Below are positions 1 to 64,000 of a stretch of 64,000 nucleotides of DNA, piece by piece. The DNA is from Spirochaetota bacterium. Its GTDB lineage: Bacteria; Spirochaetota; Spirochaetia; DTKZ01. Position 1 is the stretch's first letter. Each line of letters opens with the position of its first letter. The DNA lies in the NCBI GenBank assembly GCA_026418195.1, contig JAOABU010000095.1, forward strand, positions 17,964 to 81,963, in the 5' to 3' direction. Under the pieces are notes generated by a model. The model worked only from the letters and a program-made list of their open reading frames with translations. It searched no databases and was not told where the DNA came from. A program made the translations under genes and the position numbers.

Positions 1-450
1 CGGGTAGGATCCAATAAAATTGAGAGCCTCAAGCTGGAAGACATCCTTTCTGGAAGTGAGACTAGTGTTATTACCTTCTTTGGGGAAAACCTCCCCCTGA
101 TACAGGCCTTTGGGTACATCAGTGGGAAACCTGATCTATATTTAGGAACGAAGAATGGTGTGTATGTGACGAACATTGAGACACCAAAGTCTACCGTTCC
201 TACTCTGATTGCGGGCACAAAGGGTCTCAATGTCACAAAGATCGTAGTGCAGGGGAGTGTGGAAGCGTTCCTCTCTGCCAATGAACTTGTCCTTCTGAAG
301 GCGAACAAGATCTATAAGATGCCCTTCCTTAAAAGCGTTGTAGGATCCTTATCCGATGTAGCCTGGCAGGGTACGAACTTGATCGTAGCGGGGGATAAGG
401 GAATCTGCAGTATCGATACTTTAAGTATTGGTGAGGGGGCAAATCAATAG
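1..450 (+). CDS. C-terminal fragment of a hypothetical protein; the frame is open from the window edge and the stop is at 448-450
   Basis: Frame 1 has no stop from nt 1 to the TAG at 448. The listed ORF at 160 is only an internal Met of this frame. No recognisable domain. Confidence 0.4.
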   Translation, partial: RVGSNKIESLKLEDILSGSETSVITFFGENLPLIQAFGYISGKPDLYLGTKNGVYVTNIETPKSTVPTLIAGTKGLNVTKIVVQGSVEAFLSANELVLLKANKIYKMPFLKSVVGSLSDVAWQGTNLIVAGDKGICSIDTLSIGEGANQ

Positions 451-484
451 GTGCCTTCAAAGTCGTTCCAAACAGGGGATTTGT

Positions 485-516
485 GCAGGTGCCTCAAAGG
501 GGCACCTGTTTTTTTT
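485..516 (+). terminator. Rho-independent terminator: hairpin caggtgcc-tcaaag-gggcacctg followed by T8
   Basis: GC-rich inverted repeat directly followed by TTTTTTTT, 35 nt after the stop at 450. Confidence 0.7.
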
Positions 517-620
517 GATTGTAGGGACTGATACTTCCTTTAAGTAGGTTTGACCGGTAGAGCCCCTTTGCTTTGGTATATACCAAGTTCAGCATTTTCT
601 ATCGATACACGTTTTAAGGC

Positions 621-642
621 AAAAAAGCTCCCCTCGGGGAGC
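621..642 (-). terminator. Rho-independent terminator for the minus-strand OMP gene: GCTCCCCGAGGGGAGC then T6 on the minus strand
   Basis: Perfect 6-bp stem with 4-nt loop. The A6 run at 621-626 on plus gives T6 on minus, about 85 nt downstream of the stop at 729. Confidence 0.65.
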
Positions 643-728
643 CTTTTCGTTCTGGGTTTGAAAATTTTGCCGTGCCTTGAAATTACCCGCACTCAGAAAG
701 CTGTAATGGCCTTGCTGAAAAGAATGAG

Positions 729-1700
729 CTAGAATCCAAACCTCAAGCTCAGTTCCGCTCCCCAACCTTTCGTGCTGGGGTTGTAGGTGCCGGTCGCACA
801 GAGTTGCAAGAGGAATAGATTGATGTCTAGCCCGCCGGCGAACATCACTGCCCAATCGTTGATGGTAACTTTTGCGGAGGGGCTGAAATTCTGAGGAGTC
901 GCTGTACCCAACTGAGCTTTAAGGCTTCCCTTTGTTTCGTACAGGGCGTTCTGATACCAGAGGGAGGTGCGTAGGAAGGGGGTGAGGATTAAAAGGGTGC
1001 GACTTATCCCTACATCGAATCCGAAGGAGTGAACCCGGGTATCGAGAGAAAGCCCCCCACTGATCTTTAGATCCTGACCCGAATAATCTTGGGTAAACTC
1101 CGTCAGGGTATACTTGAAATGAATGCCCGAATATACATACCCCACCCCTAGAGAAATAGTAGGAAACCAGCCTTTTTCTTTTAAAATGTCTTTCCGAACC
1201 CGGATACCGAAGTTCATCAGACTCGCTTCCAGATCATCGGTTGACACGATTCCACCGGGAACCCCAATACCGGTGAAGATAAAATCCAATCCAATAAGAC
1301 GAAGCCCAAGGGCAAGTTTCAGGGTCGGGAAGGGAAAGATTTCCTTAGATTTGTCGTAGAGATCCCGACCGATCCCGGAACTAGGAATGTTATCGTCCAG
1401 AAGTCCATAGACATCGAGGGTCGTGAACTCAGTATTGTTGCTATCCACGAACTTCAAAATTCCGTCGGATACTACCGCCCCTGCTGTCAAAGCCACATAG
1501 AAGAAATCTCCTTCCAGAGAAGCGACTCCGATTCCAGTTCCAGCTAAATCGTTCTGCTGAACGAAGGGCATCACTTCCCTACCTAGAAGAAGCATTAGTT
1601 TGGAAAAGTCGCTTTCCAGTTGCGCGAACTGAGCGAACACGCCCGTACTAGCCAATACCATGATCAGAGCGATTCCAATTACTAGTTTTTTCATCGTCAC
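729..1700 (-). CDS. Predicted outer-membrane beta-barrel protein (signal peptide, C-terminal ...LRFGF)
   Basis: N-terminal MTMKKLVIGIALIMVLASTGVFAQ signal peptide. The protein ends with an aromatic residue (Phe) after an alternating hydrophobic pattern typical of OMP C-terminal strands. No family recognised. Confidence 0.55.
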   Translation of the reverse strand: MTMKKLVIGIALIMVLASTGVFAQFAQLESDFSKLMLLLGREVMPFVQQNDLAGTGIGVASLEGDFFYVALTAGAVVSDGILKFVDSNNTEFTTLDVYGLLDDNIPSSGIGRDLYDKSKEIFPFPTLKLALGLRLIGLDFIFTGIGVPGGIVSTDDLEASLMNFGIRVRKDILKEKGWFPTISLGVGYVYSGIHFKYTLTEFTQDYSGQDLKISGGLSLDTRVHSFGFDVGISRTLLILTPFLRTSLWYQNALYETKGSLKAQLGTATPQNFSPSAKVTINDWAVMFAGGLDINLFLLQLCATGTYNPSTKGWGAELSLRFGF

Positions 1701-1800
1701 CTCCGAGGTATCACCATATAGTGTATAACAAAACCATAGAGACTTCCAGATGTAACCCTCTTTTCTTGCGTCTTTTCTATAAAATCATTACACTGATCCC

Positions 1801-2499
1801 ATGTTTGCTACCATTGTAAACTGCATCACCGTGTTCATCGGATCGATGCTGGGTTTGTTTCTCCATGCGAAGATCAGCGAGGAGTTCAAGGAAACGGTTT
1901 TCACAGGCGTTGGATTGTTTACTCTGATTGTAGGAATCGCGATGGCTTTGAAATCCGATCGGATGGTGTACCTAGCCTTGTCCATCGTTTCGGGGGGGCT
2001 TCTGGGGAACACGTTGGATATAGAGGGAAAGATCCTTGCCTTTGGGGAATGGCTGAAAAAGAGGTTTGCTCAAGGGAACAGTAAACATGATTTTGCCTAT
2101 GGGTTTCTCAATGCATCAGTCCTATTCTGCGTAGGAGCTATGACCCTCGTAGGGGCGTTCAAGGCAGGTGCCGAAGGAGAGTATACCCTCATTCTTACGA
2201 AATCGGTAATGGATGGATTCATGGCCATTCTTCTTACTGCAGCTCAAGGAATCGGAGTAGCCTTCTCCATCCTCACAATTTTAGTCTACCAAGGGGGGCT
2301 AACCCTCATAGCGGGTTTCGTGAAGCCCTTCGTGACCCCGCTAGTTCTTTCCGAACTTACCGGTGTAGGGGGCGCCCTGGTCATGATGATTGGATTCAAT
2401 CTATTGAGCCTTCGGAAGATCAAAACAGGGAACTTTCTCCCCGCATTGGTAATCATTCTGGTGTTGATTGCCCTTGAACCGTTCCTTCCGAAGCTTTGA
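1801..2499 (+). CDS. DUF554 (YqgA-like) family membrane protein
   Basis: N-terminus MFATIVNCITVFIGSMLGL and overall polytopic hydrophobic profile resemble YqgA/DUF554 proteins. Confidence 0.55.
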   Translation: MFATIVNCITVFIGSMLGLFLHAKISEEFKETVFTGVGLFTLIVGIAMALKSDRMVYLALSIVSGGLLGNTLDIEGKILAFGEWLKKRFAQGNSKHDFAYGFLNASVLFCVGAMTLVGAFKAGAEGEYTLILTKSVMDGFMAILLTAAQGIGVAFSILTILVYQGGLTLIAGFVKPFVTPLVLSELTGVGGALVMMIGFNLLSLRKIKTGNFLPALVIILVLIALEPFLPKL

Positions 2500-2508
2500 G
2501 GTGAATGC

Positions 2509-2970
2509 ATGCGAAGGAAAGATAAAGAAATTCAGGATCCTTCGGTTATCGAATCGATCCTCGCAACCAATCACGTAATCCGAGTTGCTTGGATAACGGA
2601 GGAAGGCCCCTACCTGCTTCCCTTGAACTATGGGTATCGGGAAGGGCGGTTATATATCCATTCCGCTCCCGAAGGAAGAAAAATCGAAGTTTCTAGAACG
2701 CACCCTAAAGTCTGTTTTGAAGTGAGCGATTCGATCCAGGTGTTACAATCGGATACTCCCTGTGGATTTACTACAAGGTATAGGTGCGTACTAGGAACAG
2801 GAACGATCCGCATCGTAACAGATCCAATCGAAAAAGAAGAGGGTCTTTCCATCATCATGCAGCAAATTACAGGTAAACCCGAATGGAAGTTCCCTTCTGA
2901 GATGATGAATAGATTGGTGATCCTTTGCATCGAGATAGAAACTTTGACGGGTAAGAAATCCAAGATCTAG
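2509..2970 (+). CDS. Pyridoxamine 5'-phosphate oxidase-like FMN-binding protein (PNPOx/NimA-like split-barrel)
   Basis: About 150 aa. The N-terminal region matches the PNPOx-like split-barrel pattern (ATNHVIRVAWITEEGPYLLPLNYGY). Confidence 0.55.
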   Translation: MRRKDKEIQDPSVIESILATNHVIRVAWITEEGPYLLPLNYGYREGRLYIHSAPEGRKIEVSRTHPKVCFEVSDSIQVLQSDTPCGFTTRYRCVLGTGTIRIVTDPIEKEEGLSIIMQQITGKPEWKFPSEMMNRLVILCIEIETLTGKKSKI

Positions 2971-2981
2971 GGGGAGTTAGG

Positions 2982-4430
2982 ATGGAAGCATGGATCGTGG
3001 GGCTTGTTTTCGTCCTTGTGTTTGGATTGATTCTCTATAGGAAGATACCCATTCACTATGTCTCTCTGGTAGGCGCTGCAATTCTTATCGTCACGGGCAT
3101 TATTCCTTTAGGAGTGGCGCTTGGAAACAGTGTCGAATGGGAAGTGTTGTTTATCTACTTTGGGTATGGAATGCTGAGTGTACTGCTTCAGGAAAGTATG
3201 CTTCCCCGTGCCTTAGCGGATGCGATCATTCCTCGAGTACGATCTGAAAACGAGCTTATTTTTTACCTAAGTGCAGTAGCCGCCTTACTTTCTAGTTTCA
3301 TGCCGAATCCTGTAGTTGTCCTTATGGTAGCTCCCCTTGCCCTGGATGTAGCGGATCGATTAAAACGATCCCCGTTTCCCTATCTTGTAAGTATCGCTAT
3401 AGCGTCCAATGTGGTTACAACCGTGACGATGGTAGCGGATCCTCCTTCTATAATATTGGCCATGACCACGAAGATGACTTTTCTAGACTTCTACTGGTAC
3501 CAAGGTAAACCTGGCTTAGGAACCCTGTCGGTAGCAGGCGTAATTGTAGCACTTTTTTCCTTATTGTTTTTAAACAGGAAAATGAACGCTCCCCTTCATG
3601 TCGACGTTGAAACATACCATGCCCCAAGAGCATCGGTGATGATCTTTATCCTAAGCTTCCTGATAGGGATCGGTTCGTTAATTTTGAAACGCTGGATCTC
3701 TCCACTTGCTTTACTGGCAGGATTGGGAGGGGTAGCTTCTTTCGTATTCATCCTGGATGGTAGAATAGCTTCCTTCTATCGAGGAACCCTTCCATCCTTT
3801 CAATTAGGTCCCACTTCTGTCTTTGTTTTAAGTATTTTTGCTTTGATCATCGCCCCTCAGGAATCTCCCCCTGGAATCGCTGCCTTTATCAGCTGGCAGG
3901 GATGGATCGGTTTAGGGCTTGGGTTGATCTGTATTGGTACCATGGGCAGGAAGGCAGCCAAAGAGGTTAAAGAGTACGATTGGGAGACTACTTTGTTTCT
4001 TCTTGGGATTTTCATCGTCGTGGATTCGGTGGACCGGGTAGGAATCCTCTCTGACTTCGTAAAGGTACTTATGCAGGCGGGATTCCGGGATCCTTTCTGG
4101 GTATTCATGCTCGTTACTTGGTTAAGTGTGGCTCTATCTGCCTTTATCGATAATGTTCCGTACACGGTCCTGATGATCCCTGTCTGTGGGTATTTCGCCA
4201 AAACTTTGGGAATTAATCCCCATTATCTCTACTATGGAATGCTTATTGGTACAGGAATCGGTGGGAACATTACTCCCGTGGGAGCTACAGCAAACGTCCT
4301 GGCTTGTGGGATGTTGGAAAAGCGAGGGATCAAGATCCACACACTTGAGTTTATGAAACTGAGTGTTCCATTTTCTATTTCTGCAGTAGTATCGGCCCAA
4401 ATATTGATTCATCTGTTCTGGTACCGATAA
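2982..4430 (+). CDS. ArsB/NhaD-superfamily (CitMHS/YbiR-like) anion permease
   Basis: 482 aa polytopic membrane protein with two-repeat architecture and motifs typical of the ArsB_NhaD permease superfamily. Confidence 0.6.
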   Translation: MEAWIVGLVFVLVFGLILYRKIPIHYVSLVGAAILIVTGIIPLGVALGNSVEWEVLFIYFGYGMLSVLLQESMLPRALADAIIPRVRSENELIFYLSAVAALLSSFMPNPVVVLMVAPLALDVADRLKRSPFPYLVSIAIASNVVTTVTMVADPPSIILAMTTKMTFLDFYWYQGKPGLGTLSVAGVIVALFSLLFLNRKMNAPLHVDVETYHAPRASVMIFILSFLIGIGSLILKRWISPLALLAGLGGVASFVFILDGRIASFYRGTLPSFQLGPTSVFVLSIFALIIAPQESPPGIAAFISWQGWIGLGLGLICIGTMGRKAAKEVKEYDWETTLFLLGIFIVVDSVDRVGILSDFVKVLMQAGFRDPFWVFMLVTWLSVALSAFIDNVPYTVLMIPVCGYFAKTLGINPHYLYYGMLIGTGIGGNITPVGATANVLACGMLEKRGIKIHTLEFMKLSVPFSISAVVSAQILIHLFWYR

Positions 4431-4500
4431 GGAATGAATCAGAGGTTGAGTTTCTATTGTATAAGCTGGTAGATAGAAGTATTATTGTGAGGAGGGGGGT

Positions 4501-5235
4501 ATGGCTATAAGCCAACCAATTGAAGAAAAGGTGAATGACCTAGAAACTGCCATTCGGGAACTTATCTACCTACAACACAAGAATGAAATGCAGATTCACC
4601 AGCTCACTGTGGAAATGAGAGAGTTTAAGGATGAGATGAAAGAGTTTAAAGACGAAATGAAAGAGTTTAAGGATGAAATGAAAGAGTTTAAGGACGAGAT
4701 GAAAGAGTTTAAGGACGAGATGAAAGGCTTCAAAGACGAAATTTTGGGTTTTAAAGAAGAGATATTGGACTTTAAAAACGAGATTAGGGAAGAGAACAGG
4801 CAGATGAATAAACGGTGGGGGGAATTGTCGAATAAGATGGGCACCATTGTAGAGGACCTTGTATATCCTTCCATTAATCCGTTACTTGCCCGTTATTTCA
4901 ACCTGGAACCAATCGATACGGCGGTTCGGATTAGAAGAAAGAAAGGATCTTTATCAGGTGAGTTTGATGCACTGGCAATTTGTGAGGATCGGGTATTCAT
5001 ATTCGAAGTAAAAGCTGGGCCTAGAAAGGAATACATAGAGGAGTTTGTAAACAGGCAGATACCTTTGTTTCGAAGCTTGTTCCCAGAACATGAGAACAAG
5101 ATGGTTATCCCTATTCTCGCGGCTCTACGGTTCGAAGAACCCCTTGTGAAAGAATGCACTTCTTGCGGGGTGTATGCTATGGCATATCGAGAGTGGGATT
5201 ACATGGATTTATTGAATTTCGAAGATTTAAAGTAA
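4501..5235 (+). CDS. Hypothetical protein with 9 heptad tandem repeats (EMKEFKD) and a C-terminal PD-(D/E)XK-like motif
   Basis: Strong RBS GAGGAGG upstream. The repeat is E-M-K-E-F-K-D x6 followed by degenerate copies. The C-terminus has D (EFDALAI) ... E-V-K (IFEVKAG), spaced like a restriction-endonuclease fold. Confidence 0.6.
   Translation: MAISQPIEEKVNDLETAIRELIYLQHKNEMQIHQLTVEMREFKDEMKEFKDEMKEFKDEMKEFKDEMKEFKDEMKGFKDEILGFKEEILDFKNEIREENRQMNKRWGELSNKMGTIVEDLVYPSINPLLARYFNLEPIDTAVRIRRKKGSLSGEFDALAICEDRVFIFEVKAGPRKEYIEEFVNRQIPLFRSLFPEHENKMVIPILAALRFEEPLVKECTSCGVYAMAYREWDYMDLLNFEDLK
4612..4800 (+). repeat. Tandem 21-bp repeat, 9 copies (6 near-identical at 4612-4737, then degenerate), in-frame inside the CDS
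   Basis: gaaatgaaagagtttaaggat-type units repeated head to tail. Variation is mostly at synonymous positions. Confidence 0.9.
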
Positions 5236-5278
5236 TATTTAAGAGATTAGATGAACCTTTTTCATCCCTTCCTTTTCT

Positions 5279-7846
5279 TCAAGCGCCGTTGGAAGGAGAT
5301 GGATTCTTTGCATCCTCCAACGTATCGATGGGGTTTTCACTCCTCTCGATGGGACAAGGTTTGATGTTCCATATTTCCTCTGCATACTGCAGGATGGTCC
5401 GATCCGAAGAAAACCGACCAGAGTGCGCTACATTGATGATGGCCTTCCGGTTCCATTCTTCCGGGTTCGCGTAGACCTGGGAGATTTTAGCCTGGGCTTC
5501 TGCATAGCTGGGTAAATCAGCTAAGTTCAAGTATCGATCATGATGTAGAAGCATCTCTTTTAAAGGGTCGAAAATGCCAGGCTCATTGATGTTGAAATAC
5601 CCAGAAAAGATTAAATCTAATGCCTCTTTGATCTCGGGATCCTTCGCGTAAAACTCCTCGCCATTGTAGTGTTTGGAGAGTTCCAAAGCTTCTTCAGCCC
5701 GCAGACCAAAAATGAAGATGTTCTCGAGACCTACTTCTTCAGCAATTTCTATATTTGCACCATCTAGTGTACCGATGGTAAGAGCTCCATTGCACATGAA
5801 TTTCATATTCCCTGTTCCAGATGCTTCTGTTCCGGCTAGGGAGATCTGCTCAGATACTTCTGCAGCAGGAAGAAGCTGCTCAGCCAAGGTAACTCGGTAA
5901 TTGGGAAGGAAGTAGACCTTTAACTTGTCCTCCATATCCGGATCGTTATTGATGACTTGGGAGAGGTTGTTGATAAACTTGATGATGAGTTTTGCCATTG
6001 CGTATCCAGGGGCCGATTTCCCTCCGAAGAAAAAGGTTCGAGGGATAAATCCTGCGGTGCCTTTCTGTTTCAGTGTATTGTACAGGTACACGATGTGCAG
6101 TGCGTTGAGGAGTTGTCGCTTGTATTCATGAATCCGTTTTACCTGAAAATCGAAGATCGTCTCGGGATCTACGATCCAACCATAGGCATCGGAGAGCTGA
6201 GCGGCAAACGTTTCTTTCGCTTTTCGTTTCACTTCTCTGAACTTTTCCCGGAAGCTCCCATCTTCTGCGAGGGGAAGCAGTTTTTTCAATTCATCCATGT
6301 CCAAGATCCATCCTGGACCGATGGCTTCGGTAATGAGGGAAGCTAGACCCGGGTTTGCTTTCAGAAGCCATCTTCGGTGGGTAATACCGTTCGTTTTGTT
6401 ATTGAACCGCTGGGGATAAATGGATGCAATGTCTGGCACCAGAGTACTTTTCAACAGTTTGGTATGGAGGGCTGCTACCCCATTCGTGGAATGGGACCCT
6501 ACAATACAGAGGAAGGCCATCCGGATTTGTTTGGGATCCCCTTCTTCGATGAGGCTTACCGTCCGGAGCTTCTCGGGATTCCCCCGAAATCGGATGGCGG
6601 CTTCTTTTAAAAATTGATTGTTGATCTCATAGATGATCTGCAGATGCCGGGGGAACAACTTTTCGAACATCGGGAGGGGCCATTTTTCCAGCGCCTCAGG
6701 CATGAGGGTATGGTTGGTGTACCCAAAGGTTCGCACCGTGATATCCCAAGCGGTTTTCCAATCGAGCCCTTCCTGATCAAGAAGAATTCTCATCAGCTCT
6801 GGAATTGCCATGGAAGGATGGGTATCGTTCAGTTGAATGGCTACGTATTTAGGAAAGTCTTTCCAAGGGTTTCCAGAGTTCTTGAATCTCCGAATGATGT
6901 CCCAGAGAGAACAGGCTACGAAAAAGTACTGCTGTCGAAGACGAAGCTCCTTCCCCAAATATTGGGTGTCGTTGGGATAGAGGACTTTCGTGAGGTTTTC
7001 GGCATTCACCTTTTCACTGACCGCTTCCACGTAGTCTCCTTCGTTAAACTCTTGTAAGTCGAACTCCTGAGGCGCTCGAGCAGCCCAGAGACGAAGGGTG
7101 TTGACTGTTTTTCCTCCATACCCAACGATGGGGATGTCATAGGCAATCCCATACACGATCTGTGTGTCTACCCAATGAGAAACCCATCGGCCGTTTTCTA
7201 GAAGCTTTTCTACCCTGCCCCCGTAATTCACTGGCACACAGAGATCAGGGCGTTCGATCTCCCAGGGATTTCCTCCTCGAAGCCAATCGTCTGGGTGTTC
7301 TACCTGCCATCCGTTCTCAATTTCCTGCCGAAAGATCCCATAATCGTACCGGAGGCCGTACCCAAAAGCGGGAAGTTCCATGGTGGCAAGGGAATCGCTA
7401 AAGCAAGCGGCTAGTCGACCCAATCCGCCATTCCCTAGTCCGGCATCTACCTCCTGTTCCTCTAACATTTCCCACTTGTATCCTAGGTTCTTTAAAGCTT
7501 CTTTGACAGGGCCTTCTATACCGAGATTGATCACATTCATTCCCATCAATCGTCCGATAAGCCATTCGAGGGACAGGTAGTACACTCGTTTCACGTTCTT
7601 GCTATGATGAGTCTGTTGGGTTTTGATCCACTGGTTAATCAACCGGTCACGAACTGCATATGCAAGGCTCATGAATCGATCATGGTTTGTAGCAGTGTAC
7701 TTATCTACCCCAAGGGTATACTTCAGATGCTCGGCAAAGCCCCAAGCGATGGATTCTGCATCGAGACCTTGCCGGGAGGTGATCTTTTTTGCCTCATGGC
7801 AAGGATCATCGTTCTTATCCAATCTTTGGGTATCCATCTGGCTCAA
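5279..7846 (-). CDS. glgP: Glycogen/alpha-glucan phosphorylase
   Basis: 855 aa with many phosphorylase motifs, including EASGTGNMKFMCNGALTIGTLDGANIE around the pyridoxal-phosphate lysine. Confidence 0.93.
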   Translation of the reverse strand: MSQMDTQRLDKNDDPCHEAKKITSRQGLDAESIAWGFAEHLKYTLGVDKYTATNHDRFMSLAYAVRDRLINQWIKTQQTHHSKNVKRVYYLSLEWLIGRLMGMNVINLGIEGPVKEALKNLGYKWEMLEEQEVDAGLGNGGLGRLAACFSDSLATMELPAFGYGLRYDYGIFRQEIENGWQVEHPDDWLRGGNPWEIERPDLCVPVNYGGRVEKLLENGRWVSHWVDTQIVYGIAYDIPIVGYGGKTVNTLRLWAARAPQEFDLQEFNEGDYVEAVSEKVNAENLTKVLYPNDTQYLGKELRLRQQYFFVACSLWDIIRRFKNSGNPWKDFPKYVAIQLNDTHPSMAIPELMRILLDQEGLDWKTAWDITVRTFGYTNHTLMPEALEKWPLPMFEKLFPRHLQIIYEINNQFLKEAAIRFRGNPEKLRTVSLIEEGDPKQIRMAFLCIVGSHSTNGVAALHTKLLKSTLVPDIASIYPQRFNNKTNGITHRRWLLKANPGLASLITEAIGPGWILDMDELKKLLPLAEDGSFREKFREVKRKAKETFAAQLSDAYGWIVDPETIFDFQVKRIHEYKRQLLNALHIVYLYNTLKQKGTAGFIPRTFFFGGKSAPGYAMAKLIIKFINNLSQVINNDPDMEDKLKVYFLPNYRVTLAEQLLPAAEVSEQISLAGTEASGTGNMKFMCNGALTIGTLDGANIEIAEEVGLENIFIFGLRAEEALELSKHYNGEEFYAKDPEIKEALDLIFSGYFNINEPGIFDPLKEMLLHHDRYLNLADLPSYAEAQAKISQVYANPEEWNRKAIINVAHSGRFSSDRTILQYAEEIWNIKPCPIERSENPIDTLEDAKNPSPSNGA

Positions 7847-7866
7847 CCCTCCTTCCCTAACGGGGC

Positions 7867-9201
7867 CTACAGATTTTCTTCGTGTTCATCGAGGATATGA
7901 ATACATACAGGATCCTCTCGAACTACATCGAGGGTTCGAATCTTTTCTAACGCTTTCCGGAGGTTCTTTTCTCTAGACTTGTGGGTAATGATGACTACTG
8001 GAGCAATGGAAGGTTTCGCTAAATCTTCGGGTATTTCCTTCTGGAGTACGGAAGCGATGCTAATGTTGTTCTTTCCCAACACAGACGCAATTTTAGCAAG
8101 AACTCCTACGGTATCGGTAACCATGAAACGGAGGTAGAAGCGGGAAACTAGTTCATCGGGGCTTACCTGTTTCGCTTTCGGAGTTCGGTCTGGCCATATA
8201 CGAAGAGTCTGAAAAAAAGCACGATGGATGCCCAGAGCTGCACTCACAATATCCGCGACTACCGCCGATGAGGTGGGAGACCCGCCTGCACCCCTACCGT
8301 AGTACATGGTGTGTCCTGTGGCATGACCATACACACTGATCGCATTGAAGGGACCTGATACCCATGCCAGAGGATGCTGTCGGGAGATGAAAGCGGGCCG
8401 TACACGCAGACACACCCCACCGTTCAAGCGGCTAGCCACTGCAAGAAGTTTCACGATATACCCGAGCTCATTCCCATACTGGATATCCAGGTTCTGCAAT
8501 GTGTCTATCCCTTCTACGGGAATAGCTTCCAGGGTGAACCGTTGCCCAAAGGCTAAAGAGGCTAAAATGGTAAGTTTATGAGCTGTATCCATTCCCGATA
8601 CGTCGAGGGTGGGGTCTGCCTCTGCCAATCCAGCTTGCTGAGCTTCTTTCAGAGCTTCCTTGTAACTGATTCCTTCCTGTGTCATTTGGGTGAGGATATA
8701 ATTACAGGTTCCATTCACGATACCGTACAGAGCGTCGATCCTGTTGGCAATGAGCCCATCATACAGAGCCCGGATAATGGGGATCCCCCCCCCGCAACTG
8801 GCTTCGAAACTGAGCGTAGCTCGATTTTTTCGAGCAATTTTCAGTAATTCCGGCCCTGTATGAGCAAGGAGAGCCTTGTTAGCGGTTACCACATGCTTCC
8901 CTGCATGCAAGGCCTTTAAAATGATATCTTTGGCAACTGTCGTTCCCCCGACCAATTCTACCACGATGGACACCTCTGGATCCGCTAACACCCTGTCTAG
9001 ATTTTTTTCGAAGAGAGAGGGGGGCAAACCCAGTGCTTCTGCTCTTCGGAAATCCATATCCACGATATATTTCAGTTGGAGATCAAGACCTGTGCGTTCC
9101 TGGAGAAGGGACTGATCCTGAGTGAGGCGAAGAGCTACTGCCCCGCCTACTGTTCCACATCCCACTATGGCAATTGATACGTTCGTTCGTTGTTTACCCA
9201 T
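7867..9201 (-). CDS. hom: Homoserine dehydrogenase
   Basis: N-terminal NAD-binding IAIVGCGTVGGAV, catalytic domain, and C-terminal ACT-like domain. 444 aa. Confidence 0.9.
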   Translation of the reverse strand: MGKQRTNVSIAIVGCGTVGGAVALRLTQDQSLLQERTGLDLQLKYIVDMDFRRAEALGLPPSLFEKNLDRVLADPEVSIVVELVGGTTVAKDIILKALHAGKHVVTANKALLAHTGPELLKIARKNRATLSFEASCGGGIPIIRALYDGLIANRIDALYGIVNGTCNYILTQMTQEGISYKEALKEAQQAGLAEADPTLDVSGMDTAHKLTILASLAFGQRFTLEAIPVEGIDTLQNLDIQYGNELGYIVKLLAVASRLNGGVCLRVRPAFISRQHPLAWVSGPFNAISVYGHATGHTMYYGRGAGGSPTSSAVVADIVSAALGIHRAFFQTLRIWPDRTPKAKQVSPDELVSRFYLRFMVTDTVGVLAKIASVLGKNNISIASVLQKEIPEDLAKPSIAPVVIITHKSREKNLRKALEKIRTLDVVREDPVCIHILDEHEENL

Positions 9202-9310
9202 GTATCCTCCTCCTTACCGAGGGTATCCTATTTCAGCCGGGTATGAGTGTCAACGGAGGAAGAGGCGTTATTTACACCCGAGTAGAATCCTACTATACTA
9301 TCCTTTCGCT

Positions 9311-9892
9311 ATGCGCATACGTTACAATGCCCCCATCACCTTAAACTTTACCCTTCTGGCCTTCATCGTCCTTCTATCGGATACTCTATTCCATACGGGA
9401 TTTATCGCGAATCTTTTCTCGGTTCCGGGAAGAGGAGTCTTTCAGTTTTCCAATCCTTTTCACTATATCCGGTTATTTACCCATGTAGTAGGGCACGTGA
9501 ACTGGGCCCATTTTTTAGGGAACTTTGCCCTTCTTCTTCTGTTAGGTCCTATTTTGGAAGAAAAGTATGGGTCGGCTGCACTCTTTTTCATGATGCTGGT
9601 GACGGCCTTCATAACAGGACTATTGAATGTCCTGTTTCTCCCTACCGGACTTCTTGGCGCAAGTGGAATTGTGTTCATGATGATTATTCTGGTGAGTTTT
9701 ACCAATATTCGGCAAGGGGAAATTCCTGTTACCTTTCTCTTGGTACTTACCATTTACCTGGCAGGAGAAGTGATTCGGTCTTTCCAGAATAATAGTATTT
9801 CTGAGTTTGCTCATATCGTGGGAGGAGCTTGTGGAAGTATCTTCGGGTTCGTAAAGCCTGCACGTTCGAAATCGACTAGTCCCAAGGGATAA
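9311..9892 (+). CDS. Rhomboid-family intramembrane serine protease
   Basis: GASGIVFMM (GxSG active-site serine) and a downstream AHIVGGACG histidine region. Start chosen at the internal ATG 9311 because the listed start at 9122 overlaps hom. Confidence 0.7.
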   Translation: MRIRYNAPITLNFTLLAFIVLLSDTLFHTGFIANLFSVPGRGVFQFSNPFHYIRLFTHVVGHVNWAHFLGNFALLLLLGPILEEKYGSAALFFMMLVTAFITGLLNVLFLPTGLLGASGIVFMMIILVSFTNIRQGEIPVTFLLVLTIYLAGEVIRSFQNNSISEFAHIVGGACGSIFGFVKPARSKSTSPKG

Positions 9893-9901
9893 GGAGTTGG
9901 T

Positions 9902-10972
9902 ATGTTCGATAAGTTGGAAGCCCTAGAGGCAAGGTATCGGGAACTAGAAATTATGATCAGCGATCCCGATCTTCCCAAGGACCGTAAGAGGTACAAAGAG
10001 GTACTCCAAGAGCATGCCCATCTTTCTAACATCATTCAGGTCTACGAAGAATACAAGAAAATGCGGAAGCGCTTGGAAGAAACTGAAGCTCTACTGGAAC
10101 AAGAGAAGGATCCTGAGCTCCGGATCCTAGCTAAGGAAGAGATGGACCAGATACGTCTTCGCCTGTCCGAGCAAGAGAAGGAGTTAAAGGAACTGTTGGT
10201 TCCTCGGGATCCCCGAGACGACAAGAACGTGATCATGGAGATTCGGGCAGGTACGGGGGGCGAGGAAGCCGCCCTTTTTGCAGCGGATCTGTTTCGAATG
10301 TATACCCGATACGCGGAAGCCAAAGGATGGAAAGTGGAACTGATGGAGGCGAATGAAACGGAATTGGGAGGATTCAAGGAAATCATCTTTTCCGTTTCCG
10401 GTCCAGGTGCCTATGGGGATCTTCGGTATGAAAGTGGCGTTCACCGGGTACAGCGAGTCCCAGTAACGGAAGCAGGGGGGCGGATCCATACGTCAGCTGT
10501 CACAGTCGCGGTTCTCCCTGAGGCGGAGGAGACAGAAGTGGAGATTCGACCAGAGGATCTCCGAATCGATGTGTTCCGCGCGTCTGGAGCAGGGGGGCAG
10601 CATGTGAATAAAACCGAATCTGCCGTACGGATCACCCATCTCCCTACAGGGATCGTGGTGACTTGTCAGGATGAAAAATCGCAGCACAAGAATAAAGCTC
10701 GGGCATTACGGGTTCTTCGAGCCCGGTTGTACGAAATGGAGGAACAGAAGAGGTTGCAGGAGGAATCAGCTATCCGACGGAGCATGGTAGGATCGGGTGA
10801 TCGGTCGGAACGCATCCGGACTTACAATTTCCCCCAGAATCGAGTGACGGATCATCGAATCAACCTTACTCTCTATAAGCTCGATTCAGTGCTGGAAGGG
10901 GATCTGGGGGAGATCATCGAAGGGCTGAAACTATCCGAGCGGGAGGAAGCATACAAGACCCAGCTGCAATGA
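9902..10972 (+). CDS. prfA: Peptide chain release factor 1
   Basis: GGQ motif ([26 protein letters not shown]) and the RF1-type recognition region. Followed by prmC as in the canonical arrangement. Confidence 0.93.
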
Positions 10973-11826
10973 CCATTCGACAAGCTTTGCTCAATGCCCG
11001 GGATCTGTTTCGTCATCAAGGATTGGAAACTCCCTTCCTTGACGCCGTAGTTCTTCTTTCCGCTTGCACAGGGATGGATAAGGCCAAAATCCTAGCAGCC
11101 TATGGAGAGGAACTTTCCAAAGAAGCGGAGGATTGTTTTCATGAAGCGGTGCATCGTAGACTCTCGGGGCTGCCTGTTTCCTACATTCTCCGACGGAAAG
11201 AGTTCTTTGGCCTGTCTTTCTATGTGGATGAACGAGTGCTAGTCCCCCGACCGGAAACTGAGGTTCTAGTAGAGGCAGCTTTACGTATTATCCGAGAGGA
11301 TTCATCCGTTCGACGGATCCATGATGCTTGTACAGGAACGGGTTGCATTCCCATTAGCTTGGCCGCTCATCTACCAAAAACAATCCCAAGTAGAGAAGTA
11401 GAGTTTTCTGCCTCGGACCTTTCGGAAGATTCTTTAGAGGTGTTCCGAATCAATTGCCTCCGTATCCTAGGGTATACTCTCCCCCATGTAAAGAGTGATC
11501 TGCTTACCAACGTGGAAGGTCCCTTCGATATGATCACGGCTAATCCGCCCTATATCGAGACTTCGGAGGTAAACCGAATGATAGCTTCGGGTTGGCCTGA
11601 ACCGCGACTTGCTTTGGACGGGGGGGAGGATGGGATGAGGTTGATAGAACCTCTAATCGAACAGGCTCTGGAAAGGTTACAAGAAAATGGTTATCTTTTA
11701 TTAGAAGGAGCGGATTCCCAGGCAGAGGCCATCCAGCAAAGGTTATTCTCCCAAGGATACAGTTCAGTTGAGATCCTCCATGATCTAGCAGGGCGTAGGC
11801 GGGTGGTAGTGGGACGCAAAGGATAG
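10969..11826 (+). CDS. prmC: Release-factor glutamine N5-methyltransferase (HemK/PrmC)
   Basis: NPPY motif (ITANPPYIE). Overlaps the prfA stop by 4 nt. Confidence 0.88.
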
Positions 11827-11830
11827 AACT

Positions 11831-13861
11831 ATGCACCGTATGGTGGCACGGGTAGAACAGTTTGAGCAGAAATTGACCTTCTACTCCGAAGAAGAGAGAC
11901 AGAAAATTCTAGAAGCAGCCCGATGGGCGATGGAGCTCCACAAAGGTCAGCTTCGGGCTAGTGGGGAACCCTTTTTTATTCATCCATTACAGGTAGCAGA
12001 AATCCTCGTGGATCTTCGGATGGATAGTGAATCGGTGATTGCCGCCTTGCTGCATGATGTATTGGAAGACACCGAAGTGCGAAGGGAAGAATTACGACAG
12101 CGGTTCGGGAAAGAAGTAGAGCAGTTGGTGAACGGTGTCACAAAGATATCCGTATTACGGGCCAAAAGTAAATCTATTCAGCAAGCTGAATCCATCCGAA
12201 AGATGTTGTTTGCCATGGTGAAGGATATTCGGGTCATTCTAATCAAGCTGGCAGACAAACTCCACAACATGCGAACCCTCGAATACCTACCGGAATCAAA
12301 ACGGAAAGAGATTGCCGAAGAGTGCCTCGATATCTATGCACCCTTGGCATCCCGATTGGGGATCGGATGGATCAAGATTGAATTGGAGGACCTATCCCTC
12401 AAGCATCTTCACCGGGATATCTACGATCAAATCAAAGCGTTTGTCGCTGCAAAGAAAGAGCAACGGGGAGAATACCTGCGAAGAATGCAGGATAGGATTA
12501 TCGAGGCCGCGAAGGCTGAAGGGATTCCCGTACAAGTAGAAAGTCGGGCAAAACATTTCTATTCCATCTTCACGAAAATGAAAAAGAGGGGCAAACAATT
12601 AGAAGAAATCTACGACCTCTTGGGGATCCGAATTCTTTGTGAGACACAGAGCGATTGTTATGTCCTGCTAGGAATCGTGCATCGGTTGTGGAAACCTATC
12701 GAAGGACGGTTCAAGGACTACATAGCAATGCCAAAGGCAAACAAGTACCAGAGTCTTCACACCACTGTTATGGGAGATGGGGGAAAATTGATCGAAATCC
12801 AGATCCGTACAGAAGATATGCACCAAACCGCAGAACATGGGATCGCGGCTCATTGGCTCTATAAGCGGGGCACCAGTTCTGAGGTGGTACGAGCCGAAGA
12901 TCTTCCCATCATCAACCGGTTGAAAAGCTGGAACGGTATCCGAATATCTTCTGGCGAGTTCCTCAATGAAATCAAGGGAGAAATTCTAAAGGATTCAATC
13001 TATGTCTTCACTCCTAAAGGAGACGTGATCGAATTACCCAAAGGAGCTACACCCATCGACTTTGCCTACCATATCCATACCGATATCGGTGACCATATCT
13101 ATGCGGCAAAAGCCGATGGGGTAATCATTCCCCTGAAAGCGGAATTGAAGAATACCCAGGTAGTGGAAATACTCACTAGCCCCCAAGCCCATCCCCATCT
13201 TGCCTGGTTACGATACGTAAAAACTGCCCGAGCCAGATCAAAAATCCGTGCGTGGCTTAAAAAAAATGATGCCAGTCTGATTATCGATCGGAATATCGTG
13301 GCTAAAAAGAAGCCCGATATGCCGACACATCCTCAACCCAGACAGAAACCGGAAAAACTCAAGGAAGAGGTAGACCGGAGAGAGGACATCAAGAAAATTG
13401 GGGTGCGGATTGGATCGGATCGTAACATGTTGATCAATCTAGCAGGCTGCTGCAACCCGGTAACTGGTGACGACATCGTGGGTTATGTTTCAAGGGGGCG
13501 AGGCATTATCGTACATAAGAGGGACTGCTCGAATTTAAAGTTTATTCCGGATTTCCAGGAGAGGGCTATTGAGGTGGAGTGGGAAACCGTCTCTCCCAAG
13601 GCAACCCGACAGTTCCAGGTTACTGCTCGACGAACACTGGACCTGTTCTCTGAAATCGAAGGAGCTGTACGAAAGTTCAAGGGGCATCTGATAGCGGGTC
13701 GAGTGGACGAAGATGGGCCTGATAGGTTGATCGCCCATTTTACGATGGAACTAGATCAGAAGGAGGACTTCGGGAAGGTGATCAAGAGTATCCGAACCAT
13801 CCCCTCTATCCTCACCATTCAGGATATGCCTTTAGAAGCACGGGCTGATGACACTGAGTGA
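11831..13861 (+). CDS. rel: Bifunctional (p)ppGpp synthetase/hydrolase, RelA/SpoT family
   Basis: HD hydrolase motif (HDVLEDT), synthetase domain, and TGS domain. 676 aa. Confidence 0.9.
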   Translation: MHRMVARVEQFEQKLTFYSEEERQKILEAARWAMELHKGQLRASGEPFFIHPLQVAEILVDLRMDSESVIAALLHDVLEDTEVRREELRQRFGKEVEQLVNGVTKISVLRAKSKSIQQAESIRKMLFAMVKDIRVILIKLADKLHNMRTLEYLPESKRKEIAEECLDIYAPLASRLGIGWIKIELEDLSLKHLHRDIYDQIKAFVAAKKEQRGEYLRRMQDRIIEAAKAEGIPVQVESRAKHFYSIFTKMKKRGKQLEEIYDLLGIRILCETQSDCYVLLGIVHRLWKPIEGRFKDYIAMPKANKYQSLHTTVMGDGGKLIEIQIRTEDMHQTAEHGIAAHWLYKRGTSSEVVRAEDLPIINRLKSWNGIRISSGEFLNEIKGEILKDSIYVFTPKGDVIELPKGATPIDFAYHIHTDIGDHIYAAKADGVIIPLKAELKNTQVVEILTSPQAHPHLAWLRYVKTARARSKIRAWLKKNDASLIIDRNIVAKKKPDMPTHPQPRQKPEKLKEEVDRREDIKKIGVRIGSDRNMLINLAGCCNPVTGDDIVGYVSRGRGIIVHKRDCSNLKFIPDFQERAIEVEWETVSPKATRQFQVTARRTLDLFSEIEGAVRKFKGHLIAGRVDEDGPDRLIAHFTMELDQKEDFGKVIKSIRTIPSILTIQDMPLEARADDTE

Positions 13862-13894
13862 AGGGTTAGGAGCGATTCTTTATTCCTTCTGAAA

Positions 13895-13907
13895 TGAAAC
13901 TGTTTCA
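13895..13907. promoter_or_regulatory. 13-bp perfect palindrome TGAAACtGTTTCA immediately upstream of the tpx -35 element; candidate operator
   Basis: Perfect 6-1-6 inverted repeat. The loop is too short for an RNA hairpin, so a protein-binding site is more likely. Confidence 0.4.
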
Positions 13908-13917
13908 CTCATAAAAT

Positions 13918-13946
13918 TTGACATTCGTTGGAAGCTTTTCTACATT
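13918..13946 (+). promoter_or_regulatory. Sigma70-type promoter TTGACA-17-TACATT for tpx
   Basis: Perfect -35 hexamer, 17-nt spacer, and 4/6 -10 match about 18 nt upstream of the RBS AGGAGG and the ATG at 13965. Confidence 0.55.
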
Positions 13947-13964
13947 TAAGGTCAGGAGGAAACG

Positions 13965-14465
13965 ATGGCAACCATTACATTGAAAGGAAATCCCATTCAT
14001 ACCTGTGGTCAACTCCCAAAGGTTGGATCAAAAGCCCCCGATTTTGTGCTGGTGAAGGCAGATCTATCCGATGTCACCTTGGCCAGTTTCAAAGGGAAAA
14101 AGAAGATACTGAATATCGTACCTAGCCTCGATACGGGTGTGTGTGCTGCTTCGGCAAAACGGTTCAACGATGAAGTGAAAAAGTTGAAGGATGTGGTGGT
14201 TCTTACCATCAGTATGGATCTTCCCTTTGCCCAAGATCGTTTTTGCAAGCAGGAGCATATCGAGAATGTGATCACCCTTTCCGATATGCGGAAGAAGGAT
14301 TTTGGTAAACGGTATGGTGTTGAGATTGTCGATGGTCCCTTAGCGGGTTTGTTAAGTAGAGCTATTGTGGTGTTGGACGAAAACGATACCGTGGTCTATA
14401 CACAACAGGTTCCCGAGATCGCGCAGGAGCCTGATTACGAGAAAGCTTTGGCAGCTGTACGATGA
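13965..14465 (+). CDS. tpx: Thiol peroxidase (Tpx, atypical 2-Cys peroxiredoxin)
   Basis: N-terminal MATITLKGNPIHTCGQLPKVGSKAPDFVLV and the peroxidatic Cys context (DTGVCA) are classic Tpx. Confidence 0.9.
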   Translation: MATITLKGNPIHTCGQLPKVGSKAPDFVLVKADLSDVTLASFKGKKKILNIVPSLDTGVCAASAKRFNDEVKKLKDVVVLTISMDLPFAQDRFCKQEHIENVITLSDMRKKDFGKRYGVEIVDGPLAGLLSRAIVVLDENDTVVYTQQVPEIAQEPDYEKALAAVR

Positions 14466-14499
14466 GTTCGGGTTGTAGAAGGATTGGTACGGACGGGAA

Positions 14500-14961
14500 T
14501 TGAATCTCCATATCGCCTTGTTAGAACCCGAAATTCCTCAGAATACAGGGAATATAGCCCGAACCTGTGCTGCTTTGGGGGCGGTCCTTCATCTTATCGA
14601 ACCGTTAGGGTTTTCTCTTTCGGATCGGTACCTGAAGCGGGCAGGGCTGGATTATTGGCCTTTTGTACAGATTCAAATACATTCCAACCTGGACGAGTTC
14701 TTAAGAGATTGTAGTGCGGAACATCTGTATTTAGCATCCCGTAGAGGAAAGCGACTCTATACAGAGTATCGTTATCCAGACCCATGTTATTTTCTTTTGG
14801 GGAAAGAATCCACGGGTTTGCCCCAGGAACTTCTGGATCGGTTCTCTGATCGAGTGGTGCGTATCCCTACGAAGGAAGGGGTTCGTTCTCTGAACCTATC
14901 CAGTGCGGCCGCGGTGCTAGCCTACGAGTACGCCCGACAGAAAGGGTTCCAAGGGTTCTAG
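14500..14961 (+). CDS. trmL: tRNA (cytidine/uridine-2'-O)-methyltransferase TrmL (SpoU family)
   Basis: LLEPEIPQNTGNIARTCAALGAVLHLIEP is the TrmL/YibK signature. 153 aa. Confidence 0.85.
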   Translation: MNLHIALLEPEIPQNTGNIARTCAALGAVLHLIEPLGFSLSDRYLKRAGLDYWPFVQIQIHSNLDEFLRDCSAEHLYLASRRGKRLYTEYRYPDPCYFLLGKESTGLPQELLDRFSDRVVRIPTKEGVRSLNLSSAAAVLAYEYARQKGFQGF

Positions 14962-15005
14962 ATAGCTCGATTGAGTGGTTTTCCTGTTTTCGATAGAATA
15001 CACCC

Positions 15006-15821
15006 ATGGAAAACATCGGAATTATTGGGTTTGGGAATATGGGGGAATCCTTCGTCGCAGGGCTTCGGACGAAGTTCCCAGAAATCACGTTTGCAGTAGT
15101 GGAGAAGCTGTCCTCGCGGGCCAAGGTAGCGATAGACCGGTATAGCGCTATGGATTGTACAGGAGATTGGGTACGATTCTTTTCCCATGTGGATATCGTA
15201 ATTCTTGCAGTGAAGCCTCAGGATGCTGAATCCCTATTGCGGGAGATTTCCCCATACTCTCAGGGGAAACGGTTCATTTCCATCATGGCGGGAAAACAGA
15301 TCTCCTTTCTGCAAAAATATCTCCAAACTTCCTACATTTCTCGATTCATGCCCAACCTTGCAGCCATGTATGGAAAGGCGGTGATCGGGGTATCCTTTCC
15401 AGAGGGATCTTCTGCCCCCTCTTCCGAGTTGGAATCCTTTAAGACAGCATGCTTGCAGATTGCAGAAGCTGTAGGAAAGCCGATTCCAATTCCAGAACGG
15501 TTGATGCCCATGATGACAGGACTTTCAGCGTCCGGGATCGCTTTTGTATTCCAATTCATTCATGCCATGGCGTTGGGTGGAGTGAAGACAGGGTTAGGAT
15601 ACCCATCCGCTGTGGAAGCGACCCTTCAAGTTGTGGAAGGAGCTGTCGAGGTGCTTCGGAAAACAGGGGAAATCCCTTCTGCATGGATTACTCGGGTAAC
15701 CTCCCCAGCAGGAACCACGATCGAGGGGTTGCAGGTGTTAGAGGAAACAGCCTTCACAGCGGCTGTCATGGGAGCGGTGGAAGCGGCCAGTAGAAGAGCC
15801 AAGGAGTTGGAAGGAGTATAA
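15006..15821 (+). CDS. proC: Pyrroline-5-carboxylate reductase
   Basis: N-terminal [10 protein letters not shown] Rossmann motif, correct length, and a ProC-type C-terminal dimerisation region. Confidence 0.8.
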
Positions 15822-15826
15822 CGAAG

Positions 15827-17104
15827 ATGGTGGATCTGAAATTCATAAAGGAAAACCTGGAAGCGGTGAAGGAGAATATTCGCCACCGCTATATGCAGGC
15901 GGATGCGGAACTGGTGGTTCGACTGTACGATGAACGCAACGCTCTCATTGCGCAAGTAGACTCCCTCAGAGCCCAACGGAACGAGAATGCTCAGAGGATG
16001 AAGGGAAAGCTATCCCCGGAAGAGCGAGCCAATTTGATTGAGGAGGGAAAGTCGTTAAAGACCAGAATCGCTGAGCTGGAAGAGAAACTGGCAGAGAAGG
16101 AGAAGGAACTCTATCGAGAAGCGGCAAAAATTCCGAACATGGCTCATCCGGACGCTCCTCGGGGCAAGGAGGACAAGGACAATCTAGAGATCCGCCGGGT
16201 GGGTACCATTCCTAAGTTCAACTTTAAACCGAAGGATCACGTAGAATTGGGAGAACTGTTGGATATTGTGGATTTCGATACTGCCACCCGGGTTGCAGGA
16301 ACGAAGTTTTACTATTTAAAGAACGAGGCGGTGTTCCTCGAACTAGGCTTGGTTCGGTACGCCTTCGATATTTTAATGAAGCACGGATTTCAACCTTTCA
16401 TCACTCCGGATATTGCTAAAGAGGAGATCGTGGAAGGCATCGGATTCAATCCCCGAGGCCCGGAGAGCAACATCTATACGATCGAAGGTACAGGTACGTG
16501 TTTGGTGGGAACGGCGGAGATCACCCTGGGAGGGTATTTTGCCGATACGATCCTGGATATCTCCCAATTACCCATCTGTATGGCCGGTCTTTCCCACTGT
16601 TTTCGCCGGGAGGCAGGAGCTGCAGGTCAGTTCTCCAAGGGACTGTATCGGGTTCATCAGTTTACCAAGGTTGAAATGTTCGTTTACTGTAAACCGGAAG
16701 AGTCGGATACCTGGCACCAGCGTTTATTGGCCATCGAGGAGGAAATCTTCTCGGGATTGGAGATCCCGTATCGGGTCGTAGATACTTGTACGGGGGATCT
16801 TGGAGCTCCGGCTTACCGAAAGTTTGACTTGGAGGCCTGGATGCCCGGACGTGGGGAAGGGGGAGAATGGGGAGAGGTGACTAGCACCTCCAACTGCACC
16901 GATTATCAGGCCCGTCGACTAGGGATCCGATACAAGGAAGAGGGAAAGAATCGGTTCGTGCATATGCTGAATGGCACAGCTATTGCGGTATCACGTGGCA
17001 TCATCGCGATTCTAGAGAATTTCCAAGAATCGGATGGCTCCATTCGGATTCCTAAACAGCTTGTGCCGTATACGGGGTTCGATCGGATTCGCCCCAAGAA
17101 GTAG
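15827..17104 (+). CDS. serS: Seryl-tRNA synthetase
   Basis: N-terminal coiled-coil arm plus class II aaRS motifs. 425 aa. Confidence 0.93.
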
Positions 17105-17105
17105 T

Positions 17106-18233
17106 ATGCAAAAACCGATTGTTCTAGCAGAAATTGGAACCTCCCATGGGGGAGATCTAGGAAAAGCAAGGGAACTGATCGCAGCTGCTTCTGAAGCGGG
17201 TGCAGATGCTGCGAAGTTTCAGCTAGTGTATGCAGAGGAAATCCTACATCCAAACAGTGGGTTTGTAGATCTTCCAGGTGGTCGAATTCCCCTTTTTGAA
17301 CGATTCAAAGCTTTAGAGCGCCCCCTGGAGTTCTATGCGGCTCTGAAAGAGGAAACCGAAGCGAGAGGGATGTGGTTCGTCTGCTCTCCCTTCGGAATCC
17401 GGAGTGCTGGAATCCTCCACCAGATGGGAACAAAAGTCTTCAAGATTGCTTCACCAGAGCTGAATCACTACCCACTATTGGAAGAGGTATCGAGTTACCA
17501 TGTGCCCGTGTTGATGTCTACCGGAGTATCTACCTTAGGGGATATAGAGCGAGCGATTGCTACCTTTCAAGACCATAAGCCGGGGATGGATGTAAAGAGT
17601 CCGTTAAAAACTCCCTTTTCACCCCTTACCCTCCTACACTGCATCACTGCCTACCCTGCGCCGGAGGAGGAGTACAACCTTTCCCTCTTGCCTAATCTCG
17701 AAGGAATCTTTGGCCTTCCCGTAGGGGTCTCAGATCATAGTAAGGATCCAGTCTTGGTTCCAGTGCTGGCAGTACTGCAAGGGGCGAAAGTGATCGAGAA
17801 GCATTTTACCCTGGATCCGAAGGGTTCTGGTTTGGACGATCCTATCGCTTTGGATCCAAAGACCTTCCAAACGATGGTGATGGAGGTACGCTCTGCGTTC
17901 TTGGAGATCAGGGCAGGAAGGAGAACCCATGTGATCGAGGCGTTGGAAGCTAAGTATGGAAAAGAGAAGGTTTGGAAAGTCCTGGGTGATGGGGTGAAGC
18001 GTCTAGCCCCGTCCGAGATGAATAACTATCGAACTACCAACCGCTCGATTCATGCAATTACGGATCTTCGTAGCGGAGAGTTGCTAACAGAAAAAAACTG
18101 CGCCCTCCTTCGCACAGAAAAGAATCTGAAACCAGGATTGAGCCCTGAGTTCTGGAGAGTGGTATTAGGGAAGCGCTTGGTGCGAGATGTAAACGCAGGG
18201 GAAGGAATCCAGTGGGAGGATTTGTTAACCTAA
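17106..18233 (+). CDS. NeuB/PseI/SpsE-family sialic-acid-type (nonulosonate) synthase homologue with C-terminal SAF domain
   Basis: IAEIGTSHGGDLGKARELIAAASEAGADAAKFQ is the NeuB TIM-barrel signature. The C-terminal SAF/antifreeze-like domain is present. Start moved to the ATG at 17106, just after the serS stop. Confidence 0.8.
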   Translation: MQKPIVLAEIGTSHGGDLGKARELIAAASEAGADAAKFQLVYAEEILHPNSGFVDLPGGRIPLFERFKALERPLEFYAALKEETEARGMWFVCSPFGIRSAGILHQMGTKVFKIASPELNHYPLLEEVSSYHVPVLMSTGVSTLGDIERAIATFQDHKPGMDVKSPLKTPFSPLTLLHCITAYPAPEEEYNLSLLPNLEGIFGLPVGVSDHSKDPVLVPVLAVLQGAKVIEKHFTLDPKGSGLDDPIALDPKTFQTMVMEVRSAFLEIRAGRRTHVIEALEAKYGKEKVWKVLGDGVKRLAPSEMNNYRTTNRSIHAITDLRSGELLTEKNCALLRTEKNLKPGLSPEFWRVVLGKRLVRDVNAGEGIQWEDLLT

Positions 18234-18271
18234 ATGAATGGTCCGTGGGATGTATTGAATTGATATGACTT

Positions 18272-18287
18272 TTGCAATAGAATTAGG
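18272..18287. promoter_or_regulatory. Inverted repeat ATTAGG-cgct-CCTAAT about 45 nt upstream of feoB; candidate metalloregulator operator
   Basis: Perfect 6-4-6 palindrome in an AT-rich leader. Confidence 0.3.
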
Positions 18288-18332
18288 CGCTCCTAATAAA
18301 AAATTATATTCCTAAGTAGAGGAGCTCCCAAG

Positions 18333-20645
18333 ATGGGTGAAAAGATTCTTAAGGGTTATGACTATATAGTTGCTATTGTGGGGAATCCCAACAGTGGGAA
18401 GACCACTCTGTTCAACCTGTTGACCGGTGCCAATCAGAGGGTTGGGAATTGGCCTGGAGTGACGGTGGAGAAGAAGGAGGGAACCTTTCCATGTGGGGAC
18501 AAACGGGTGAACCTGGTGGATCTACCGGGTATCTATTCGGTCTCTGCAACTTCTGAGGATGAACGAGTTGCAAGGGACTACCTCCTGTCCGGTGAAGCGG
18601 ACCTCGTGATCGATATCGTTGATGCATCGAATCTCGAACGCAACCTGTACCTCACGCTCCAGCTCATAGAGATGGGGCTTCCTGTACTCCTGGTATTGAA
18701 CATGATGGATATCGCCGAGGAATCAGGAATTCGGATTGATCTGGATCATCTTTCCAAGCATCTTCAACTTCCTATTGTCGGTGTGACGGGCACGAATCCT
18801 GAATCCCGGGATGTGATCCTCCAACAAATCATACCCTTATTGGAAAATCCCCCACGATCTTCCTTTCAAGTTTCCTATGGGAACGAACTGGAGGATGCAA
18901 TAGCGAGGTTGCAGCCTGCTCTGGAACCGTTGGGTCGAAAACTTCACGTTACCTCTCGATACGCTACGTTAAAATTAATCGAAGGGGATCCCTATTTGGA
19001 ATCCCTTGTGCTGGAAGAAGGGTTGGTAGACTGGAAAACTCTAGAAAAGGAAAAGGAACGAATTCGACTTGTCCTGAAGGATGAAGCGGATATTGTAATT
19101 GCCCATGCCCGGTATGGTGCCATCCATGGGATCGTGAAGGATGTTACACGAAAGATCAGACAAAAAGTAAGTCTTACAGAAAAGATCGACCGGATCGCTT
19201 TGCACAAAGTGTTCGGGATCCCTCTATTCCTCTTCGCTATGTACCTCGTCTTCTTGCTCACCATGAAAGTAGGCGGAGCCTTTATCGACTTTTTCGATAT
19301 TTTTTTCGGTGCTGTGTTTGTGGAAGGCGGCATGGCGATCCTTCAATGGGCAGGAGCTCCTCCTTGGGTAATTGCGGCTCTTGCGGGAGGGTTGGGTACG
19401 GGTATCCAGACGGTTGCTACTTTCATTCCTGTGATCTTTACCTTATTCTTTGCCCTCTCCATCCTGGAGGATTCTGGATACATGTCACGAGCCGCTTTCG
19501 TGATGGATCGATTCATGAAATCTATTGGCTTGCCAGGGAAAGCTTTTGTACCTTTACTGGTAGGATTTGGATGCACTGTACCCGCTATCCTGGGCACCCG
19601 TACCCTGGACAATCGGCGAGACCGATTGATGACCATATTCATGAGCCCCTTTATGTCCTGCGGTGCTCGGTTGCCTGTGTATGCTTTGTTTGCCGCTGCT
19701 TTCTTCTCCGAATCCGCAGGTGTAGTTGTATTTTCCCTGTACCTAATAGGGATTCTCTATGCCATCCTTACCGGCCTTTTATTAAAGGCCACTGTGTTCC
19801 ATGGTGAGCCAGCCCATTTCATTATGGAACTTCCTCCCTATCATCGGCCTAGACTGAGACATATTCTGATTCACACTTGGTTACGGTTAAAGATCTTTCT
19901 TTTTCGAGCGGGTAAGGTTATTCTAGGCATGGTGCTCGTACTCGGCTTGTTGAACTCCCTTGGATTCGGAGAAAAAGGGATCGGCTTCGGGTATGAACAC
20001 ACGGAGCAGTCCCTCCTCGCTCAAGTAGGGAAAAAAATTACCCCCGTCTTCGAACCCATGGGAGTGAGAAGAGAGAACTGGCCTGCCACAGTAGGGTTGT
20101 TCACTGGGATTCTAGCGAAAGAATCTGTGGTGGGAACCCTTAACAGTCTGTATGGGCAAACTCAGGTGGTGATGGACAAAGAGAAAAAAGAGTTCCATCT
20201 ATGGGGAAGAATCCGTGAAGCGTTTGAGTCCATTATTACGAACCTTGCTGCCATTGGAGAGGCAATCCTGGATCCCATCGGGTGGAAAACGGTGGAAGCA
20301 GCGGGTGATTCTGCCAAACAGGAAAAAGAGGGGGGGGCTGATGTTTTTACCCGGCTTCGGAGTTCATTTTCTCCCGTAGGTGCCTTTGCCTATCTCCTGT
20401 TTGTACTCCTGTATTTCCCCTGTGTCGCTGCTCAAGGAGCGGCCATTCGAGAATTAGGAAAGAGAGCAGGGATCGCCCTAGCCCTCTACATGACCCTTCT
20501 TGCCTGGGCAACGGCAGTATTGTACTATCAGGTTCTGGAAGGTGGGAATTGGGCTTGGATGAGTGTTGCACTAGGGATCGTTTTCCTTATCTGGGTGGTT
20601 TTTGCCCGTTTTGGGAAAAAACTTCTTTCCTTGCAGGGAGACTGA
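18333..20645 (+). CDS. feoB: Ferrous iron transporter FeoB
   Basis: N-terminal G-protein domain (GNPNSGKTTLFN) followed by a polytopic permease. 770 aa. Confidence 0.93.
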   Translation: MGEKILKGYDYIVAIVGNPNSGKTTLFNLLTGANQRVGNWPGVTVEKKEGTFPCGDKRVNLVDLPGIYSVSATSEDERVARDYLLSGEADLVIDIVDASNLERNLYLTLQLIEMGLPVLLVLNMMDIAEESGIRIDLDHLSKHLQLPIVGVTGTNPESRDVILQQIIPLLENPPRSSFQVSYGNELEDAIARLQPALEPLGRKLHVTSRYATLKLIEGDPYLESLVLEEGLVDWKTLEKEKERIRLVLKDEADIVIAHARYGAIHGIVKDVTRKIRQKVSLTEKIDRIALHKVFGIPLFLFAMYLVFLLTMKVGGAFIDFFDIFFGAVFVEGGMAILQWAGAPPWVIAALAGGLGTGIQTVATFIPVIFTLFFALSILEDSGYMSRAAFVMDRFMKSIGLPGKAFVPLLVGFGCTVPAILGTRTLDNRRDRLMTIFMSPFMSCGARLPVYALFAAAFFSESAGVVVFSLYLIGILYAILTGLLLKATVFHGEPAHFIMELPPYHRPRLRHILIHTWLRLKIFLFRAGKVILGMVLVLGLLNSLGFGEKGIGFGYEHTEQSLLAQVGKKITPVFEPMGVRRENWPATVGLFTGILAKESVVGTLNSLYGQTQVVMDKEKKEFHLWGRIREAFESIITNLAAIGEAILDPIGWKTVEAAGDSAKQEKEGGADVFTRLRSSFSPVGAFAYLLFVLLYFPCVAAQGAAIRELGKRAGIALALYMTLLAWATAVLYYQVLEGGNWAWMSVALGIVFLIWVVFARFGKKLLSLQGD

Positions 20646-20691
20646 AGCTCATACATCATTCGGAAGTCCTCAGAAGAATGGGAGGTAGAGT

Positions 20692-21450
20692 ATGGTTTCT
20701 ATTCATCAGTTGGAAGCATTAAAGCAGTTCGATGGGCCTACCATCTGTAATGCGCTGGAGTTTTTTTCTATCCGTCCAAAGACAACTGGATTTATGAAAC
20801 CCGAGATCAGGAAGATTTTTCCAACTGAAACAAGAGTTGTTGGGTTTGCCTGTACCGCGAAAATTTCAGCCCTGCATCCTCCAACCGAAGATCAAAAACG
20901 TCTTCAAGAAGCCTACTATAAGGCGGTCTGGGAGACACCTAAACCCACAATTACCGTGATTCAGGATATAGATCCGGAACCCATTGGTTCTTTTTGGGGG
21001 GAAGTGCAGGCAACCATACACCGATACCTGGGGTGCACTGCTGTAATTACTTCAGGAGGTGTACGGGATTTGGATGAAGTGTTTCCCATGGGGTTCGAGT
21101 ATTTTGCCCGTTGCGTCCTCGTGTCTCACGCGTACGTGCACCTGGAAGCGGTCCAATGTCCCGTTCATGTAGGGGGGATTACCGTGGAACCAGGAACCAT
21201 CGTATTCGCCGATAAGCACGGGGTAATACAAATCCCGTTCCAGGTAGTTCCATACCTGCCCGACGCATGTAGGGCAGCTCAAGAAGCGGAGTATCCGGTT
21301 CTTCAGAACTGCCGCAAGGTGATCGAATCTTCCGGAATCCCCATGCAAGGAAGTGGGACGGAGCGGCTTGATTCGCTGATGGCATGGAGGAGAGAGATGG
21401 TGAAACTTCGAGAAGAGGCTACGAAAAAGTTCACCTCTCTCCTACGGTAG
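20692..21450 (+). CDS. RraA-like protein (4-hydroxy-4-methyl-2-oxoglutarate aldolase / RraA family)
   Basis: AVITSGGVRDLDEV resembles the RraA-family G-x-V-R-D motif region. About 250 aa. Confidence 0.5.
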   Translation: MVSIHQLEALKQFDGPTICNALEFFSIRPKTTGFMKPEIRKIFPTETRVVGFACTAKISALHPPTEDQKRLQEAYYKAVWETPKPTITVIQDIDPEPIGSFWGEVQATIHRYLGCTAVITSGGVRDLDEVFPMGFEYFARCVLVSHAYVHLEAVQCPVHVGGITVEPGTIVFADKHGVIQIPFQVVPYLPDACRAAQEAEYPVLQNCRKVIESSGIPMQGSGTERLDSLMAWRREMVKLREEATKKFTSLLR

Positions 21451-21466
21451 ACTTGAATACGCTTCC

Positions 21467-22441
21467 TTACTTTGCTTTCAACTTGTCTTTATATTTCCCG
21501 ATTTGCTCTTTTTGCTTTGCTAAAAGAGTGATCCCTTCATCCCTACCCAGATAGAAGGGAACCTGATCGTATGCTTTTGCTATGTCCTGGGCATATTCCT
21601 GATTGGTAGTGCAGATATTCTTTACGGCAGTGCTCAGTTTCTCTACTATGGGGATTGGGGTGCCCTTGGGGAAGGCAAAAAAGTAGTAGATCTCGAGGGC
21701 CACATCGTACCCTTGCTCTTTGCAAGTAGGAATTTCTGGAAAACGGGGATGCCGTTTTTCGTTGGTTACTCCTAAGGCTCGAAAGTCACCGCTCTGAAGG
21801 AAGGGTTTTGTAGGTCCATACGGATTGGGTACTACATCGATCTGCCCTCCCTTCAGAGCTGCATTCCGAGCAGTGGAACTTCCCGCATCTACCACATTGA
21901 ACTTTGCACCTGCGTCCAAGAATTGCATTGCTAAAACGTAAGTTGTTCCTCCAATGTCAGCAGCAAACTTGATCTCACCTGGCCGTTTGATCGAATCGTC
22001 CACCAACTCTTTCAAGCTTTTCCAGGGAGATTTAGCATTTATTGCAATCACGTTCCCTGGGCTCATGGCAGCGATGCAACTTAATTCGAAATCCTCTACC
22101 CCATAGGGAACCATTTCGGTTACCTGGTTTACGATCATTGCCGTGTGGTAGAACAATACCGTGTATCCGTCGGGAGTAGCATCCTTTGCTTTCCGGCTAC
22201 CGAGAGTGCCCCCAACACCTGCGACATTCACTATTACCACAGGTTGTCCGAGTTCCTTTTCCAAATATTTTGCGTACGCACGGGCATTGAAATCCGTATC
22301 TCCGCCGGGATTGTAAGGTACGATTACCTGAATGGCTTTTTTGGGCCAATCGATACCGGTAGTTTCCTTTTTGCCTGCACAGAACAAGATTCCCGATGCT
22401 ACGAACAGACCAATGATAATAAGGAATGATCGTTTCACCAT
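21467..22441 (-). CDS. TctC/Bug-family tripartite tricarboxylate transporter substrate-binding protein
   Basis: Signal peptide, then IQVIVPYNPGGDTDFNARAYAKYLEKELGQPVVIVNVAGVGGTLG, the canonical TctC fold signature. Confidence 0.85.
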   Translation of the reverse strand: MVKRSFLIIIGLFVASGILFCAGKKETTGIDWPKKAIQVIVPYNPGGDTDFNARAYAKYLEKELGQPVVIVNVAGVGGTLGSRKAKDATPDGYTVLFYHTAMIVNQVTEMVPYGVEDFELSCIAAMSPGNVIAINAKSPWKSLKELVDDSIKRPGEIKFAADIGGTTYVLAMQFLDAGAKFNVVDAGSSTARNAALKGGQIDVVPNPYGPTKPFLQSGDFRALGVTNEKRHPRFPEIPTCKEQGYDVALEIYYFFAFPKGTPIPIVEKLSTAVKNICTTNQEYAQDIAKAYDQVPFYLGRDEGITLLAKQKEQIGKYKDKLKAK

Positions 22442-22481
22442 ATATCCTCCTTGACCGGATTCGTAATAATTAGTCTATGAT

Positions 22482-22495
22482 ACCTGATGTATCAG
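22482..22495. promoter_or_regulatory. Operator-like motif ACCTGATGTATCAG, copy 1 (contains inverted repeat CTGAT-gt-ATCAG)
   Basis: Identical 14-mer occurs twice, 40 nt apart, in the divergent intergenic region of the GntR-linked cluster. Confidence 0.5.
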
Positions 22496-22521
22496 ATAGC
22501 GTCAAGGTAAGATTGACAAGA

Positions 22522-22535
22522 ACCTGATGTATCAG
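22522..22535. promoter_or_regulatory. Operator-like motif ACCTGATGTATCAG, copy 2, directly downstream of a TTGACA -35-like hexamer (22513-22518)
   Basis: Second identical copy. It overlaps the spacer of a putative promoter for the DapA-like gene. Confidence 0.5.
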
Positions 22536-22617
22536 TCATACTGTATGAAAAGACGATTTGGCCATGCCCTGCCTAAGCTGGGAATAAACGAGAAAAAAAC
22601 AAGCAAGGAGAATAGCA

Positions 22618-23508
22618 ATGAACTTCGTACCTAAAGGCATCTTGCCTGCCATGATCACCCCACTTACCAAAGACGGGAAGGTGAATGAAAAGGCTCTGCG
22701 AAAATTGATTCGATATCTTCTGGACGGGGGAGTGCATGGGATCTTTGCCATTGGAACAACAGGAGAGTTTTACGCCCTATCGGAAGAAGAGTATCGAGAT
22801 GTGCTTACCATCACAAAGGATGAGGTGAAGGGGCGAGTGCCTGTGTATGCGGGGGCGAACCATATCACTACCAGAGGCAGTATTCGGCTTGCCCAGATTG
22901 CGGAAGAAGTAGGAGTGGATGCTCTATCAGTGCTAACCCCTATGTTCATCAGTCCTAGTCAGGACCAATTGGTGAAACATTTCACCGATATTGCCCGGAG
23001 TACTAAGCTACCAATCCTTCTGTACAACAATTTGCCTAAAACGGGAGTGACCATCACGGCAACAACGGCAGCCAAGCTGGCAGAGATCCCCAATATTGTA
23101 GGGATAAAGGATTCTACGGGTGACATGACCCTAACAGCGGAGTACATCAGGCTGACCCGGGGAAAGAATTTTCACGTAATGATTGGACGAGACACGCTGA
23201 TACACGCCTGCTTATGTTACGGCGGAACAGGGGCTGTGGCCGCATGTGCCAATGTGGCGCCTCGATTGGTAGCGGATATCTACGACAAGTTTATGGCCGG
23301 CGACCGGGCAGGATCGTTGGAAGCACAATTCAAGTTGGCTCCCTTACGAATCGCTTTCAACCTTGGGACTTTTCCTACAGTGATCAAGGAAGCGCTGGAA
23401 CTGATCGGTATCGAAGCAGGTCCCTGTTTTGATCCAGTTGGGCCAATGAGTGCAGAGGAACGGGAACAACTGAAGAAAATTCTGAAAGAGATGGGGCTTT
23501 TGTCATGA
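22618..23508 (+). CDS. DapA-family class I aldolase/lyase (dihydrodipicolinate synthase / N-acetylneuraminate lyase family)
   Basis: ILPAMITPLTKDGKVNEKALRKLIRYLLDGGVHGIFAIGTTGEFYALSEEE is the DapA-family N-terminus. 296 aa. Confidence 0.85.
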   Translation: MNFVPKGILPAMITPLTKDGKVNEKALRKLIRYLLDGGVHGIFAIGTTGEFYALSEEEYRDVLTITKDEVKGRVPVYAGANHITTRGSIRLAQIAEEVGVDALSVLTPMFISPSQDQLVKHFTDIARSTKLPILLYNNLPKTGVTITATTAAKLAEIPNIVGIKDSTGDMTLTAEYIRLTRGKNFHVMIGRDTLIHACLCYGGTGAVAACANVAPRLVADIYDKFMAGDRAGSLEAQFKLAPLRIAFNLGTFPTVIKEALELIGIEAGPCFDPVGPMSAEEREQLKKILKEMGLLS

Positions 23509-24584
23509 AGAGCGATCAGAATAGAGAATCTGTGCGGGTCCCTGTGGAAAGACTGAAGGGGGCAGTATCCCACGTGTTACAAGCCGCAGGGGTGCCGAAA
23601 CCACAAGCGGATATTGTAGCGAAGGTTCTTCTCTTTGCCGATCAGCGGGGAATAGAGTCCCATGGAGTCTCCAAGCTACCCATCTATGTGAAACGAATCC
23701 AGGATGGGGGGATAGATCCTACTGCAATTCCTCATGTTATTGGAGGAAAGGGAGCAACAGTACGTATCGATGGAAAGAACGCGTTGGGGCCTGTGGCAGG
23801 AGTTTTTGGGATGGAACAAGCCATAGAAGCTGCCCGAAGATACGGGATCGGGGTAGCATCTGTGAAGAACAGTAATCACTTTGGGGTCACTGCTTACTAT
23901 TCCATGATGGCTATTCCCGAAGGGATGATCGGATTTGCGTTTAGTAACGCGAATCCTACCGTAGCTCCCTGGGGTGGGAAGCAGGCAATGGTAGGCACTA
24001 GTCCTTTATCTGTGGCGATCCCATCCGCATCAGGACTGCCTTTTGTGATCGATATGGCTACTACTACTGTTGCTCGGGGGAAGATCATCCTCTATGCTCG
24101 AAACAGGAAGCCCCTTCCCCCTGGTTGGGCACTGGACTCCGAGGGGAGAGAGACTACGGATCCGGAGGTAGCATTGAAAGGGTTGCTTACCCCTCTCGGA
24201 GGCGCAAAAGGATCGGGATTAGCCTTAACCATCGACATTCTCTGTGGGATGGTATCAGGTGCCAAGTACCTGACCGAGGTAGGCCATCTGTATTCCGGGA
24301 CAGATCGACCCCAAGGGATCGGACATCTATTTCTCGCTCTAGAGATCGACGCTTTTCTCCCCAGAAACCAGTTTCTGGAAGAGATGGATCGATATATAGA
24401 CAACATCCATTCCTGTCCGAAGGCCGAAGGAGTGGAACGGATCTATGTTCCAGGAGAACTAGAGTATGAATCCATGAAAAAAACAGAGAAGGAAGGTGTG
24501 GAAGTTTCTACGATTACTCGGGACGAGCTTGTCCAAACCGCAAAAGCTGTGGGAGTAGATCCTGCCATATTCGCCTTTTCCTGA
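23505..24584 (+). CDS. Ldh_2-family (malate/L-lactate/ureidoglycolate-type) dehydrogenase
   Basis: N-terminal region with RGIESHGVSKLPIYVKRIQDGGIDP is typical of the Ldh_2 family. 4-nt overlap with the upstream gene. Confidence 0.8.
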   Translation: MKSDQNRESVRVPVERLKGAVSHVLQAAGVPKPQADIVAKVLLFADQRGIESHGVSKLPIYVKRIQDGGIDPTAIPHVIGGKGATVRIDGKNALGPVAGVFGMEQAIEAARRYGIGVASVKNSNHFGVTAYYSMMAIPEGMIGFAFSNANPTVAPWGGKQAMVGTSPLSVAIPSASGLPFVIDMATTTVARGKIILYARNRKPLPPGWALDSEGRETTDPEVALKGLLTPLGGAKGSGLALTIDILCGMVSGAKYLTEVGHLYSGTDRPQGIGHLFLALEIDAFLPRNQFLEEMDRYIDNIHSCPKAEGVERIYVPGELEYESMKKTEKEGVEVSTITRDELVQTAKAVGVDPAIFAFS

Positions 24585-24602
24585 GACGGGAGAACAAGGG
24601 TA

Positions 24603-25274
24603 ATGGGGAAACGATCGACCCTTCAACTTTCGAAAGAAGAGATACGGTCCCTCACCGAAACCACCTATGAAAAGATCAAACAGGCGATTCTAAAGGGAGT
24701 GTTGGAACCTGGTTCTCGGATCAGTGAGAGGGAGTTGGCTCAGGAAATGGGAGTAAGTACGACTACGGTGAAGCGAGCGTTAGGATTGCTGGCTGTCGAA
24801 GGATTACTGGACATCCGGGCTAGAAGGGGAACGTATGTAGCCTTTCAACCTTCCGGTAACCCACGGGAAACCATGATGATTCGCGCCTCTTTAGAAGGTT
24901 TAGCTGCCCGATTTGCAGCGGAGAAAGCATTGTACGAGGATATAGAAGCGTTGGAGCAGCAATTAAAGGTAATGGAATACCGGACAGAGAAAGGTCCTGT
25001 GAGTGCGCTCGTGGAAGCGAACACCGAGTTCCATTACCTTGTCCATCGAATTGGAAAGAATCCCTATATCATCCGACTCATAGAGATCCTTAAGTCCTTT
25101 GACCTGAACTTTCGCAGAAAGGCGCTTTCCCATAAGGAAGAAGCTCAACGAGGATTGGCAGAACATCGGTCTGTATTCGAAGCGATCCGTGCCCATGACG
25201 GGGAATTAGCAGAACACCGAATGAAAGCTCACATTATCCGCACCTATGATCAGGTGACGATTGGAAACCGGTGA
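24603..25274 (+). CDS. GntR-family transcriptional regulator (FadR/FCD subfamily)
   Basis: N-terminal wHTH (SERELAQEMGVSTTTVKRAL) and a C-terminal FCD-like helical domain. Confidence 0.85.
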   Translation: MGKRSTLQLSKEEIRSLTETTYEKIKQAILKGVLEPGSRISERELAQEMGVSTTTVKRALGLLAVEGLLDIRARRGTYVAFQPSGNPRETMMIRASLEGLAARFAAEKALYEDIEALEQQLKVMEYRTEKGPVSALVEANTEFHYLVHRIGKNPYIIRLIEILKSFDLNFRRKALSHKEEAQRGLAEHRSVFEAIRAHDGELAEHRMKAHIIRTYDQVTIGNR

Positions 25275-25343
25275 ACATACGCTTCTGGTGGTGCAGTGGA
25301 GGAAAGCGCAATGTTGAGAGTATTCGTGACGCTTTAAGTACCC

Positions 25344-25823
25344 TCAAGCTTGTGGGTTGGAGTGAATCTTCTTCATTAAATCTGCCATTTCGATGGCAGA
25401 AAGGGCCGCATCCCATCCCTTGTTGCCTGCTTTGGTACCCGCCCGTTCCACGGCTTGCTCAATGGATTCTGTGGTCAGCACTCCAAAGATCACAGGTATA
25501 GAAGAGGAGAGGGCCGCCTGGGCTATTCCTTTCGCCGCTTCGGAAGCCACGTAATCAAAATGGGGTGTGGCACCCCGGATAATAGCTCCTAAACAAATCA
25601 CTGCGTCGTACTTCCCACTCTTTGCCAGGCTACTGGCGACAAGAGGAATTTCGAAGGATCCAGGGACCCGAACGATGGTGATCCGGTCTGGGCTTCCTTT
25701 GTGCCGGATGATGCAGTCTAACGCTCCCTCTAAAAGGCGCTCAGAGATAAGGGAATTGAACCTGCTTACTATGATGGCGAACTCTTTCCCCTCCGCAGTT
25801 AAATGACCAGCTATTTCGCGCAT
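25344..25823 (-). CDS. ribH: 6,7-dimethyl-8-ribityllumazine synthase
   Basis: [34 protein letters not shown] matches the RibH N-terminus. The start at the listed 25889 would add 22 atypical residues and overlap ribB by 79 nt, so 25823 was chosen (13-nt overlap). Confidence 0.85.
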
Positions 25824-26497
25824 AAGGCACCTCCTCTGTTGGTTATCGTAGAAAAATATTTTTTTTGTGAACTCCGAGTGTTGATCCAATTCAGGATCCG
25901 TTCTACCGTTATGATCTTCAGTCCATACTGTTCAGCCAGTTTCATTAGTTTTGGGAGTCGTGCCATATTCCCATCCTCGTCCAAGATTTCACAGAGAATT
26001 CCAGAGGGATATAAACCAGCAATTCGACAAAGGTCTACAGTAGCCTCGGTATGACCCTTTCGAGCCAACACCCCACCTTCTCGAGCGATAAGGGGGAAAA
26101 TGTGTCCAGGTCTTAGAAGGTCTTCTGGACGGGTTTGGGGATCGATCAAAGTCCGGATCGTAGTTGCTCGGTCGAAGGCGGAGATCCCGGTGGTAGTTCC
26201 CTCTTTCGCATCTACGCTGACCGTGAAGGCAGTGGTATGGACCGAAGTATTGTCGTTTACCATGAAAGGAAGGGATAGTTCCCATGCCCGCTCTAAGGTT
26301 ATGGCCTGGCACAATAGGCCTCTTCCCACCGTGATGATGAAGTTTACCGCCTCGGGAGTTACCTTTTCCGCTGCCATGACAAAATCTCCCTCGTTCTCTC
26401 GGTCCTCGTTATCCGTCACGATGAGAATCCGGCCGGACCGCAACTCTTCCACAGCTTCCTCCACATCGATCAGGACTTTGTATTTCTGCTCTATCAT
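25811..26497 (-). CDS. ribB: 3,4-dihydroxy-2-butanone 4-phosphate synthase (RibB domain only; no GTP cyclohydrolase II domain)
   Basis: [16 protein letters not shown] ... [19 protein letters not shown]-synthase motifs. Start set at the ATG 26497, preceded by AGGAGG. The C-terminus ends after about 20 extra residues with no RibA domain. Confidence 0.85.
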
Positions 26498-26516
26498 ATG
26501 CTTACCTCCTAAAAGG

Positions 26517-27191
26517 TTATTCTTCAGAATTCGTAGCACTAGAAAACCCATTCCATCCGCGGAAGGATTCCCAGGTAAGGGCATCCCTGCTTTGATGCGT
26601 TTTTAATCCTAAGAACTTTTCCACATAGCGGCCAATGATATCCGTTTCCACGTTCACAAAGTCACCTTCTCTCTTGTATTTCCAGGTGGTCCGTTCTAAG
26701 GTGACAGGAATCAGGTTCACGGAGATAGTGCTTTCCTGGATAGAAGCGATGGTAAGACTGATTCCATCCAGGGCGATGGATCCTTCGGGAACACAGTAGT
26801 GTAGAAGGGAAGGCGACAGAGAAAAGGTGAAATACACGTTGTTCTTCTCCCGTTGGATGGTTTGGATCCGGGCAACTCCACTTACATGACCTTGCACAAA
26901 ATGGCCATCCATCCTTCCATCGAACCGCAGCGCTCGTTCTAAGTTCACCTTAGACCCACTCCGTAGGAATCCCAAAGTTGTTTTTTTAAGACTTTCCGCT
27001 AGGGTGTCTACGATAAAGGAATGGGAGCCGATGTGTTTGATGGTTTGACAAACACCATCGATGGCAATGGAATCCCCTATTTTAGTCCCTGGAAGGATGA
27101 TTTTTGCTTCCACCTCGATCTGTGCCCATCCGCTTCCCAATCGTTCAATGGACCTTACAGTTCCTACTTCTTCGACAATACCGGTAAACAT
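26517..27191 (-). CDS. ribE: Riboflavin synthase alpha subunit
   Basis: MFTGIVEEVGTV N-terminus and two lumazine-binding repeats. Confidence 0.88.
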   Translation of the reverse strand: MFTGIVEEVGTVRSIERLGSGWAQIEVEAKIILPGTKIGDSIAIDGVCQTIKHIGSHSFIVDTLAESLKKTTLGFLRSGSKVNLERALRFDGRMDGHFVQGHVSGVARIQTIQREKNNVYFTFSLSPSLLHYCVPEGSIALDGISLTIASIQESTISVNLIPVTLERTTWKYKREGDFVNVETDIIGRYVEKFLGLKTHQSRDALTWESFRGWNGFSSATNSEE

Positions 27192-27193
27192 GG

Positions 27194-28501
27194 CTACCTC
27201 CGTGAACCGAGGGGGATAGAAATTACCTGATCCATTTCCGGTAGCCTAATTGTCCTTCCTGAAGAGGCGAGAAAAATGGGTGCACCATTCTGCTTGATAG
27301 TAGATAGGCTAGAAGGTACCGCTACCTGAAAGAGTTTTTCATAAAACCCTGGTCTATATCCCTCGATCATAATTTGGTTCCCTATACGACGGAAACGTAT
27401 CCGGTCTAAGCGCAGGTGATCGGAAATTCTTCGAATCCCTAGATCGCCGATTCCCTCGATCCCTTTTCCAATCACCATCGGTGCTAGGAAAAAGCTGATC
27501 CGATCGAATAGGGTTTCCTGTAAAAAGGAGGTGAACACGGAAGCTCCCCCTTCCACCAGGATCGAACGAATTCCAAGGTCTCCCAAGCGGGAAAGCACAA
27601 CCGAAAGAGAAGGACGATGGGAGGTTGCAGGGACCAGGATAACCCGTACACCCAGCTCTTCTAAAGCCTTCCGCTTTTCTTCTATAGGGCCTTTTTCGAT
27701 GGAAGTCTGTTTGGGTGAGACCGATGGGGTAGCAGCAATCACAATGGTGCGGTCTGGATCTTTCGTATGAAAAATCCTCGAAGAGAGGGGGAGTTTCAGA
27801 TGAGTGTCCAGAACGACTCGATAGGGATTCCTACCCGGTACTAGTCTCACGGTTAGCTCCGGATCATCTACCTGAACCGTGTTCTTCCCTACGAGTACTG
27901 CGTCGTAAGTAGATCGAAGTATATGAACCCTTCGACGAGCTCTCTCGTCGGTGATCCATCGAGAATCCCCCTCTAAGGCGGCAATTCGGCCATCGATACT
28001 CTGGGCGATCTTCAGGTGTACGAAGGGTCTATTCATGATTTGATAGGTGAAGAATCCTTCGTTCAAACGAAGGGCTTCCGAAGATAGGATCCCTACGTTC
28101 ACCTCTACACCCGCATCCCGAAGGATCTGGATTCCTTTGCCCCGTACTTGAGGGTTGGGGTCCAGGGTACACACAAAGACTCTAGCGATCCTGTTTCGAA
28201 GAATTAGATCCGTACAAGGAGGTTGGTGCTTCTCGGGCCCTGTGAAACAACAGGGTTCCAAAGTGCAGTAGAGGTCCGCTCCTTCTACCGAATACCCCTT
28301 TTTTTTAGCATCTTCGAAGGCCCAAGCTTCTGCATGCTTTTCCCCGTACTTCCGATGAAACCCTTCCCCGATAATGTTCCCATCTTTCACAAGAACCGCG
28401 CCTACCAACGGATTGGGCGAAACGAATCCATGCCCTTTCCATGCTAATTGTAGAGCTCGTCGGAGAAACTGGGTGGCTTTGTGCGATTCTTTTCCTTCCA
28501 T
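27194..28501 (-). CDS. ribD: Bifunctional diaminohydroxyphosphoribosylaminopyrimidine deaminase / 5-amino-6-(5-phosphoribosylamino)uracil reductase
   Basis: CMP/dCMP-type deaminase zinc motif (HAE...CTLEPC) plus a reductase domain. Start set at the second ATG (28501), 6 nt after AAGGAG. Confidence 0.88.
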   Translation of the reverse strand: MEGKESHKATQFLRRALQLAWKGHGFVSPNPLVGAVLVKDGNIIGEGFHRKYGEKHAEAWAFEDAKKKGYSVEGADLYCTLEPCCFTGPEKHQPPCTDLILRNRIARVFVCTLDPNPQVRGKGIQILRDAGVEVNVGILSSEALRLNEGFFTYQIMNRPFVHLKIAQSIDGRIAALEGDSRWITDERARRRVHILRSTYDAVLVGKNTVQVDDPELTVRLVPGRNPYRVVLDTHLKLPLSSRIFHTKDPDRTIVIAATPSVSPKQTSIEKGPIEEKRKALEELGVRVILVPATSHRPSLSVVLSRLGDLGIRSILVEGGASVFTSFLQETLFDRISFFLAPMVIGKGIEGIGDLGIRRISDHLRLDRIRFRRIGNQIMIEGYRPGFYEKLFQVAVPSSLSTIKQNGAPIFLASSGRTIRLPEMDQVISIPLGSRR

Positions 28502-28559
28502 ACCACACTCCTTCATCAGGGAGTCCGGGTGGAAGGCACCTATAAGGTAGGTTTAGGTC

Positions 28560-28594
28560 AAATAAAAAGCCCTGAAGACCGAAGTCTTCAGGGC
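28560..28594 (-). terminator. Intrinsic terminator/attenuator of the FMN riboswitch expression platform (GCCCTGAAGAC-ttcg-GTCTTCAGGGC + TTTTTATTT on minus)
   Basis: 11-bp perfect stem followed by a U-run, located between the aptamer and the ribD RBS. Confidence 0.75.
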
Positions 28595-28610
28595 GGAATC
28601 GACCTACAAA

Positions 28611-28735
28611 CCGATTTTCTTCCATCCGGACTATACCGTCGGCACCGGAGTTTCACCGGTTCAGTCTTCCAAAAGGAAGAGTCGCGGGCTTTAACCGCCG
28701 GTGGGGACTTGCTGCCCTTTTGGGTAATCGATGGA
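28611..28735 (-). promoter_or_regulatory. FMN riboswitch (RFN element) aptamer
   Basis: Minus strand reads ...GGGCAGCAAGTCCCCACCGGCGGTTAAAGCCCGCGAC...GAACCGGTGAAACTCCGGTGCCGACGGTATAGTCCGGATGGAAGAAAATCGG. This matches the conserved RFN cores (CCGGCGGT-AAAGCCCGCGA, CCGGTG-AA-TCCGG-GCCGACAGTATAGTCTGGATG-GAGAAG). Confidence 0.9.
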
Positions 28736-28779
28736 CAACCCAAATCGCAATGCTCACCCCGCCCTGAAAATCTGAACAC

Positions 28780-28808
28780 ACTGTATAGGGACTTGTGGGT
28801 TGTGTCAA
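28780..28808 (-). promoter_or_regulatory. Sigma70-type promoter TTGACA-17-TACAGT driving the riboswitch-rib operon
   Basis: Perfect -35, 17-nt spacer, 4/6 -10 on the minus strand, about 35 nt upstream of the riboswitch P1. Confidence 0.55.
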
Positions 28809-28823
28809 GATCCAATTCCTATT

Positions 28824-30782
28824 TCAGGTACGGTCCGCTAGAGTAGAATCCGGATTGGGGAGAGGGAAGCGGATCGAGGCGGTAAGTCCACGAGGCACGG
28901 AGGGATAGAAATCCATAGAACCCTTCAACTGCTGTTCGATGAAATTGTATAGGGTGAGAAAACCAATAGTTTCTGCTTTCCGTGGATCGAATCCGGGTGG
29001 GAACCCGTTCCCCGAATCAGCAACCTCAAGCAAAGCTTCATGGTGTGGAAGGGACCGCATGGTCACCTGAATGGTCCCCCCCTTACCTACGGGGAACGCG
29101 TGTTTCACCGCATTGATGACCAGTTCGTTCACCACAAGCCCGATCACTACGGCAATTTTCGGTGGAACAAGGATCGATTCTATCATGGAGGAAAGAACGA
29201 TTCCCTGTGTATCCAGGTGGAATCCTTCGTTCGCAAGAGCCAGAACCTGTTCAAGATAGGGTTTCAGATTCACCGATTCGATCTGCTCTGTTGTTGCGCA
29301 CAACATCTGGTGAACAGTAGCAATAGAAGCGATTCTATTCTGCAGTTCTCTTACCGTAGTACGGACTTTGGCATCCTCTGAGTTCCCTAAATAGAGGGAC
29401 AGGAGGGAACTAACCAATTGAAGGTTATTCTTGGTCCGATGCACAAGTTCCCTCATTAGGGCTTCCTTTTCTTTGAGAGAGTTAGTTAACGCTTCGATGT
29501 ACCGAAGCCGTTGGGAAATATCCCGAACGCTAGCGATTACCTTTGTCTCTTCCCCAAAGGTAACCGATCGAAATGTAACTTCCACTGGAATTGAGTGACC
29601 TTTTCGATGCCGAGCTTCCCAATCGATTTGTTGAGGTCCTTCCTCTATGGATTTACGAATCATTTCGAGAGCTTTTTCCTCCGAATACGGAAGGGCTTCG
29701 TTACAGAACACCTTCAATGGAAGAGGAAGGAATTTTGAAAGGGGAAATGCAATCAATCGTTCAAAACTTCGATTACAGTTCAGTACTGTTCCATCGACAT
29801 CAAAGAGGAGAATCCCTTCCCCAATGGAGTTGAACAAGGAGGAAACGTACTCCTTTTCTTTTTCAAGTTCCCAGGTTCTTCGTTTTACCGCTCGTTTGAG
29901 GGTAACGATCCAAAGGAAGAGAAGAAGTATTACAAGAAGCACTCCTGCGAGGATTTTCCATAGAAGGGTTACATCGATTGGGGCTCGAAGGGACCTACCG
30001 TACCACTTTTCTTCCAACCGTTCGTATACCCCGGAAGGAATTCGTTTAAAGCCTCCCTCCACATGGGCGAGAAGGGCGAGATTCCCCTTACGAACAGCTC
30101 GATGGAATGCCCCGGTGTATAGGGGGAGGGTACTCCGAAACTCATCCAGGAGATCGTACTTGTGAAGAAAATAGAGGGCTGGGGGTTTGTCTATGGAAAA
30201 GACTCGAATGGTCCCCAATTTCGCGGCCATGGCAATGGATTCGTAATTCAAGAACTCCTTTAAGTTGAACACTCCCTGTTCCTGGAGAATTCCGATTACC
30301 GCGTCTCCTTTCTTTACACCAACCACGAATCCCTGCAAATCTCTTGCTGATGCGATTCCCGAGATGTCCCGGTGAAAGAAGATGGGAACTTCGATGCTCT
30401 TGTAGGGAGAAGAAAAATCGAGGTAACCTTCTCGTTCGGGAGTCTTGAAAATCGTATCGATCACATCAAACCTCCCTGCGCGCATCTGTTCTAGCGCTAT
30501 GCCCCAATCCATTCCACTTAGGGTGACTTTGGTTCCTGTAATCTTAGACCAATGTTCCCAGAGGTCTACCAGTAGACCTTGAAGGCGCCCTTCAGGACTC
30601 CGAAAGGAAAAGGGAGGATAGTTGTCGTCTATACCTACGGTGATTTCTGTTGGGGGGGTAAATGGAGGTATCTCTTGGGCAGCGACCTGTACAGCGAAGA
30701 AGGAAGGAATCGAGCAAAGGAGAGTAATTAGCTGGAACCATACGGGAAGCTGCCGGGTCTGTATGTTCATAATTCTGAACAT
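28824..30782 (-). CDS. Sensor histidine kinase with two periplasmic solute-binding (SBP_bac_3-like) domains, a PAS-like region and a HisKA_2/HWE-type kinase core
   Basis: Signal/TM at N-terminus, a second TM (LLVILLLFLWIV), H-box HRTKNNLQLVSSLLSL typical of HisKA_2/HWE kinases, and an ATPase region (ADSGNGFPPGF). Confidence 0.75.
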   Translation of the reverse strand: MFRIMNIQTRQLPVWFQLITLLCSIPSFFAVQVAAQEIPPFTPPTEITVGIDDNYPPFSFRSPEGRLQGLLVDLWEHWSKITGTKVTLSGMDWGIALEQMRAGRFDVIDTIFKTPEREGYLDFSSPYKSIEVPIFFHRDISGIASARDLQGFVVGVKKGDAVIGILQEQGVFNLKEFLNYESIAMAAKLGTIRVFSIDKPPALYFLHKYDLLDEFRSTLPLYTGAFHRAVRKGNLALLAHVEGGFKRIPSGVYERLEEKWYGRSLRAPIDVTLLWKILAGVLLVILLLFLWIVTLKRAVKRRTWELEKEKEYVSSLFNSIGEGILLFDVDGTVLNCNRSFERLIAFPLSKFLPLPLKVFCNEALPYSEEKALEMIRKSIEEGPQQIDWEARHRKGHSIPVEVTFRSVTFGEETKVIASVRDISQRLRYIEALTNSLKEKEALMRELVHRTKNNLQLVSSLLSLYLGNSEDAKVRTTVRELQNRIASIATVHQMLCATTEQIESVNLKPYLEQVLALANEGFHLDTQGIVLSSMIESILVPPKIAVVIGLVVNELVINAVKHAFPVGKGGTIQVTMRSLPHHEALLEVADSGNGFPPGFDPRKAETIGFLTLYNFIEQQLKGSMDFYPSVPRGLTASIRFPLPNPDSTLADRT

Positions 30783-30838
30783 CTTTTAATATTTTAAAAT
30801 AGGATTTTGAATTGTGCAAGGAAATTGGATATTTTGCA

Positions 30839-30844
30839 TATAAT
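30839..30844 (+). promoter_or_regulatory. Perfect TATAAT -10 hexamer in the AT-rich divergent region upstream of the phosphorylase gene
   Basis: TATAAT about 70 nt upstream of the ATG at 30916. No good -35 identified. Confidence 0.3.
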
Positions 30845-30915
30845 TTTCTTTATTTTGTACCAAAGAGTGCACAGAAGTAGCCCGTAGAAACTTCGCGAAC
30901 AGGAAAGAGTATGGT

Positions 30916-32259
30916 ATGCTATGGAGCATGCGTGCGGTAGATATCATTCGGAAAAAACGGGATGGAGGGGAACTGAATGCGGAAGAAATCCGGTTCCTCA
31001 TCCGAGGATGTTTGGATGGTTCTGTTCCCGACTACCAAGTGGCAGCCTGGCTCATGGCAGTATACTTTCGAGGAATGAGTGACCAAGAAATGGGTGATTT
31101 AACAAAGGAAATGATCGAGAGTGGGGATCGGATAGACCTGTCCGGGATTCCGGGTCCCTTTGTGGATAAACACTCAACCGGTGGTGTTGGGGACAAAGTC
31201 TCGTTGATCTTGGCTCCACTGGTGGCCTGTTTTGGGATCAAGGTTCCCATGATGAGTGGGCGATCGTTGGGGCATACAGGAGGAACACTGGATAAACTGG
31301 AAGCTATTCCGGGGTACCGGATCGCCCGAGATCCCGAAGAGTTCCGACGTGTTCTCCTGCAAACCGGGTACGCCATGACCGGACAGAGTGAGCGAATCGT
31401 TCCTGCTGATCGGGTACTGTATGCCCTACGGGATGTCACTGCAACGGTAGAATCCATCCCCCTCATCACTGCTAGCATCCTTTCCAAGAAGTTTGCCGAA
31501 GGAGCGGAAAGTCTCGTGTTTGATGTGAAGTGCGGAGACGGAGCTTTCATGAAAACTCTTGCGGATGCGGAGGAACTGGCAAAGTCCTTAGCTCGGACAG
31601 GGAAGAAACTGGGACGTAAAATTGTTGCGGTCATTACGGACATGAATGAACCCCTGGGAAGGATGGTAGGGAACTTTCTGGAAGCGGAAGAATCAGCCTT
31701 ATGTTTGAGGGGAGAAACTAGGGGAAGGGAAGATTTGATGGAAGTTACGTTGAGACTGTCCGCTTGGATGTTAGTGGCGGGCGGAATGGCGAAAACACCT
31801 GAAGAAGGGATGGAGCGTTGCCAAAAGATGATGGAAAGTGGAAAACCGTACCAACGGTTCCTGGCGAATATCGAAGCTCAGGGTGGTGATCCAAAAGCCT
31901 TCGAACAGGGGATCGGCACCCTTCGCGCTCCCATTCGCAGAACCTTGAAAGCTTCGAAGGATGGTAGGATCCAGAGGATTGAAGCATATAAAACAGGCTT
32001 AGCTACCGTAGTATTGGGTGCGGGGCGGAACAAGACAACGGATTCGGTGTATCCCTACGTAGGCATTCACTTTTTTAGGAAAAAGGGAGAATCCGTACAA
32101 GAGGGAGAACCCATCCTGGAATTGTATGGAGAGACGGATCCGTCTGCCAATGAAGCACTCTCTATTCTGCGGCAGGCCGTGCATATAGCCTCTAACTCTG
32201 AGGAAACAAGTCCTTTACATCCTAGATCTCTCGTGTTGAAGGAGATTGTCGCTTTATGA
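30916..32259 (+). CDS. Thymidine / pyrimidine-nucleoside phosphorylase
   Basis: VDKHSTGGVGDKVSLILAPLVA phosphate-binding motif and overall family similarity. The start could be the downstream ATG (MRAVD). Confidence 0.88.
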   Translation: MLWSMRAVDIIRKKRDGGELNAEEIRFLIRGCLDGSVPDYQVAAWLMAVYFRGMSDQEMGDLTKEMIESGDRIDLSGIPGPFVDKHSTGGVGDKVSLILAPLVACFGIKVPMMSGRSLGHTGGTLDKLEAIPGYRIARDPEEFRRVLLQTGYAMTGQSERIVPADRVLYALRDVTATVESIPLITASILSKKFAEGAESLVFDVKCGDGAFMKTLADAEELAKSLARTGKKLGRKIVAVITDMNEPLGRMVGNFLEAEESALCLRGETRGREDLMEVTLRLSAWMLVAGGMAKTPEEGMERCQKMMESGKPYQRFLANIEAQGGDPKAFEQGIGTLRAPIRRTLKASKDGRIQRIEAYKTGLATVVLGAGRNKTTDSVYPYVGIHFFRKKGESVQEGEPILELYGETDPSANEALSILRQAVHIASNSEETSPLHPRSLVLKEIVAL

Positions 32260-34373
32260 AATGGGAAAAAGCTCCGTTGGATGTAGAGAAGGCGAAGGAG
32301 CTATCGGATCGATTTGGAGTGAGCCTTTTAGTGGCTTCCATTTTGGTTCGAAGAGGGATACTAGATCCCGAAGAGCTTATGTTCTTCTTCGAAGAGGATA
32401 TACGGTACCTCCATAACCCCTTTCTTTTCGTAGAGATGGAGGATGTGGTTGATCGGATCCTAGCAGCAAAGGAGGAACAGGAAAAGGTACTTGTGTTCGG
32501 GGATCGGGATGTGGATGGTATCACTGCTACTGCACTCCTGGTGAAGACTTTGAGTCGAATGGGTATCCCTGTGACGTGGAAACTTCCCATGGGAGATGAT
32601 CCCTATGGGTTGACCAAAGAAGTGGTGGAAGAGTTCGCCAAGGAAGGGGGAAGTCTTATCATCACGGTGGACTGCGGAATTTCAAACTCTAGGGAAGTGG
32701 AGTATGCAACCCAGTTGGGTGTGGACACCATCATCCTGGACCATCATACCCCCCAAGAGAGGGTTCCCCCTGCCTTAGCTATCGTGAATCCTAAGATGGA
32801 AGATGCTGGTTACCCGTTCCGAGACCTTGCAGGGTGTGGAGTGGTAGCAAAAGTTATCTGGGCATTAGCCTTTGGAGAAACGGAACTGTACAAGGAATCC
32901 TTTACCCTTCTCAATTTGCGTCCCGGGAACGATTCCGTTATCCTTGAAGCGGCCATTCTGAAGAACATGCTGGTAGAAGATCGGATTACCGAAGTGCTTG
33001 TTCCTGGTATGGTGCACATGGATCAGACGAGGCTCCTGAAGTTCTTTGGAAAGCGCATCCTTGTCTACGACGCAAAAACCCAGGAGAGGATGCTCCGAAG
33101 GATCTTTGGGCAGGATGCAGAGATCTACCTAGAAGATCTAGCGCCTGATCTAACTGCTCACTTTCCCGGTTTACAAGGGAAGAGCCTTCTGCGATTACGG
33201 GAGCTATCCCGGGGAGGACGGTATCGACAGGAACCTTTCACAGAATTAGATGTGTTGATCAATCTGTTCTCTTCCTGGGTGTTAAAGAAGTTTCCTAGCC
33301 TTTCCTCCCAGTATCGGAGTATCCTGGATCTAGTGGCGATTGGTACACTAACGGATATGATGCCTATCCGAAACGAGAATCGTCTTCTAGTGAAGACTGG
33401 ACTAAAGTTGTTAAACGAGGGAGCTCGAGAAGGAATACGAGAGTTGTTGCGTCAACAGAACCTAACGGGAAAACCGTTGTCAAGTCGAGACATTGCTTGG
33501 CAACTTGGTCCTGCTCTCAATGCTACAGGTAGGATGGGGGAACCGGACAAGGCTGCCCGATTGCTGTTGAGCGAGGTAGCAGAAGAACGTGAAGCTCTGG
33601 CAACGGGGGTGATGGAACTGAACAAGATGCGGAGAAAGATTGGGGATGATCTATGGGAACAGATCCTCCCCAGTGCTCGAGCAAGTTTTGAAGAGTATGG
33701 AAACAAGTTTGTCGTAGTTTCGGATGCTCGGATCCATAGAGGAATCACTGGAATCCTCGCTGCCCGGCTTTCGAACTTTTTCAAGGTTCCTGCCATTGCT
33801 TGCGCGGTTTTGGAGGATAAGGTTGTAGGCTCTCTACGGAGCAACCGAGGATACGGTGTGAAGCATTTTCTCGAGCGGTGTTCGGATCTGTTTCAGGATG
33901 CAGGGGGACATGAGTTCGCTGCAGGATTTAACCTTAAACCGGAGGATCTACCTAGATTGATGGATCGATTAAAGGGGATTCTGCCCGAAGTATCGCTAAA
34001 TGGGGATGAGGGAAGCGTTTTAAAAATAGATGCTGAAATTCCTCCTGCCTACATGAATCCAAAGGATCTAGAGTTTGCGTTAGAGTTCTTTTCACCGTTT
34101 GGAGAAGAAAACCCTCCCCTTGTTTTTCGAACTACAGGCGCACAGATCCAGAGCATCGATTTCATGGGCAGAAAAGAACAATCTCATACCCGTCTTCTCA
34201 TTCGTACCGGTGCCTATGCCTTTCCTGCCGTCTTTTGGAACTCGGCAGAACGGGTGGGAAGAGACTTTTCCGTGAACGATACAGTCTCCATTATCTATGA
34301 AATACAGAAAAATACGTTTCAGAATCAAGAAACTCTGCAGTTAATGATCCTCGACATCGAAAAGGAACCATAA
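32256..34373 (+). CDS. recJ: Single-stranded-DNA-specific exonuclease RecJ
   Basis: DHH motifs (VLVFGDRDVDGITA; ILDHHTP) and a DHHA1 region. 705 aa. ATGA overlap with the upstream gene. Confidence 0.88.
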   Translation: MKWEKAPLDVEKAKELSDRFGVSLLVASILVRRGILDPEELMFFFEEDIRYLHNPFLFVEMEDVVDRILAAKEEQEKVLVFGDRDVDGITATALLVKTLSRMGIPVTWKLPMGDDPYGLTKEVVEEFAKEGGSLIITVDCGISNSREVEYATQLGVDTIILDHHTPQERVPPALAIVNPKMEDAGYPFRDLAGCGVVAKVIWALAFGETELYKESFTLLNLRPGNDSVILEAAILKNMLVEDRITEVLVPGMVHMDQTRLLKFFGKRILVYDAKTQERMLRRIFGQDAEIYLEDLAPDLTAHFPGLQGKSLLRLRELSRGGRYRQEPFTELDVLINLFSSWVLKKFPSLSSQYRSILDLVAIGTLTDMMPIRNENRLLVKTGLKLLNEGAREGIRELLRQQNLTGKPLSSRDIAWQLGPALNATGRMGEPDKAARLLLSEVAEEREALATGVMELNKMRRKIGDDLWEQILPSARASFEEYGNKFVVVSDARIHRGITGILAARLSNFFKVPAIACAVLEDKVVGSLRSNRGYGVKHFLERCSDLFQDAGGHEFAAGFNLKPEDLPRLMDRLKGILPEVSLNGDEGSVLKIDAEIPPAYMNPKDLEFALEFFSPFGEENPPLVFRTTGAQIQSIDFMGRKEQSHTRLLIRTGAYAFPAVFWNSAERVGRDFSVNDTVSIIYEIQKNTFQNQETLQLMILDIEKEP

Positions 34374-34376
34374 TCT

Positions 34377-35327
34377 ATGGGAAAGAGAACAATCCTCACC
34401 CTAACCCTTTTATTCTGCCTATTCCTTGTCCCAGCGTCGAGTGAAGCACTGGTGTATACCCCACAGGAGGTATTTCTTGGGGATCCTTTACCGATTCGTA
34501 TTTATACGAACCCTAGGGTGCAGGAGGTAACGATTCAGATATGGGATGATGAAGTCAAGAAAACTCTCCTAATAGAGGGAAAAGCTTTCAGAATACGGGA
34601 AGAAGAGGAGGCTACCCTGTGGGTAGGTCTTGTAGGGATCCCTACGGTTACCCGGCCTGGGTCGTATCGAATCGAAATACGTATGGGAGAAGGGGCCCAA
34701 GTAGTGCCCTTGAGTGTATTGGGTAAACCTTTCATTCACGAAGAGATAGCGCTGAATCGAGAGATGACTAAACTGCGTACGGAAGAAGATGCTAGAAAAG
34801 TGAAAGAAATGAAGGAACTCTTGGAACGGGTTTCGCAGTTCAATGTTCAATCCATCCATCAGTTAAAACCTTTTCGAATGCCTGTGGAAGGATTCAGACG
34901 AACTTCCCTCTTTGGGGACCGTAGAAAGTATCGGTATGCGGATGGAAACATGGATCAGTCTATTCACACGGGTATAGACTTCGCTACTCCTCGGGGAACA
35001 CCTGTTGGTGCTTCTGCTGCTGGGCGGGTGGCGTTCGCAGGGCCTAGAATCCTTACTGGAAACACTGTAGTACTGGAACATCTGCCGGGGGTGTACACCC
35101 TGTACTATCACCTGGACAGGATCGATGTGAAAGAGGGGAATCAAGTGAAGGAAGGGGAACGCATAGGAACCTCAGGTGCCACAGGATTGATTACAGGGCC
35201 CCATTTGCATTGGGAGGTGCGGGTAGGAGGAATTCCGGTGAATCCTGATGCCTTTCTTCAAACAGGTCCTCTTGACAAATTCTTCCAACTGTTGGAAACT
35301 GCGGTAGAATTAAAAGAGGGGAGGTGA
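34377..35327 (+). CDS. M23-family metallopeptidase (secreted)
   Basis: Signal peptide. [14 protein letters not shown] ... GPHLHWEV are the M23 HxxxD / HxH zinc motifs. Confidence 0.85.
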
Positions 35328-35542
35328 TTTTCATAGCCTTTATAAGAGTAGACGAGGGTGAAGCACTGGAAAAAGCCATCAAACGGTTCAAACGAATGGT
35401 GGAGAAAGAAGGTATCATCCGCGAATGGAAAAAACGGGAATTTTACGAAAAACCTTCGGCCATCAAACATCGAAAAGAAAAATCCCTCGAACGAAAGCTG
35501 ATGAAGAAGGTACGAAAACTTCAGGCCATGAAATCTTACTAG
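35324..35542 (+). CDS. rpsU: 30S ribosomal protein S21 (GTG start)
   Basis: [45 protein letters not shown] matches the S21 consensus (V..NE..D.AL.RFKR..EK.G...E.RRRE.YEKP). GTG start overlaps the upstream TGA (GTGA). Confidence 0.85.
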
Positions 35543-35546
35543 TGCC

Positions 35547-36308
35547 ATGAAGGGTAAAAACGCCTTCCAAGCCGTCCCTCTATTCAAAGGGGCGGCTTTT
35601 TTCTTTAGGATTGCTCTTTTATTAGTATCGATTCTACTTTTTTCCTGCAGCGGTAGGTATCCTAGAATCCATGACGTTCGGTATAGAATCATAATTCTTC
35701 AAGGACCGAACGATACCACTCCACAGGAAACTCTTTCCCTTGCTCTCGATATAACGGATGAAGATGGTATCGAAGATCTGGAAGCTGTTGCATTGGTGCA
35801 GGACGCAGAAGAACTCTATTGGAAGATCCGGCGGGACCAGTGGGAATGGAAACCTTTTGCAGGAGGAAAATGGTTGGTGTGTTCAGGACTGCTGTCCCAA
35901 CCCGGGAGACCCTTTCCCCGAGGAGGATACCGAGTAGTGGTAACGGACTTGGCAGGTTACCGAGCTGAACGAGAGTTTTCCCTTAGTGCTGAACCCTTCA
36001 GGGGTACCTTTCCATCGATTCAAAAAAAGGGTGGTATGCTGGTACTGTATCCAGGTTCTGGATCTACCCTTCTAGTGCTTACCTCTTCCACAGGTTCCAC
36101 ATTGGGTAGTTTTCCTCTGAAGCGAGGGGAAAACTCCTTGCAACCGATCCTAGCATCCCCCGCGATTCGTACTCAAGTGAAAGAATTCTTCTTATACTCA
36201 AAAACTTCTGATGGGGATGGCCCGATCTGGGTAAAAGGCCCGTATGAGGGATCAAAATTTTTCTTTTCCCGTGAGGAAACTAAAGATCCGGTACAAGAAG
36301 TCCAGTAG
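35547..36308 (+). CDS. Hypothetical lipoprotein
   Basis: Signal peptide with lipobox-like LLFSCSG. No recognised domain. Confidence 0.5.
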   Translation: MKGKNAFQAVPLFKGAAFFFRIALLLVSILLFSCSGRYPRIHDVRYRIIILQGPNDTTPQETLSLALDITDEDGIEDLEAVALVQDAEELYWKIRRDQWEWKPFAGGKWLVCSGLLSQPGRPFPRGGYRVVVTDLAGYRAEREFSLSAEPFRGTFPSIQKKGGMLVLYPGSGSTLLVLTSSTGSTLGSFPLKRGENSLQPILASPAIRTQVKEFFLYSKTSDGDGPIWVKGPYEGSKFFFSREETKDPVQEVQ

Positions 36309-37208
36309 TTGCGCTTTCCATCCCTGACCATATCGAATACTGAAATCCTCCACCGCTTTGGAGACTGGATAGTTCTGTCCATACTTCTGTTTCAACGCAT
36401 CCCAGTGTCGAGAGATCCAAACGTACATATCCGCAGGTGTTCGACCAGGAAATCGTGACAGAACTCCCCCCTGTTTCACCAAATCTATGATTGGCTTGAA
36501 CACGTTGTCATGCCAGGAAATCATCGCTTCCTGAAACGAAATTTCCTTATCCGAGTTCTGGTTGATGAAATATTTATGCACCAGAATATGTTCTAGAATT
36601 TCATCGTATCGGCCCGTAGCAGTGAATACTAACTCTTCGGGAGGAAAAAATTTGTCGTATCCTGTCTTTTCGAAAAATTGTTTTTGTTCCCACTGAATCA
36701 CTTTCTCTTTCAAGGTGTCTCGGGTAACGTCTGGATCCAGTTGAATTTCTGAGTTGAGGGAGACTACCTCTGCATCGATTGCCTCTACTCCCTGCATACG
36801 AGCAACGGAAACCCGATGATTCCCATCTCGAACGAAGTAGAGGCCACCGATCTCATAGAGTTTTATGGGGGGGAGGATGATATTTTGTAAATGGGCCAGA
36901 TCGATGTTCATCCATCGTTGTCGAAGGTATTCATACCGAGGAAGGTATTTTTTATCGAAATCTCTGTACCGCCCTTCACTTCCTACGATTCGGTCGATAG
37001 GTACTGTCTGCATCCCCTTATATGTCTCGCTCTTGGGTTTCAGAATCTCTTTAATCTCGTCCAGACTCAATAGATCTGCTCGACCCGGTTGCCAAATAGA
37101 AAGAATTCGGTTAATCGTCTCTTTCCAACGGGCTCGGTTGAAATCCTGTTGAGCCTGTTCCTTCAAATGGCCACTCATACGTCCTTCACCTCTATCTCTA
37201 TGACACAA
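36252..37208 (-). CDS. ParB/sulfiredoxin-fold nuclease-like domain protein
   Basis: LYEIGGLYFVRDGNHRVSVARMQGVEAIDAEVV contains the ParB-type DGNHR-like motif. The rest is unrecognised. The true start may be the downstream ATG (MSGHLKEQ). Confidence 0.55.
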   Translation of the reverse strand: MCHRDRGEGRMSGHLKEQAQQDFNRARWKETINRILSIWQPGRADLLSLDEIKEILKPKSETYKGMQTVPIDRIVGSEGRYRDFDKKYLPRYEYLRQRWMNIDLAHLQNIILPPIKLYEIGGLYFVRDGNHRVSVARMQGVEAIDAEVVSLNSEIQLDPDVTRDTLKEKVIQWEQKQFFEKTGYDKFFPPEELVFTATGRYDEILEHILVHKYFINQNSDKEISFQEAMISWHDNVFKPIIDLVKQGGVLSRFPGRTPADMYVWISRHWDALKQKYGQNYPVSKAVEDFSIRYGQGWKAQLLDFLYRIFSFLTGKEKF

Positions 37209-37855
37209 TGATCATACGCATTTATCACTTCTGTTTGATAGTACCGTTCTACTCTTTTCGTGTTTATATCATACAGATGAATATGCCCATGAATCAAATA
37301 CTTTGGCTTGAATACCCGCATGAACCAGAGAAAAGCTTTGAATCCTCGGTGACACTGATCCGGTTGATCATGAATCCCAAGGGGTGCGGCATGAGTCAGA
37401 AGGATATCCAAGTACCGGCCATACCAGAGCTTGTTCCATAAAAGTCCGGGAATAAGTTTCAGAATTCTCAGGTACATCTGGAAATCGGTGTACTGGTTTT
37501 CTCCCTCGTTGTATCGCATACTTCCCCCAAGACCTGCGATGAGGAGCCCTTTGATACGAGTTATTTTCCATCCTGTGTGAGTAGCCCCAAAGGTATTCTG
37601 TAACTCTGGGTCGTATTGTTCGATGGAAGAGTAGAGGGACATTTTCTTGTTGAAGAGGGTGAGACTTTTCAGATTATGGTTGCCAAACACGAATACGATG
37701 GGACGGTTTAAGGTAGCTGAGAGAAACCCAAGATATTCCATTGGAAGATCCCCCGCAGAGAGTACCAAATCTATATCCTTGAACCGTTCTTTTACCGTAG
37801 GACTATATACCAGGGGATCGATATGGTCTGCTACACATAGGATCTTGAGTCGCAT
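37175..37855 (-). CDS. Calcineurin-like metallophosphoesterase (YfcE/MJ0936-like)
   Basis: KILCVADHID...LSAGDL...VFVFGNHN...GHIH motifs (D-x-H, GD, GNH, GH). Confidence 0.8.
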   Translation of the reverse strand: MRLKILCVADHIDPLVYSPTVKERFKDIDLVLSAGDLPMEYLGFLSATLNRPIVFVFGNHNLKSLTLFNKKMSLYSSIEQYDPELQNTFGATHTGWKITRIKGLLIAGLGGSMRYNEGENQYTDFQMYLRILKLIPGLLWNKLWYGRYLDILLTHAAPLGIHDQPDQCHRGFKAFLWFMRVFKPKYLIHGHIHLYDINTKRVERYYQTEVINAYDHCVIEIEVKDV

Positions 37856-39234
37856 TAGTTCCGGCGATTCAGTTCTCTTGGAATAGACTTCAATAGTTCC
37901 AGGAGCTTTTCCTTTCCCCAGAGTTCAATAGGACGGGATTCAGCGAACTCCGAGGCCAGCCTGCTGAAGGAGGAACTGGTGAGAATGATTCCTCGGGTGA
38001 CATTCAACTGTTTCATCTGTTCGTGGAGGGATCGAACGGCAGACTCGTCCACGGGATCAGTCGTACGGAGAAACCAGAGGAGCTTGGGAATCTTTCGCGC
38101 GTTTCTCCACTTGGATTGGGCCTCTACTCCCAATATTTGGCATCCATTATGAATTTCTGTCACATCCTGAACACTCAATCCTATGGTGGAAGCCATATTT
38201 TTACACTGGGTAAGGAACTCATCCCTTCCGACGGTGAGAAAATCTTTTACCCGGTCGTCCTGCCGCAAGTCTTGGTACTGGTTGAGCTTCTCTGCGACGT
38301 CCTTAAAATTGGGTTTCTTTATGTAGATAGCTTCCCAGTGTTCAATGGCTCGTTCTAATTCTCGAAGTTTTTCGTAGCAGTAGGCCAAAAAATAGTGAGC
38401 ATAGAGCAGCTCGTTCTCCTCCCCCTCTTTGATGGTTTTCACCGCTCGTTCCAATTCCGAGGCAGCTTTCTCGAAATTGTTCATACTCATGAAACAGGTT
38501 CCTCGTTCGATCAACGCCTTCGTCTTGTAGATAGGATCTTTTTGAGCCTTCTCGAAGGCTGCAAGGGCAGGGGTATAGTCATGGTTCTCTTTCAGGAGTC
38601 GACCCAAGTAAAAGTAGGCTGCAAAGTTTTCTGGGTTTAGCTTCAAAGAAGCTTCCAACGCTTCCTTGCTTTCGATGATTTTTTTTGTCCGATACAGGAC
38701 CATACCAAGGTGAAAATGCGCTTTCCAGTTTTTCGGGTCCAATTCGATGGTCTTTTGATAGAACTCTATAGCTTTGGCCCCTTTGCCCCGTTCTTCGAAT
38801 AGTTGTCCGATGAGAAAATAGTACTCGGGCTGGTTGGGATCCTTTTTCACCAATAGGAGGTATTCCTTTAGCGCTTCCTCTGGTTGATTGAATTTGGTGT
38901 ATAGTTCTGCTATCTTTCTTCTGAAGGGGACTTCTCTACAGAATTCTGTGAACTGACCAAGGGAGTTCACTGTTTTGAGTTCCATTAGGGCTAGTTCTGG
39001 TTTGTTCTCTGCTAGGTACGCTAGTCCGAGGAAATAATGAGCATCCACATTGCGGGGATCTTTTGCGATCATTTTACGGGCTAATCGGATGGCTGCTGCT
39101 GTCTTATTCTGTTTGACTAGGGTTTCCAGAGTAGCGATCTTTTGAGGGATGATGATGGAGCGGATCAAGAAAAAGGCAAGGAAACCGATCCCCACTCCGA
39201 GGATTATTATAGCTATGATCATCAAGGGCATCAT
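37855..39234 (-). CDS. Membrane-anchored TPR-repeat protein with C-terminal Mrr_cat-like restriction-endonuclease-fold domain
   Basis: N-terminal TM helix, about 8 TPR units, then a C-terminal segment (ILGVEAQSKW ... GIILTSSSFSRLASEFAE ... ELWGKEKLLELL) resembling the Mrr catalytic domain. Confidence 0.6.
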   Translation of the reverse strand: MMPLMIIAIIILGVGIGFLAFFLIRSIIIPQKIATLETLVKQNKTAAAIRLARKMIAKDPRNVDAHYFLGLAYLAENKPELALMELKTVNSLGQFTEFCREVPFRRKIAELYTKFNQPEEALKEYLLLVKKDPNQPEYYFLIGQLFEERGKGAKAIEFYQKTIELDPKNWKAHFHLGMVLYRTKKIIESKEALEASLKLNPENFAAYFYLGRLLKENHDYTPALAAFEKAQKDPIYKTKALIERGTCFMSMNNFEKAASELERAVKTIKEGEENELLYAHYFLAYCYEKLRELERAIEHWEAIYIKKPNFKDVAEKLNQYQDLRQDDRVKDFLTVGRDEFLTQCKNMASTIGLSVQDVTEIHNGCQILGVEAQSKWRNARKIPKLLWFLRTTDPVDESAVRSLHEQMKQLNVTRGIILTSSSFSRLASEFAESRPIELWGKEKLLELLKSIPRELNRRN

Positions 39235-39313
39235 GATCCTTCCGCTCCGATTCCGTAAGAGTAAAGTTTTTCCATTTCTCTGTCAAACCATTCTTAATAG
39301 ATCTCTTCCTCCA

Positions 39314-40090
39314 ATGATAGGACTCTGGAGGGTTCTCCTCTTCCTTTTATTCTTCTTAGGGCCGGGAGTCATTGCACAAACTCAAACAGCCTTTCAGGAA
39401 GGGGAAAGATTCTTCCTGAACAACAATCCTCGTTCGGCCATCCCCTTGTTGGAGCAAGCAACCATACAGGAACCAAGAAACGAACGAATCTACCTCTATT
39501 TAGGAATTGCATACGAACAAATAGGAAATTATGACCAGGCCATTCGAGCGATGAAACGTGGCTTAGAGTTTGCTTTGCAATACAAGGATCTATTCTATTT
39601 CAATCTGGGGAACAATCATCTAGCGAAAGGCGAGACAGAGACCGCCATTGAAATGTACACTAAAGCCCTTGAAACGAACGGGTCGCTGGCAGATGCGTTC
39701 TTGAATCGCGCGAATCTGGAAGTGAAACTGGATCGATTATCCGATGCATGGAAAGACTATTCTGCGTACCTGAACCTTGTTCCGGATTCTCCCCAGCGCC
39801 CACAAATCGAACGAATGATGGCCCTCATCCAATCTATCCTGCAAGATCGGGAAGCGAAACGGATCGCAGAGGAAAAGAGAAGGAAAGAGGAAGAGGAGGC
39901 GAGACGGATTGCTGAGGAACGGCGGCGGCAAGAGGAAGAACGGCGAAGGCAAGAGGAGGAGGCCAGACAGAAAGCTCTGTTGGAGGCTGTACTGAGTTCC
40001 TTGAAAGCCTCTACCGAAGGGGTAGGGAACCTTTCAGCAGAAAAAGAAGACATCCGGGAAAAGCGGATAGAAACGGATATTGAAGAATGA
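39314..40090 (+). CDS. Secreted TPR-repeat protein with highly charged R/E/K-rich C-terminal low-complexity tail
   Basis: Signal peptide MIGLWRVLLFLLFFLGPGVIAQ (internal start chosen; the listed start overlaps the divergent gene). TPR repeats. C-terminal RIAEEKRRKEEEEARRIAEERRRQEEERRRQEEEARQ. Confidence 0.6.
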   Translation: MIGLWRVLLFLLFFLGPGVIAQTQTAFQEGERFFLNNNPRSAIPLLEQATIQEPRNERIYLYLGIAYEQIGNYDQAIRAMKRGLEFALQYKDLFYFNLGNNHLAKGETETAIEMYTKALETNGSLADAFLNRANLEVKLDRLSDAWKDYSAYLNLVPDSPQRPQIERMMALIQSILQDREAKRIAEEKRRKEEEEARRIAEERRRQEEERRRQEEEARQKALLEAVLSSLKASTEGVGNLSAEKEDIREKRIETDIEE

Positions 40091-40107
40091 GGGAGGGATC
40101 TTAGACA

Positions 40108-42015
40108 ATGATGGATCGAAAAGTGTGGATTGGGGTAGGAATCCTAGCCCTGATCCTTTTGGCAGGAATCGGGTATGTAGTATTCGGACCCAAGGGGGGG
40201 GCGGTACAATCGGCCCGTAAAAATACCCTTCTTTTAGCAGAGGATTACAGTAAAAGCGGAGAGTATCAACGAGCTTTGGACCTGTTGGATCGGATTCTGA
40301 TCGAGAATGCCAACGATCAAGAGGCGAGGGCGTTGAAAGAAAGGATCCTTGCCGCTAAAAAGCAGGCAGAGGAGGAAGCGAAGAATCGGGAGCTCCAAAC
40401 CTTACAAGCCCAGAAAGAGGCTCTGGAGAAATCCCTTGAACGGTTGGCTAGGACAGCACGACCCACGTCTAGTGAGGACGCAGTGACGAAAATGCTGGAA
40501 GCTCAGCGTCTTCAAGCAGAACAAGAACGAAAGGTGCGAGAGGAGCAAGCTCGGAAGGAGGAAGAAGCGCGATTGGCTAAAATGAATGCCGAGCAGAGAG
40601 CGAGAGAGGAGAAGTTGAAGGCCTTACTCAAGCAAGGGGATGAGGCCCTCCAGATCCCGAACTATCTTCAAGCAAGGAACCTCTATGAAGAGGTGATCCA
40701 GCTAGAGAAGGACTCTTCCCGATCCCCCTATGCTGCAAAGGCGTACGCACGGACGGCAGAAGCTTACTTTCGAGCGAATCCAGAGAGTTCTGAAAATCGC
40801 CAGAAGGCTTTAGAGGCTGCAAATGAAGCGATTAAGCGAGATCCAAACCTATGGGAGCCCTATTTTACTCTAGGGAAGGTGTATGCAGCAGCCCGTAACA
40901 ATGATGCTGCCATTAAAGCTCTTACCGATGCTGCCCGGTTGAATCCTCAGAATGCGGAGATCTTTTTCGAACTAGGAAAGGCACAGTTTAGGGCAGGTTT
41001 ATTCAGAGAGGCTCGGCAGAGTTTCGAAACTTGTGTTCGGTTCGATCCCAATCATTCGGTAGCATACTTTAACCTAGGTGCTACCCTATTGCGTCTCAAA
41101 GAACAGGATAGAGCCTACGAGGCCTTTCTGAAGGCTACGAAGGTAAAGCCGGATTATGGGCGGGCCTATTTTGAAATGGGGGAAATCCTCCGAGGGAAAA
41201 ACGATTTCGCCGATGCAGCCTCCGCGTATGCTCAAGCTTTGAAGTACGAACCACAGGAAGCGAGGAATGCAAGGGGGTTGGCTACCGCTTTGTACAGGAT
41301 GGGAAAACTGGAAGAAGCGGAATCCTGGTTCCAAAAAGCGGTAGAACTGGAACCGGAAAGCGATGTGAACAATTACAACATGGCTTTGATCAAACTGGAG
41401 TTGAAAAAGGCGCAGGAGGGTCTTCCCTATATCACCAAGGCAGTGAAACTTAACCCTCAATCCGCAGAGTATGCGTTCACTATGGGGCAGATCAGTGAAG
41501 CGTTGGGAAGTAAGGAAGGAGCGATTGCTTCCCATCAAAGGGCAATTCAACTGGACAGGAACTACATTAAACCTCGCATCGAGTTAGGTCGGCTGTACGA
41601 TGAGGGGGGACAATATGACAAGGCATTGGAGCATCTACTCAGTGCCTATCGCATCGATCCAGAGTCTGTGGAAGTGAATAACAATTTAGGAAGTGTATAC
41701 CTTCACAAGGAACTGTACCAGGATAGTATCAAGCATTATCTTCGGGCTATTTCCAAGCAACCGAACGTACCCCTCATGCGGTACAACCTAGGGCTAGCGT
41801 ACGTAGGGGCGGGGAATTACACCGAAGCGCGAGACACTTTTCGTCAGTTGCTCAAGATGGATCCTTCCTATTGGGATGCCTATTTTGATCTGGGCAAGGT
41901 ACTGATCACCTTACAGGATAAAGCAGGAGCAAAGGCGATCCTACAGGAACTATTGTCCAAACAACCCAACTATCCAAAACGGAAGGATGTAGAAAGGATT
42001 TTGGGGAGCCTCTAA
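40108..42015 (+). CDS. Membrane-anchored coiled-coil + multi-TPR protein (Lmp1-like architecture)
   Basis: N-terminal TM, then a 150-aa E/K/R/Q-rich coiled coil, then about 12 TPR units. Lies next to mutL, as lmp1 does in Borrelia. Confidence 0.6.
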   Translation: MMDRKVWIGVGILALILLAGIGYVVFGPKGGAVQSARKNTLLLAEDYSKSGEYQRALDLLDRILIENANDQEARALKERILAAKKQAEEEAKNRELQTLQAQKEALEKSLERLARTARPTSSEDAVTKMLEAQRLQAEQERKVREEQARKEEEARLAKMNAEQRAREEKLKALLKQGDEALQIPNYLQARNLYEEVIQLEKDSSRSPYAAKAYARTAEAYFRANPESSENRQKALEAANEAIKRDPNLWEPYFTLGKVYAAARNNDAAIKALTDAARLNPQNAEIFFELGKAQFRAGLFREARQSFETCVRFDPNHSVAYFNLGATLLRLKEQDRAYEAFLKATKVKPDYGRAYFEMGEILRGKNDFADAASAYAQALKYEPQEARNARGLATALYRMGKLEEAESWFQKAVELEPESDVNNYNMALIKLELKKAQEGLPYITKAVKLNPQSAEYAFTMGQISEALGSKEGAIASHQRAIQLDRNYIKPRIELGRLYDEGGQYDKALEHLLSAYRIDPESVEVNNNLGSVYLHKELYQDSIKHYLRAISKQPNVPLMRYNLGLAYVGAGNYTEARDTFRQLLKMDPSYWDAYFDLGKVLITLQDKAGAKAILQELLSKQPNYPKRKDVERILGSL

Positions 42016-42038
42016 AACCGGGTGAAGCAGAAGTAGCC

Positions 42039-43811
42039 CTATAGAATTCGGCCTACTCCTCGTAAGAGTTCCTCCCGAGAAATCTGCACCCATAGGGGTC
42101 GTCCATGGGGACATCGGGGATTATCTAGGGAAAACACGTAACGCAAGATTTCGTAAGCAGGGAGAGGGCTAATCCCTTCTCCATCCTTGATAGCTTTCTT
42201 ACAGGCAATCTGGGCAAAGAGTTCCTGTTTTATCCTTTCCAAAGTCCCTGTCTGAGTTTTAACCAAGGTTATCACTTCTTCTTCTGCACCCCGAAACGCT
42301 GAGGGAAGAGCTGTCAAAGCCCAGTTCCCGGAGCGGAGTTTTTCCAGTTGCACCCCTAAGGGTCTTACCTTTGAAGCGTTTTCTAAAAGCCGTGCCTCCT
42401 CTTCTGGATCTACCGATACCTCCAGCGGGATCAATAGAGGCTGAGGAGCGTTGTCCCTACTCAGCTCATCATAGATGAATCGTTCATGGGCAGCATGCTG
42501 ATCCACCAGAAATACAGTATCGTTCCATTCTACCAGCAAGAACAACCCAAATACCTGCCCTTTGTACAGGAAGGGTGCATCGGGAAGGATTGGCGGTTGA
42601 TCTGAGGCTGCTTGTTTCAGGATAGAATCAGCAGACTCATTGAATGCAAGTCCTTGCTTTCCTCCAAAGGAATGAGGAAGTCCCCTTGGAATTGTTGGCG
42701 GTCTAGTTTCCGATCCTTCCCCGACCCAGAGGGAAGCTTGATCCCCTACGGGACTATAACCAGAAAGCTGAAGGTTTCGCAGGGAAGCTCGACCTTGGGA
42801 GAGAAGGTATGAGGAAAGTACCTCCAAGATCCGACTTCGCAGATCCTCCGTGTTTCGGATCCGAGCTTCTTTCTTGGCGGGGTGAATGTTGAAATCGACC
42901 CATTCCGGGTCGATTTCTAGAAACAGGTAACAGATGGGAAAGGTCCCACCAGGCAAGTAGGAAGAGAATGCATACTCAACCCCTTGCAGGAGGGAGAAAT
43001 CCCAGATTCGTCGACGATTCACATAGAGCTGCAGGTGTTTTCGATCCTTCCGGTAGGCTTCGGGAGATCCGGTAACGATCCGGAATCGGAACCCGGTTCC
43101 AGAACCAGATAGTTCATGGAGGGAGCTTTGACGGGTCTCTTCTGGATAGACCTGGGCAATTCGTTCTGTAAGGTGTGAGATAGGAAGAAAATGGGTCAGC
43201 TTACCTTCGATGAATAGTTTGAACTCCCGGTCAGGAAAGGGGAGAGCTTTTTCCAAAAACATGCTCCGGCAGAGGTTCGTTTCCGTGGAGGGGCGTTTCA
43301 GAAACTTCCTTCGGGCTGGAATGGCAAAGAAGAGATCTGAAACGGTGACTACAGTTCCTGGTTTAGCTGCTTGAGGAGTCAGACTGATCAATTGCCCCCC
43401 ATGAACAATCAATCGATGTCCTATTTCTTCTTCGATGGGTTTACTGAGGATCTCCAGCCGAGACACATTGGCTAAAGAAGAGAGAGCTTCCCCTCGGAAT
43501 CCTAGAGTATGGATTCGGAGAAGGTCCTCCTCAGATTCGATCTTCGAGGTTGCATGGGGAAGCCAACAGAGGCGTAAATCCTCCTCCGACATGCCCCAAC
43601 CATTGTCTACTACACGGATAGATTCAATTCCTCCACCTGTAATATGGAGGGAGATCTCCGTGCTTCCTGCATCGAGAGAATTGTCTAAGAGTTCCCGAAC
43701 AGCCGAAGCGGGTCGGTCTATCACTTCACCTGCTGCGATTTTACGGGCAACGGAATCCCGAAGGACCCGTATAGGGGCCCTTCGGATTATAGGTTCAGAG
43801 GACACAGACAA
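42039..43811 (-). CDS. mutL: DNA mismatch repair protein MutL
   Basis: GHKL ATPase N-terminus (ELLDNSLDAGSTEISLHITGGGIESIRVVDNGWGM) and a C-terminal dimerisation/endonuclease region. Confidence 0.9.
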   Translation of the reverse strand: MSVSSEPIIRRAPIRVLRDSVARKIAAGEVIDRPASAVRELLDNSLDAGSTEISLHITGGGIESIRVVDNGWGMSEEDLRLCWLPHATSKIESEEDLLRIHTLGFRGEALSSLANVSRLEILSKPIEEEIGHRLIVHGGQLISLTPQAAKPGTVVTVSDLFFAIPARRKFLKRPSTETNLCRSMFLEKALPFPDREFKLFIEGKLTHFLPISHLTERIAQVYPEETRQSSLHELSGSGTGFRFRIVTGSPEAYRKDRKHLQLYVNRRRIWDFSLLQGVEYAFSSYLPGGTFPICYLFLEIDPEWVDFNIHPAKKEARIRNTEDLRSRILEVLSSYLLSQGRASLRNLQLSGYSPVGDQASLWVGEGSETRPPTIPRGLPHSFGGKQGLAFNESADSILKQAASDQPPILPDAPFLYKGQVFGLFLLVEWNDTVFLVDQHAAHERFIYDELSRDNAPQPLLIPLEVSVDPEEEARLLENASKVRPLGVQLEKLRSGNWALTALPSAFRGAEEEVITLVKTQTGTLERIKQELFAQIACKKAIKDGEGISPLPAYEILRYVFSLDNPRCPHGRPLWVQISREELLRGVGRIL

Positions 43812-43816
43812 AGGTA

Positions 43817-46018
43817 CTAGAAATGGATCCGGGTTTCAATCCCAATGGAGGTGGATCGTTTAGGTTTCCCATCCGTATCGTACAGGATCGCACCGCTGGA
43901 GTCCCGATCCACCGTGGTGGTGAATGAAACGGCCAGATCCAGGGTTGGGGCAATAGGATACACCAGTTCTCCTTTGACTACTGTATTGGCATCGAACAGT
44001 TCTAGGTTCTTGCTTTTCCCATGGAGCAGGGTGGGCACAAATTGAGTTCTTCGATAGAGGAAACTGAATCTCATGCCGCTAAAAGGAGGCACGGGAATCA
44101 AGCCTTTCTCGAGGAGTAGGTATGCATCCAGTTGATCGTTGTCGGAAGTACGAATCGTGCTTCCTTCCATCTCCCAAGGCCAGAAATAGCCTACCTTGAA
44201 GGTGAGTTTCTTGAATAAAGTGAATCCACCGTCCCCATACACTCCCAAGGTGATCGTATCGTATGCCGGGTCCGAGGGGTTGGCCAGGTAATCGAGGATC
44301 TTTTTAGCCTCTAAGGGTCTAGATCGATCGTACAGACTGTCAAAGTATCCTATCCGGAAAACTCCATGGTACTGTCGGTACTCGAGTCGCCAGTTGAAAA
44401 GGGAGATATTCCCCAATGCGCCAGCCATCAGCCCATAGTTCCTTACCTTCAGCTTGCCATCTTCCTGGTGGAAGAGAGCCTTCGTAATGAACCCTTGGGT
44501 TCCCCATACGCTAGCTGGGAAATCCCTTCGCAGATAGGGAATCAATCCCGCGGCGTCGGCAAACAAAACAAAGGTTAATAGATCCCCTTGGAGAATAGGA
44601 AGATCTAGATCTACTGCAAGAGTTACAGGCATGGGGTCCACGTTCCGGATGAGAGGGGATACGGGTGTACTCCCAATCGTGGAAGGTAAATCCCCGGAAG
44701 GATCAGAATCCAGCGCAGCAGAAAAACCCAGTGCCAGTTTCCAGGGATAGAAGGGTCTTAGGTAGATGCGACCAGCAAAGATTTCTGGTTCTGCTAAATC
44801 TGCTGTGAGGGCCTCTAAGCCTATCGGACCTGCATCTATGCCGAGGTTGACACCAACCCTTCGCACAGCAGGAAAATCGGTATCGTTGGCATAGTCTCGA
44901 ACGAGGGAGCCATGACCCACCGTAACGTTATGGATATTCCCAACTTTGAAGAAGAAAGGATCCCGCTGGGAGCCATACTCGATGTATTGAATCTTCAATG
45001 CCAGATCCCGGAATAAGTCCTTCACCCCTTCTTCCGGTTCCTTGTTCCAATTCTTATCGGAGCCGAAGGACCACTCATTGTTTCCCTTGGGGCGATAGTA
45101 ATCGTTCGGGTTGAACAGATCTCCCGAGTAGATGATGGGTAGGTAGAACGCTGCACGTAGTTTGCCTATCGAAAGGGTGGGCTGTAGGATCAACCGCGAA
45201 TAGGTCTGCTCGTTGATGGTAACCGATCCGATTTCCATTGCCAAGCGGTCTTTCAAGAAGTCAAAGGGACCTGGTTTTGGAGAGGGGGGTGGAGATTCCT
45301 GTTTAGGTGGTGCCGGAGGAGGGGTTTCAGCTTTTGGAGGAGGTATGTCCCGGGGCACCTTGGCAGGATCGAGTTTTTCAAAAGTCACATCTTTGAATAA
45401 CTCGTCTATCTGTGCAGGCGTCAACGGGATGGGCTGGAACACAGGGGCAAACACATCCGCTGCGTGTCCTGCGGTTACGGAAATTCGTTCTCCAGTTTTT
45501 CTCGCAAACTCTACCACTCCCTCTCGCACCGCCACCCCTTCCCGGACCCCTTCCATCACTTCCATACCAAAATCGGTTCCCCGCACTCCGCAAACGGCTG
45601 AGGGGGTTCGAACCTCGTAAGCAGTTCCGATTTTCTTGGCCGCTATGGTTCTGAGCTTGCCAGAAGCGAGAGAGAAAACATTGGTATCAGGACTTTTACC
45701 GCCACTGAACGATTCGATTCGAAATTCGGTGTTGCGAGAGAGCTTGAGGATACTCCCGTTGGGGGATAGACGGAGTTCTGCCGTAGAAGCAGTGGTACGG
45801 ATGCGGTCTCCTTCTGAGAGTTGCATTCCCACGTACACTTCCACTACTTTGAAACCATCCGAATCCAGGATCTCGATACCGTTAGGATTGTCGAAGTATT
45901 CTAGAATAGCTACAGGTTTCCCTTGAGCCAATAAGGAAAGGTTGAAACCGATGAGAATCGCCATGAGTAATAGGGCGAATTGCCAAACCTTGATAGCACT
46001 GCTCTGGGTAGTCTTCAT
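43817..46018 (-). CDS. Secreted FecR-domain protein with proline-rich linker and C-terminal predicted beta-barrel/OMP-like domain
   Basis: Signal peptide. FecR-like N-terminal domain (GDRIRTTASTAELRLSPNGSILKLSRNTEFRIE). PPPKAETPPPAPPKQESPPPSPKPGP linker. Ends ...IETRIHF. Confidence 0.55.
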   Translation of the reverse strand: MKTTQSSAIKVWQFALLLMAILIGFNLSLLAQGKPVAILEYFDNPNGIEILDSDGFKVVEVYVGMQLSEGDRIRTTASTAELRLSPNGSILKLSRNTEFRIESFSGGKSPDTNVFSLASGKLRTIAAKKIGTAYEVRTPSAVCGVRGTDFGMEVMEGVREGVAVREGVVEFARKTGERISVTAGHAADVFAPVFQPIPLTPAQIDELFKDVTFEKLDPAKVPRDIPPPKAETPPPAPPKQESPPPSPKPGPFDFLKDRLAMEIGSVTINEQTYSRLILQPTLSIGKLRAAFYLPIIYSGDLFNPNDYYRPKGNNEWSFGSDKNWNKEPEEGVKDLFRDLALKIQYIEYGSQRDPFFFKVGNIHNVTVGHGSLVRDYANDTDFPAVRRVGVNLGIDAGPIGLEALTADLAEPEIFAGRIYLRPFYPWKLALGFSAALDSDPSGDLPSTIGSTPVSPLIRNVDPMPVTLAVDLDLPILQGDLLTFVLFADAAGLIPYLRRDFPASVWGTQGFITKALFHQEDGKLKVRNYGLMAGALGNISLFNWRLEYRQYHGVFRIGYFDSLYDRSRPLEAKKILDYLANPSDPAYDTITLGVYGDGGFTLFKKLTFKVGYFWPWEMEGSTIRTSDNDQLDAYLLLEKGLIPVPPFSGMRFSFLYRRTQFVPTLLHGKSKNLELFDANTVVKGELVYPIAPTLDLAVSFTTTVDRDSSGAILYDTDGKPKRSTSIGIETRIHF

Positions 46019-46031
46019 ACGGATACCTCCA

Positions 46032-47405
46032 TCAGTAGAGGGAAATGGTACTGGAGAGGCCCGAGGTTACGATCCACTTGTTGTCCCCCGGAGCCGAGGG
46101 GTCGTACCGCAAATGATACACTAGGGAAATCACAGCAGGACCGGTTCGATAGTTGATCCGGGCTCGGATCAGGGCATCTTCTCTCCATCTCTGAAAATCC
46201 TTCCAGTCGTCCATATTCTGTTTTTCGTACAGGGCATCGAAGGAGAATCCAGGAACAATTCCTTCCTTCAGAACGAGGATCGCTCTCCAGGTGAAATAGT
46301 TCCCTTCGATTTCTCCCAAGGGCCCTTCTGCATTGGTGGTGAAACTGAGCTTGTCCTGAAGGGCTGAAAATCCCAAAGAAGCAAACCAACCCATTCCTCC
46401 TTTCTTTTCCACTGTACCGTCGTACACTAGGTATTGTAGGGGTCGGAATAGGTCGTAGGAAGCTCCAAAGTAGGTAGGAATAAACTGGTCCTGTAGGTAA
46501 CGCAATTGGGCTCCATATGTCAGGAAGCGAAGCATTCGACCCCCTGTACCTAACATTGCGCCCCATCCTTCTTTCTGGGCAACCCCATCTCCAAACAACG
46601 AAAGGTTGAATAGATCCCCTTTTACGAGCGGAAGTCTGAAATCAATCCCATAAATGAGGACAGTGGCATCCGAAGGGGGAAGCAGGGCAGTAGGGTAGTT
46701 GGAATCTTTCTTTGCAAAATAACCAGGGTCCTGATCCGTAGCGAAAGTCGCTCCGATCTGCAGATCCTTCAGAAGGGGTAACGGTGACCCTACCCATGGT
46801 CGGGTATATAGCCGTGCAGCCACAAGATCAAAGGCAGCAAGATTGGACACAAAGGTTTCTATCCCGATGTAGGGTACTGATACGATACTTCCATCTAGGT
46901 CGAAGCTAAGACCAAAGATTCGAGTTTCGGGTAGGTAAAGAGCGTTGGAGTAGTTCCCTACAATGAACCCATTCCCCAACGTGGCATCTTCAATGGTCCC
47001 CATCTTGATATAGAGGGGATCCCCCTTAATACCGTAGCGGAGGTAACTAATCTTGGGTAGATAGGTTTCCAAGAACTCCTTGAAAGTTCCTACTTCCCAA
47101 TCTTCCCGTCTAACCTCAAATTCATTCCCCGAACTGCCCCCAGTAAACCGGTAATTCAGGATAAAGGAAAATCCAATGGCGAATTTTCCCCATCCGAACT
47201 CAGGGCTCAAGGCCAGGCTTTGGTATGTAATGAACTCAGGCTCGGTGCCTATTCCAGTATATTTTGGATTGGGAAAGTTCTGAACCCCTACCCCTAATCC
47301 TAAGCCAAAGGAAAATCCTGCCTCTGATCCTTCTTTGGATTCTGCATATATCCCGAAGGAACAGAGGAGAAGAACTGTTACCCATAGGATGCGATGGCCT
47401 TTCAT
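46032..47405 (-). CDS. Predicted outer-membrane beta-barrel protein (signal peptide, C-terminal ...ISLY)
   Basis: Signal peptide MKGHRILWVTVLLLCSFGIYAES, a Gly/aromatic-rich alternating pattern, and an aromatic C-terminal residue. Confidence 0.5.
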   Translation of the reverse strand: MKGHRILWVTVLLLCSFGIYAESKEGSEAGFSFGLGLGVGVQNFPNPKYTGIGTEPEFITYQSLALSPEFGWGKFAIGFSFILNYRFTGGSSGNEFEVRREDWEVGTFKEFLETYLPKISYLRYGIKGDPLYIKMGTIEDATLGNGFIVGNYSNALYLPETRIFGLSFDLDGSIVSVPYIGIETFVSNLAAFDLVAARLYTRPWVGSPLPLLKDLQIGATFATDQDPGYFAKKDSNYPTALLPPSDATVLIYGIDFRLPLVKGDLFNLSLFGDGVAQKEGWGAMLGTGGRMLRFLTYGAQLRYLQDQFIPTYFGASYDLFRPLQYLVYDGTVEKKGGMGWFASLGFSALQDKLSFTTNAEGPLGEIEGNYFTWRAILVLKEGIVPGFSFDALYEKQNMDDWKDFQRWREDALIRARINYRTGPAVISLVYHLRYDPSAPGDNKWIVTSGLSSTISLY

Positions 47406-47488
47406 TGAGTCCTCCTTCCAATCATATACGTAATAATATACCGCATTCGCAGAGAACTATTCTAAAGTATACCAGAAGGCAACAGTCA

Positions 47489-50400
47489 TTAAAAGGTAAA
47501 ATGGGCGGAAATCCCTCCCGAAAGCCCTATAAGGATTCGGTATCCAGGTGGAAGCCCTGAGTAATCTTCCTCGAATCCTAGCCCGAGACGGATCTCGGCT
47601 TTAATATAGCCGTATTTAGGGAAGGTGAGGGCTGTTTCGTGCCCAAGTACTAGATACTGCTTCCAGCCTTCCTTGTCTTCGTATCGGTATTCGATCTTTT
47701 CTGTGTGCAGATAGAAGGCTCCCAAGTCTTTAGCTCTACGAAGGGAGGTAGTTCCAAAATCCCTCAGGATCAGACCCTTCCAGGTATACCCTAGAGTTAA
47801 AGATCCCCAGTAAGAAAACCGATCGGTTTCCTCGAGGTAAAGAAAATGCTCCAGCGTAGCTTTCTCGTCTTTTTCACCGAAAAGGGTAACCTTCTGTTGG
47901 GAAGAAATCTTCCACTGCCAGGTAGCTTCCTCTTCTTTGTAAAGGATGGACAGAGTATGCTTATGCTGGTACTCGTCCGTGTACCACCATGCAGAAAAAG
48001 GATACGCTCCGGCCAACCCAAATAGGTTCAACGCAGAGTACAATAGGGAAAGGTCAAACTGGTTGGTGCTAGTAAGAGTATCTTTGGAACGAGAGATGAT
48101 TTTCTTATAAGAACCCTCTCCTTGAGCGGGAACTACGAGGTCCTGCCAGTAAGATCCGTATGAACGAGAGAAAGACACCCCGATTTGGGAAACATACTCG
48201 GCAGAAGTAAGGCCTATGGTGTCAGTGGCAAAGGATGACCATCTGCCGGGGATGATCAGTTCGTAAAATGGATATGAACGGTAGAAATAGGCTTGGTCAT
48301 AGATGGATTCTTTTACTGTAGAGAAATCCGATGGAAAGTCTCCATCCTGAGGTACGGAACGGGTGTTCGTTCCTTGTCTGAGATATGAGACGGTGAATGA
48401 ATTGCCAATCTTCCTATCATGATCTCGGGATCGGAGGGGAACCTCAATCAAGAGTTTTTCCACGGTACGTTGGAGGCCATCTTTTTCACCTGTATTTACA
48501 TAGGATACTTCGGGAGTGATTCGTACTCCCCAAATCTCACTTTCGAGTTGTGTTTCCCAGCGAAAAAGGCCTTCCCGCTGGATGTTCACTCCTGATGTGT
48601 AGGGAAAAACTAACCGGTAGGAATGGATCCAGGAACTTGTATAAGGTTCTCGTCCGAAGGTATACCCTTCTGCGATATGGGAAAGTTTACCCCCAAACCG
48701 AAGAGAAAAAGCCGATATGGGAGTGCTAGATAGTGTTGTATCCCAAGATTGCGTTAATGTTTGGGTTATAAAGGTCGACTCAGCGCCTAGGGAGAGGGCA
48801 AAAGGAGGGCCGATGTTTACCTCTATCCGATTCATTCGACTGAGGAAGGCGTCTTCGGTATGGTAACTCCGTTTGAACTGATCCCGTACAGTTACTAGCC
48901 CGCCTTCTGCAGGAAACTGTAGACGGTGACCTGCTTCATATTGGATTCGATCGGATAGGCGATCGAAGGCAAAGGAACCCTCTGTCCGGAAGAGTCCCAG
49001 AAGGTCTATGGATCCTTCTGTGGAAGAACTTAAAAGGCTAGGGGTTTCTTCTGGGAGCCTGCCCTGGAAAGCTTGGGTGCGAGCGGAAAGCTTTTGTGCA
49101 ACACTTACGTTCCTCAATAGGGGCATGTCACCGATGGTAACTACCGTTCCAGGGATCGAGAAGGATCCTTCCAAAGATCCAGCAAAACCCCATCCTGCTT
49201 GAGGTCTAGACAGGTGAAGCTCGTCTAAGTACACTACTCCATCTTTAGCTCCCGATCCTTCCCATAGGAAACGGGTGAGTTTCCCGAAATTGGTATCCAC
49301 GCGAACATTCGAGAGCTCCCTTCCCCCAAGGTATGCTTTCTTGCGAACAAGATCCACTGTAAACTTTTCCCATCGATTCTCTGCCAAAGCGGGAATCTCA
49401 ACGTAGACTCCCTTTCCTTCCGGATCCGTGTACTGGAAGATGTACCTTGCTTCTGAACTAGTACCTCCTAGAGAGGCTGTGCGAATGTACAGGTTCACCT
49501 CCCGATACTGTTCAGGTGGTATTTCCCGGGTAGGGCTATATAGTACCCATTTATCGCCACTGCCAAGGTTTTTCCACTTTACCTCAAGTACCTTCTGGTC
49601 CGTACCCCCGGAATGGAAAGTTTTAATCCGGTCAGGATCAACCTTTTCTAATTCGATGGAAGGGGGAATATCAGCCAGGGATTCGTAGATCTCCCGAACT
49701 TCCATTTCCCCTCTGCCCACCACCTGATGAGGAAGAGTCGTGCCTTCAAATACGATCGGTCCGATCAGGATTTTCCCTTCTACGGTTCCGGTACCTTCCT
49801 TGCGGATGATGAATCGGACGGAACGAACCGATTTCAACCGGCTCCGTTCCGTGTAGGGGATACGGATCAGGGCGGTTTTCCAGTCTCCCCTCGAGGATGC
49901 ATCTATCAGCAAGCTACCTTCTGAAGAACCAGGGCTTGGAAAAATTAGGTATGGATTCTCTATTTCTAGTATCCCGTTTCGGTTAGCGTCCTCTGAATCC
50001 CGCTGATCGTTTCCCAATCCTTCCTGTCCTGCTCCCACATACAGAGTCAACGTTCCCTGATTGAAGGGAAACCCTCGAGAACTAGCACCCACTTCTTCAT
50101 CCAGTATCCCGTCTCCATCTAAATCTTCACCTATTGCTCCCACCTGGAAATTAAGAGAAGCTTGGGATCCTGTATGGGCGACTACCTTGTATGCGAATCG
50201 GATAGCTGTTACCTCAGAAAGATCTAGGGAAGAGCTGAAACCGGTGCTTAAATTCATCTGAGCCCCCACCCACTCCTCAGAACTGTTGATTTGGTAATCC
50301 AGTACCAGCACCCGATTGAATCCCTCCGAAGAGGCAGATGCAGTGTAAGGGCCGGATAAGGATCCGTTTTCATAGGGGAAGATGGCCCCCGCAGGAGGAT

Positions 50401-52327
50401 TCCATGTGTAGGGATTCAGTACAGTCCCTCCTAAAAGATCTACTGTCTCGTAATTCTTAAAGAAAAGTTTACCCCTGTTGTCTCGATTCAGATTTCCACC
50501 ATAAAAGGCAGGGTCTGGAATGGAAGAGGGAAAGGCGTTATTCTTCGAGATTTCCAGAGTTAAATCGTATCCCTCCATCCCCAGTAGACGTAGGAGCCCG
50601 GAAGTGTCCGGATTGTAGTACACGATAGCTCCATCGGTGGTGAACTTCAGATTTTCCTTTTTATAAGAGACTTGCGTAGAGAGGCCCACGATCCCCGTAT
50701 GATCGGTAGGTTCCGTACTGTAACTCCCTTTCAACACATTCCATCGTACCCCTAAGGCAAACTTGCTTTCCCATGCATCACTCCATCGTACGGAACTTCC
50801 CATCCCAAACAGAATGTCTCCCCCCGCTCCCTGTCCCGATGCCGTGCGATAGTAGATTTCGATCCGGTCTGAGGAGGATGGTTCGTAGGGAAGGCTCACG
50901 GTGCCTTTCTCGTAATCTACACCGAACAATTTTTCCTCTCTTCCATTTCGAAACACCCGGACAGAACCAGGAATTACATCGGTAGATACACTATAGGATT
51001 GAATGGGGGTATACGTTTGAATTAGGATTTCAAAGTCTACTGTGCTCCCAAGCTTTCGGGAATCGGGGCCATATAGGAGGGGAGCTTCCTCGGCGAAGGG
51101 GAAGCGGGCTTGAAAGGAGCGGCGACTTCCCTCGGAGAGGGCCATGCGGATAATGGATTCACTAGGTGAGTATGTAGGTTGGATTGGATAATGGAGGGGA
51201 AGGGTGGTGTCGGATCCTCGTTTTACTACCCGAATTCGGAGATTCGATCCAGTAGAAAGTGAGGTGCTTTGGGTCGCGTACGCTCCATAATCCTGAAAAG
51301 GAGAAAAGGTCCCGGGATCATATAGAAGGAGGGAGGGTTTTCCCCCGATAGTCACTTTGAACCGATCGATAGGAGCATCTAAATAAGGGCTTCTTGACCA
51401 GGAAAAATCTTCTCCTTCTCCAAGGGGATCTATTTGCCAGGGTGCATTGGCATCCGGCTTTACGAAGGGGGGAAGGGCTTTCTTACCTAAAGAGGAGGAA
51501 CCAACGGGTAGGCCTCCCTTCTCATAGTACACTACGACCCTCCCTACCGACGATTTCTGCAAACTCACCAATCCTTCAGAGCGGGATAGGGAAACATCGA
51601 ACTCGGTCGCCCGACGATACCTGCGACCATCGCTACCCAGAAATGATCCTTTATAGTCTTCGAGGTATACTTCGACTGATTCGACTTCAGTGTCGGGTAG
51701 GAGGAAAAACCTTCCTTGGACATAGGCAGAAGGATCGATCCGGAGTTCTTCCACCGAATTTTTCCCAATATAGGTTTTTTTTACTGGTTGAGAGGGGTCG
51801 TATCGGAGGAGAAATTCATGCTGGGTGTGTTCTGTCTGTAGCCGAGCAGCAATTCCGGGCGAACTTCTACTGCCTCCAGGAAAATCCATGTAGGGATATG
51901 GAGAGATCTCGATCCCTTTGTTTCCCGCTCGAATGGATTGAAGCACTTCTCCTTCCTTGCCCTGGTATCCGACAACATAACTATTCAACTGTCGTTTTTC
52001 CTGTAAGGTAGTTTCGAAGAAGTATCGATCCATCAACCAAAGAGCTAAGGTGAGGTTCGGCTTTTGCTCGTAAATCAGGCCATCGGTGAATCCAGGGAAT
52101 ACCGAAGGGTACTGGATTCCTTTTCCAGGAACCACCGCTAACCCAATGGATCCACTTAAAGACGCATCCCAAAACCCGTCCAATCGTAAGTCCACATCCG
52201 CATCTCCTAGTTTCGTCTGAAACACTGTTTCCGGAGCTTCTTTCTCGGGATTTTTAGGGAGTGTCTGGGCAGATAGGAGGTGGGTAAGGAAACAGACAAG
52301 TACAACCTGGAGAATCACTCGTTCCAC
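47489..52327 (-). CDS. Giant (1612 aa) secreted/outer-membrane protein with Ca-binding-like DxDGDG motif and OMP-type C-terminus (...HFTF)
   Basis: Signal peptide MERVILQVVLVCFLTHLLSAQ. DLDGDGILDEE motif. Long uninterrupted ORF. C-terminal aromatic residue after alternating hydrophobics. Confidence 0.6.
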   Translation of the reverse strand: MERVILQVVLVCFLTHLLSAQTLPKNPEKEAPETVFQTKLGDADVDLRLDGFWDASLSGSIGLAVVPGKGIQYPSVFPGFTDGLIYEQKPNLTLALWLMDRYFFETTLQEKRQLNSYVVGYQGKEGEVLQSIRAGNKGIEISPYPYMDFPGGSRSSPGIAARLQTEHTQHEFLLRYDPSQPVKKTYIGKNSVEELRIDPSAYVQGRFFLLPDTEVESVEVYLEDYKGSFLGSDGRRYRRATEFDVSLSRSEGLVSLQKSSVGRVVVYYEKGGLPVGSSSLGKKALPPFVKPDANAPWQIDPLGEGEDFSWSRSPYLDAPIDRFKVTIGGKPSLLLYDPGTFSPFQDYGAYATQSTSLSTGSNLRIRVVKRGSDTTLPLHYPIQPTYSPSESIIRMALSEGSRRSFQARFPFAEEAPLLYGPDSRKLGSTVDFEILIQTYTPIQSYSVSTDVIPGSVRVFRNGREEKLFGVDYEKGTVSLPYEPSSSDRIEIYYRTASGQGAGGDILFGMGSSVRWSDAWESKFALGVRWNVLKGSYSTEPTDHTGIVGLSTQVSYKKENLKFTTDGAIVYYNPDTSGLLRLLGMEGYDLTLEISKNNAFPSSIPDPAFYGGNLNRDNRGKLFFKNYETVDLLGGTVLNPYTWNPPAGAIFPYENGSLSGPYTASASSEGFNRVLVLDYQINSSEEWVGAQMNLSTGFSSSLDLSEVTAIRFAYKVVAHTGSQASLNFQVGAIGEDLDGDGILDEEVGASSRGFPFNQGTLTLYVGAGQEGLGNDQRDSEDANRNGILEIENPYLIFPSPGSSEGSLLIDASSRGDWKTALIRIPYTERSRLKSVRSVRFIIRKEGTGTVEGKILIGPIVFEGTTLPHQVVGRGEMEVREIYESLADIPPSIELEKVDPDRIKTFHSGGTDQKVLEVKWKNLGSGDKWVLYSPTREIPPEQYREVNLYIRTASLGGTSSEARYIFQYTDPEGKGVYVEIPALAENRWEKFTVDLVRKKAYLGGRELSNVRVDTNFGKLTRFLWEGSGAKDGVVYLDELHLSRPQAGWGFAGSLEGSFSIPGTVVTIGDMPLLRNVSVAQKLSARTQAFQGRLPEETPSLLSSSTEGSIDLLGLFRTEGSFAFDRLSDRIQYEAGHRLQFPAEGGLVTVRDQFKRSYHTEDAFLSRMNRIEVNIGPPFALSLGAESTFITQTLTQSWDTTLSSTPISAFSLRFGGKLSHIAEGYTFGREPYTSSWIHSYRLVFPYTSGVNIQREGLFRWETQLESEIWGVRITPEVSYVNTGEKDGLQRTVEKLLIEVPLRSRDHDRKIGNSFTVSYLRQGTNTRSVPQDGDFPSDFSTVKESIYDQAYFYRSYPFYELIIPGRWSSFATDTIGLTSAEYVSQIGVSFSRSYGSYWQDLVVPAQGEGSYKKIISRSKDTLTSTNQFDLSLLYSALNLFGLAGAYPFSAWWYTDEYQHKHTLSILYKEEEATWQWKISSQQKVTLFGEKDEKATLEHFLYLEETDRFSYWGSLTLGYTWKGLILRDFGTTSLRRAKDLGAFYLHTEKIEYRYEDKEGWKQYLVLGHETALTFPKYGYIKAEIRLGLGFEEDYSGLPPGYRILIGLSGGISAHFTF

Positions 52328-52357
52328 GCTCTATATAGTATGCCCTAGTTCCCCCTT

Positions 52358-53320
52358 GTGCAAATTAAAAATAATGAGAATACTTTGTCTATGACACCGG
52401 AAGTCGACAAAGCGAAGCTGTTTCTAGAGAGACTTCTGTCCAATCCGATGTTGCAAGGATACACCCCCCTTCAACGGGAAGAACAGATCCTACAACTGTT
52501 TTCCACTCATGCTTCTCAACTGGCTCCTCTATTGACTTCGGCCGAGTTTTTTCCGGGGAAGAGCTGGACTACCCTTCTTCCTATTCTGATCCAGGCTCTT
52601 TTCGAACTTACCGATCGTGATCTGTGGGTCACTTTTGAACCTTTTCTTCAGTCCGATCTATCCCTTTCTTTTCTCTCTTTCCTCACAAAGCAAGCGGTTC
52701 CTGAAGCTCAAATAAGGGCTCAGCTCATTGCGCTTCTAAAGGATATTCTCCAATCCCCAGAAGGTAGAAGGGTGTCTACCGGGCCATTGACTGCCATCCA
52801 ACAGGGCGGATGCTTCCGATACATTGACGAGATCTTTGAGCGTAAATCTTACATTCACTTTGAAATCACCAAGGTGCAGCGGTTACGGATGAGTAAAGAA
52901 GAAATAAAAGGAATCTTGGCTTTAACTCTTTTATTGAAAAGTGCGTATGTTCTTTATAGTTCAGAGGGGATGCACACATACACGGATCGAATTGCTGGAG
53001 TGATCCAAGGCCCGTTTGCTGAAAAAGTGATTCGAGCCTTGCAGAAACGGATTTCCCTTTTACCTATTGCCATGATAGAGAGCGCCATCCATTCCAACAT
53101 GTCCTTTGGAGAAAACCGCTTCATTGAAGCTACGGCTCGCCTAGCCAGTATTTTCGCTTCCCGGTATCGGACTTTTCGAGCTGGATTGAAGGTAGACCGT
53201 GGCGCGGATTCTCCAGATAAGAGTTGGTTCAGTGTGGCGCGGAAGAACCATAAGTTCTATGGTTTCGATTTAAAGATGCTGGACGAACTGTATATGATTG
53301 CTGCAGAGATGGGGTGGTAG
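52358..53320 (+). CDS. Hypothetical cytoplasmic protein (GTG start)
   Basis: Long ORF with no recognisable motif. Confidence 0.45.
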   Translation: MQIKNNENTLSMTPEVDKAKLFLERLLSNPMLQGYTPLQREEQILQLFSTHASQLAPLLTSAEFFPGKSWTTLLPILIQALFELTDRDLWVTFEPFLQSDLSLSFLSFLTKQAVPEAQIRAQLIALLKDILQSPEGRRVSTGPLTAIQQGGCFRYIDEIFERKSYIHFEITKVQRLRMSKEEIKGILALTLLLKSAYVLYSSEGMHTYTDRIAGVIQGPFAEKVIRALQKRISLLPIAMIESAIHSNMSFGENRFIEATARLASIFASRYRTFRAGLKVDRGADSPDKSWFSVARKNHKFYGFDLKMLDELYMIAAEMGW

Positions 53321-53323
53321 GGT

Positions 53324-54436
53324 ATGAAAAGATCCTTCTGGGAAAACCTAGTTGTAGGAGCCATCATCCTTGTTCTCTTCCAGACAGTGGTTGACGATGT
53401 GGCATCTTTAGCTGAATGGCCTTGGAGTATACGAAGGATACTCCTGTACCTTGGATTTCTCTTCGACCTATTCTTCACCATAGAGTTCCTGGTTCGTTTG
53501 TACCTGGCCTATGTGAATGGGGAGGCGAAGGAGTACTTTTTCCGTGGGTATGGATGGATAGATTTGATCGCATCCATACCGCTTCTCCTGTTCAGTTCCG
53601 GTCCTGTGATTTACGGGCTTTTGGCAGGGGGAGTCCCCGTGTTTGGGCTGGGCAGATCCCTCAATCTGTTGAAAACTGTCAAGATTGTCCGGGTTACCCG
53701 AATCCTCAGGGTGCTTCGCTTACTGAAGGTGGTTAGACAACTGAAACAAACCAATTCGGTGATGGCCCAGCGGCATGTGGGAAAGATAGCGACCTCTGTC
53801 TTAACAACGTGTATCCTAGTGTTTTCAGTGGGATCCTTCTTGCTCCAAAGCATATCTGGAACATCCTTTGAACAGATGTATTGGGATTCGGTAGATTCTA
53901 CTTCGGATGCTCTAAGTAAAACCTCCCCTACCGACCTAATATCTACGGTTCAGACGGTTGCTCGAGTTCTTCCCTCTCTCCTCAAGGTAAAGGTAGAGGG
54001 GAAGGACATCTTCCTTCGGTACGATTCTTATTATCTAGCTACACGATTTGGCCCTTACGACTATTTTTACGATCAACGAGGTTCTATAGAACTGTATTTC
54101 GACTATCGACCTTTAACCCGACTTCAGGCAGAGCAGAGTCTGCTTGTCTTCCTGATCGTGGTAAGCGTACTCTTGGTTCTCCTTCTCTATTATGCCCCTC
54201 ATTTTGCCATTACGGTGACTGACCCCCTGTATGTGATGCTGAAAGGATTCAAAGAACCTTCGTACAATCTGGAAGTAAAGATACCTCCACACCTAAAGGA
54301 AGATGAAGTATTCCGGTTGGCAGAACAGTATAATGAAGAGTACCTTCCACTCAAACAGAGGAACTTGAGCATGGGTGAAGGAGAAACCTCCGACCTAAAG
54401 TGGGAGGCGGTTTCCGAACTGTTCAAGAAAGGGTAA
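53324..54436 (+). CDS. Ion-transport (voltage-sensor-containing) channel-family membrane protein with C-terminal soluble domain
   Basis: S4-like arginine ladder KIVRVTRILRVLRLLKVVRQLK. Multiple TM helices. Confidence 0.65.
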   Translation: MKRSFWENLVVGAIILVLFQTVVDDVASLAEWPWSIRRILLYLGFLFDLFFTIEFLVRLYLAYVNGEAKEYFFRGYGWIDLIASIPLLLFSSGPVIYGLLAGGVPVFGLGRSLNLLKTVKIVRVTRILRVLRLLKVVRQLKQTNSVMAQRHVGKIATSVLTTCILVFSVGSFLLQSISGTSFEQMYWDSVDSTSDALSKTSPTDLISTVQTVARVLPSLLKVKVEGKDIFLRYDSYYLATRFGPYDYFYDQRGSIELYFDYRPLTRLQAEQSLLVFLIVVSVLLVLLLYYAPHFAITVTDPLYVMLKGFKEPSYNLEVKIPPHLKEDEVFRLAEQYNEEYLPLKQRNLSMGEGETSDLKWEAVSELFKKG

Positions 54437-54440
54437 CTGT

Positions 54441-54728
54441 ATGGTGATCTCCATGATTCAAATGATCATTGAGTTGCCGGACATTGGATCCATCAAGGAA
54501 AAGAGACGAATTGTAAATTCCCTCCGGGAAAAATTGCGAGTCCGATTCAAGATTTCCGTTGCAGAGGTAGACCTCCAGGATTCCCTTCGTTTTTCCCAGA
54601 TCGGGGGAGCGGTAGTGTCCAACTCTAAACAGTATGGTGAACAAGTGATGATGAAAGTCCTCAATTTTGTGGAGAACGAGGTCCCTGGCCGGATTCAGGA
54701 TGTTCAGATTCGTTCGGAAATCTACTGA
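54441..54728 (+). CDS. DUF503-family protein
   Basis: IELPDIGSIKEKRRIVNSLREKLRVRFKISVAEVDLQD matches the DUF503 consensus (L.LP...SLKEKR.VV.SL..RLR..FNVSVAEVD.QD). Confidence 0.7.
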   Translation: MVISMIQMIIELPDIGSIKEKRRIVNSLREKLRVRFKISVAEVDLQDSLRFSQIGGAVVSNSKQYGEQVMMKVLNFVENEVPGRIQDVQIRSEIY

Positions 54729-54734
54729 GTCTGG

Positions 54735-55421
54735 TTATTTAGGGATAAGGAATAGTTCCGGAAGTTTATGGTCAGGATTCTTCCATGGAATAGCTTCCAT
54801 TTCCTCTTCTGCTACTAACTCGATTTTAAAGTAGTGATGAAAGGGTTCGAATCGATCATCCTGAACTCGGATTTCTAATTCGAAGGTACGCTGTTCTCCA
54901 GGTTTTGTCGCAGGTATGGGACTGGGAAGAAATAGGAATGTTCCTTCTAGTTTTGCATCGAGATAAAAGGGGTTCTGCCATCGGTTATCGATCATGGGGA
55001 GAAGGTCGTCTTCCCAGCGTAACTCTATGGAGACTCCTTGAATGGGTTCAAAGTTTGTGCAGTTCAGGAGTTTTCCCTTGATGGTAGGGAGAATGAACAC
55101 TGGACCTTCGATCAATCTGGATTTTAAGGGAGTATCATAGTATGGCCTTCTTACGGTCTCGATCCGTTTGAGACCCTCGTGGATGAGAGTGACGATATCC
55201 ACCCGAAGCTGAGGGTTTTCTTTTAGGGTCCGTTCCGTGTGGGCCATCCCTCGACCCGAGGTAACATAGTATTGAGGTATTCGGTTCAATACAAAACAGA
55301 CCAAATCCATTCTGCATTGAGGGCTCATTAGATACTCCTTCTCCTTCTGTTTTGATTCCTCCTGCAGAACCTCATCCACCATCCGGAAAACGATGTCTTC
55401 CATTAAGTTATGTATCTCCAT
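54735..55421 (-). CDS. ComFB-domain protein with about 120-aa C-terminal extension
   Basis: N-terminal HNLMEDIVFRMVDEVL...CRMDLVCFVLNRIPQYYVTS resembles late-competence ComFB (LNxLPPKYVT, conserved Cys). Confidence 0.55.
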   Translation of the reverse strand: MEIHNLMEDIVFRMVDEVLQEESKQKEKEYLMSPQCRMDLVCFVLNRIPQYYVTSGRGMAHTERTLKENPQLRVDIVTLIHEGLKRIETVRRPYYDTPLKSRLIEGPVFILPTIKGKLLNCTNFEPIQGVSIELRWEDDLLPMIDNRWQNPFYLDAKLEGTFLFLPSPIPATKPGEQRTFELEIRVQDDRFEPFHHYFKIELVAEEEMEAIPWKNPDHKLPELFLIPK

Positions 55422-55866
55422 GAGAGTCTCCCTTGCGATATTCGCTCTTGATTTCTGTCAATTCCCGAATCTCCATTACAGCTGCTTTGAAATCCTTTAA
55501 AGTCTCTTTCAGAGAGTAGTAATTCAAGCCTGCATAGTAGATTTTGGAGAAAATCGAAAGGGATGTTTCGTGTTTGGTGAATTGTATATTCATGTAGCAC
55601 CCGTACTCGTAACAGGTGCGAAAGATATCCCCTATCCTGGAGCGAAGGTATTCCTGCAAGGTATTGGAGAAAATAATGGTATATACGATTTCTAGGAATT
55701 TAGAATCCTCATCGATGAAGAAACTCCCCTGGTACCCTTCTTCGTTTTGAAAGGATGCAGTATAGGCTCCATCGCTCTCCTCAGGGTCGATAAGCTCATA
55801 ACCCAATTCTTTGAAAAGAATCTGAGTGCGCTGGATTCGTTCTTTCATTAGCTTGGAGTATTTCAT
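55408..55866 (-). CDS. YbjN-like (putative sensory-transduction regulator fold) hypothetical protein
   Basis: About 150 aa. Weak resemblance to YbjN-domain proteins. 14-nt overlap with the downstream gene. Confidence 0.4.
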   Translation of the reverse strand: MKYSKLMKERIQRTQILFKELGYELIDPEESDGAYTASFQNEEGYQGSFFIDEDSKFLEIVYTIIFSNTLQEYLRSRIGDIFRTCYEYGCYMNIQFTKHETSLSIFSKIYYAGLNYYSLKETLKDFKAAVMEIRELTEIKSEYRKGDSHGDT

Positions 55867-55897
55867 ACGTTAAACATATTCCAGAATCCTAATCTGA

Positions 55898-57181
55898 TCA
55901 AGTTCGTAGGAACTCCTTCAGCAGAGTAGACACCTGAGGAATGGCTTCCAGTACTTCGGGAATCACTGCTACCCGAAGAACCCGGAGGGTTTTCACGAAT
56001 CCTTCTACCACAGGAGGTGAGAATACGGACCCTGCATCTGCGTATTCGACCAGGTTCCCCTCCGGAAGCAGGATAGGGATGTCTATTTCGAAGGAGATCT
56101 GTTCGGGAATGTCGATCACTACATCCTCTGGCTCGATGGGTTTGCCCATCTTTTTAGATAGAATGCGAGCGATTTCCTCCTCTTTTGAGCTTCGATACTC
56201 CAAATCTAGAAGTTTTTTCATCTGTGGAAAGGATGGATCAAAGGGGGCTTCCCAAACGGATTTCAATAACCTTCGGGAGGCAACCCTTCGAATGAGCGAA
56301 AAGGGGCGATAGGATTGCTCTACTGTGGTATGGAAGAACTCTTCGTCGTCCAGTCCATAGAGATCATCAGGACTAAGCATCCCATCCCGAAGTCCAAGGA
56401 ACACGGCTTTTTTGATCATAGCAGTAGCGATCCGAACCGTACGGTGCCAATAGACTGCTCGATACATGAGGTATTTGGAGAACAGTACGTTTTCCGCTGC
56501 GGGCAAGCCGGTTAGGTCTAACGAAATACCCCGTTGGGGATGTGGGTGGATCCTCCCAATCACGAAGTCAGTGTCCTGAATACCGTAGGGGACACCACAG
56601 AAGTACGCATCTCTATTCAGATAGTCCAACTTGTCTGGATCCAGTACTCCCGATAACAGATTTCGGAAGAAAGGTATTTCAGCAGACCCCTCATCATCCA
56701 AATGATGATCCACAATCGCTGCAACCATCCAGGGTTCAGTTCCTATCTGATGTTTTAATAGATGTTCCAATGGGGGAGTATAGATCAAGTCGGCCGTAAG
56801 GGATTCGTGTTCTCGTAGAGGTAATTCCTTTAGAGAATGGGTAAAGGGGAAGTGCCCGATATCATGGAGCAAGGCTGCACAGAGGAAGGCTTTCACACCC
56901 TCGAGACTCAATGGAGGAGCATGTTCAGAAGCAAGCAACCCCCGAAGGATCCGTTTGGAAAGATGGAATACCCCAAGGCTGTGAACGAATCGGGTGTGAG
57001 TGGCTCCAGGATACACTAGGTGAGTGATCCCCAGCTGCTTGATCCGATAGAGCTTCTGGAAAGGTTCGGAAGCCACAATGGTCATCATCTGGGGAGAGAG
57101 GTAGATGTGTTTCCAAAGAGGATCGCGAATGGGCTCGGTGTAGTCCTGATCGAGGTGCTGGATAATTTGATTCCCCTGCAT
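55898..57181 (-). CDS. HD-domain phosphohydrolase (dNTP triphosphohydrolase-like)
   Basis: HTRFVHSLGV ... LLHDIGHFPFTH HD motif pair. 427 aa. Confidence 0.8.
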   Translation of the reverse strand: MQGNQIIQHLDQDYTEPIRDPLWKHIYLSPQMMTIVASEPFQKLYRIKQLGITHLVYPGATHTRFVHSLGVFHLSKRILRGLLASEHAPPLSLEGVKAFLCAALLHDIGHFPFTHSLKELPLREHESLTADLIYTPPLEHLLKHQIGTEPWMVAAIVDHHLDDEGSAEIPFFRNLLSGVLDPDKLDYLNRDAYFCGVPYGIQDTDFVIGRIHPHPQRGISLDLTGLPAAENVLFSKYLMYRAVYWHRTVRIATAMIKKAVFLGLRDGMLSPDDLYGLDDEEFFHTTVEQSYRPFSLIRRVASRRLLKSVWEAPFDPSFPQMKKLLDLEYRSSKEEEIARILSKKMGKPIEPEDVVIDIPEQISFEIDIPILLPEGNLVEYADAGSVFSPPVVEGFVKTLRVLRVAVIPEVLEAIPQVSTLLKEFLRT

Positions 57182-57260
57182 ATTCCTGAAGTGTACCTTG
57201 AGCTTATTCCCTCTGCAAGAGGCTTTGATTTTTCATGGGAACATGAGTACCATACAGAGG

Positions 57261-57908
57261 ATGAGGATTCATAGAAGGATGTTGGGGGTTCTTGGATGCA
57301 TCCTCTTTGTTTGGGCAGGGTGCTCAGGGAAGAGTTCCCAGAGTAGCCATCCTTCCCCCCCACCTGTCCCTGCATCTACACCCGAAGCCACAAAGGAACC
57401 GAGGGTTCCTATGGTTGGCAAGAAAGATACTGTTAAAAAACCTTCTCCTCCCTCATTGACCGAAGAAAAACCCATTTCTCTGGACCCCCTTTTCGGGGTA
57501 CCAACTCAGAGGATCTATCCCAGGGATTTTGAGTTAGGGGAACTAAAACCTATGGATCCTGTTGTGCAGGATGTGCTGGTGATAGCAGAAGAGTTTTTTA
57601 CCCGAATACAACAGGGCAGATCCTTGATAGAACTACTTCATCCTGAATATCGGTGGTTTCTAGAAGAGGAGTTGAAACCATGGCAGGGAAAATCGATTCC
57701 TTTGCAAGATATTAGGGTTGGAAAGGTGAGTGAATCTTCTTCGGGTGTGATGGAGATTCCATTCCGAGTTCTCCACGAAGGAAATAGGTTTACAGGATCT
57801 ATGCTATTGGAGAAGAAAGAAACTCAATGGTATGTGGCTGATTTTTCACTAGATTGGAGTGTAATTGACTCGAAAGAAAAAGAACGTTTCGATCCCTTCA
57901 AAGAATGA
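57261..57908 (+). CDS. Hypothetical lipoprotein
   Basis: Signal peptide MRIHRRMLGVLGCILFVWAGCSG with a lipobox. Internal start chosen over the listed 57198. Confidence 0.5.
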   Translation: MRIHRRMLGVLGCILFVWAGCSGKSSQSSHPSPPPVPASTPEATKEPRVPMVGKKDTVKKPSPPSLTEEKPISLDPLFGVPTQRIYPRDFELGELKPMDPVVQDVLVIAEEFFTRIQQGRSLIELLHPEYRWFLEEELKPWQGKSIPLQDIRVGKVSESSSGVMEIPFRVLHEGNRFTGSMLLEKKETQWYVADFSLDWSVIDSKEKERFDPFKE

Positions 57909-57923
57909 TTTTTTTTTGGATCT

Positions 57924-59183
57924 TTGCTATTATTTAAGACGATGAGCACAGCAGTATCCCGCATCGAGAAAGAGTTCATACTCAAATCTCTGTCAGAAAA
58001 AGCAGCACCGATGGAAATGCGGTATAGGAACCATTGGATTTCTTGCGTCTTAAAAGAAGTGAATCCATCGGATATCGTTCTGAAATACGTGGATATTCCC
58101 AAAGAACCTTTGAGAATTGGGGAGAAGGTAGATCTGTTCTTTAAATTCCGAGGAGCTCGAATGACCTTTCGTTCCCATCTCATCGCTTTCGATCAGGAGG
58201 AAGTGAGGGTAGCCTTTCCAAAGGGGATCTATCGAGATCTATCCCGAGGGTACGAGAGGGTTACCCCACCGGGGGATGTGGGTATTTCCTTTCTCATTCA
58301 GGGTGAGAAGGTAGAACTGAATTTCCCCAAATCGGAAAGCTACGACGTGCCGGAAGAACCCGCAGCTACTGCGAACTTCGATGCCTCGAAGATCACGAAT
58401 CTGCTCCAAGCTTTCAGGGAAAAGGCAAGGGAACTATCCTCAGAACATAAGATCGTAATGTTCCGGGAACGGAAACCAGAAACCTTCGAAGAACAACTCG
58501 TTGCTCATACGGGCAAAATCTTCCTCTATCCCCAGAGTATCAATCCCAATATTCCAGAGAAGGATCTAGTCCTCTCTGCCAAGATCCTGACCCAGGAAGA
58601 GGTGATCCTTTCGGAAACAAACCGAGGGAAAGAACTGTTCGATGTACTCCAAACTATTGCTACGTTAAATAAAGAAAAAGAACGAAAAGGGATCCTGCAG
58701 GAACTGTATTGTCCCATCCTCTTTCATCAGTACGTAGTTGGGTACCTCTACCTGGTGATGTTCAAAGAAGGGGGAGGACGGTATACCCAAAAAGTGGTGG
58801 AGTTCGTAAGCCAGTTCGCGCGGTTGTTAGCGTATAGTCTCATGGTGAACGGGTATTTCAAGGGAGAACCGGTCAAAGAGAAAGTCGATACTGCCGAGAT
58901 CGTCGATATAAGTGCTTCTGGGATCCTGTTTGCCCTTCCACGGGAACCGTACGAGTCCCTATTCCAGCTATTCATGGATCTGGAGTTTTCTCTATCTATT
59001 GGGGGACGAAACCTCAAGATCGGAGGTCGAGTGATGCGGAAGTTCACCGACCAGACTCATTTATACATTGGGATCATGTTCCTCGATATCCAAGAGGCTG
59101 ATCGGCTCTTCCTTATGGAGTACTTGTACGGAACGACGGAAGTTCCCGATTTCTATCCTTCATCGGAGGAATGGGATCTGTAG
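57924..59183 (+). CDS. PilZ-domain protein (c-di-GMP receptor-like), 419 aa with extended N-terminal region
   Basis: C-terminal PilZ motifs: RVMRKF-type RxxxR region and DISASGILFAL (DxSxxG). Confidence 0.65.
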   Translation: MLLFKTMSTAVSRIEKEFILKSLSEKAAPMEMRYRNHWISCVLKEVNPSDIVLKYVDIPKEPLRIGEKVDLFFKFRGARMTFRSHLIAFDQEEVRVAFPKGIYRDLSRGYERVTPPGDVGISFLIQGEKVELNFPKSESYDVPEEPAATANFDASKITNLLQAFREKARELSSEHKIVMFRERKPETFEEQLVAHTGKIFLYPQSINPNIPEKDLVLSAKILTQEEVILSETNRGKELFDVLQTIATLNKEKERKGILQELYCPILFHQYVVGYLYLVMFKEGGGRYTQKVVEFVSQFARLLAYSLMVNGYFKGEPVKEKVDTAEIVDISASGILFALPREPYESLFQLFMDLEFSLSIGGRNLKIGGRVMRKFTDQTHLYIGIMFLDIQEADRLFLMEYLYGTTEVPDFYPSSEEWDL

Positions 59184-59506
59184 AGGGAAAGCAGGATGTC
59201 GTAAGCTCCCTTCTTTCCTTCTTCGAAATGGGATAGCTTCGCTCCGATACTGGTGAATACAGGATCCGTGCGAATCCACCGAATCTCGATCTCTGCTGTG
59301 AATGGCTCGAATCCTGCATCCCCTTCTGGAAGGATCTTCACAGTGCAAATATCCTGGGGATTCACACAGGGTTCGAAAGGAACCGGAACATCGATCCGCA
59401 TACCCTGCTCGCTAATATCCCGGATATAGGCAGGTACATCGTTGGCTAGGAATATCAACTTCCCATAGCAGGGTTCTCTCTTTTCCCTTCGTTTATTGTT
59501 GCTCAT
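59153..59506 (-). CDS. Small single-domain PilZ protein
   Basis: NKRREKREP (RxxxR-like) then YIRDISEQGMRIDV (DxSxxG). Start placed at the internal ATG 59506. Overlaps the upstream HATPase gene by 14 nt and the convergent PilZ gene by 31 nt. Confidence 0.55.
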   Translation of the reverse strand: MSNNKRREKREPCYGKLIFLANDVPAYIRDISEQGMRIDVPVPFEPCVNPQDICTVKILPEGDAGFEPFTAEIEIRWIRTDPVFTSIGAKLSHFEEGKKGAYDILLSLYRSHSSDEG

Positions 59507-60071
59507 AGGTTCCTGCCTCACGCTCTGAGATAGTACCCGTATCACAAGGTCTGAAATCTGCAAGGACGTGTGTTCCCACAATGGAAGGATCCCCCCAAGG
59601 GCGTGGTCGTCCTTCCAGATCTACGAATTGAAGGGTAAAACGATGAAAAACCTTTTTCGCTATGATCAAACCCATACCAAACCGTTTGTTTTCATGGATC
59701 CTACGATACTGCAGGAATGGATCGGTGTTTAAGTTTTCTGGGATGTTCGTATCAAATAGATTGTAGGGTAGTTTATGGGGGTCGAAGCCACCCCCTTTGT
59801 CCTTTACCTCGATTCGAAGGTTCGAACTGCCTGCTTGAAGTCTGACTAAAATGGGATCCTTTATGCCCTTTTCCCGATGGGCGCGCAAGGAATTATTGAT
59901 GAGTTCTAGGAGGGCATAGGAGATATGGTCTTTCTTTGTAAAGGATGGGTAAAACGAAATGGCATTCAGAACCGGTACGATTTGATGGATTCTGCAATGG
60001 GGAAGAATATGGAAGCGAAGCTCGCGCAAGCGTTTTTTCCTAAACAGGATGGAGCAGCTCTGAGTCGCCAT
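59493..60071 (-). CDS. Stand-alone HATPase_c (GHKL) domain protein, anti-sigma-factor/Ser-kinase-like
   Basis: LLELINNSLRAH (N-box) ... IEVKDKGGGFD (G1) ... GMGLIIAKKV (G2). No HisKA/DHp domain. Confidence 0.7.
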   Translation of the reverse strand: MATQSCSILFRKKRLRELRFHILPHCRIHQIVPVLNAISFYPSFTKKDHISYALLELINNSLRAHREKGIKDPILVRLQAGSSNLRIEVKDKGGGFDPHKLPYNLFDTNIPENLNTDPFLQYRRIHENKRFGMGLIIAKKVFHRFTLQFVDLEGRPRPWGDPSIVGTHVLADFRPCDTGTISEREAGTYEQQ

Positions 60072-60196
60072 CGAACCCTATTATACAGTAGTTGATGGAG
60101 TTTTGCGAGGAGGAATTCTTGCATTCTTGGAGGGATTACTAGATCCATCAACGTTGTGTAGATCAACGAAGGTCTCCGGATCTAGTGCATACTAGT

Positions 60197-60595
60197 TCAT
60201 GTTGAAGGTTTCAATTCTTTCAAAGCGAATTCTGGAGGAAGGGGAGTGGGCTTCCCTTCCCTATTCACACAGAACCAACTTACTTCAGCTGTGGCAAGGA
60301 GGGATTTCTCCCTAAAAACCTCTTGCCGGAATACACCGAAAGCTCCTCGAAAGCGTACGGGCTCGGTAACGATGGTGAGATGATCTCCATATAGGGCGGG
60401 CAATTTGTAGGTGATGCAAACTCGCGCAACTACCAGTCCGAGGCCCGCCTTTCGAAAGGCCGCATAATCGAACCCGAGAGCGTTTAAAAACTCCATTCGC
60501 GCATATTCCAGGTACTGAAGGTATACTGCATTGTTCACATGGCCGTAGCTATCGCATTCGTAACTCCGTACTGTTAATGTACATGTATGTTTCAT
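60197..60595 (-). CDS. Acyl-CoA thioesterase, hotdog fold (YbgC/4HBT family)
   Basis: TVRSYECDSYGHVNNAVYLQYLEYAR is the 4HBT active-site region. Confidence 0.85.
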   Translation of the reverse strand: MKHTCTLTVRSYECDSYGHVNNAVYLQYLEYARMEFLNALGFDYAAFRKAGLGLVVARVCITYKLPALYGDHLTIVTEPVRFRGAFGVFRQEVFREKSLLATAEVSWFCVNREGKPTPLPPEFALKELKPST

Positions 60596-60613
60596 TTGTG
60601 CAACCTCAAACTC

Positions 60614-60643
60614 TTGACAGAGATTTAGCCCTGTTGGTATAGT
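60614..60643 (+). promoter_or_regulatory. Near-consensus sigma70 promoter TTGACA-18-TATAGT for the tRNA gene
   Basis: Perfect -35 and 5/6 -10, ending about 17 nt before the tRNA 5' end. Confidence 0.65.
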
Positions 60644-60659
60644 TCCTATGCTTTTCTAC

Positions 60660-60732
60660 GGTGGCGTAGCTCAGTCGGTAGAGCAAGCGGCTCATATCCG
60701 CTTGGTCAGGGGTTCAAGTCCCTTCGCCACTA
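60660..60732 (+). tRNA. tRNA-Met(CAU) (elongator-type or lysidine-modified tRNA-Ile2). CCA not encoded. G1·U72 closing pair.
   Basis: Hand-folded cloverleaf: acceptor GGTGGCG/CGCCACT, D-arm GCTC-AGTCGGTA-GAGC, anticodon arm AGCGG-CTCATAT-CCGCT (anticodon CAT), variable loop TGGTC, T-arm AGGGG-TTCAAGT-CCCTT. Lacks the initiator-specific features (C1·A72, 3 G-C pairs in the anticodon stem). Confidence 0.8.
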
Positions 60733-60742
60733 AAACGAACCA

Positions 60743-61453
60743 TTATAGGTTGGGCGGATTCCCCAAAGTTTCACCTCGGATTCGACAGGGAACTCCTTTT
60801 TGTTGAAACTGATCCTTCACCTCCTGCAGGAAAGAATAGGGATAGGGGGTTACCCTGCGCCCATAGTCGGGATCGAGGACATGATGCACTCGTACTCCTG
60901 TAAGAACTACTTGCATGGCTCCCTTTAAATGGGTTGCCCATTCTCTAGCATCGGAAAGGTCAAAGATTTCCGGCGCTACGGTAATGCGAAACTCGTGAGG
61001 TAGCCCTAAACGAATGAGAAGGCGGGCCGATTCCCGTACTATCGTGCCTGTTTCTTTCCTCCCTCCCACCAGAGAATATTTCTCGGGAGCGGTTTTTATA
61101 TCCATGGCAATGTAATCCGGGCGAAGCGTTTCGAAGACCTCCGGCTTGGTTCCGTTGGTATCTACCTTTACCCTATACCCTATCGCTTGGATATCCTTGA
61201 TTAAATCTTGCAATCCGGGAACTAGGAGGGGTTCTCCACCAGAAATACAGACCCCCTGTAGGATGGATCTCCTCTTCTCGAGGAACCTAAGGATTGCTTC
61301 CCAACTCTCCATCCCTTCTGGTTCCGGGCCTTCCACCAGTTCTGGATTGTGGCAGTAGGGACATCGTAGATTGCATCCCCGTGCAAAGAGCACAGCGGAT
61401 ACGAATCCCGGATAATCGATGAGACTCGTCTTTTCTAATGCGAATCGGACCAT
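60743..61453 (-). CDS. nrdG: Anaerobic ribonucleoside-triphosphate reductase activating protein (radical SAM)
   Basis: CNLRCPYCHNPE radical-SAM cluster motif near the N-terminus. About 235 aa. Confidence 0.85.
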   Translation of the reverse strand: MVRFALEKTSLIDYPGFVSAVLFARGCNLRCPYCHNPELVEGPEPEGMESWEAILRFLEKRRSILQGVCISGGEPLLVPGLQDLIKDIQAIGYRVKVDTNGTKPEVFETLRPDYIAMDIKTAPEKYSLVGGRKETGTIVRESARLLIRLGLPHEFRITVAPEIFDLSDAREWATHLKGAMQVVLTGVRVHHVLDPDYGRRVTPYPYSFLQEVKDQFQQKGVPCRIRGETLGNPPNL

Positions 61454-61914
61454 TGGATCGATAGTCGAGGTCGGAGATCCTCTAGTTGATCCACCGTATG
61501 GGCCTCAATAATGGGCCGACCATTCCTGTCGAAGAAGAGTACTGTAGGAGTCGAAAGGATCTGATACGTTTTTGCTTCCGACAGTCCCTCCTCCGTATCC
61601 ACGTCCACTTGTTTCCCAGAAATGGGAAGTTGAGAAACATACTCTTTCACGGGCGGACAGTTAGGACATGTCTTCCGATAGAAGTACCGGTATTCGGCAA
61701 CTTCTCGAGGAGCTTGCATTTCTGGATTTTTCTCCTTCGGAGGATCAAACGTTACTCGCAATCTGTATTCTTCTTTTTTCCCTTTGTTCCAGTTTCTTAG
61801 GGAACGGTAGTAGCCCACAATACGGGTGTACACTTCGCATTCCGTTCCTTGTACCGATTCCATTTGAGCTCGCAGTAGGGCGAGTTCTGCTTCTATTTCC
61901 TGTAGGGTTCTCAT
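61435..61914 (-). CDS. Glycyl-radical module of class III RNR (YTRIVGYY...WNKGKKEE) fused to a thioredoxin-fold CPNC domain; separate ORF in-frame with nrdD
   Basis: Residues about 25-55 match the NrdD C-terminal glycyl-radical signature (R-x-x-G-Y-x7-(F/W)N-x-GK-x-EE). The C-terminal half has CPNC, a cis-Pro TP, and VLFFD. Own RBS GGAGGAG 7 nt upstream of the ATG. Confidence 0.7.
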   Translation of the reverse strand: MRTLQEIEAELALLRAQMESVQGTECEVYTRIVGYYRSLRNWNKGKKEEYRLRVTFDPPKEKNPEMQAPREVAEYRYFYRKTCPNCPPVKEYVSQLPISGKQVDVDTEEGLSEAKTYQILSTPTVLFFDRNGRPIIEAHTVDQLEDLRPRLSIQWSDSH

Positions 61915-61932
61915 GCTTGTACTCCTCCACGT

Positions 61933-63960
61933 TTATTTAGCGTTGATCAAAATCAATTCCCGTTCTTTCTCTAAGTCCCTGATCTTCCGTTGCAGGGCTT
62001 CCTTTAATTCCGTTTCGCACTTGGGGCAGGTCATGTGTTCTCCTGAAAGGTACCCATGAACAGGGCAGATAGAGAAGGTTGGGGTGATGGTGAAATACGG
62101 GATACGGTAGTTTTCCGCTATCGCCCGTACCAGATTCCTGCATGCTCGCCAATCCTCGATAGCTTCCCCAATGAAGGCGTGGAATACAGTTCCTCCCGTA
62201 TATTTTGTCTGGATTTCTTCCTGATGATCCAGAGCATCGAAGATGTCCATACGGTAGGTTACCGGAATTTGGGTAGAGTTGGTGTAGTAGGGTTCCCGTT
62301 CACCTGCGGTGATGATGTCGGCAAATTTCTCTTTATCATGTTTTGCCAGTCGGTACGAAGTGCTTTCGGCAGGAGTAGCCTCCAGGTTGAAAAGGTCTCC
62401 TGTATCGGTTTGATAGAGTACTAATCGCTCCCTCATATGATCCAGAATCTCAAGGGTGAACTGTTTTCCTTCAGGCGAAACGATGTCTTTACCTAGGAAG
62501 TTCAGCAAGCACTCGTTCATCCCGCAAATCCCAATAGTAGAGAAATGGTTGTTGAGGGTTTTCAAGTACCTCCTTGTGTAGGGGAAGAGCCCTGCTTCCA
62601 GGAGCCGACTGATCACTTTTCGTTTGATCGTGAGGGATTCGGCAGCTAAATCCATCAGATGATCCAACCTCTGGAAAAAGTCCCTTCGAGAGTCCGCTAA
62701 ATACCCGATTCGGGGTAAATTGATGGTTACCACACCGATGGATCCGGTGAGCTCATCTGACCCAAAGAGCCCTCCTCCCCGTTTCCGCAACTCTCGTTTA
62801 TCCAGTTGCAACCGACAGCACATGGACCGGACGTCACCGGGCCGAAGGTCTGAATTGATGAAATTCTGGAAATAGGGAGTTCCATACTTGGCAGTCATTT
62901 CGAAAAGTAAACGAGCATTCTCGCTTTCCCAATCAAAGGTGCGGGTGATGTTGTAGGTTGGGATGGGGTATTGGAATCCCCGTCCATTGGCATCTCCTTG
63001 GAGCATCAGTTTGATAAAAGCCCGGTTGATCATGTCCATCTCTTTTTGGCAATCACCATAGGTAAACGTAGCAGGTTTTCCCCCTACGATGGCGGGCTTA
63101 TCCTGTAGATCTTCTGGTACTGTCCAGTCCAGTGTGATGTTGGTGAAGGGAGCTTGGCTTCCCCATCGGGATGGGGTATTTACCCCAAAAACGAAGCTTT
63201 GGATGCATTGGGTCACTTCCTCCTCATCCAATCCATCCGCCCTCACGAACGGGGCGAGGTAGGTGTCGAAGCTGGAGAACGCCTGTGCCCCTGCCCATTC
63301 GTTCTGCATGATGCCCAGGAAGTTCACGATCTGCTGAATCAACGTGGAAAGGTGACGCGCCGGTCTTGAGGTGATTTTGTCAGGCACTCCTCCCAGTCCT
63401 TCCTCTATGAGCTGACGCAACGACCAGCCGGCACAGTACCCAGAGAACATGGAGAGATCGTGGATGTGAAAATCTGCGTTTCGATGAGCTTCCGCAATGG
63501 GTTCGGGATAGATGTTCTTCAGCCAATAATTCGCTGTGATGGTACCTGAGTTGTGGAGAATGAGACCTCCCAGTGAAAAATTAACATTCGCATTCTCATT
63601 CACCCTCCAGTCCGTCTGGTTCAGGTATCCATCCATCGTACTGTTGATGTCCAGCATCAATTTCTGCGTATCCCGCATCACCTCATGCCGTGCCCGATAC
63701 AGGATGTACGCTTTGGCGATATCTACCTGTTTTGCTTCGATCAGGACGGTCTCCACTAGATCCTGTATTTCTTCTATGGCGGGGGCAGAGTTTGGATGTC
63801 TGCCCTTCATGAAATCCACCAGTTTCTTCTCTACTTGCCGGGTTAATCCTTCCGCTAGGTCCGTATCTTCCTGGTTCCGCACTGCTCGAATGGCCTTGTG
63901 GATAGCGTTGAAAATCTTCTCCCGGTTGTACTTTTCCAGAGTCCCGTTTCGTTTTACCAC
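61933..63960 (-). CDS. nrdD: Anaerobic (class III) ribonucleoside-triphosphate reductase catalytic subunit, ending after the Zn-ribbon and lacking the glycyl-radical motif
   Basis: N-terminal ATP-cone (VKRNGTLEKYNREKIFNAI), catalytic core, and C-terminal CPVH...CPKC Zn-ribbon. No R-x-x-G-Y motif about 16 residues after the last Cys. Stop TAA at 61933-61935. Confidence 0.85.
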   Translation of the reverse strand: MVKRNGTLEKYNREKIFNAIHKAIRAVRNQEDTDLAEGLTRQVEKKLVDFMKGRHPNSAPAIEEIQDLVETVLIEAKQVDIAKAYILYRARHEVMRDTQKLMLDINSTMDGYLNQTDWRVNENANVNFSLGGLILHNSGTITANYWLKNIYPEPIAEAHRNADFHIHDLSMFSGYCAGWSLRQLIEEGLGGVPDKITSRPARHLSTLIQQIVNFLGIMQNEWAGAQAFSSFDTYLAPFVRADGLDEEEVTQCIQSFVFGVNTPSRWGSQAPFTNITLDWTVPEDLQDKPAIVGGKPATFTYGDCQKEMDMINRAFIKLMLQGDANGRGFQYPIPTYNITRTFDWESENARLLFEMTAKYGTPYFQNFINSDLRPGDVRSMCCRLQLDKRELRKRGGGLFGSDELTGSIGVVTINLPRIGYLADSRRDFFQRLDHLMDLAAESLTIKRKVISRLLEAGLFPYTRRYLKTLNNHFSTIGICGMNECLLNFLGKDIVSPEGKQFTLEILDHMRERLVLYQTDTGDLFNLEATPAESTSYRLAKHDKEKFADIITAGEREPYYTNSTQIPVTYRMDIFDALDHQEEIQTKYTGGTVFHAFIGEAIEDWRACRNLVRAIAENYRIPYFTITPTFSICPVHGYLSGEHMTCPKCETELKEALQRKIRDLEKERELILINAK

Positions 63961-64000
63961 GAATCGGACACCTACAGATGGGGCCTCCTCTCGAATACCG

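Follow-up and report, generated by a model that had tools for sequence, protein, structure and literature searches.

Results

Organisation of the gene

The gene occupies positions 4501–5235 on the forward strand of the window, the whole 64,000-nt stretch of DNA that was analysed. It is complete in the ORF list, starts with ATG and encodes 244 amino acids plus a stop codon. A Shine–Dalgarno sequence, GGAGG, can be read at 4491–4495 on the same strand, 5 nt upstream of the ATG, while no sigma-70-like promoter was found within 4300–5400. The product matches the NCBI entry 'MAG: hypothetical protein N2442_09445 [Spirochaetes bacterium]' (P0001) at 100% identity. The 244-aa protein contains no signal peptide or membrane segment and appears to be cytoplasmic. 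The neighbours of the gene in the window are a transporter gene and glgP.

The N-terminal head (residues 1–37; 4501–4611) is helical in the structural model and shares the heptad register of the array that follows it. Register analysis of the model places a polar core layer in the head at Q25 (a) and N28 (d), and the head motif EERVxxLExxL... recurs throughout the family. Next come six well-kept 21-nt units encoding EM(K/R)(E/G)FKD (residues 38–79; 4612–4737), in which M takes position a, F position d, K position e and E position g, and then three degenerate units, EILGFKE, EILDFKN and EIREENR (residues 80–100; 4738–4800). A conserved linker, MNKRWGELSNKMGTIVEDL (residues 101–133; 4801–4899), runs into the core helix alpha-1. 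It carries the invariant residues G114, T115, E118 (codon 4852–4854) and D119, and in relatives this segment gives sub-threshold matches to DUF3782. The C-terminal domain (4900–5232), defined by alignment, model, Foldseek and profiles, holds D156 (4966–4968), E169 (5005–5007) and K171 (5011–5013); the C-terminal motif of the protein is AMAYREWDYMDLLNF.

An antisense ORF of 92 aa with SLNSFIS repeats lies at 4596–4874 on the reverse strand. It was rejected as a gene, being a mirror of the array with no independent support, and the sense frame is conserved across phyla.

The repeat units at the DNA and peptide levels

Tandem Repeats Finder reported a 21-bp array at 4612–4742 (scores 182–206) with a degenerate continuation at 4728–4785, and no other array in the 64-kb window scored above 68. 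In frame, 4612–4800 reads as nine units: EMREFKD, four copies of EMKEFKD, EMKGFKD and the three degenerate heptads. The initial annotation had described six nearly perfect and three degenerate units; the count, the frame and the heptads stand, but the perfection of the DNA repeats was overstated. Units 1–5 are pairwise identical at 17–20 of 21 positions and no two of them are alike. Identity to units 1–5 falls to 14–18 of 21 for unit 6 and 9–15 of 21 for units 7–9, and unit 9 barely counts as a repeat. The longest exact direct repeat in the array is 28 nt. Codon differences among units 1–6 comprise 30 synonymous and 10 non-synonymous changes, an excess which indicates that the peptide is under purifying selection.

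The AT-richness remarked on earlier is real (GC 0.344 in the array, 0.403 in the CDS and 0.482 in the window) but trivial, because E, M, K, F and D are encoded by AT-rich codons. Horizontal acquisition was considered as the source of the low GC and rejected, since the orthologues are syntenic and this codon content accounts for it. A literature search with the peptide strings FKDEMK, EMKEFKD, EMKDFKD and FKDEMR returned 0 papers.

A predicted coiled-coil stalk

In the AlphaFold2 model residues 5–133 form a single uninterrupted helix. Its heptad register runs without a break between I7 and I95; position a is taken by M and later by I, while F, K and E occupy d, e and g. This agrees with the coiled-coil stalk first proposed from the repeats. 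The a and d positions of the array are 100% hydrophobic. The family logo, built from 954 units, shows the same heptad, with frequencies of 0.86 for E at g, 0.84 for M at a, 0.95 for F at d and 0.86 for K at e, while b and c are variable. The only repeat periods in family stalks are 7, 11, 14, 18, 22, 25 and 32, all of which are sums of 7 and 11.

The continuous register, the hydrophobic a and d positions and the complementary charges at g and e suggest a parallel coiled coil. From E at g and K at e we infer that the stalk should assemble as a parallel homo-oligomer, either a dimer or a trimer; the structure prediction was of one chain only, and both oligomeric state and strand orientation are deduced. 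Such assembly would bring two or three catalytic domains next to one another at the C-terminal end of the stalk, as would be required of a metal-dependent endonuclease acting on DNA.

A PD-(D/E)XK-like C-terminal domain

The AlphaFold2 model has a pLDDT of 88.3 overall and of 93–97 in the domain (residues 121–240). Its elements are H5–133, E139–148, E151–160, E164–170, H176–193 and E201–208, with the overall topology H(to 133)-E-E-E-H-E-H-E. A canonical PD-(D/E)XK core is present in the model, and all of the motif residues are in place: alpha-1 bears the motif I Glu (E118) and is followed by strands carrying the motif II Asp (D156 in EFDAL, on beta-2) and motif III (E169-V-K171, on beta-3). 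D and E are 13 residues apart, just as D33 and E46 are in Hjc (PMC1913061). The earlier observation of a D and an E-V-K spaced as in a restriction-endonuclease/Hjc fold thus holds.

All informative Foldseek matches in the PDB were PD-(D/E)XK proteins, namely Card1 (6xl1, E 3e-4), VC1899 (1xmx), R2 endonuclease, Cdn1, Can2, AF1548, AddAB, EndoMS and McrC. The E-values are modest (3e-4 and weaker), and since the long helix finds no partner, the query-normalised TM stays at about 0.33. D..ExK of the family profile lines up with Can2 and VC1899. Among relatives, sub-threshold Pfam matches were obtained to NERD (13 of 85) and Hjc (8 of 85), both at E 0.01 or better, to Card1_endonuc (8) and to PDDEXK_10 (2 of 85). 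These profile matches are weak but consistent, and with the modelled core and the Foldseek results they uphold the proposed PD-(D/E)XK similarity of the C-terminus.

No sequence model reaches its own curated threshold on the 244-aa protein. For NERD (PF08378) it scores 15.6–15.7 bits against a cut-off of 22.1, which one relative (P0042) passes with 26.8 bits. It is unmatched by Hjc (PF01870; cut-off 21.1 bits), for which relatives reach up to 17.7 bits, and by DUF3782 (PF12644; cut-off 24.4 bits), for which one relative (P0019) reaches 24.0 bits and 7 of 80 relatives match over the linker at E 1e-3 or better (best E 1.5e-5). The RmuC HMM is also unmatched, and the C-terminal domain searched against Pfam at E up to 10 gave only NERD and DUF3852. 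Full-length searches of Pfam, NCBIfam and PDB sequences returned only coiled-coil noise; matches to Fez1, SMC, Rad50, SAS-6 and Mua were rejected as compositional. In PHROGs nothing was found for the C-terminal domain of the protein, and one relative gave a marginal match to a Holliday-junction resolvase (E 0.025).

Across 67–85 diverse relatives, G114, T115, E118, D119, P123 and D156 are invariant, and E154 and K171 are conserved in at least 90%. At position 169 E is usual, but relatives do not always have an acidic residue there; in the Thiohalocapsa paralogues NSTK replaces ExK. Judged by sequence, family members without the acidic motif III residue may be inactive.

Family membership and genomic context

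The representative-library search was made with a 5-sequence, C-terminal-only alignment as query, and 1877 family clusters at 50% identity and 400 loci were found in many phyla. Of 67 homologues, which match the C-terminus of the 244-aa protein at E 1e-23 to 1e-46, 30 have a precomputed match to PF26618 (named DUF8196), the P0001 record itself carrying only PF23649, and we infer by homology that the protein belongs to DUF8196. The family appears to be sister to the DUF3782/DUF1626 coiled-coil endonucleases.

In four related spirochaetes, with orthologues at loci L001, L002, L006 and L007, the gene is syntenic with glgP, hom, rhomboid, prfA, prmC and relA, and in the spirochaete lineage it is single-copy and stably placed among housekeeping genes. 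Neighbour clustering across 85 loci gave no conserved partner gene, only lineage-specific synteny. Six atypically long or short family members contain no recognisable fused domain, and a search with the head and array alone yielded no second architecture, all matches being truncated or frameshifted proteins of this family. The exact 244-aa sequence had no record in the contig index. Two scans of metagenomes for same-species contigs yielded nothing new, the sole match being a contig equal in length to that of L006, and the window is represented by one sample of its species. No relatives were found among IMG/VR viral contigs or PLSDB plasmids, and on this absence a mobile-element or phage origin was rejected.

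Copy number of the repeat units

Copy numbers, taken mostly from short-read metagenome assemblies, which are prone to tandem-repeat misassembly, range from 0 to 16 strict units across the family, and the longest stalk (L016) has as many as about 30 units. Orthologues at the same syntenic locus have about 5 to 16 units. Single clusters of at least 90% identity contain members with 1, 6, 12 and 14 units (the P0003 cluster), 2 and 8, or 3, 4 and 6, and members of a further single cluster have 2, 3, 5 and 6. Two of the spirochaete loci, L001 and L007, which come from two strains, share 99.7% identity across 6650 nt, and the sole indel between them is one of 42 bp in the array; no exact repeat there is longer than 41 nt, which makes assembly collapse unlikely in this pair. 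In Thiohalocapsa ML1, indels of 42, 63 and 84 bp separate three tandem paralogues. Homogenisation within genes is seen at b and c (0.254 within versus 0.068 between), and 0 of 1000 permutations reached an excess of this kind. The length-variable protein envisaged in the initial annotation is therefore supported, size variability being established for the family and the spirochaete clade; the 244-aa protein's own cluster has one member. In one MAG the contigs are broken inside the array (L069/L018).

The initial annotation had also raised phase variation, which is not applicable: with 21-nt units and indels of 21, 42, 63 or 84 nt the frame is kept, so that on/off switching is unsupported and only length changes. 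The array gains and loses whole units in steps of 21, 42, 63 or 84 nt, and replication slippage or unequal recombination is the likeliest mechanism. Strains therefore differ in the length of the stalk, at about 1 nm per heptad, whereas head, nuclease domain and reading frame remain intact.

Discussion

The gene probably encodes a cytoplasmic, chromosomally inherited PD-(D/E)XK nuclease of DUF8196, carried on a coiled-coil stalk whose length varies, most likely by slippage or unequal recombination; we hold this view with reasonable confidence. The fold and the residues suggest that the domain is active as a nuclease. Our best guess is that it acts alone as a structure- or damage-directed DNA endonuclease and is not a component of a multi-gene defence system.

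Taken by itself the gene is unremarkable: its family has already been catalogued, without a function, and its architecture is known from the sister families. A coiled-coil stalk joined to a minimal PD-(D/E)XK nuclease was described for DUF1626 (Knizewski et al. 2007, PMC1913061), and the same architecture for DUF3782 (Hartmann et al. 2016, PMC4786415). DUF3782/DUF1626 proteins (PDDEXK_10), found in archaea and bacteria, are like the present family uncharacterised and often annotated as generic coiled coils. However, the 244-aa protein itself matches neither model, and its C-terminal domain is catalogued apart as DUF8196. The motif III lysine, often threonine in DUF1626, is kept here. Crenarchaeal DUF3782/DUF1626 members contain a nonad/beta-layer motif (A-T-K-x-D/E), whereas the stalk described here consists of strict EMxxFKD heptads without it.

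The new findings concern the family as a whole. Tandem amplification in frame has its hotspot in the stalk, where only coiled-coil-compatible periods (7, 11, 18 and their sums) survive, near-identical strains differ in copy number, and the dominant heptad keeps its Met/Phe core across phyla. The family thus offers a natural experiment on the evolution of coiled-coil length and core composition, and DUF8196 is a widespread, uncharacterised nuclease family that is tractable for biochemistry.

Other known systems resemble the protein in part. The best structural and profile matches to the C-terminal domain are Card1/Can2/Cdn1 and VC1899 (DUF1887; 6xl1, 8bao, 9u49, 1xmx), with the D...E-x-K strands aligned at a sequence identity of 9–18%. 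These proteins have an N-terminal CARF sensor for cyclic oligoadenylate and lie at type III CRISPR loci. In contrast, the N-terminus of the 244-aa protein is a single helix with no CARF domain, and the gene sits beside the transporter and glgP with no CRISPR context. Hjc and NERD share a minimal PD-(D/E)XK core of similar size, and Hjc the motif II–III spacing of 13 residues. But Hjc has no coiled-coil stalk and dimerises via its core, while the protein studied here is stalked and shows no sign of junction specificity.

Size-variable tandem-repeat proteins include the streptococcal M and alpha-C proteins and the stalks of trimeric autotransporter adhesins, which are surface proteins under immune selection. 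As in the present gene, in-frame units encode the fibrous or coiled-coil part, and copy number varies between strains by slippage or recombination. Unlike those surface proteins, the 244-aa protein has an enzyme domain and no signal peptide. Designed phenylalanine-zippers (the Lpp-56 variants 2GUS/2GUV) have Phe in core heptad positions along a long helix, as does the array, but the resemblance is at the level of composition only (E 0.17–2.8), and in the array Phe (d) alternates with Met (a).

The length variation could be a neutral by-product, and we give this explanation something just short of an even chance. Here the stalk would be a mere oligomerisation handle for which any length above a minimum works; the array would drift by slippage, and EMxxFKD would be kept by concerted evolution together with generic coiled-coil constraints. 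Genes that look functional carry anything from 1 to about 30 units, or quite different repeat types of period 11 and 18; the head, linker and nuclease are conserved whatever the stalk length, and the homogenised b and c positions fit as well. However, generic constraints would allow Leu, Ile or Val in the core, and neither Met nor Phe has been swapped for them: a is Met in 84% of units and d is Phe in 95%, across phyla whose nuclease domains are only 40–55% identical. The ratio of 30 synonymous to 10 non-synonymous differences between units also argues against pure drift.

A role in conflict, as an anti-phage or toxin nuclease whose stalk is under diversifying selection, seems unlikely. Length variation would then be adaptive, for example by escaping inhibitors or tuning activation. 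The closest structural relatives do include the CRISPR ancillary effectors Card1, Can2 and Cdn1, as well as McrC, and PADLOC gives weak matches to CARF_PDDEXK and Cas4. The family is patchy across phyla, with multiple or tandem paralogues in several genomes, many truncated or frameshifted copies and rapid array turnover. Nevertheless, the best PADLOC model is no better than E 0.005, the protein has no sensor domain, none of the 85 loci examined points to a conserved partner, and viral contigs and plasmids contain no member of the family. The stable single-copy position among housekeeping genes in the spirochaetes also speaks against such a role.

It is possible, though we think quite improbable, that the EMxxFKD array is a specific, length-tunable Met/Phe zipper and goes beyond a generic spacer. 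The stalk might be higher-order or unusually packed, with Met layers sensitive to oxidation or ligands, and might gate or position the nuclease, in-frame expansion and contraction being adaptive. If so, it would represent an evolvable 'ruler' on an enzyme, present in more than 1800 protein clusters from at least ten phyla. Met at a and Phe at d are conserved across phyla more strongly than the catalytic domain, and the arrays turn over within species.

That the protein is a structural or nucleic-acid-binding coiled coil, retaining a PD-(D/E)XK-like fold without nuclease activity, is very unlikely. It would fit with the failure of every curated nuclease model to rise above threshold on the protein, and with relatives that have NSTK at motif III or VEG/VEA at the otherwise invariant D119. 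But all four catalytic-type residues are present here, and the invariance of E118, D119 and D156 and the conservation of K171 in at least 90% of 67–85 members are hard to explain without catalysis.

The idea that the heptads form a monomeric single alpha-helix spacer and not a coiled coil is very probably wrong: five of the seven heptad residues are charged and AlphaFold2 gives a lone straight helix, but the strictly conserved hydrophobic a and d positions, E and K at g and e rather than at i/i+4, and family repeat periods confined to 7, 11, 18 and their sums are features of coiled coils, and the sole intrahelical pairs of opposite charge that can be read from the sequence are K(b)–D(f) at i+4 and D(f)–K(b) at i+3.

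As a practical matter, the genes of this family are prone to misassembly and are easily misannotated as SMC, tropomyosin or DUF1640-like proteins.

The gene and its repeat array

The region holds a single open reading frame (ORF; 4501..5235, plus strand, 244 aa), with a Shine-Dalgarno sequence, GGAGG, read 5 nt before the ATG. The product has the same sequence as the NCBI entry 'MAG: hypothetical protein N2442_09445 [Spirochaetes bacterium]'. An antisense ORF (4596..4874, minus strand) is only a mirror image of the array.

Tandem Repeats Finder placed a 21-bp tandem array at 4612–4742 of the plus strand (scores 182–206, periods 21, 42 and 63), with a degenerate continuation to 4785. Read in frame, 4612–4800 encodes EMREFKD, four copies of EMKEFKD, then EMKGFKD, EILGFKE, EILDFKN and EIREENR, confirming the EMKEFKD-type heptads described in the initial annotation. 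The DNA repeats had been called perfect, but units 1–5 have 17–20 of 21 bases in common, with no identical pair. The longest exact direct repeat in the array is 28 nt, and codon differences among units 1–6 are mostly synonymous (30, against 10 non-synonymous). The array is indeed AT-rich (GC 0.344 vs 0.482 for the window), but no significance attaches to this, because the codons for E, M, K, F and D are themselves AT-rich.

No other tandem array scoring above 68 was found by Tandem Repeats Finder in the 64-kb window. The window has just one further 21-bp repeat (39917–39957, 2 copies), which lies in the Glu/Arg-rich, low-complexity tail, RIAEE(K/R)RR...EEEAR, of a 313-aa TPR-like protein (39149–40090, plus strand); that tail also has an AGAGGA run (39868–39897).

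Copy number varies by whole units

EMxxFK(D/N/E) units occur in nearly all family members, with strict counts of 0–16 and up to about 30 at one locus (L016). Within the syntenic spirochaete clade there are 8–9 units in the window, 16 in L006, 7 in L001, 9 in L007, 5 in L002 and at least 14 in L069. L001 and L007 share 99.7% identity across 6650 aligned bases; the sole indel between them is a 42-bp (two-unit) difference in the array. Collapse of k-mers is unlikely to explain this difference, since exact repeats in the two arrays reach 41 nt at most. One 90%-identity protein cluster contains members with 1, 6, 12 and 14 units (200, 235, 277 and 291 aa), bearing out the proposal of a length-variable protein; other such clusters have 2 vs 8, 2/3/5/6, 2 vs 8, 3/4/6 and 3 vs 4 units. 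In Thiohalocapsa sp. ML1 (L078:3577–5765, NZ_JABX01000002.1), three head-to-tail paralogues with near-identical 52-nt spacers are 94–96% identical in DNA and differ mainly by array indels of 42, 63 and 84 bp, giving 5, 3 and 9 units. A further 90% cluster (P0041, P0292–P0296) is built on an 11-residue unit, YKEENRxALEx, and varies in steps of 11 (lengths 190, 201, 223 and 234); copy-number variation is therefore not confined to the heptad type.

In-frame copy-number variation thus occurs among strains and species. Because every observed change is a multiple of the unit length, size varies but frame never does, and the phase-variable option raised initially falls away. Two contigs of the Spirochaetales MAG Go_SlDig_bin_479 (L069, ending at 3100, and L018, starting at 1) break in or beside the heptad array; long arrays therefore trouble short-read assemblers, and copy numbers from MAGs need caution.

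Evolution of the array

A logo was built from 954 units found solely by aromatic periodicity. It has E at g (0.86), M at a (0.84), F at d (0.95), K at e (0.86) and D at f (0.60), with b and c variable. The chance that two units share their b and c residues was 0.254 within a gene vs 0.068 between genes, a value reached in 0 of 1000 permutations. This homogenisation within genes is the hallmark of units being duplicated and lost locally, and conservation of the edge units between orthologues places the turnover inside the array. Length probably changes by slippage or unequal recombination.

The Met and Phe are retained across phyla in which the nuclease domains are just 40–55% identical, a strictness unlike that of a generic coiled coil. 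A stalk tandem repeat was present in 51 of 99 representatives (P0068–P0216) with stalks of at least 45 aa. The only periods were 7 (24 cases), 14 (9), 11 (8), 18 (7), 22, 25 and 32, all of them sums of 7 and 11, periodicities that suit coiled-coil packing; for example, P0134 repeats MRERSERFEQE with period 11, and P0076 has period 18. Of the by-products of the analysis, this behaviour of the stalk across the family is the most interesting.

The probable coiled-coil stalk

An AlphaFold2 model of the window protein (67-sequence alignment as input, mean pLDDT 88.3) has one helix spanning residues 5–133, in agreement with the coiled-coil stalk first suggested. With the register anchored on the array (M at a, F at d), the a/d pattern is continuous from I7 to I95, and over that span the long helix is in perfect heptad register. 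Across the array every a and d position is hydrophobic (100%), with K at each e and E at each g. The head at the N-terminus (4501–4611) keeps this register, and its hydrophobic core is broken by one polar layer, Q25(a)/N28(d); such layers often fix the register or oligomer state of coiled coils. With g occupied by E and e by K, a parallel bundle has attractive g–e′ pairs, while an antiparallel one has repulsive g–g′ and e–e′ pairs. Although the model is of a monomer, a parallel homo-oligomer is therefore likely, with the nuclease domains gathered at one end; this would bring the active sites side by side. Past I95 the hydrophobic pattern moves by one position (W106, M113 and L120 at e), suggesting a break at the junction between the stalk and core helix α1.

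The stalks of P0057 and P0066, from a GC-rich subfamily, start with M-A-R-T-D-A-x heptads, which recall the A-T-K-x-D/E β-layer motif of DUF3782 coiled coils (Hartmann et al. 2016, PMC4786415).

The predicted nuclease domain

The model places strands at 139–148, 151–160, 164–170, 201–208 and 225–228, and further helices at 176–193 and 213–221. In a Foldseek search of the PDB, all informative matches were PD-(D/E)XK nucleases: Card1 (6xl1, E 3e-4), VC1899 (1xmx), the R2 retrotransposon endonuclease, Cdn1, Can2, AF1548, AddAB, XisH-like 2okf, EndoMS/NucS and McrC. The sequence evidence is weak and points in the same direction. A profile of 85 C-terminal domains aligned its D...E-x-K strands to Can2, VC1899 and Card1 (E 0.06–0.11), and the 85 members scanned singly matched NERD (13), Hjc (8), Card1_endonuc (8), DUF6602 (6) and PDDEXK_10 (2). 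The window protein itself passed no curated threshold (NERD, 15.6 bits vs a 22.1 cut-off).

G114, T115, E118, D119, P123 and D156 are invariant across the family alignments, E154 and K171 are at least 90% conserved, and E169 is the commonest residue at its position. D156 and E169 are 13 residues apart, the spacing of Hjc D33 and E46 (figure legend, PMC1913061). The modelled protein thus has a PD-(D/E)XK fold with the full catalytic-type motif set, as was proposed for its C-terminus, and metal-dependent DNA cleavage is predicted. Apart from 'perfect', 'phase-variable' and the significance of AT-richness, the initial annotation and its interpretation hold.

All three Thiohalocapsa sp. ML1 paralogues have N-S-T-K in place of the E-x-K motif. 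The otherwise invariant VED is VEG (D119G) in four of six single-heptad alleles of a Spirochaetales cluster (P0271, P0272, P0274 and P0276; cluster of P0003), and VEA in P0307 (cluster of P0032); such copies may be in decay or altered in function.

Family and genomic context

The window C-terminal domain has 67 homologues in a 90% database, 30 of which carry a precomputed Pfam match to PF26618 (DUF8196); by this homology the gene is probably a member of a known, catalogued, uncharacterised family. A C-terminal-only profile gave 1877, 762 and 256 50%-identity clusters at E ≤ 1e-3, 1e-10 and 1e-30, the domain always being C-terminal in its matches, behind an extension of 0–200 residues. Among 185,579 species genomes scanned, there were 400 loci. 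Carriers include Spirochaetota, Saprospiraceae, Lewinellaceae, Desulfobacterota, Thermodesulfovibrionales and other Nitrospirota, Aquificota, Chlorobiota, Chromatiales and Acidobacteriota, with one locus each in a Thermotogae, a Poribacteria, a Burkholderiales and an 'archaeon' MAG. Seven of 80 linker segments matched DUF3782 (best E 1.5e-5), and P0019 scored 24.0 bits against its 24.4 cut-off. DUF1626 is a PD-(D/E)XK domain preceded by an N-terminal coiled coil (Knizewski et al. 2007, PMC1913061), and from this and the Hartmann et al. descriptions of DUF1626/DUF3782 the architecture is already known.

Many of the family copies on long contigs carry truncations, frameshifts or internal deletions downstream of the WGxLANK(M/L)G linker (P0227, P0230, P0231, P0244, P0253, P0256), and are apparently pseudogenes.

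Upstream on the same strand lies a CitMHS/ArsB-type transporter (2982–4430); L001, L006 and L007 have it in that position too, whereas L002 does not. No σ70-like promoter was found in the 70-nt gap (4431–4500), and the two genes may be co-transcribed. Downstream is a convergent glycogen phosphorylase (5279–7846), then homoserine dehydrogenase, rhomboid, prfA, prmC and relA/spoT. Since L001, L002, L006 and L007 share the surrounding gene order, the gene is vertically inherited in this spirochaete lineage.

A role as a defence or toxin nuclease is possible, because the protein resembles Card1/Can2, paralogues have expanded and decayed copies are numerous; however, it lacks a sensor domain, any partner gene and a mobile setting. 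Beyond lineage-specific synteny no neighbour was conserved among 85 loci, searches of viral contigs (IMG/VR) and plasmids (PLSDB) gave no relatives, and the window domain had no PHROGs match and only marginal PADLOC matches. The gene, with one family copy in the window, is conserved, chromosomal and stand-alone. In Saprospiraceae, Chlorobiota and at a few further loci it adjoins sugar-nucleotide/glycosyltransferase genes (L008, L040, L041, L042, L044, L048, L050, L054, L060, L068, L080 and L081), a synteny absent from other phyla.

Follow-up and report, generated by a model that had tools for sequence, protein, structure and literature searches.

The T9SS (type 9 secretion system) and its translocon SprA are treated as a hallmark of the Bacteroidota, and the system has been described as confined to this phylum and the FCB group (PMC10994853; PMC12398890). 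SprA is a capped 36-strand barrel whose lateral opening is either occupied by the carrier PorV or closed by Plug, and no role other than that of a translocon is so far known for its fold (PMC10994853). PorV (LptO), which docks on that opening, is a 14-strand barrel of the FadL type. In organisms possessing a T9SS it is normally not encoded next to sprA, and a canonical T9SS motor, ring or sortase is not known from spirochaetes.

The DNA analysed here, in the following called the window, is a stretch of 64,000 nucleotides from a Spirochaetota bacterium (contig JAOABU010000095.1). A preliminary description had pointed out three consecutive minus-strand genes for proteins of 1612, 457 and 733 amino acids, the last two separated by 13 nt, and had suggested that they may constitute an uncharacterised envelope machine. 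The closest known system to the largest of these proteins, hereafter the giant, is SprA/Sov of F. johnsoniae (PDB 6H3I, 6H3J, 8GL8; TIGR04189; PF14349).

The gene run and its conservation

The three genes lie exactly as first described and are followed by a fourth on the same strand:

47489..52327, minus strand: giant, 1612 aa, SprA/Sov-like outer-membrane beta-barrel by homology and predicted fold, putative translocon (open reading frame list, GTG start)
46032..47405, minus strand: partner barrel 1, 457 aa, predicted outer-membrane beta-barrel standing on its own, with roughly 18-20 strands (open reading frame list, AF2 model)
43817..46018, minus strand: partner barrel 2, 733 aa, with signal peptide, FecR domain, proline-rich spacer and paralogous barrel (open reading frame list, PF04773, BLASTP, hhalign)
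42039..43811, minus strand: mutL (open reading frame list; Pfam DNA_mis_repair and MutL_C on orthologous neighbours)

The co-directional run thus comprises four genes including mutL rather than three, with intergenic gaps of 83 nt (giant/457-aa), 13 nt (457-aa/733-aa) and 5 nt (733-aa/mutL). mutL is probably co-transcribed; a functional link is not claimed. The preliminary description had overlooked the presence of mutL in the run as well as the SprA homology of the giant and the paralogy of the two smaller barrels. A scan for promoters and terminators was uninformative, yielding fewer matches than shuffled sequence, and an open reading frame overlapping the 457-aa gene at 46015..46566 was judged spurious.

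Judged by their relatives, the three open reading frames are real genes and not chance ones, since the giant belongs to a family of 66 database clusters and 59 genomic loci and the family of the 457-aa barrel counts 1355 representatives at 50% identity. Signal peptides and aromatic C-termini of the type used in beta-barrel assembly had been noted for all three proteins, and both features hold. Read from the sequence, each N-terminus is charged at its beginning, contains a hydrophobic core and carries an A-Q or A-E site. The proteins end in ...AHFTF (giant), ...TISLY (457 aa) and ...TRIHF (733 aa), and the terminal aromatic residue is kept in each family: F1612 of the giant is nearly invariant, the 457-aa family ends in ISLF/Y and the 733-aa family in ETRIHF.

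The order giant, 457-type barrel, FecR-type barrel, mutL recurs in at least 18 complete loci of Spirochaetia and in four further ones cut by contig ends, among giants whose identity falls to 28%, and is also present on a 3.9-Mb chromosome (L061). mutL adjacency is found in all complete loci. In eight distinct loci mutL follows directly upon the giant and the barrels are missing, so that the latter are not obligatorily linked to the giant. Moreover, the whole 20-kb neighbourhood with its HD, ComFB, ion channel, giant, mutL and TPR genes is syntenic across Spirochaetia, and part of the linkage may therefore reflect inherited gene order rather than selection.

These observations bear the possibility that we are dealing with three independent outer-membrane proteins, i.e. 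a large porin or surface antigen and two porins, which share an inherited gene order and form neither a complex nor a dedicated transport route. The synteny of housekeeping genes (mutL, HD, ComFB), the absence of the barrels from the locus in eight lineages, the resemblance of the 457-aa barrel to generic porins and AlgE and the sheer size of its family, which is not restricted to the context of the giant, all speak for such independence. On the other hand, in three loci of a much deeper lineage (L051, L053, L054) a distant relative from this barrel family (hhalign 93.5-96.5%) comes directly after a SprA-like gene of 1.9 kaa, while the other neighbours differ from those in the Spirochaetia locus. 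The tight gaps of 13 and 5 nt and the exclusive occurrence of the SprA fold in translocons so far (PMC10994853) likewise argue against three unconnected proteins, and we regard this explanation as unlikely.

Relationship of the giant to SprA/Sov

All members of the giant family are annotated as "hypothetical". The 45 loci closest to that in the window belong without exception to MAGs of Spirochaetia, Spirochaetales, Marispirochaeta, Alkalispirochaeta or Rectinemataceae, and the host phylum of the giant is accordingly Spirochaetota, neither Bacteroidota nor another FCB phylum. The following features were delineated in the protein:

52268..52327, minus strand: signal peptide, aa 1-20, VERVILQVVLVCFLTHLLSA, with QT following the cleavage site (hydrophobic N-terminus read directly from the sequence; A-Q site conserved in the family consensus)
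50612..50818, minus strand: four long beta-strands, aa 504-572, predicted barrel wall (DSSP, fragment strands 92-160)
49292..50596, minus strand: inserted, mostly beta-sandwich soluble region, aa 578-1012 (short strands and helices in the AF2 model)
50093..50125, minus strand: DLDGDGILDEE acidic loop, aa 735-745, Ca-binding-like DxDxDG motif ((nearly) invariant residues in the giant family)
49958..49999, minus strand: second conserved acidic loop, aa 777-790, DSEDANRNGILEIE (family alignment)
47492..49279, minus strand: C-terminal barrel region, aa 1017-1612, about 27 long antiparallel strands, with the C-terminus ...HFTF (DSSP)

Profile comparison and structure prediction together establish the giant as a full-length, shortened and divergent homologue of the T9SS translocon SprA/Sov. 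A profile built from 12 sequences of Spirochaetia only aligned with two true SprA proteins (hhalign 99.1%, E = 5e-19, 1398 columns), and this alignment runs from end to end, pairing aa 22-1612 of the giant with residues 123-1988 of SprA. An HMM of the spirochaete family furthermore matched the SprA protein encoded at locus L059 colinearly with E = 5e-24; the identity of the latter as a true SprA follows from its TIGR04189 score of 699.6 bits (cut-off 200). Intermediate proteins of 1.7-2.0 kaa retrieved together with the giant, that from L059 included, reach TIGR04189 at E values of 3e-19 to 2.6e-40. The giant itself lies below every curated SprA threshold: its match to TIGR04189 is weak (12.2 bits, cut-off 200, E = 0.017), the same model matches three of 30 family members (best E = 3.3e-8), and PF14349 (SprA_N) was found neither in the giant nor in those 30 members in Pfam searches at E ≤ 1. 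Direct searches of PDB sequences did not arrive at SprA either. phmmer returned nothing with the giant and nothing relevant with the intermediate protein L046, and the spirochaete-only profile A1 gave a chance match to CdiI only. The merged profile A4 did find SprA in the PDB (E = 2e-47); this result is partly achieved by construction because A4 already contains true SprA, and it does not serve as primary evidence. A literature search for SprA-like proteins of spirochaetes or Elusimicrobia yielded nothing relevant. Scattered weak Pfam matches to phage tail Dit and DUF2460 within the giant family were set aside.

The giant is also predicted to adopt the SprA fold. An AF2 model (m11dfa4256ea5) of aa 413-1612 has a pLDDT of 85.7 and about 31 long strands according to DSSP. 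When this model was compared with the PDB by Foldseek, the top four matches were SprA chains (E = 1.4e-30 to 1.4e-22, TMq 0.47-0.50), and the next match followed at E = 1e-7. The C-terminal barrel (fragment residues 605-1198, block pLDDT mostly 85-97) is part of the structural match with SprA. The region aa 578-1012 produced sub-matches to jelly rolls of the CBM11 and MAM types (TMt about 0.6) and aligns colinearly with SprA; by analogy, it may correspond to the cap or luminal domains of the latter.

The likeness to SprA/Sov accordingly includes a full-length colinear alignment, a predicted fold whose top structural match is the giant barrel, a signal peptide, an aromatic C-terminus and an interruption of the barrel segments by soluble domains of the beta-sandwich type. 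The giant differs in its length of 1612 aa versus about 2400 aa, being some 800 aa shorter than SprA from F. johnsoniae, and in having two paralogous barrels of an unrelated family as neighbours. With SprA-like proteins of other phyla it has acidic DxDxDG loops in common. The DLDGDGILDEE motif, which had been recognized at the outset, is conserved at E734, D735, D737, D739, L742 and D743, and its sequence suggests that the loop may bind Ca. A locus search with the motif [SGD]ED[LI]D[GNS]D[GN].L picked up SprA-like genes from Elusimicrobia and Ignavibacteria as well. The second loop follows the pattern DSEDxNxNGxLDxE, in which E779, D780, N784 and L787 are conserved.

TamB/AsmA, LptD and BamA resemble the proteins studied here as large envelope proteins with signal peptides, and LptD and BamA are also large barrels. 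None had been identified by eye, and Pfam and NCBIfam searches detected none of their domains (DUF490/AsmA; OstA/LptD; POTRA with Omp85) in any of the three proteins, so that these identities were rejected. For the giant, the Foldseek match to LptD (E = 7e-6, TM 0.17) is far inferior to that with SprA (E = 1e-30, TM 0.49), and BamA is more distant still (E = 5e-3, TM 0.12).

Could the giant then simply be the translocon of a bona fide T9SS, that is a divergent Sov/SprA whose GldK/L/M/N motor and ring, PorV, PorU/Z and CTD-tagged cargo are encoded elsewhere in the genome? Its full-length homology and fold match to SprA would agree with this, as would the usual scattering of T9SS genes around the genome and the presence of PorV/PorQ-family annotations in Brachyspira (bioRxiv 10.1101/2025.01.03.631275). 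Several findings, however, point in the other direction. No genes for PorV, Plug, PPI, SprE, SkpA or motor components were seen near the giant among the neighbours scanned in the window, and no T9SS family matched these neighbours or the annotated flanks of two related loci (L001 and L061). The scores of neighbouring TPR proteins with the PorW/SprE model (39-42 bits, cut-off 250) are generic for TPR repeats, and we make no claim of equivalence. In addition, the giant's score falls well short of the equivalog cut-off for SprA, the barrels next to it do not resemble PorV, and the literature limits the T9SS to Bacteroidota/FCB (PMC10994853; PMC12398890). Judged from these scores and from the neighbourhoods covered, we consider a complete T9SS of this kind highly improbable.

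The initial proposal of an uncharacterised envelope machine needs to be qualified in this light. It remains fair insofar as no T9SS partner was found among the neighbours covered and the spirochaete family is unannotated. The giant is, however, not an orphan: its remote homology to SprA/Sov connects it with a kind of system already known, following the reasoning of the preliminary description itself, in which clean orthology to TamB/AsmA-like proteins would have made it a known system.

The two putative partner barrels

The 733-aa protein had been described as joining a FecR-like domain to a proline-rich linker and a putative barrel, and this architecture is borne out:

45509..45808, minus strand: FecR domain, aa 71-170, predicted periplasmic (PF04773)
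45266..45343, minus strand: Pro/Lys/Glu-rich spacer, aa 226-251 (sequence)
43820..45235, minus strand: barrel domain, aa about 262-733 (BLASTP and hhalign to the 457-aa protein)

The 457-aa protein combines a signal peptide and a C-terminal aromatic beta-signal with a predicted closed antiparallel barrel made up of long strands (AF2 model, pLDDT 87.4, pTM 0.81). Pfam gave no match. Foldseek related the model to AlgE, porins and Wzi in the PDB with E values of 8e-9 and weaker and a TM of only about 0.37, the probability for AlgE and porins being 1.0. The protein is thus predicted to be an outer-membrane beta-barrel of generic rather than PorV/FadL-like type. A PorV-like identity was rejected: neither Pfam nor NCBIfam revealed a match to PorV, PorQ or PorP, the top 50 PDB matches include no PorV chain, FadL-type proteins give a TM of 0.15-0.21, and the roughly 18-20 strands of the model compare with 14 in PorV. 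The likeness to PorV and Plug lies solely in the proposed role.

The barrel of the 733-aa protein, i.e. its C-terminal two thirds, is a paralogue of the 457-aa protein (BLASTP 1e-20; hhalign 99.9%, E = 2.8e-33, aa 25-456 of the latter versus 249-733). The only named relative of their family is ImpL63 from Leptospira (NF047543). The proteins from the window match this model with 13.4 bits (457 aa, E = 0.022) and 20.9 bits (733 aa, E = 1.2e-4) and intermediate family members reach 66 bits (E = 2.6e-18), all of them well short of the 1000 bits required of an equivalog, so that the relationship is a remote one only. ImpL63 has been described as a cytoplasmic-membrane protein which fractionates with the protoplasmic cylinder and is used as an inner-membrane marker (PMC2698987). 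This counts against the outer-membrane location that is predicted for the two barrels.

The FecR domain of the 733-aa protein scores well above the PF04773 cut-off (41.8 versus 24 bits, E = 1.5e-10) and is kept in 16 of 16 orthologues, where a low-complexity spacer of variable length (about 25-110 aa) with EPEPEP runs is also present. Its periplasmic location is suggested by analogy with the usual topology of outer-membrane proteins. Weak matches over this domain were obtained with the FecR-domain proteins LipL45, Lsa19 and Lsa33 of Leptospira. Unlike FecR-type anti-sigma factors, the protein has neither a cytoplasmic anti-sigma domain nor a transmembrane helix; here, the FecR domain comes after a cleavable signal peptide and is succeeded by the proline-rich spacer and the C-terminal barrel.

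A candidate outer-membrane export complex

Taken together, the homology and predicted fold of the giant, the paralogy of the two smaller barrels, their linkage in Spirochaetia and the pairing of a SprA-like protein with a barrel of the same family in a deeper lineage lead us to propose that the cluster encodes a T9SS-independent outer-membrane complex built around a SprA-type giant barrel and two dedicated partner barrels, a reading to which we give an even chance. In the outer membrane, the giant would act as a large, capped pore and provide the way out for periplasmic cargo. The two smaller barrels would dock on it as dedicated partners and might act as carrier or gate, roles comparable to those of PorV and Plug on SprA, without being homologous to these two proteins. 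A stiff spacer would project the FecR domain of the 733-aa protein into the periplasm, and the domain could there reach a partner in the periplasm or inner membrane and thereby allow regulation or energy input. Neither the motor nor the ring nor the sortase of the canonical T9SS would be needed for such a system to run.

In five loci, which come from MAGs bearing the uncertain labels Elusimicrobia, Ignavibacteria and Clostridia, a related SprA-like gene of 1.7 kaa adjoins lptF and lptG (PF03739, E = 1e-62 to 1e-69); in one of them (L057) lptF and lptG are located on the same strand directly upstream of the SprA-like gene. SprA-like barrels could thus be exits for lipid-anchored or glycolipid cargo, such as an LPS-like glycolipid or surface lipoproteins, which would be supplied by an Lpt-type bridge, and not for soluble proteins. 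A laterally opening barrel like SprA would suit delivery to the outer leaflet, and the export of surface lipoproteins in spirochaetes is only partly understood. Yet no lpt gene is adjacent in the window or in any locus of Spirochaetia, and the adjacency occurs in a different subfamily, where simple synteny may account for it, given that ComF-like, GAPDH and PGK genes are likewise conserved. Considering also the taxonomic uncertainty of these MAGs and the poor structural match of the giant to LptD (TM 0.17), we consider a lipid exit with an Lpt-type bridge distinctly unlikely.

If the proposal of a T9SS-independent complex is extended beyond the window, SprA-type giant barrels would not be exclusive to the T9SS. 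Older or parallel translocons of a shortened SprA-like type would then exist in Spirochaetota (Spirochaetia, Brevinematia and Treponema-related MAGs) and Elusimicrobia and would function independently of a GldKLMN motor and ring. Those of Spirochaetia would be equipped with two dedicated paralogous barrels, one of them tethered to a periplasmic FecR domain, and would represent an unrecognised outer-membrane export pathway, possibly for spirochaete surface proteins or lipoproteins. We put this wider view forward tentatively, as a possibility that we doubt somewhat more than we believe.

Should it prove true, the giant laterally gated barrel would be a more general outer-membrane export module, and its distribution would provide a handle on the evolution of the T9SS, in which the translocon may have come first and the motor later, or the reverse. 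About 66 clusters of proteins of 1.6 kaa and more than 1300 barrel clusters, all now annotated as hypothetical, would receive a likely role. For the spirochaetes themselves, the cluster would offer a concrete candidate for the export of proteins or lipoproteins across the outer membrane, a poorly understood process, and it suggests that an export device of the outer membrane, so far undescribed, exists in a phylum not believed to possess type 9 secretion.

Gene run and protein ends

The three consecutive minus-strand genes that the preliminary description had proposed as an uncharacterised envelope machine or surface-antigen family match the ORF list exactly in coordinates and size, including the 13 nt between the second and the third; 83 nt separate the first from the second. 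The three genes are placed as described, but mutL follows only 5 nt beyond the 733-aa gene and the co-directional run therefore comprises four genes:

47489-52327, minus strand: giant protein of 1612 aa, GTG start
46032-47405, minus strand: 457-aa protein
43817-46018, minus strand: 733-aa protein
42039-43811, minus strand: mutL

Each of the first three products has a signal-peptide-like N-terminus (short charged start, hydrophobic core, A-Q or A-E site) and ends in an aromatic residue that is conserved within its family. The DLDGDGILDEE loop of the giant resides at aa 735-745; like another acidic loop at aa 777-790, it is nearly invariant across the giant family. The FecR domain of the 733-aa protein, previously recognized by eye, corresponds to PF04773 at aa 71-170 (E 1.5e-10, exceeding the gathering cut-off), and the proline-rich linker is present at aa 226-251. 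A probably spurious 183-aa ORF (46015-46566, minus strand) is enclosed by the 457-aa gene but read in a different frame; the last 4 nt at the 3' end of this ORF coincide with the start of the 733-aa gene. Elsewhere in the window (729-1700, minus strand), another likely outer-membrane barrel of 323 aa is encoded, with signal peptide …ASTGVFA/Q, C-terminus …LSLRFGF and no match in NCBIfam.

Relationship of the giant to SprA

The giant is almost certainly homologous over its full length to SprA/Sov, the outer-membrane translocon of the Bacteroidota type 9 secretion system (T9SS), though it is shortened and has diverged strongly. It has no match in Pfam and a single weak one in NCBIfam, to TIGR04189 (T9SS outer-membrane translocon Sov/SprA; E 0.017, aa 116-210), a family that is matched by three of 30 giant-family members (best 3.3e-8). 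When 185,579 species genomes were scanned with two conserved peptides of the giant family, 59 loci were retrieved: 45 encode close relatives in Spirochaetia and the others 1.4-2.0-kaa proteins in Rectinemataceae, Brevinematales, Elusimicrobia and Ignavibacteria. All five distant relatives of this size scanned match TIGR04189 (3e-19 to 2.6e-40), and an Ignavibacteria protein (locus L059) is a genuine SprA (1e-209, 699.6 bits vs a cut-off of 200). The spirochaete-family HMM hits the latter at E 5e-24 (Z set to 1e6) with colinear segments. In hhalign, a profile built exclusively from 12 Spirochaetia sequences aligned with an alignment of two genuine SprA proteins over 1398 columns (99.1% probability, E 5e-19), spanning giant aa 22-1612 and SprA 123-1988. 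Identity to the Ignavibacteria SprA is about 15%, and the giant has 1612 aa compared with 2403 aa for SprA. It falls short of both curated thresholds and therefore lies outside the curated SprA equivalog family.

The predicted fold points in the same direction. An AlphaFold2 model of aa 413-1612, built with 52 homologues, has a mean pLDDT of 85.7; a beta-sandwich region is inserted among its roughly 31 long antiparallel strands. The top four Foldseek matches in the PDB are SprA chains (8GL8_A, 8GL6_A, 6H3I_A, 6H3J_A; E 1.4e-30 to 1.4e-22, TMq 0.47-0.50), and the next match is at E 1e-7. The earlier impression that the giant is neither LptD nor BamA is borne out by TM values of 0.17 and 0.12, respectively.

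The window matches a MAG record, 'Spirochaetes bacterium', in which the giant is a hypothetical protein. All 66 clusters of its family are unnamed or 'hypothetical' without precomputed Pfam domain, and this also holds for 39 more clusters of the spirochaete family that a second profile retrieved; the fortieth cluster of that search, P0226, is a true SprA carrying PF14349. All sequences are MAG-derived, none of the orthologues found belongs to a cultured model spirochaete, and taxonomic labels may be imperfect. In full-text literature, the coverage of which is incomplete so that this is absence of evidence only, no description of SprA-like proteins or T9SS in spirochaetes or Elusimicrobia was found.

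MAGs of Rectinemataceae and 'Treponema sp.' encode a still shorter variant of the giant, 1300-1440 aa long (L042:9698-14026; L043:9752-13939; proteins P0187-P0225). According to HMM segments, roughly aa 590-885 of the window giant are missing from this variant; every copy is hypothetical, and no 457-type barrel adjoins it.

The two smaller barrels and the gene neighbourhood

The 457-aa protein has no match in Pfam. Its AlphaFold2 model, a confident one (43 homologues; pLDDT 87.4, pTM 0.81), shows some 18-20 long strands arranged as a barrel and resembles generic large barrels: AlgE leads at E 8e-9, ahead of porins and Wzi, with TM only ~0.37; among the top 50 PDB matches there is no PorV chain, and FadL-type matches are marginal. 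The last 470 aa of the 733-aa protein form a paralogue of the 457-aa protein (BLASTP 1e-20; hhalign 99.9%, E 2.8e-33), in keeping with the barrel suspected there. All 16 aligned orthologues of the 733-aa protein share one architecture, in which a signal peptide and the FecR domain are joined by a low-complexity spacer of Pro/Glu/Lys/Ala (~25 to 110 aa) to a barrel ending ETRIHF. One genome has an EPEPEP run as spacer, similar to that of TonB.

When 1.84 billion representatives were searched exhaustively with a profile, 1355 relatives (E<=1e-3) were retrieved, all with the same two architectures (~450 aa and ~650-720 aa). The sole named one is Leptospira ImpL63 (NCBIfam NF047543), matched weakly by the window barrels and at up to 2.6e-18 by intermediate members. 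ImpL63 carries the name of a cytoplasmic-membrane protein and serves as an inner-membrane marker (PMC2698987), yet is remotely related to a family modelling as signal-peptide beta-barrels. This use is a caveat on the outer-membrane placement of the barrels, though the kinship is remote, and the localisation of ImpL63 may deserve re-examination.

The gene order in the window is HD hydrolase, ComFB, ion channel and 320-aa protein (both on the opposite strand), giant, 457-type barrel, FecR-type barrel, mutL and two TPR proteins (opposite strand). It is complete in 18 loci, while four more end within the barrels at contig ends; giant identity among these loci goes down to 28%. The same order is also present on a 3.9-Mb chromosome, and in eight distinct loci mutL directly follows the giant without barrels. 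Since synteny extends over the entire neighbourhood, linkage within Spirochaetia provides only moderate evidence of partnership, and the trio could consist of independent outer-membrane proteins held together by inherited gene order. We regard this as unlikely. A deeper lineage (L051, L053, L054) provides stronger evidence of partnership: there, amid otherwise different neighbours, the gene directly after a 1.9-kaa SprA-like one encodes a small protein with a signal peptide and a C-terminal F, a distant barrel-family member (hhalign 93.5-96.5%).

Just past mutL, three TPR proteins are encoded (39149-42015, plus strand; 37855-39234, minus strand). The 635-aa protein combines an N-terminal membrane anchor, a Lys/Glu-rich coiled-coil region and at least eight TPRs; together with the 313-aa protein it adjoins mutL in nearly all loci, whether barrels are present or absent. 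Against PorW/SprE, only scores generic for TPRs were obtained (39-42 bits vs a cut-off of 250). Upstream, the genes for the 320-aa protein (no family match) and a 370-aa Ion_trans channel (52358-54436, plus strand) diverge from the giant, with start codons only ~30-60 nt apart, and are kept in most loci.

Related subfamilies and a possible mode of action

MAGs with the labels Elusimicrobia, Ignavibacteria and Clostridia contain five loci in which lptF and lptG (PF03739, E about 1e-62 to 1e-69) are the immediate neighbours of a 1.7-kaa SprA-like gene:

L057:5501-13030, SprA-like gene with lptF/lptG
L055:1993-9483, the same arrangement
L056:5660-13123, the same arrangement
L058:6312-13714, the same arrangement
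L060:3907-11231, the same arrangement

These genes match TIGR04189 at E 3e-19 to 2.6e-40, below the cut-off. A ComF-like gene comes next in L057, L058 and L060, followed by GAPDH and PGK in L057 and L058. The arrangement may tie this subfamily to the Lpt machinery or be plain synteny; it speaks for the idea that the giant exports lipid-anchored or glycolipid cargo, which we nevertheless consider distinctly improbable. Two Ignavibacteria MAGs of different species encode a genuine SprA (L059:7544-13510, 699.6 bits) and the short LptFG-adjacent form (L057:7937-13030), respectively, and both forms may coexist within one class with different roles.

SprA of F. johnsoniae is a 36-strand barrel with an outside cap and a lateral opening, across which the carrier barrel PorV docks, its inserted loops binding the C-terminal domain of the cargo; Plug seals the idle pore, and release of the PorV-cargo complex requires energy from the GldLM motor (PMC10994853). 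For the spirochaete proteins, homology, fold, paralogy and linkage have been shown; what is said of a pore, docking, cargo or energy source is inferred. By analogy, the giant would form a capped outer-membrane pore on which the two paralogous barrels dock as dedicated partners, in the role of carrier, gate or both, and the spacer would project the FecR domain into the periplasm, towards a regulator or energiser. We give this arrangement an even chance of being correct. A true T9SS with its other parts elsewhere in the genome is very improbable; no T9SS families were detected among the scanned neighbours. The giant would represent a SprA-type translocon in a new phylum, equipped with new partners and probably working without the T9SS motor.

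Follow-up and report, generated by a model that had tools for sequence, protein, structure and literature searches.

Background

To our knowledge, in every characterised glycyl-radical enzyme one chain bears both the radical glycine and the barrel that it serves, and GrcA of PFL is the sole known loop that acts in trans. A 2026 review recorded spare-part proteins for formate lyases only and left the other glycyl-radical enzymes open (PMC13450708). Among ribonucleotide reductases (RNRs), the class II chain may be divided into NrdJa and NrdJb, and an extra folded element that ends the first piece was proposed to mediate re-association (PMC9669993). A redoxin fused to a class I RNR radical subunit acts as reductant, and the glutaredoxin of this Grx::NrdB protein was shown experimentally to be built in for that role; the survey in the same paper reported a single grx::nrdD fusion and no split NrdD (PMC6187632). 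In class III, a third active-site Cys and a Glu, together with the beta-A Cys, define the disulfide-forming NrdD2 enzymes (PMC4493059, PMC9669993), and a finger-loop Met is used in the formate-dependent enzymes (PMC9669993). Our literature search found no published description of a two-piece class III reductase. The operon described here, nrdD - small ORF - nrdG, probably encodes such a two-polypeptide class III (glycyl-radical) reductase, as judged from its sequence and that of its relatives.

Results

Gene content of the split locus

The window (the whole 64,000-nt stretch of DNA that was analysed) carries nrdD, the small ORF and nrdG in that order on the minus strand. The large (catalytic) subunit is encoded at 61933..64000 (minus strand), with a TAA stop at 61933-61935. 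The first-pass annotation gave nrdD 675 aa, which is correct when counted from the GTG (61933-63960, minus strand), but the gene probably runs on beyond the window, because its frame meets no stop before the window ends and a 95% identical homologue (P0269) has its start 22 codons ahead of that GTG. The true start would lie past 64000, for a length of ~697 aa.

An 18-nt spacer of six sense codons follows (61915..61932, minus strand). It contains the ribosome-binding site (RBS) GGAGGAG at 61922-61928, which stands 7 nt before the ATG (61912-61914) of the small ORF; no promoter-like or terminator-like site was found on the minus strand between the two genes. The small subunit (61435..61914, minus strand; 159 aa) consists of a proposed docking helix, a glycyl-radical loop, a linker and a thioredoxin-like domain. 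At this locus it shares the reading frame of nrdD, and the TAA, six sense codons and strong RBS were as first described. Directly downstream, sharing 19 nt with the 3' end of the small ORF, lies nrdG (60743..61453, minus strand), identified as the cognate radical-SAM activase of a class III reductase by TIGR02495 (NrdG2; 166 bits, cut-off 131), Radical_SAM and Fer4_12.

The large subunit lacks a glycyl-radical loop

The large ORF covered positions 1-530 of the 562 in Pfam NRDD (PF13597; E 9e-182; 606 bits, cut-off 26.2) and scored 1096 bits against NCBIfam NF006126 (cut-off 548) and 492 bits against TIGR02487 (cut-off 326), so that the barrel of a class III reductase was recognised above curated thresholds. 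An ATP-cone, the allosteric on/off domain, occupies residues 2-93 (63682..63957, minus strand; PF03477, E 3e-20). The barrel domain occupies residues 122-651 (62008..63597, minus strand), as placed by Pfam NRDD and by alignment to Thermotoga maritima (Tm) NrdD. The NRDD match ends after a putative Zn site, the Zn-ribbon-like C632-x2-H635 ... C645-x2-C648 (three Cys, one His; 62017..62067, minus strand), whose four residues are invariant in the family. The ATP-cone, core and C-terminal Zn-ribbon-like motif initially read from the letters alone were thus all recovered.

T. maritima NrdD, of all solved structures the nearest (4coi, E 6e-40), served as the aligned reference for placing the active-site residues, which were defined as in PMC9669993. 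On the minus strand, Cys176 of strand beta-A (63433-63435) aligns to Tm C125, the finger loop M380-C-C-R383 (62812-62823) to Tm SCCR 328-331, and Glu527 (62380-62382) to Tm E495. C176, MCCR and E527 are invariant among large-subunit relatives. The finger-loop and beta-A cysteines of a class III reductase are therefore present, as is the NrdD2 residue set, with CC 381-382 as the double-Cys finger loop (which supplies the third Cys) and E527 as the Glu.

No glycyl-radical motif was found in the large ORF, in agreement with the earlier claim that it is absent there, the profile match ending at 530 of 562; nor was a Gly loop found in any large subunit among 72 analysable loci.

The small subunit carries the radical loop

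Positions 531-562 of the 562 in the NRDD profile matched residues 24-56 of the small ORF (E 6e-8; 32.3 bits, cut-off 26.2), and the C-termini of NF006358, TIGR02487 and NF006126 matched it as well. The loop that a class III NrdD has on its own chain is here on the next ORF with its motif intact, and the profile alignment (NRDD 1-530 vs 531-562) bears out the first reading of an nrdD that stops after the Zn ribbon. A Pfam scan of the small ORF (E<=0.1) returned NRDD, thioredoxin-type families and two unrelated marginal matches (CCDC53, DUF6779), and PF01228 (Gly_radical) was not found.

The loop comprises residues 23-57 (GTECEVYTRIVG34YYRSLRNWNKGKKEEYRLR; 61744..61848, minus strand), with the predicted radical site at Gly34 (61813-61815, minus strand). 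Residues R31, I, V, G34, Y, Y, R, N41, W, N, G45, K, E49 and R53 were invariant in the family alignment. The linker that follows (residues 58-73; 61696..61743, minus strand) is variable and predicted to be disordered (AF2 pLDDT 53-60); it forms a length-variable block in the alignment and is up to ~75 residues longer in relatives. We take each half of the small protein to be under selection, since the Gly motif and the C-P-x-C are invariant among sequences 45-87% identical, in contrast to the length of the linker.

A thioredoxin fold in the C-terminal half

Residues 74-152 (61459..61695, minus strand) form a thioredoxin-fold domain according to AF2 (pLDDT >93) and Foldseek. The fold and its invariant CPxC were missed by the first-pass annotation. 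C83-P-N-C86 (61657-61668, minus strand) aligns to the CGPC site of thioredoxin (Trx), P123 stands at the cis-Pro position, and TPT aligns to the Trx cis-Pro loop, so that the domain has both marks of a thioredoxin fold, a CxxC at the N-terminus of helix 1 and a cis-Pro loop. Comparison of the domain with thioredoxins gave a Foldseek probability of 1.0 and a target-normalised TM of ~0.55-0.65. C83, P84, C86 and P123 were invariant in the family alignment. The thioredoxin-family sequence score fell below the Pfam gathering cut-off (19.1 vs 27).

Since the finger loop of the large subunit retains its Met (MCCR), formate could still serve as reductant, in which case the thioredoxin domain might have another role. 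The enzyme would then be two-piece, with formate reducing the substrate and the thioredoxin-like domain guarding the radical loop or cysteines from oxidation, assisting assembly or serving NrdG. This would suit a Met shared with the formate-dependent enzymes (PMC9669993) and the weak Trx-family scores. We nevertheless consider it unlikely, as the C-P-x-C and cis-Pro position are invariant, the NrdD2 set of third Cys and Glu is complete, and relatives with an unsplit chain bear the same domain at the same place.

Distribution of the split and its translation signals

Relatives of the small ORF were present in at least 587 genome stretches of a one-genome-per-species collection, nearly all from Spirochaetota, including cultured Spirochaeta thermophila, Brucepastera and Treponema pectinovorum and many host-associated Treponema genomes. 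Its homologues formed 1396 clusters at 90% identity, of which the best 120 were all 148-216 aa, and 272 representatives at 50% identity (E<=1e-10), of which the best 150 were all 98-320 aa. The search of related genomes that had been suggested at first pass thus recovered the same split widely, cultured isolates included: the small gene adjoined a truncated nrdD in 72 of the 80 loci fetched, and these 72 analysable loci were the basis of all frame, gap, RBS and helix counts. Across them the break, the two helices and the Gly motif are conserved, down to a small-subunit identity of ~40%, and so is nrdG as a neighbour, its position having been examined in Brucepastera parasyntrophica (a complete genome), a Treponema MAG and Spirochaeta thermophila DSM 6578, each with the order nrdD - small - nrdG. 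In Treponema pectinovorum ATCC 33768 (L050), nrdD is directly upstream of the small ORF. Stand-alone small-subunit genes were also found within conjugative T4SS clusters, away from any nrdD, which is in keeping with a protein that acts in trans.

Two of the readings first offered for the break, read-through and sequencing error or pseudogenisation, did not survive these comparisons. Stop-codon read-through or recoding would join both ORFs into an NrdD of normal length and make the separate ORF an illusion of annotation, and the window does show the ORFs in frame, one TAA and six sense codons apart, as do L003 and L004, the two loci most closely related to it. Only 23 of the 72 loci were in frame, however, which is the chance level, and the shared frame in the window is therefore regarded as coincidental. 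Gaps ranged from -4 to +230 nt, eight loci having an overlapping nrdD stop and small-ORF start (-4 or -1), and all three stop codons were used (TAA 42, TGA 26, TAG 4). The small ORF has translation signals of its own, an RBS-like 4-mer preceding it in 63/72 loci and a Met start lying 30 residues before R31 in 43/72. Frames, overlaps, gaps and stop codons thus contradict read-through as the family mechanism, as do the stand-alone copies of the small gene, and we hold it to be highly improbable.

If an ordinary nrdD had been misread or misassembled, or had recently become a pseudogene, the unusual stop position would be accounted for and nothing further. Independent assemblies show the same architecture, as do finished genomes from cultured strains; the large subunits are 75-96% identical, and small subunits at 40-55% identity retain every catalytic motif. 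The independent assemblies and cultured-isolate genomes contradict such an origin, to which we assign a negligible probability.

Two helices accompany the split

After the last Zn-site Cys the large subunit has a 27-residue tail and then the TAA. Its amphipathic C-terminal helix (residues 649-675; 61936..62016, minus strand) is the proposed docking helix; positions +8, +12 and +15 after the last Cys were 100% L/I, and E+3, E+18 and R/K+19 were nearly invariant (72 loci). AF2 modelled one helix over 646-674 (pLDDT 91-93). The proposed partner is an amphipathic N-terminal helix of the small subunit (residues 2-22; 61849..61911, minus strand), modelled at residues 4-19 (pLDDT 82-87) and with hydrophobic residues at the heptad a/d positions -27, -24, -20, -17, -13 and -10 counted from R31, which are spaced 3-4-3-4-3 (72 loci). 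The helical, heptad-like segments noted early on at both sides of the break are therefore family-wide features with heptad-spaced hydrophobic positions. Their registers are compatible with parallel and antiparallel pairing alike, and the statistic for charge covariation between them ignores phylogeny.

Nine unsplit, single-chain NrdD-thioredoxin relatives (P0388, P0204, P0389, P0392-P0396, P0398) read C-x2-C-G-x2-3-(T)EVY.RIVGYY. Neither break helix was present in these nine, and only 2-3 residues separate the last Zn ligand from the Gly-Thr before the radical loop, exactly the interval in which the break falls. One further unsplit relative, represented by the two fragments P0390 and P0391, carries 25 extra residues exactly at the site of the break. 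Every unsplit relative is known only from fragments at contig ends. The tail helix and N-helix co-occur with the split, and linkage of the thioredoxin domain is independent of it, because the unsplit relatives carry the same domain there.

Alternatively, the small protein might serve a full-length NrdD encoded at another locus, either as an optional spare part of the GrcA type or as a regulator, the truncated large subunit being inactive or otherwise employed. The mobile-element-borne copies show that the small gene travels without nrdD. Yet purifying selection on the truncated large subunit is strong and none of its active-site residues varies, the small gene sits beside it at nine in ten of the fetched loci with nrdG next where checked, and the two helices occur only together with the split. 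A spare-part or regulatory role is accordingly quite improbable. Because the large subunit lacks a Gly loop, the small protein seems to be an obligate component of the enzyme and not a reserve.

Discussion

Proposed mechanism

The comparative data from the 72 loci support the reading preferred at first pass, a two-piece enzyme docked through paired helices, in which the docking itself is deduced. The large subunit would comprise the ATP-cone, a ten-stranded barrel, the Zn-ribbon-like site and a terminal 27-residue amphipathic helix, and the small subunit a three-heptad amphipathic helix that leads straight into the Gly34 radical loop, then a flexible linker and a thioredoxin fold with CPxC. 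Geometry and conservation suggest that the tail helix and N-helix pair in trans as an antiparallel hairpin beside the Zn site, which would bring the Gly loop into the barrel, facing the finger-loop cysteines. Gly34 of the small subunit would receive its radical from NrdG, and the tethered thioredoxin-like domain would re-reduce the active-site disulfide formed in each turnover by NrdD2-type chemistry. More speculatively, an oxygen-cleaved loop could be swapped without remaking the ~78 kDa large subunit.

We think it quite possible, though short of probable, that this is the first natural glycyl-radical enzyme with its radical cofactor on an obligate, exchangeable subunit, one that is activated by NrdG, docked by a trans hairpin, equipped with its own thioredoxin-type reductant and swappable after oxygen damage, and that the stand-alone copies on conjugative elements may supply or compete for the host's radical subunit.

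If confirmed, a two-chain class III reductase that occurs widely in nature would answer whether trans parts exist beyond PFL (PMC13450708). It would separate NrdG activation, loop insertion, and oxygen damage and repair, which are entangled in single-chain enzymes, and would open the radical loop to labelling, mutation and titration on a 17-kDa protein. It would also represent convergence with the class I reductases, which likewise hold their radical on a second subunit. The supply of dNTPs near oxic-anoxic boundaries bears on the growth of host-associated Treponema. Annotation is affected as well: homologues of the small protein are inconsistently named (thioredoxin, glutaredoxin, hypothetical protein, ribonucleotide reductase), and their large partner is filed as ordinary NrdD.

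Comparison with known systems

The analogy first drawn to GrcA/YfiD, the spare part of PFL, holds in that a small separate protein bears a glycyl-radical loop that would work in trans in a barrel; GrcA is activated by its cognate activase, and NrdG activation is proposed for the small protein here. The analogy fails in other respects. GrcA copies the PFL C-terminus (Pfam Gly_radical, PF01228), whereas the small protein has an NrdD loop; PFL retains its own loop, which GrcA replaces only after oxygen cleavage, whereas the large subunit here is loop-less. Neither PF01228 homology nor a parent enzyme with its own loop was thus found at this locus, and unlike GrcA the small protein has a proposed dedicated docking helix and a thioredoxin-like domain.

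The split class II NrdJa/NrdJb (Pseudomonas aeruginosa type) also has its catalytic chain in two adjacent genes, the second with a C-terminal module, but it is B12-dependent, and its second piece carries an IscU-like and Zn-finger re-reduction module and no radical site. The NrdD2 enzymes of Neisseria bacilliformis and Thermotoga maritima share the barrel family, the two adjacent finger-loop Cys, the Cys of beta-A and the Glu (Tm E495). Their Gly loop is part of a single chain and their thioredoxin is a free protein; the enzyme described here also keeps the finger-loop Met. In Grx::NrdB of Facklamia ignava a redoxin domain is likewise fused to the radical-bearing RNR subunit, although that enzyme is class I and its glutaredoxin is N-terminal on a ferritin-like subunit. 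The unsplit NrdD-thioredoxin relatives have the same putative Zn site, Gly loop, C-terminal CPxC thioredoxin-like domain and nrdG neighbour; they differ in being one polypeptide, with both helices absent in nine and the 25-residue insert in P0390/P0391.

Organization of the nrdD, small-subunit and nrdG genes

Three tightly packed genes, nrdD, a small ORF and nrdG, were found on the minus strand of the window. The nrdD gene (61933-63960) was read from a GTG start through 675 residues to a TAA stop. Its product matched the Pfam ATP-cone over residues 2-93 and Pfam NRDD over profile positions 1-530 of 562 (E 9e-182), and scored 1096 bits against the NCBIfam equivalog NF006126 (cut-off 548). A Zn-ribbon-like site (C632-x2-H635 ... 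C645-x2-C648) was followed by 27 residues (ETELKEALQRKIRDLEKERELILINAK) and then the TAA. These profile matches bear out the first-pass annotation, which had described a 675-residue NrdD with ATP-cone, core, Zn-ribbon and tail. Because no stop interrupts the frame before the window edge (63961-64000) and a homologue of 697 aa with 95% identity, whose N-terminal extension resembles the translation of 63961-64000, starts 22 codons further upstream, nrdD is probably cut by the window, with a full protein of ~697 residues and a true start ~26 nt past the window.

In this clade the Zn-ribbon-like site (62017-62067) is Cys-x2-His ... Cys-x2-Cys and not four cysteines, and its His was invariant across split and unsplit relatives.

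The small ORF (61435-61914, minus strand, 159 codons) begins with ATG 18 bases after the nrdD stop. The ribosome-binding site previously assigned to it, GGAGGAG 7 nt 5' of the ATG, was confirmed. The NRDD profile positions missing from nrdD, 531-562, were located at residues 24-56 of the small ORF (32.3 bits, cut-off 26.2), which also matched the C-terminal ends of three NCBIfam NrdD models; the earlier placement of the glycyl-radical (Gly) motif on the downstream ORF was thus upheld by the HMM alignment. The nrdG gene (60743-61453, minus strand; TIGR02495, 166 bits, cut-off 131) starts 19 nt ahead of the small-ORF end and overlaps it. Between the three genes, the minus strand showed no promoter-like or terminator-like site. 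A plus-strand tRNA-Met (CAT) gene (60660-60732) converges with the end of nrdG and is preceded by an 11/12 sigma-70-like promoter (TTGACA, 18 nt, TATAGT, extended-10 TG; region 60614-60732).

Distribution of the split and gene-order statistics

Among 90%-identity clusters, 1396 relatives of the small protein were found at E<=1e-3; the best 120 of these were 148-216 residues long, every one with an NRDD match. An exhaustive HMMER search of 1.84 billion representatives gave 272 matches at E<=1e-10, and the best 150 of the 272 were all 98-320 residues. Scanning one genome per species gave at least 587 stretches that encode a relative. Of the 80 retained, nearly all carried a Spirochaetota label; they include Treponema pectinovorum ATCC 33768, T. 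bryantii, T. berlinense and Brucepastera parasyntrophica. A protein search of the plasmid collection with the small ORF gave no match. The order nrdD (ATP-cone and NRDD, without Gly loop), small gene, nrdG was seen in the finished Brucepastera genome, a Treponema MAG and Spirochaeta thermophila DSM 6578.

The first-pass annotation had favoured a genuinely two-piece enzyme, and had set beside it stop-codon read-through and a sequencing error or recent pseudogene. It had pointed out that the two ORFs share one reading frame. This is true in the window, but carries no meaning: among 72 loci in which both genes were readable, the small ORF was in the nrdD frame in 23, the one-in-three expectation for chance. 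The stop-to-start distance ranged from -4 (ATGA overlap, 6 loci) and -1 (2 loci) up to +230 nt, the nrdD stop codon was TAA in 42 loci, TGA in 26 and TAG in 4, and an RBS-like 4-mer preceded the ATG in 63 of the 72. Because of this mixture of frames, gaps, stop codons and RBS-like sites, read-through was ruled out as the mechanism of the family. The same statistics, together with the conservation of the arrangement across the family, exclude a sequencing error or a recent pseudogene. The same split, with barrel and Gly loop on separate polypeptides, was present in all 72 loci and is almost certainly real and conserved.

The large subunits were 75-96% identical to one another and the small subunits more diverged (45-87% in a 30-sequence alignment). 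In these 30 small subunits R31-I-V-G34-Y-Y-R, N41-W-N, G45-K, E49, R53, C83-P-x-C86 and P123 were kept without exception, and the linker varied by up to ~75 residues. Such a conservation pattern marks selection acting on the radical loop and on the redox pair alike. Public annotations of the small protein range over thioredoxin, glutaredoxin, hypothetical protein and ribonucleotide reductase, and none of the NCBIfam models matched names it.

N-terminal regulation is variable within the family. The Brucepastera NrdD (L001 2355-4964; L-numbers denote fetched genome loci) has 869 aa with a Zn_ribbon_NrdR and ATP-cone add-on, a Treponema locus (L002 2362-2835) has a separate NrdR-like gene overlapping the nrdD start, and in Spirochaeta thermophila (L086 2661-2987) an ORF of 108 aa with nothing but an ATP-cone lies just upstream.

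Helices at the break

Counted from the last Zn ligand, positions +8, +12 and +15 of the nrdD tail were L or I in 72 of 72 loci, +22 was hydrophobic in 75%, and E+3, E+18 and R/K+19 were nearly invariant. In the small subunit, positions -27, -24, -20, -17, -13 and -10, counted back from R31, were hydrophobic with 3-4-3-4-3 spacing, and G at -8 was invariant in the same loci. AlphaFold2 modelled the nrdD tail as one helix (residues 646-674, pLDDT 91-93) and the small-subunit N-terminus as helical over residues 4-19.

A chimeric query joining the last 87 nrdD residues to the small ORF retrieved single-chain relatives that covered 87-99% of it, all of them contig-end fragments (loci include L083 76-1032 and L084 2-748). 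Nine unsplit relatives (protein clusters P0388, P0204, P0389, P0392, P0393, P0394, P0395, P0396 and P0398) read C-x2-C-G/Q/H-x2-3-(T)EVY.RIVGYY, so that the Zn site leads directly to the Gly loop with neither helix between them, and the chain continues to the CPxC thioredoxin-like domain seen in the small subunit. A further relative, represented by the two fragments P0390 and P0391, carries 25 inserted residues exactly where the split chains break. In the two cases examined, P0388 and P0390, nrdG follows the unsplit gene, and P0388 adjoins spirochaete flagellar sheath (FlaA) genes.

Since the nine unsplit relatives pass from the Zn site straight to the Gly loop, the helices are tied to the split: confined to broken chains and placed precisely at the break. 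Of the arguments available, this co-occurrence speaks most strongly for the helices holding the two pieces together, and with the conservation of the split in the family it supports the two-piece enzyme. Because the Zn site and the Gly loop lie 2-3 residues apart in the unsplit forms, the tail helix would leave and the N-helix return, and we infer antiparallel pairing of the two, with the hairpin formed in trans. The heptad registers are compatible with either orientation, and the charge covariation between the helices, above pairing shuffles (r = -0.68 and -0.60), is uncorrected for shared ancestry and does not discriminate between the two.

When the large subunit was modelled by itself with AlphaFold2, confidence was lowest in a set of segments that included residues 170-177, 381-403 and 530-562 (about 63430-63453, 62752-62820 and 62275-62373). 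Among them are the strand bearing the beta-A cysteine and the finger loop, which both face the Gly loop in solved NrdD structures; the low confidence could come from the absent partner or simply from a shallow alignment.

A thioredoxin fold in the small subunit

The second half of the small ORF, missed as a thioredoxin fold in the first-pass annotation, gave only sub-threshold profile matches to Thioredoxin_2, Glutaredoxin and related families. AlphaFold2, run per chain and here on a 30-sequence alignment, produced a beta-alpha-beta-alpha-beta-beta-alpha domain over residues 74-152 (pLDDT >93), which Foldseek placed among thioredoxins (probability 1.0, target-normalised TM ~0.55-0.65). The phmmer alignments matched C83-P-N-C86 to the thioredoxin active site and T-P-T to the cis-proline loop; against solved NrdD structures, phmmer gave weak thioredoxin matches only, the Gly loop being too short to score alone. 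With a thioredoxin fold as its second half, the small protein is laid out as helix, Gly loop, disordered linker and redoxin domain.

The large subunit aligned most closely to T. maritima NrdD (4coi, E 6e-40), with C176 at the beta-A cysteine (Tm C125), M-C-C-R at the finger loop (Tm SCCR 328-331) and E527 at Tm E495. The NrdD2 subtype, by the criteria used here, has a third cysteine and this glutamate, and its active-site disulfide is reduced by thioredoxin (PMC4493059, PMC9669993). In a class I reductase with a redoxin fused to the radical-bearing subunit, the redoxin was shown to be the reductant (PMC6187632). Given the NrdD2 residue set and this precedent, the simplest reading of the tethered domain is as a built-in reductant of the enzyme, and we lean towards its being the reductant in turnover. 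The enzyme could use formate, because the finger-loop Met is retained.

Stand-alone copies on mobile elements

One small-subunit cluster, P0064 (148 residues, 176 member sequences), is encoded within a conjugative type IV secretion cluster (L017 4938-5441; L021; L013; L087-L090 6001-6447). Its neighbours are TrbI, a 1616-1916-aa Big_2 surface protein, a NikA-like protein, a VirD4/TraG coupling protein, VirB11, TrbC and VirB3, and no nrdD or nrdG was present within 6 kb. The P0064 protein retains the N-helix, Gly loop and CPNC, and a radical subunit that travels alone fits a part working in trans.

Proposed mechanism

The two proteins very probably form one enzyme in which the Gly loop acts in trans. 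NrdG would take hydrogen from Gly34 of the small subunit, which the helix pair beside the Zn site would hold on the large one. Once inside the barrel, the Gly loop would pass the radical on to the cysteine of the finger loop. The thioredoxin-like domain, tethered by its flexible linker, would reduce the active-site disulfide after every turnover and in turn be recharged by a cellular reductase. Oxygen cuts glycyl-radical enzymes at the radical glycine (PMC2795772, PMC13450708). We offer repair by exchange as a tentative, somewhat doubtful rationale for the split; if it were true, oxygen damage would, speculatively, cost only a 17-kDa protein.

Comparison with known systems

Full-text searches, of incomplete coverage so that an earlier mention is possible, turned up no account of a class III reductase in two pieces. 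According to a June 2026 review, spare-part proteins are known among glycyl-radical enzymes for formate lyases only, and the review leaves undecided whether others exist (PMC13450708). The nearest functional analogue is GrcA/YfiD, the spare-part protein of pyruvate formate-lyase (PFL). GrcA has its origin in the loop of PFL, an enzyme that retains its own. A Pfam scan gave no match to Gly_radical (PF01228) in the small ORF; by analogy the small protein would act like GrcA, yet it lies outside the GrcA family. The split class II reductase NrdJa/NrdJb comes closest in architecture.
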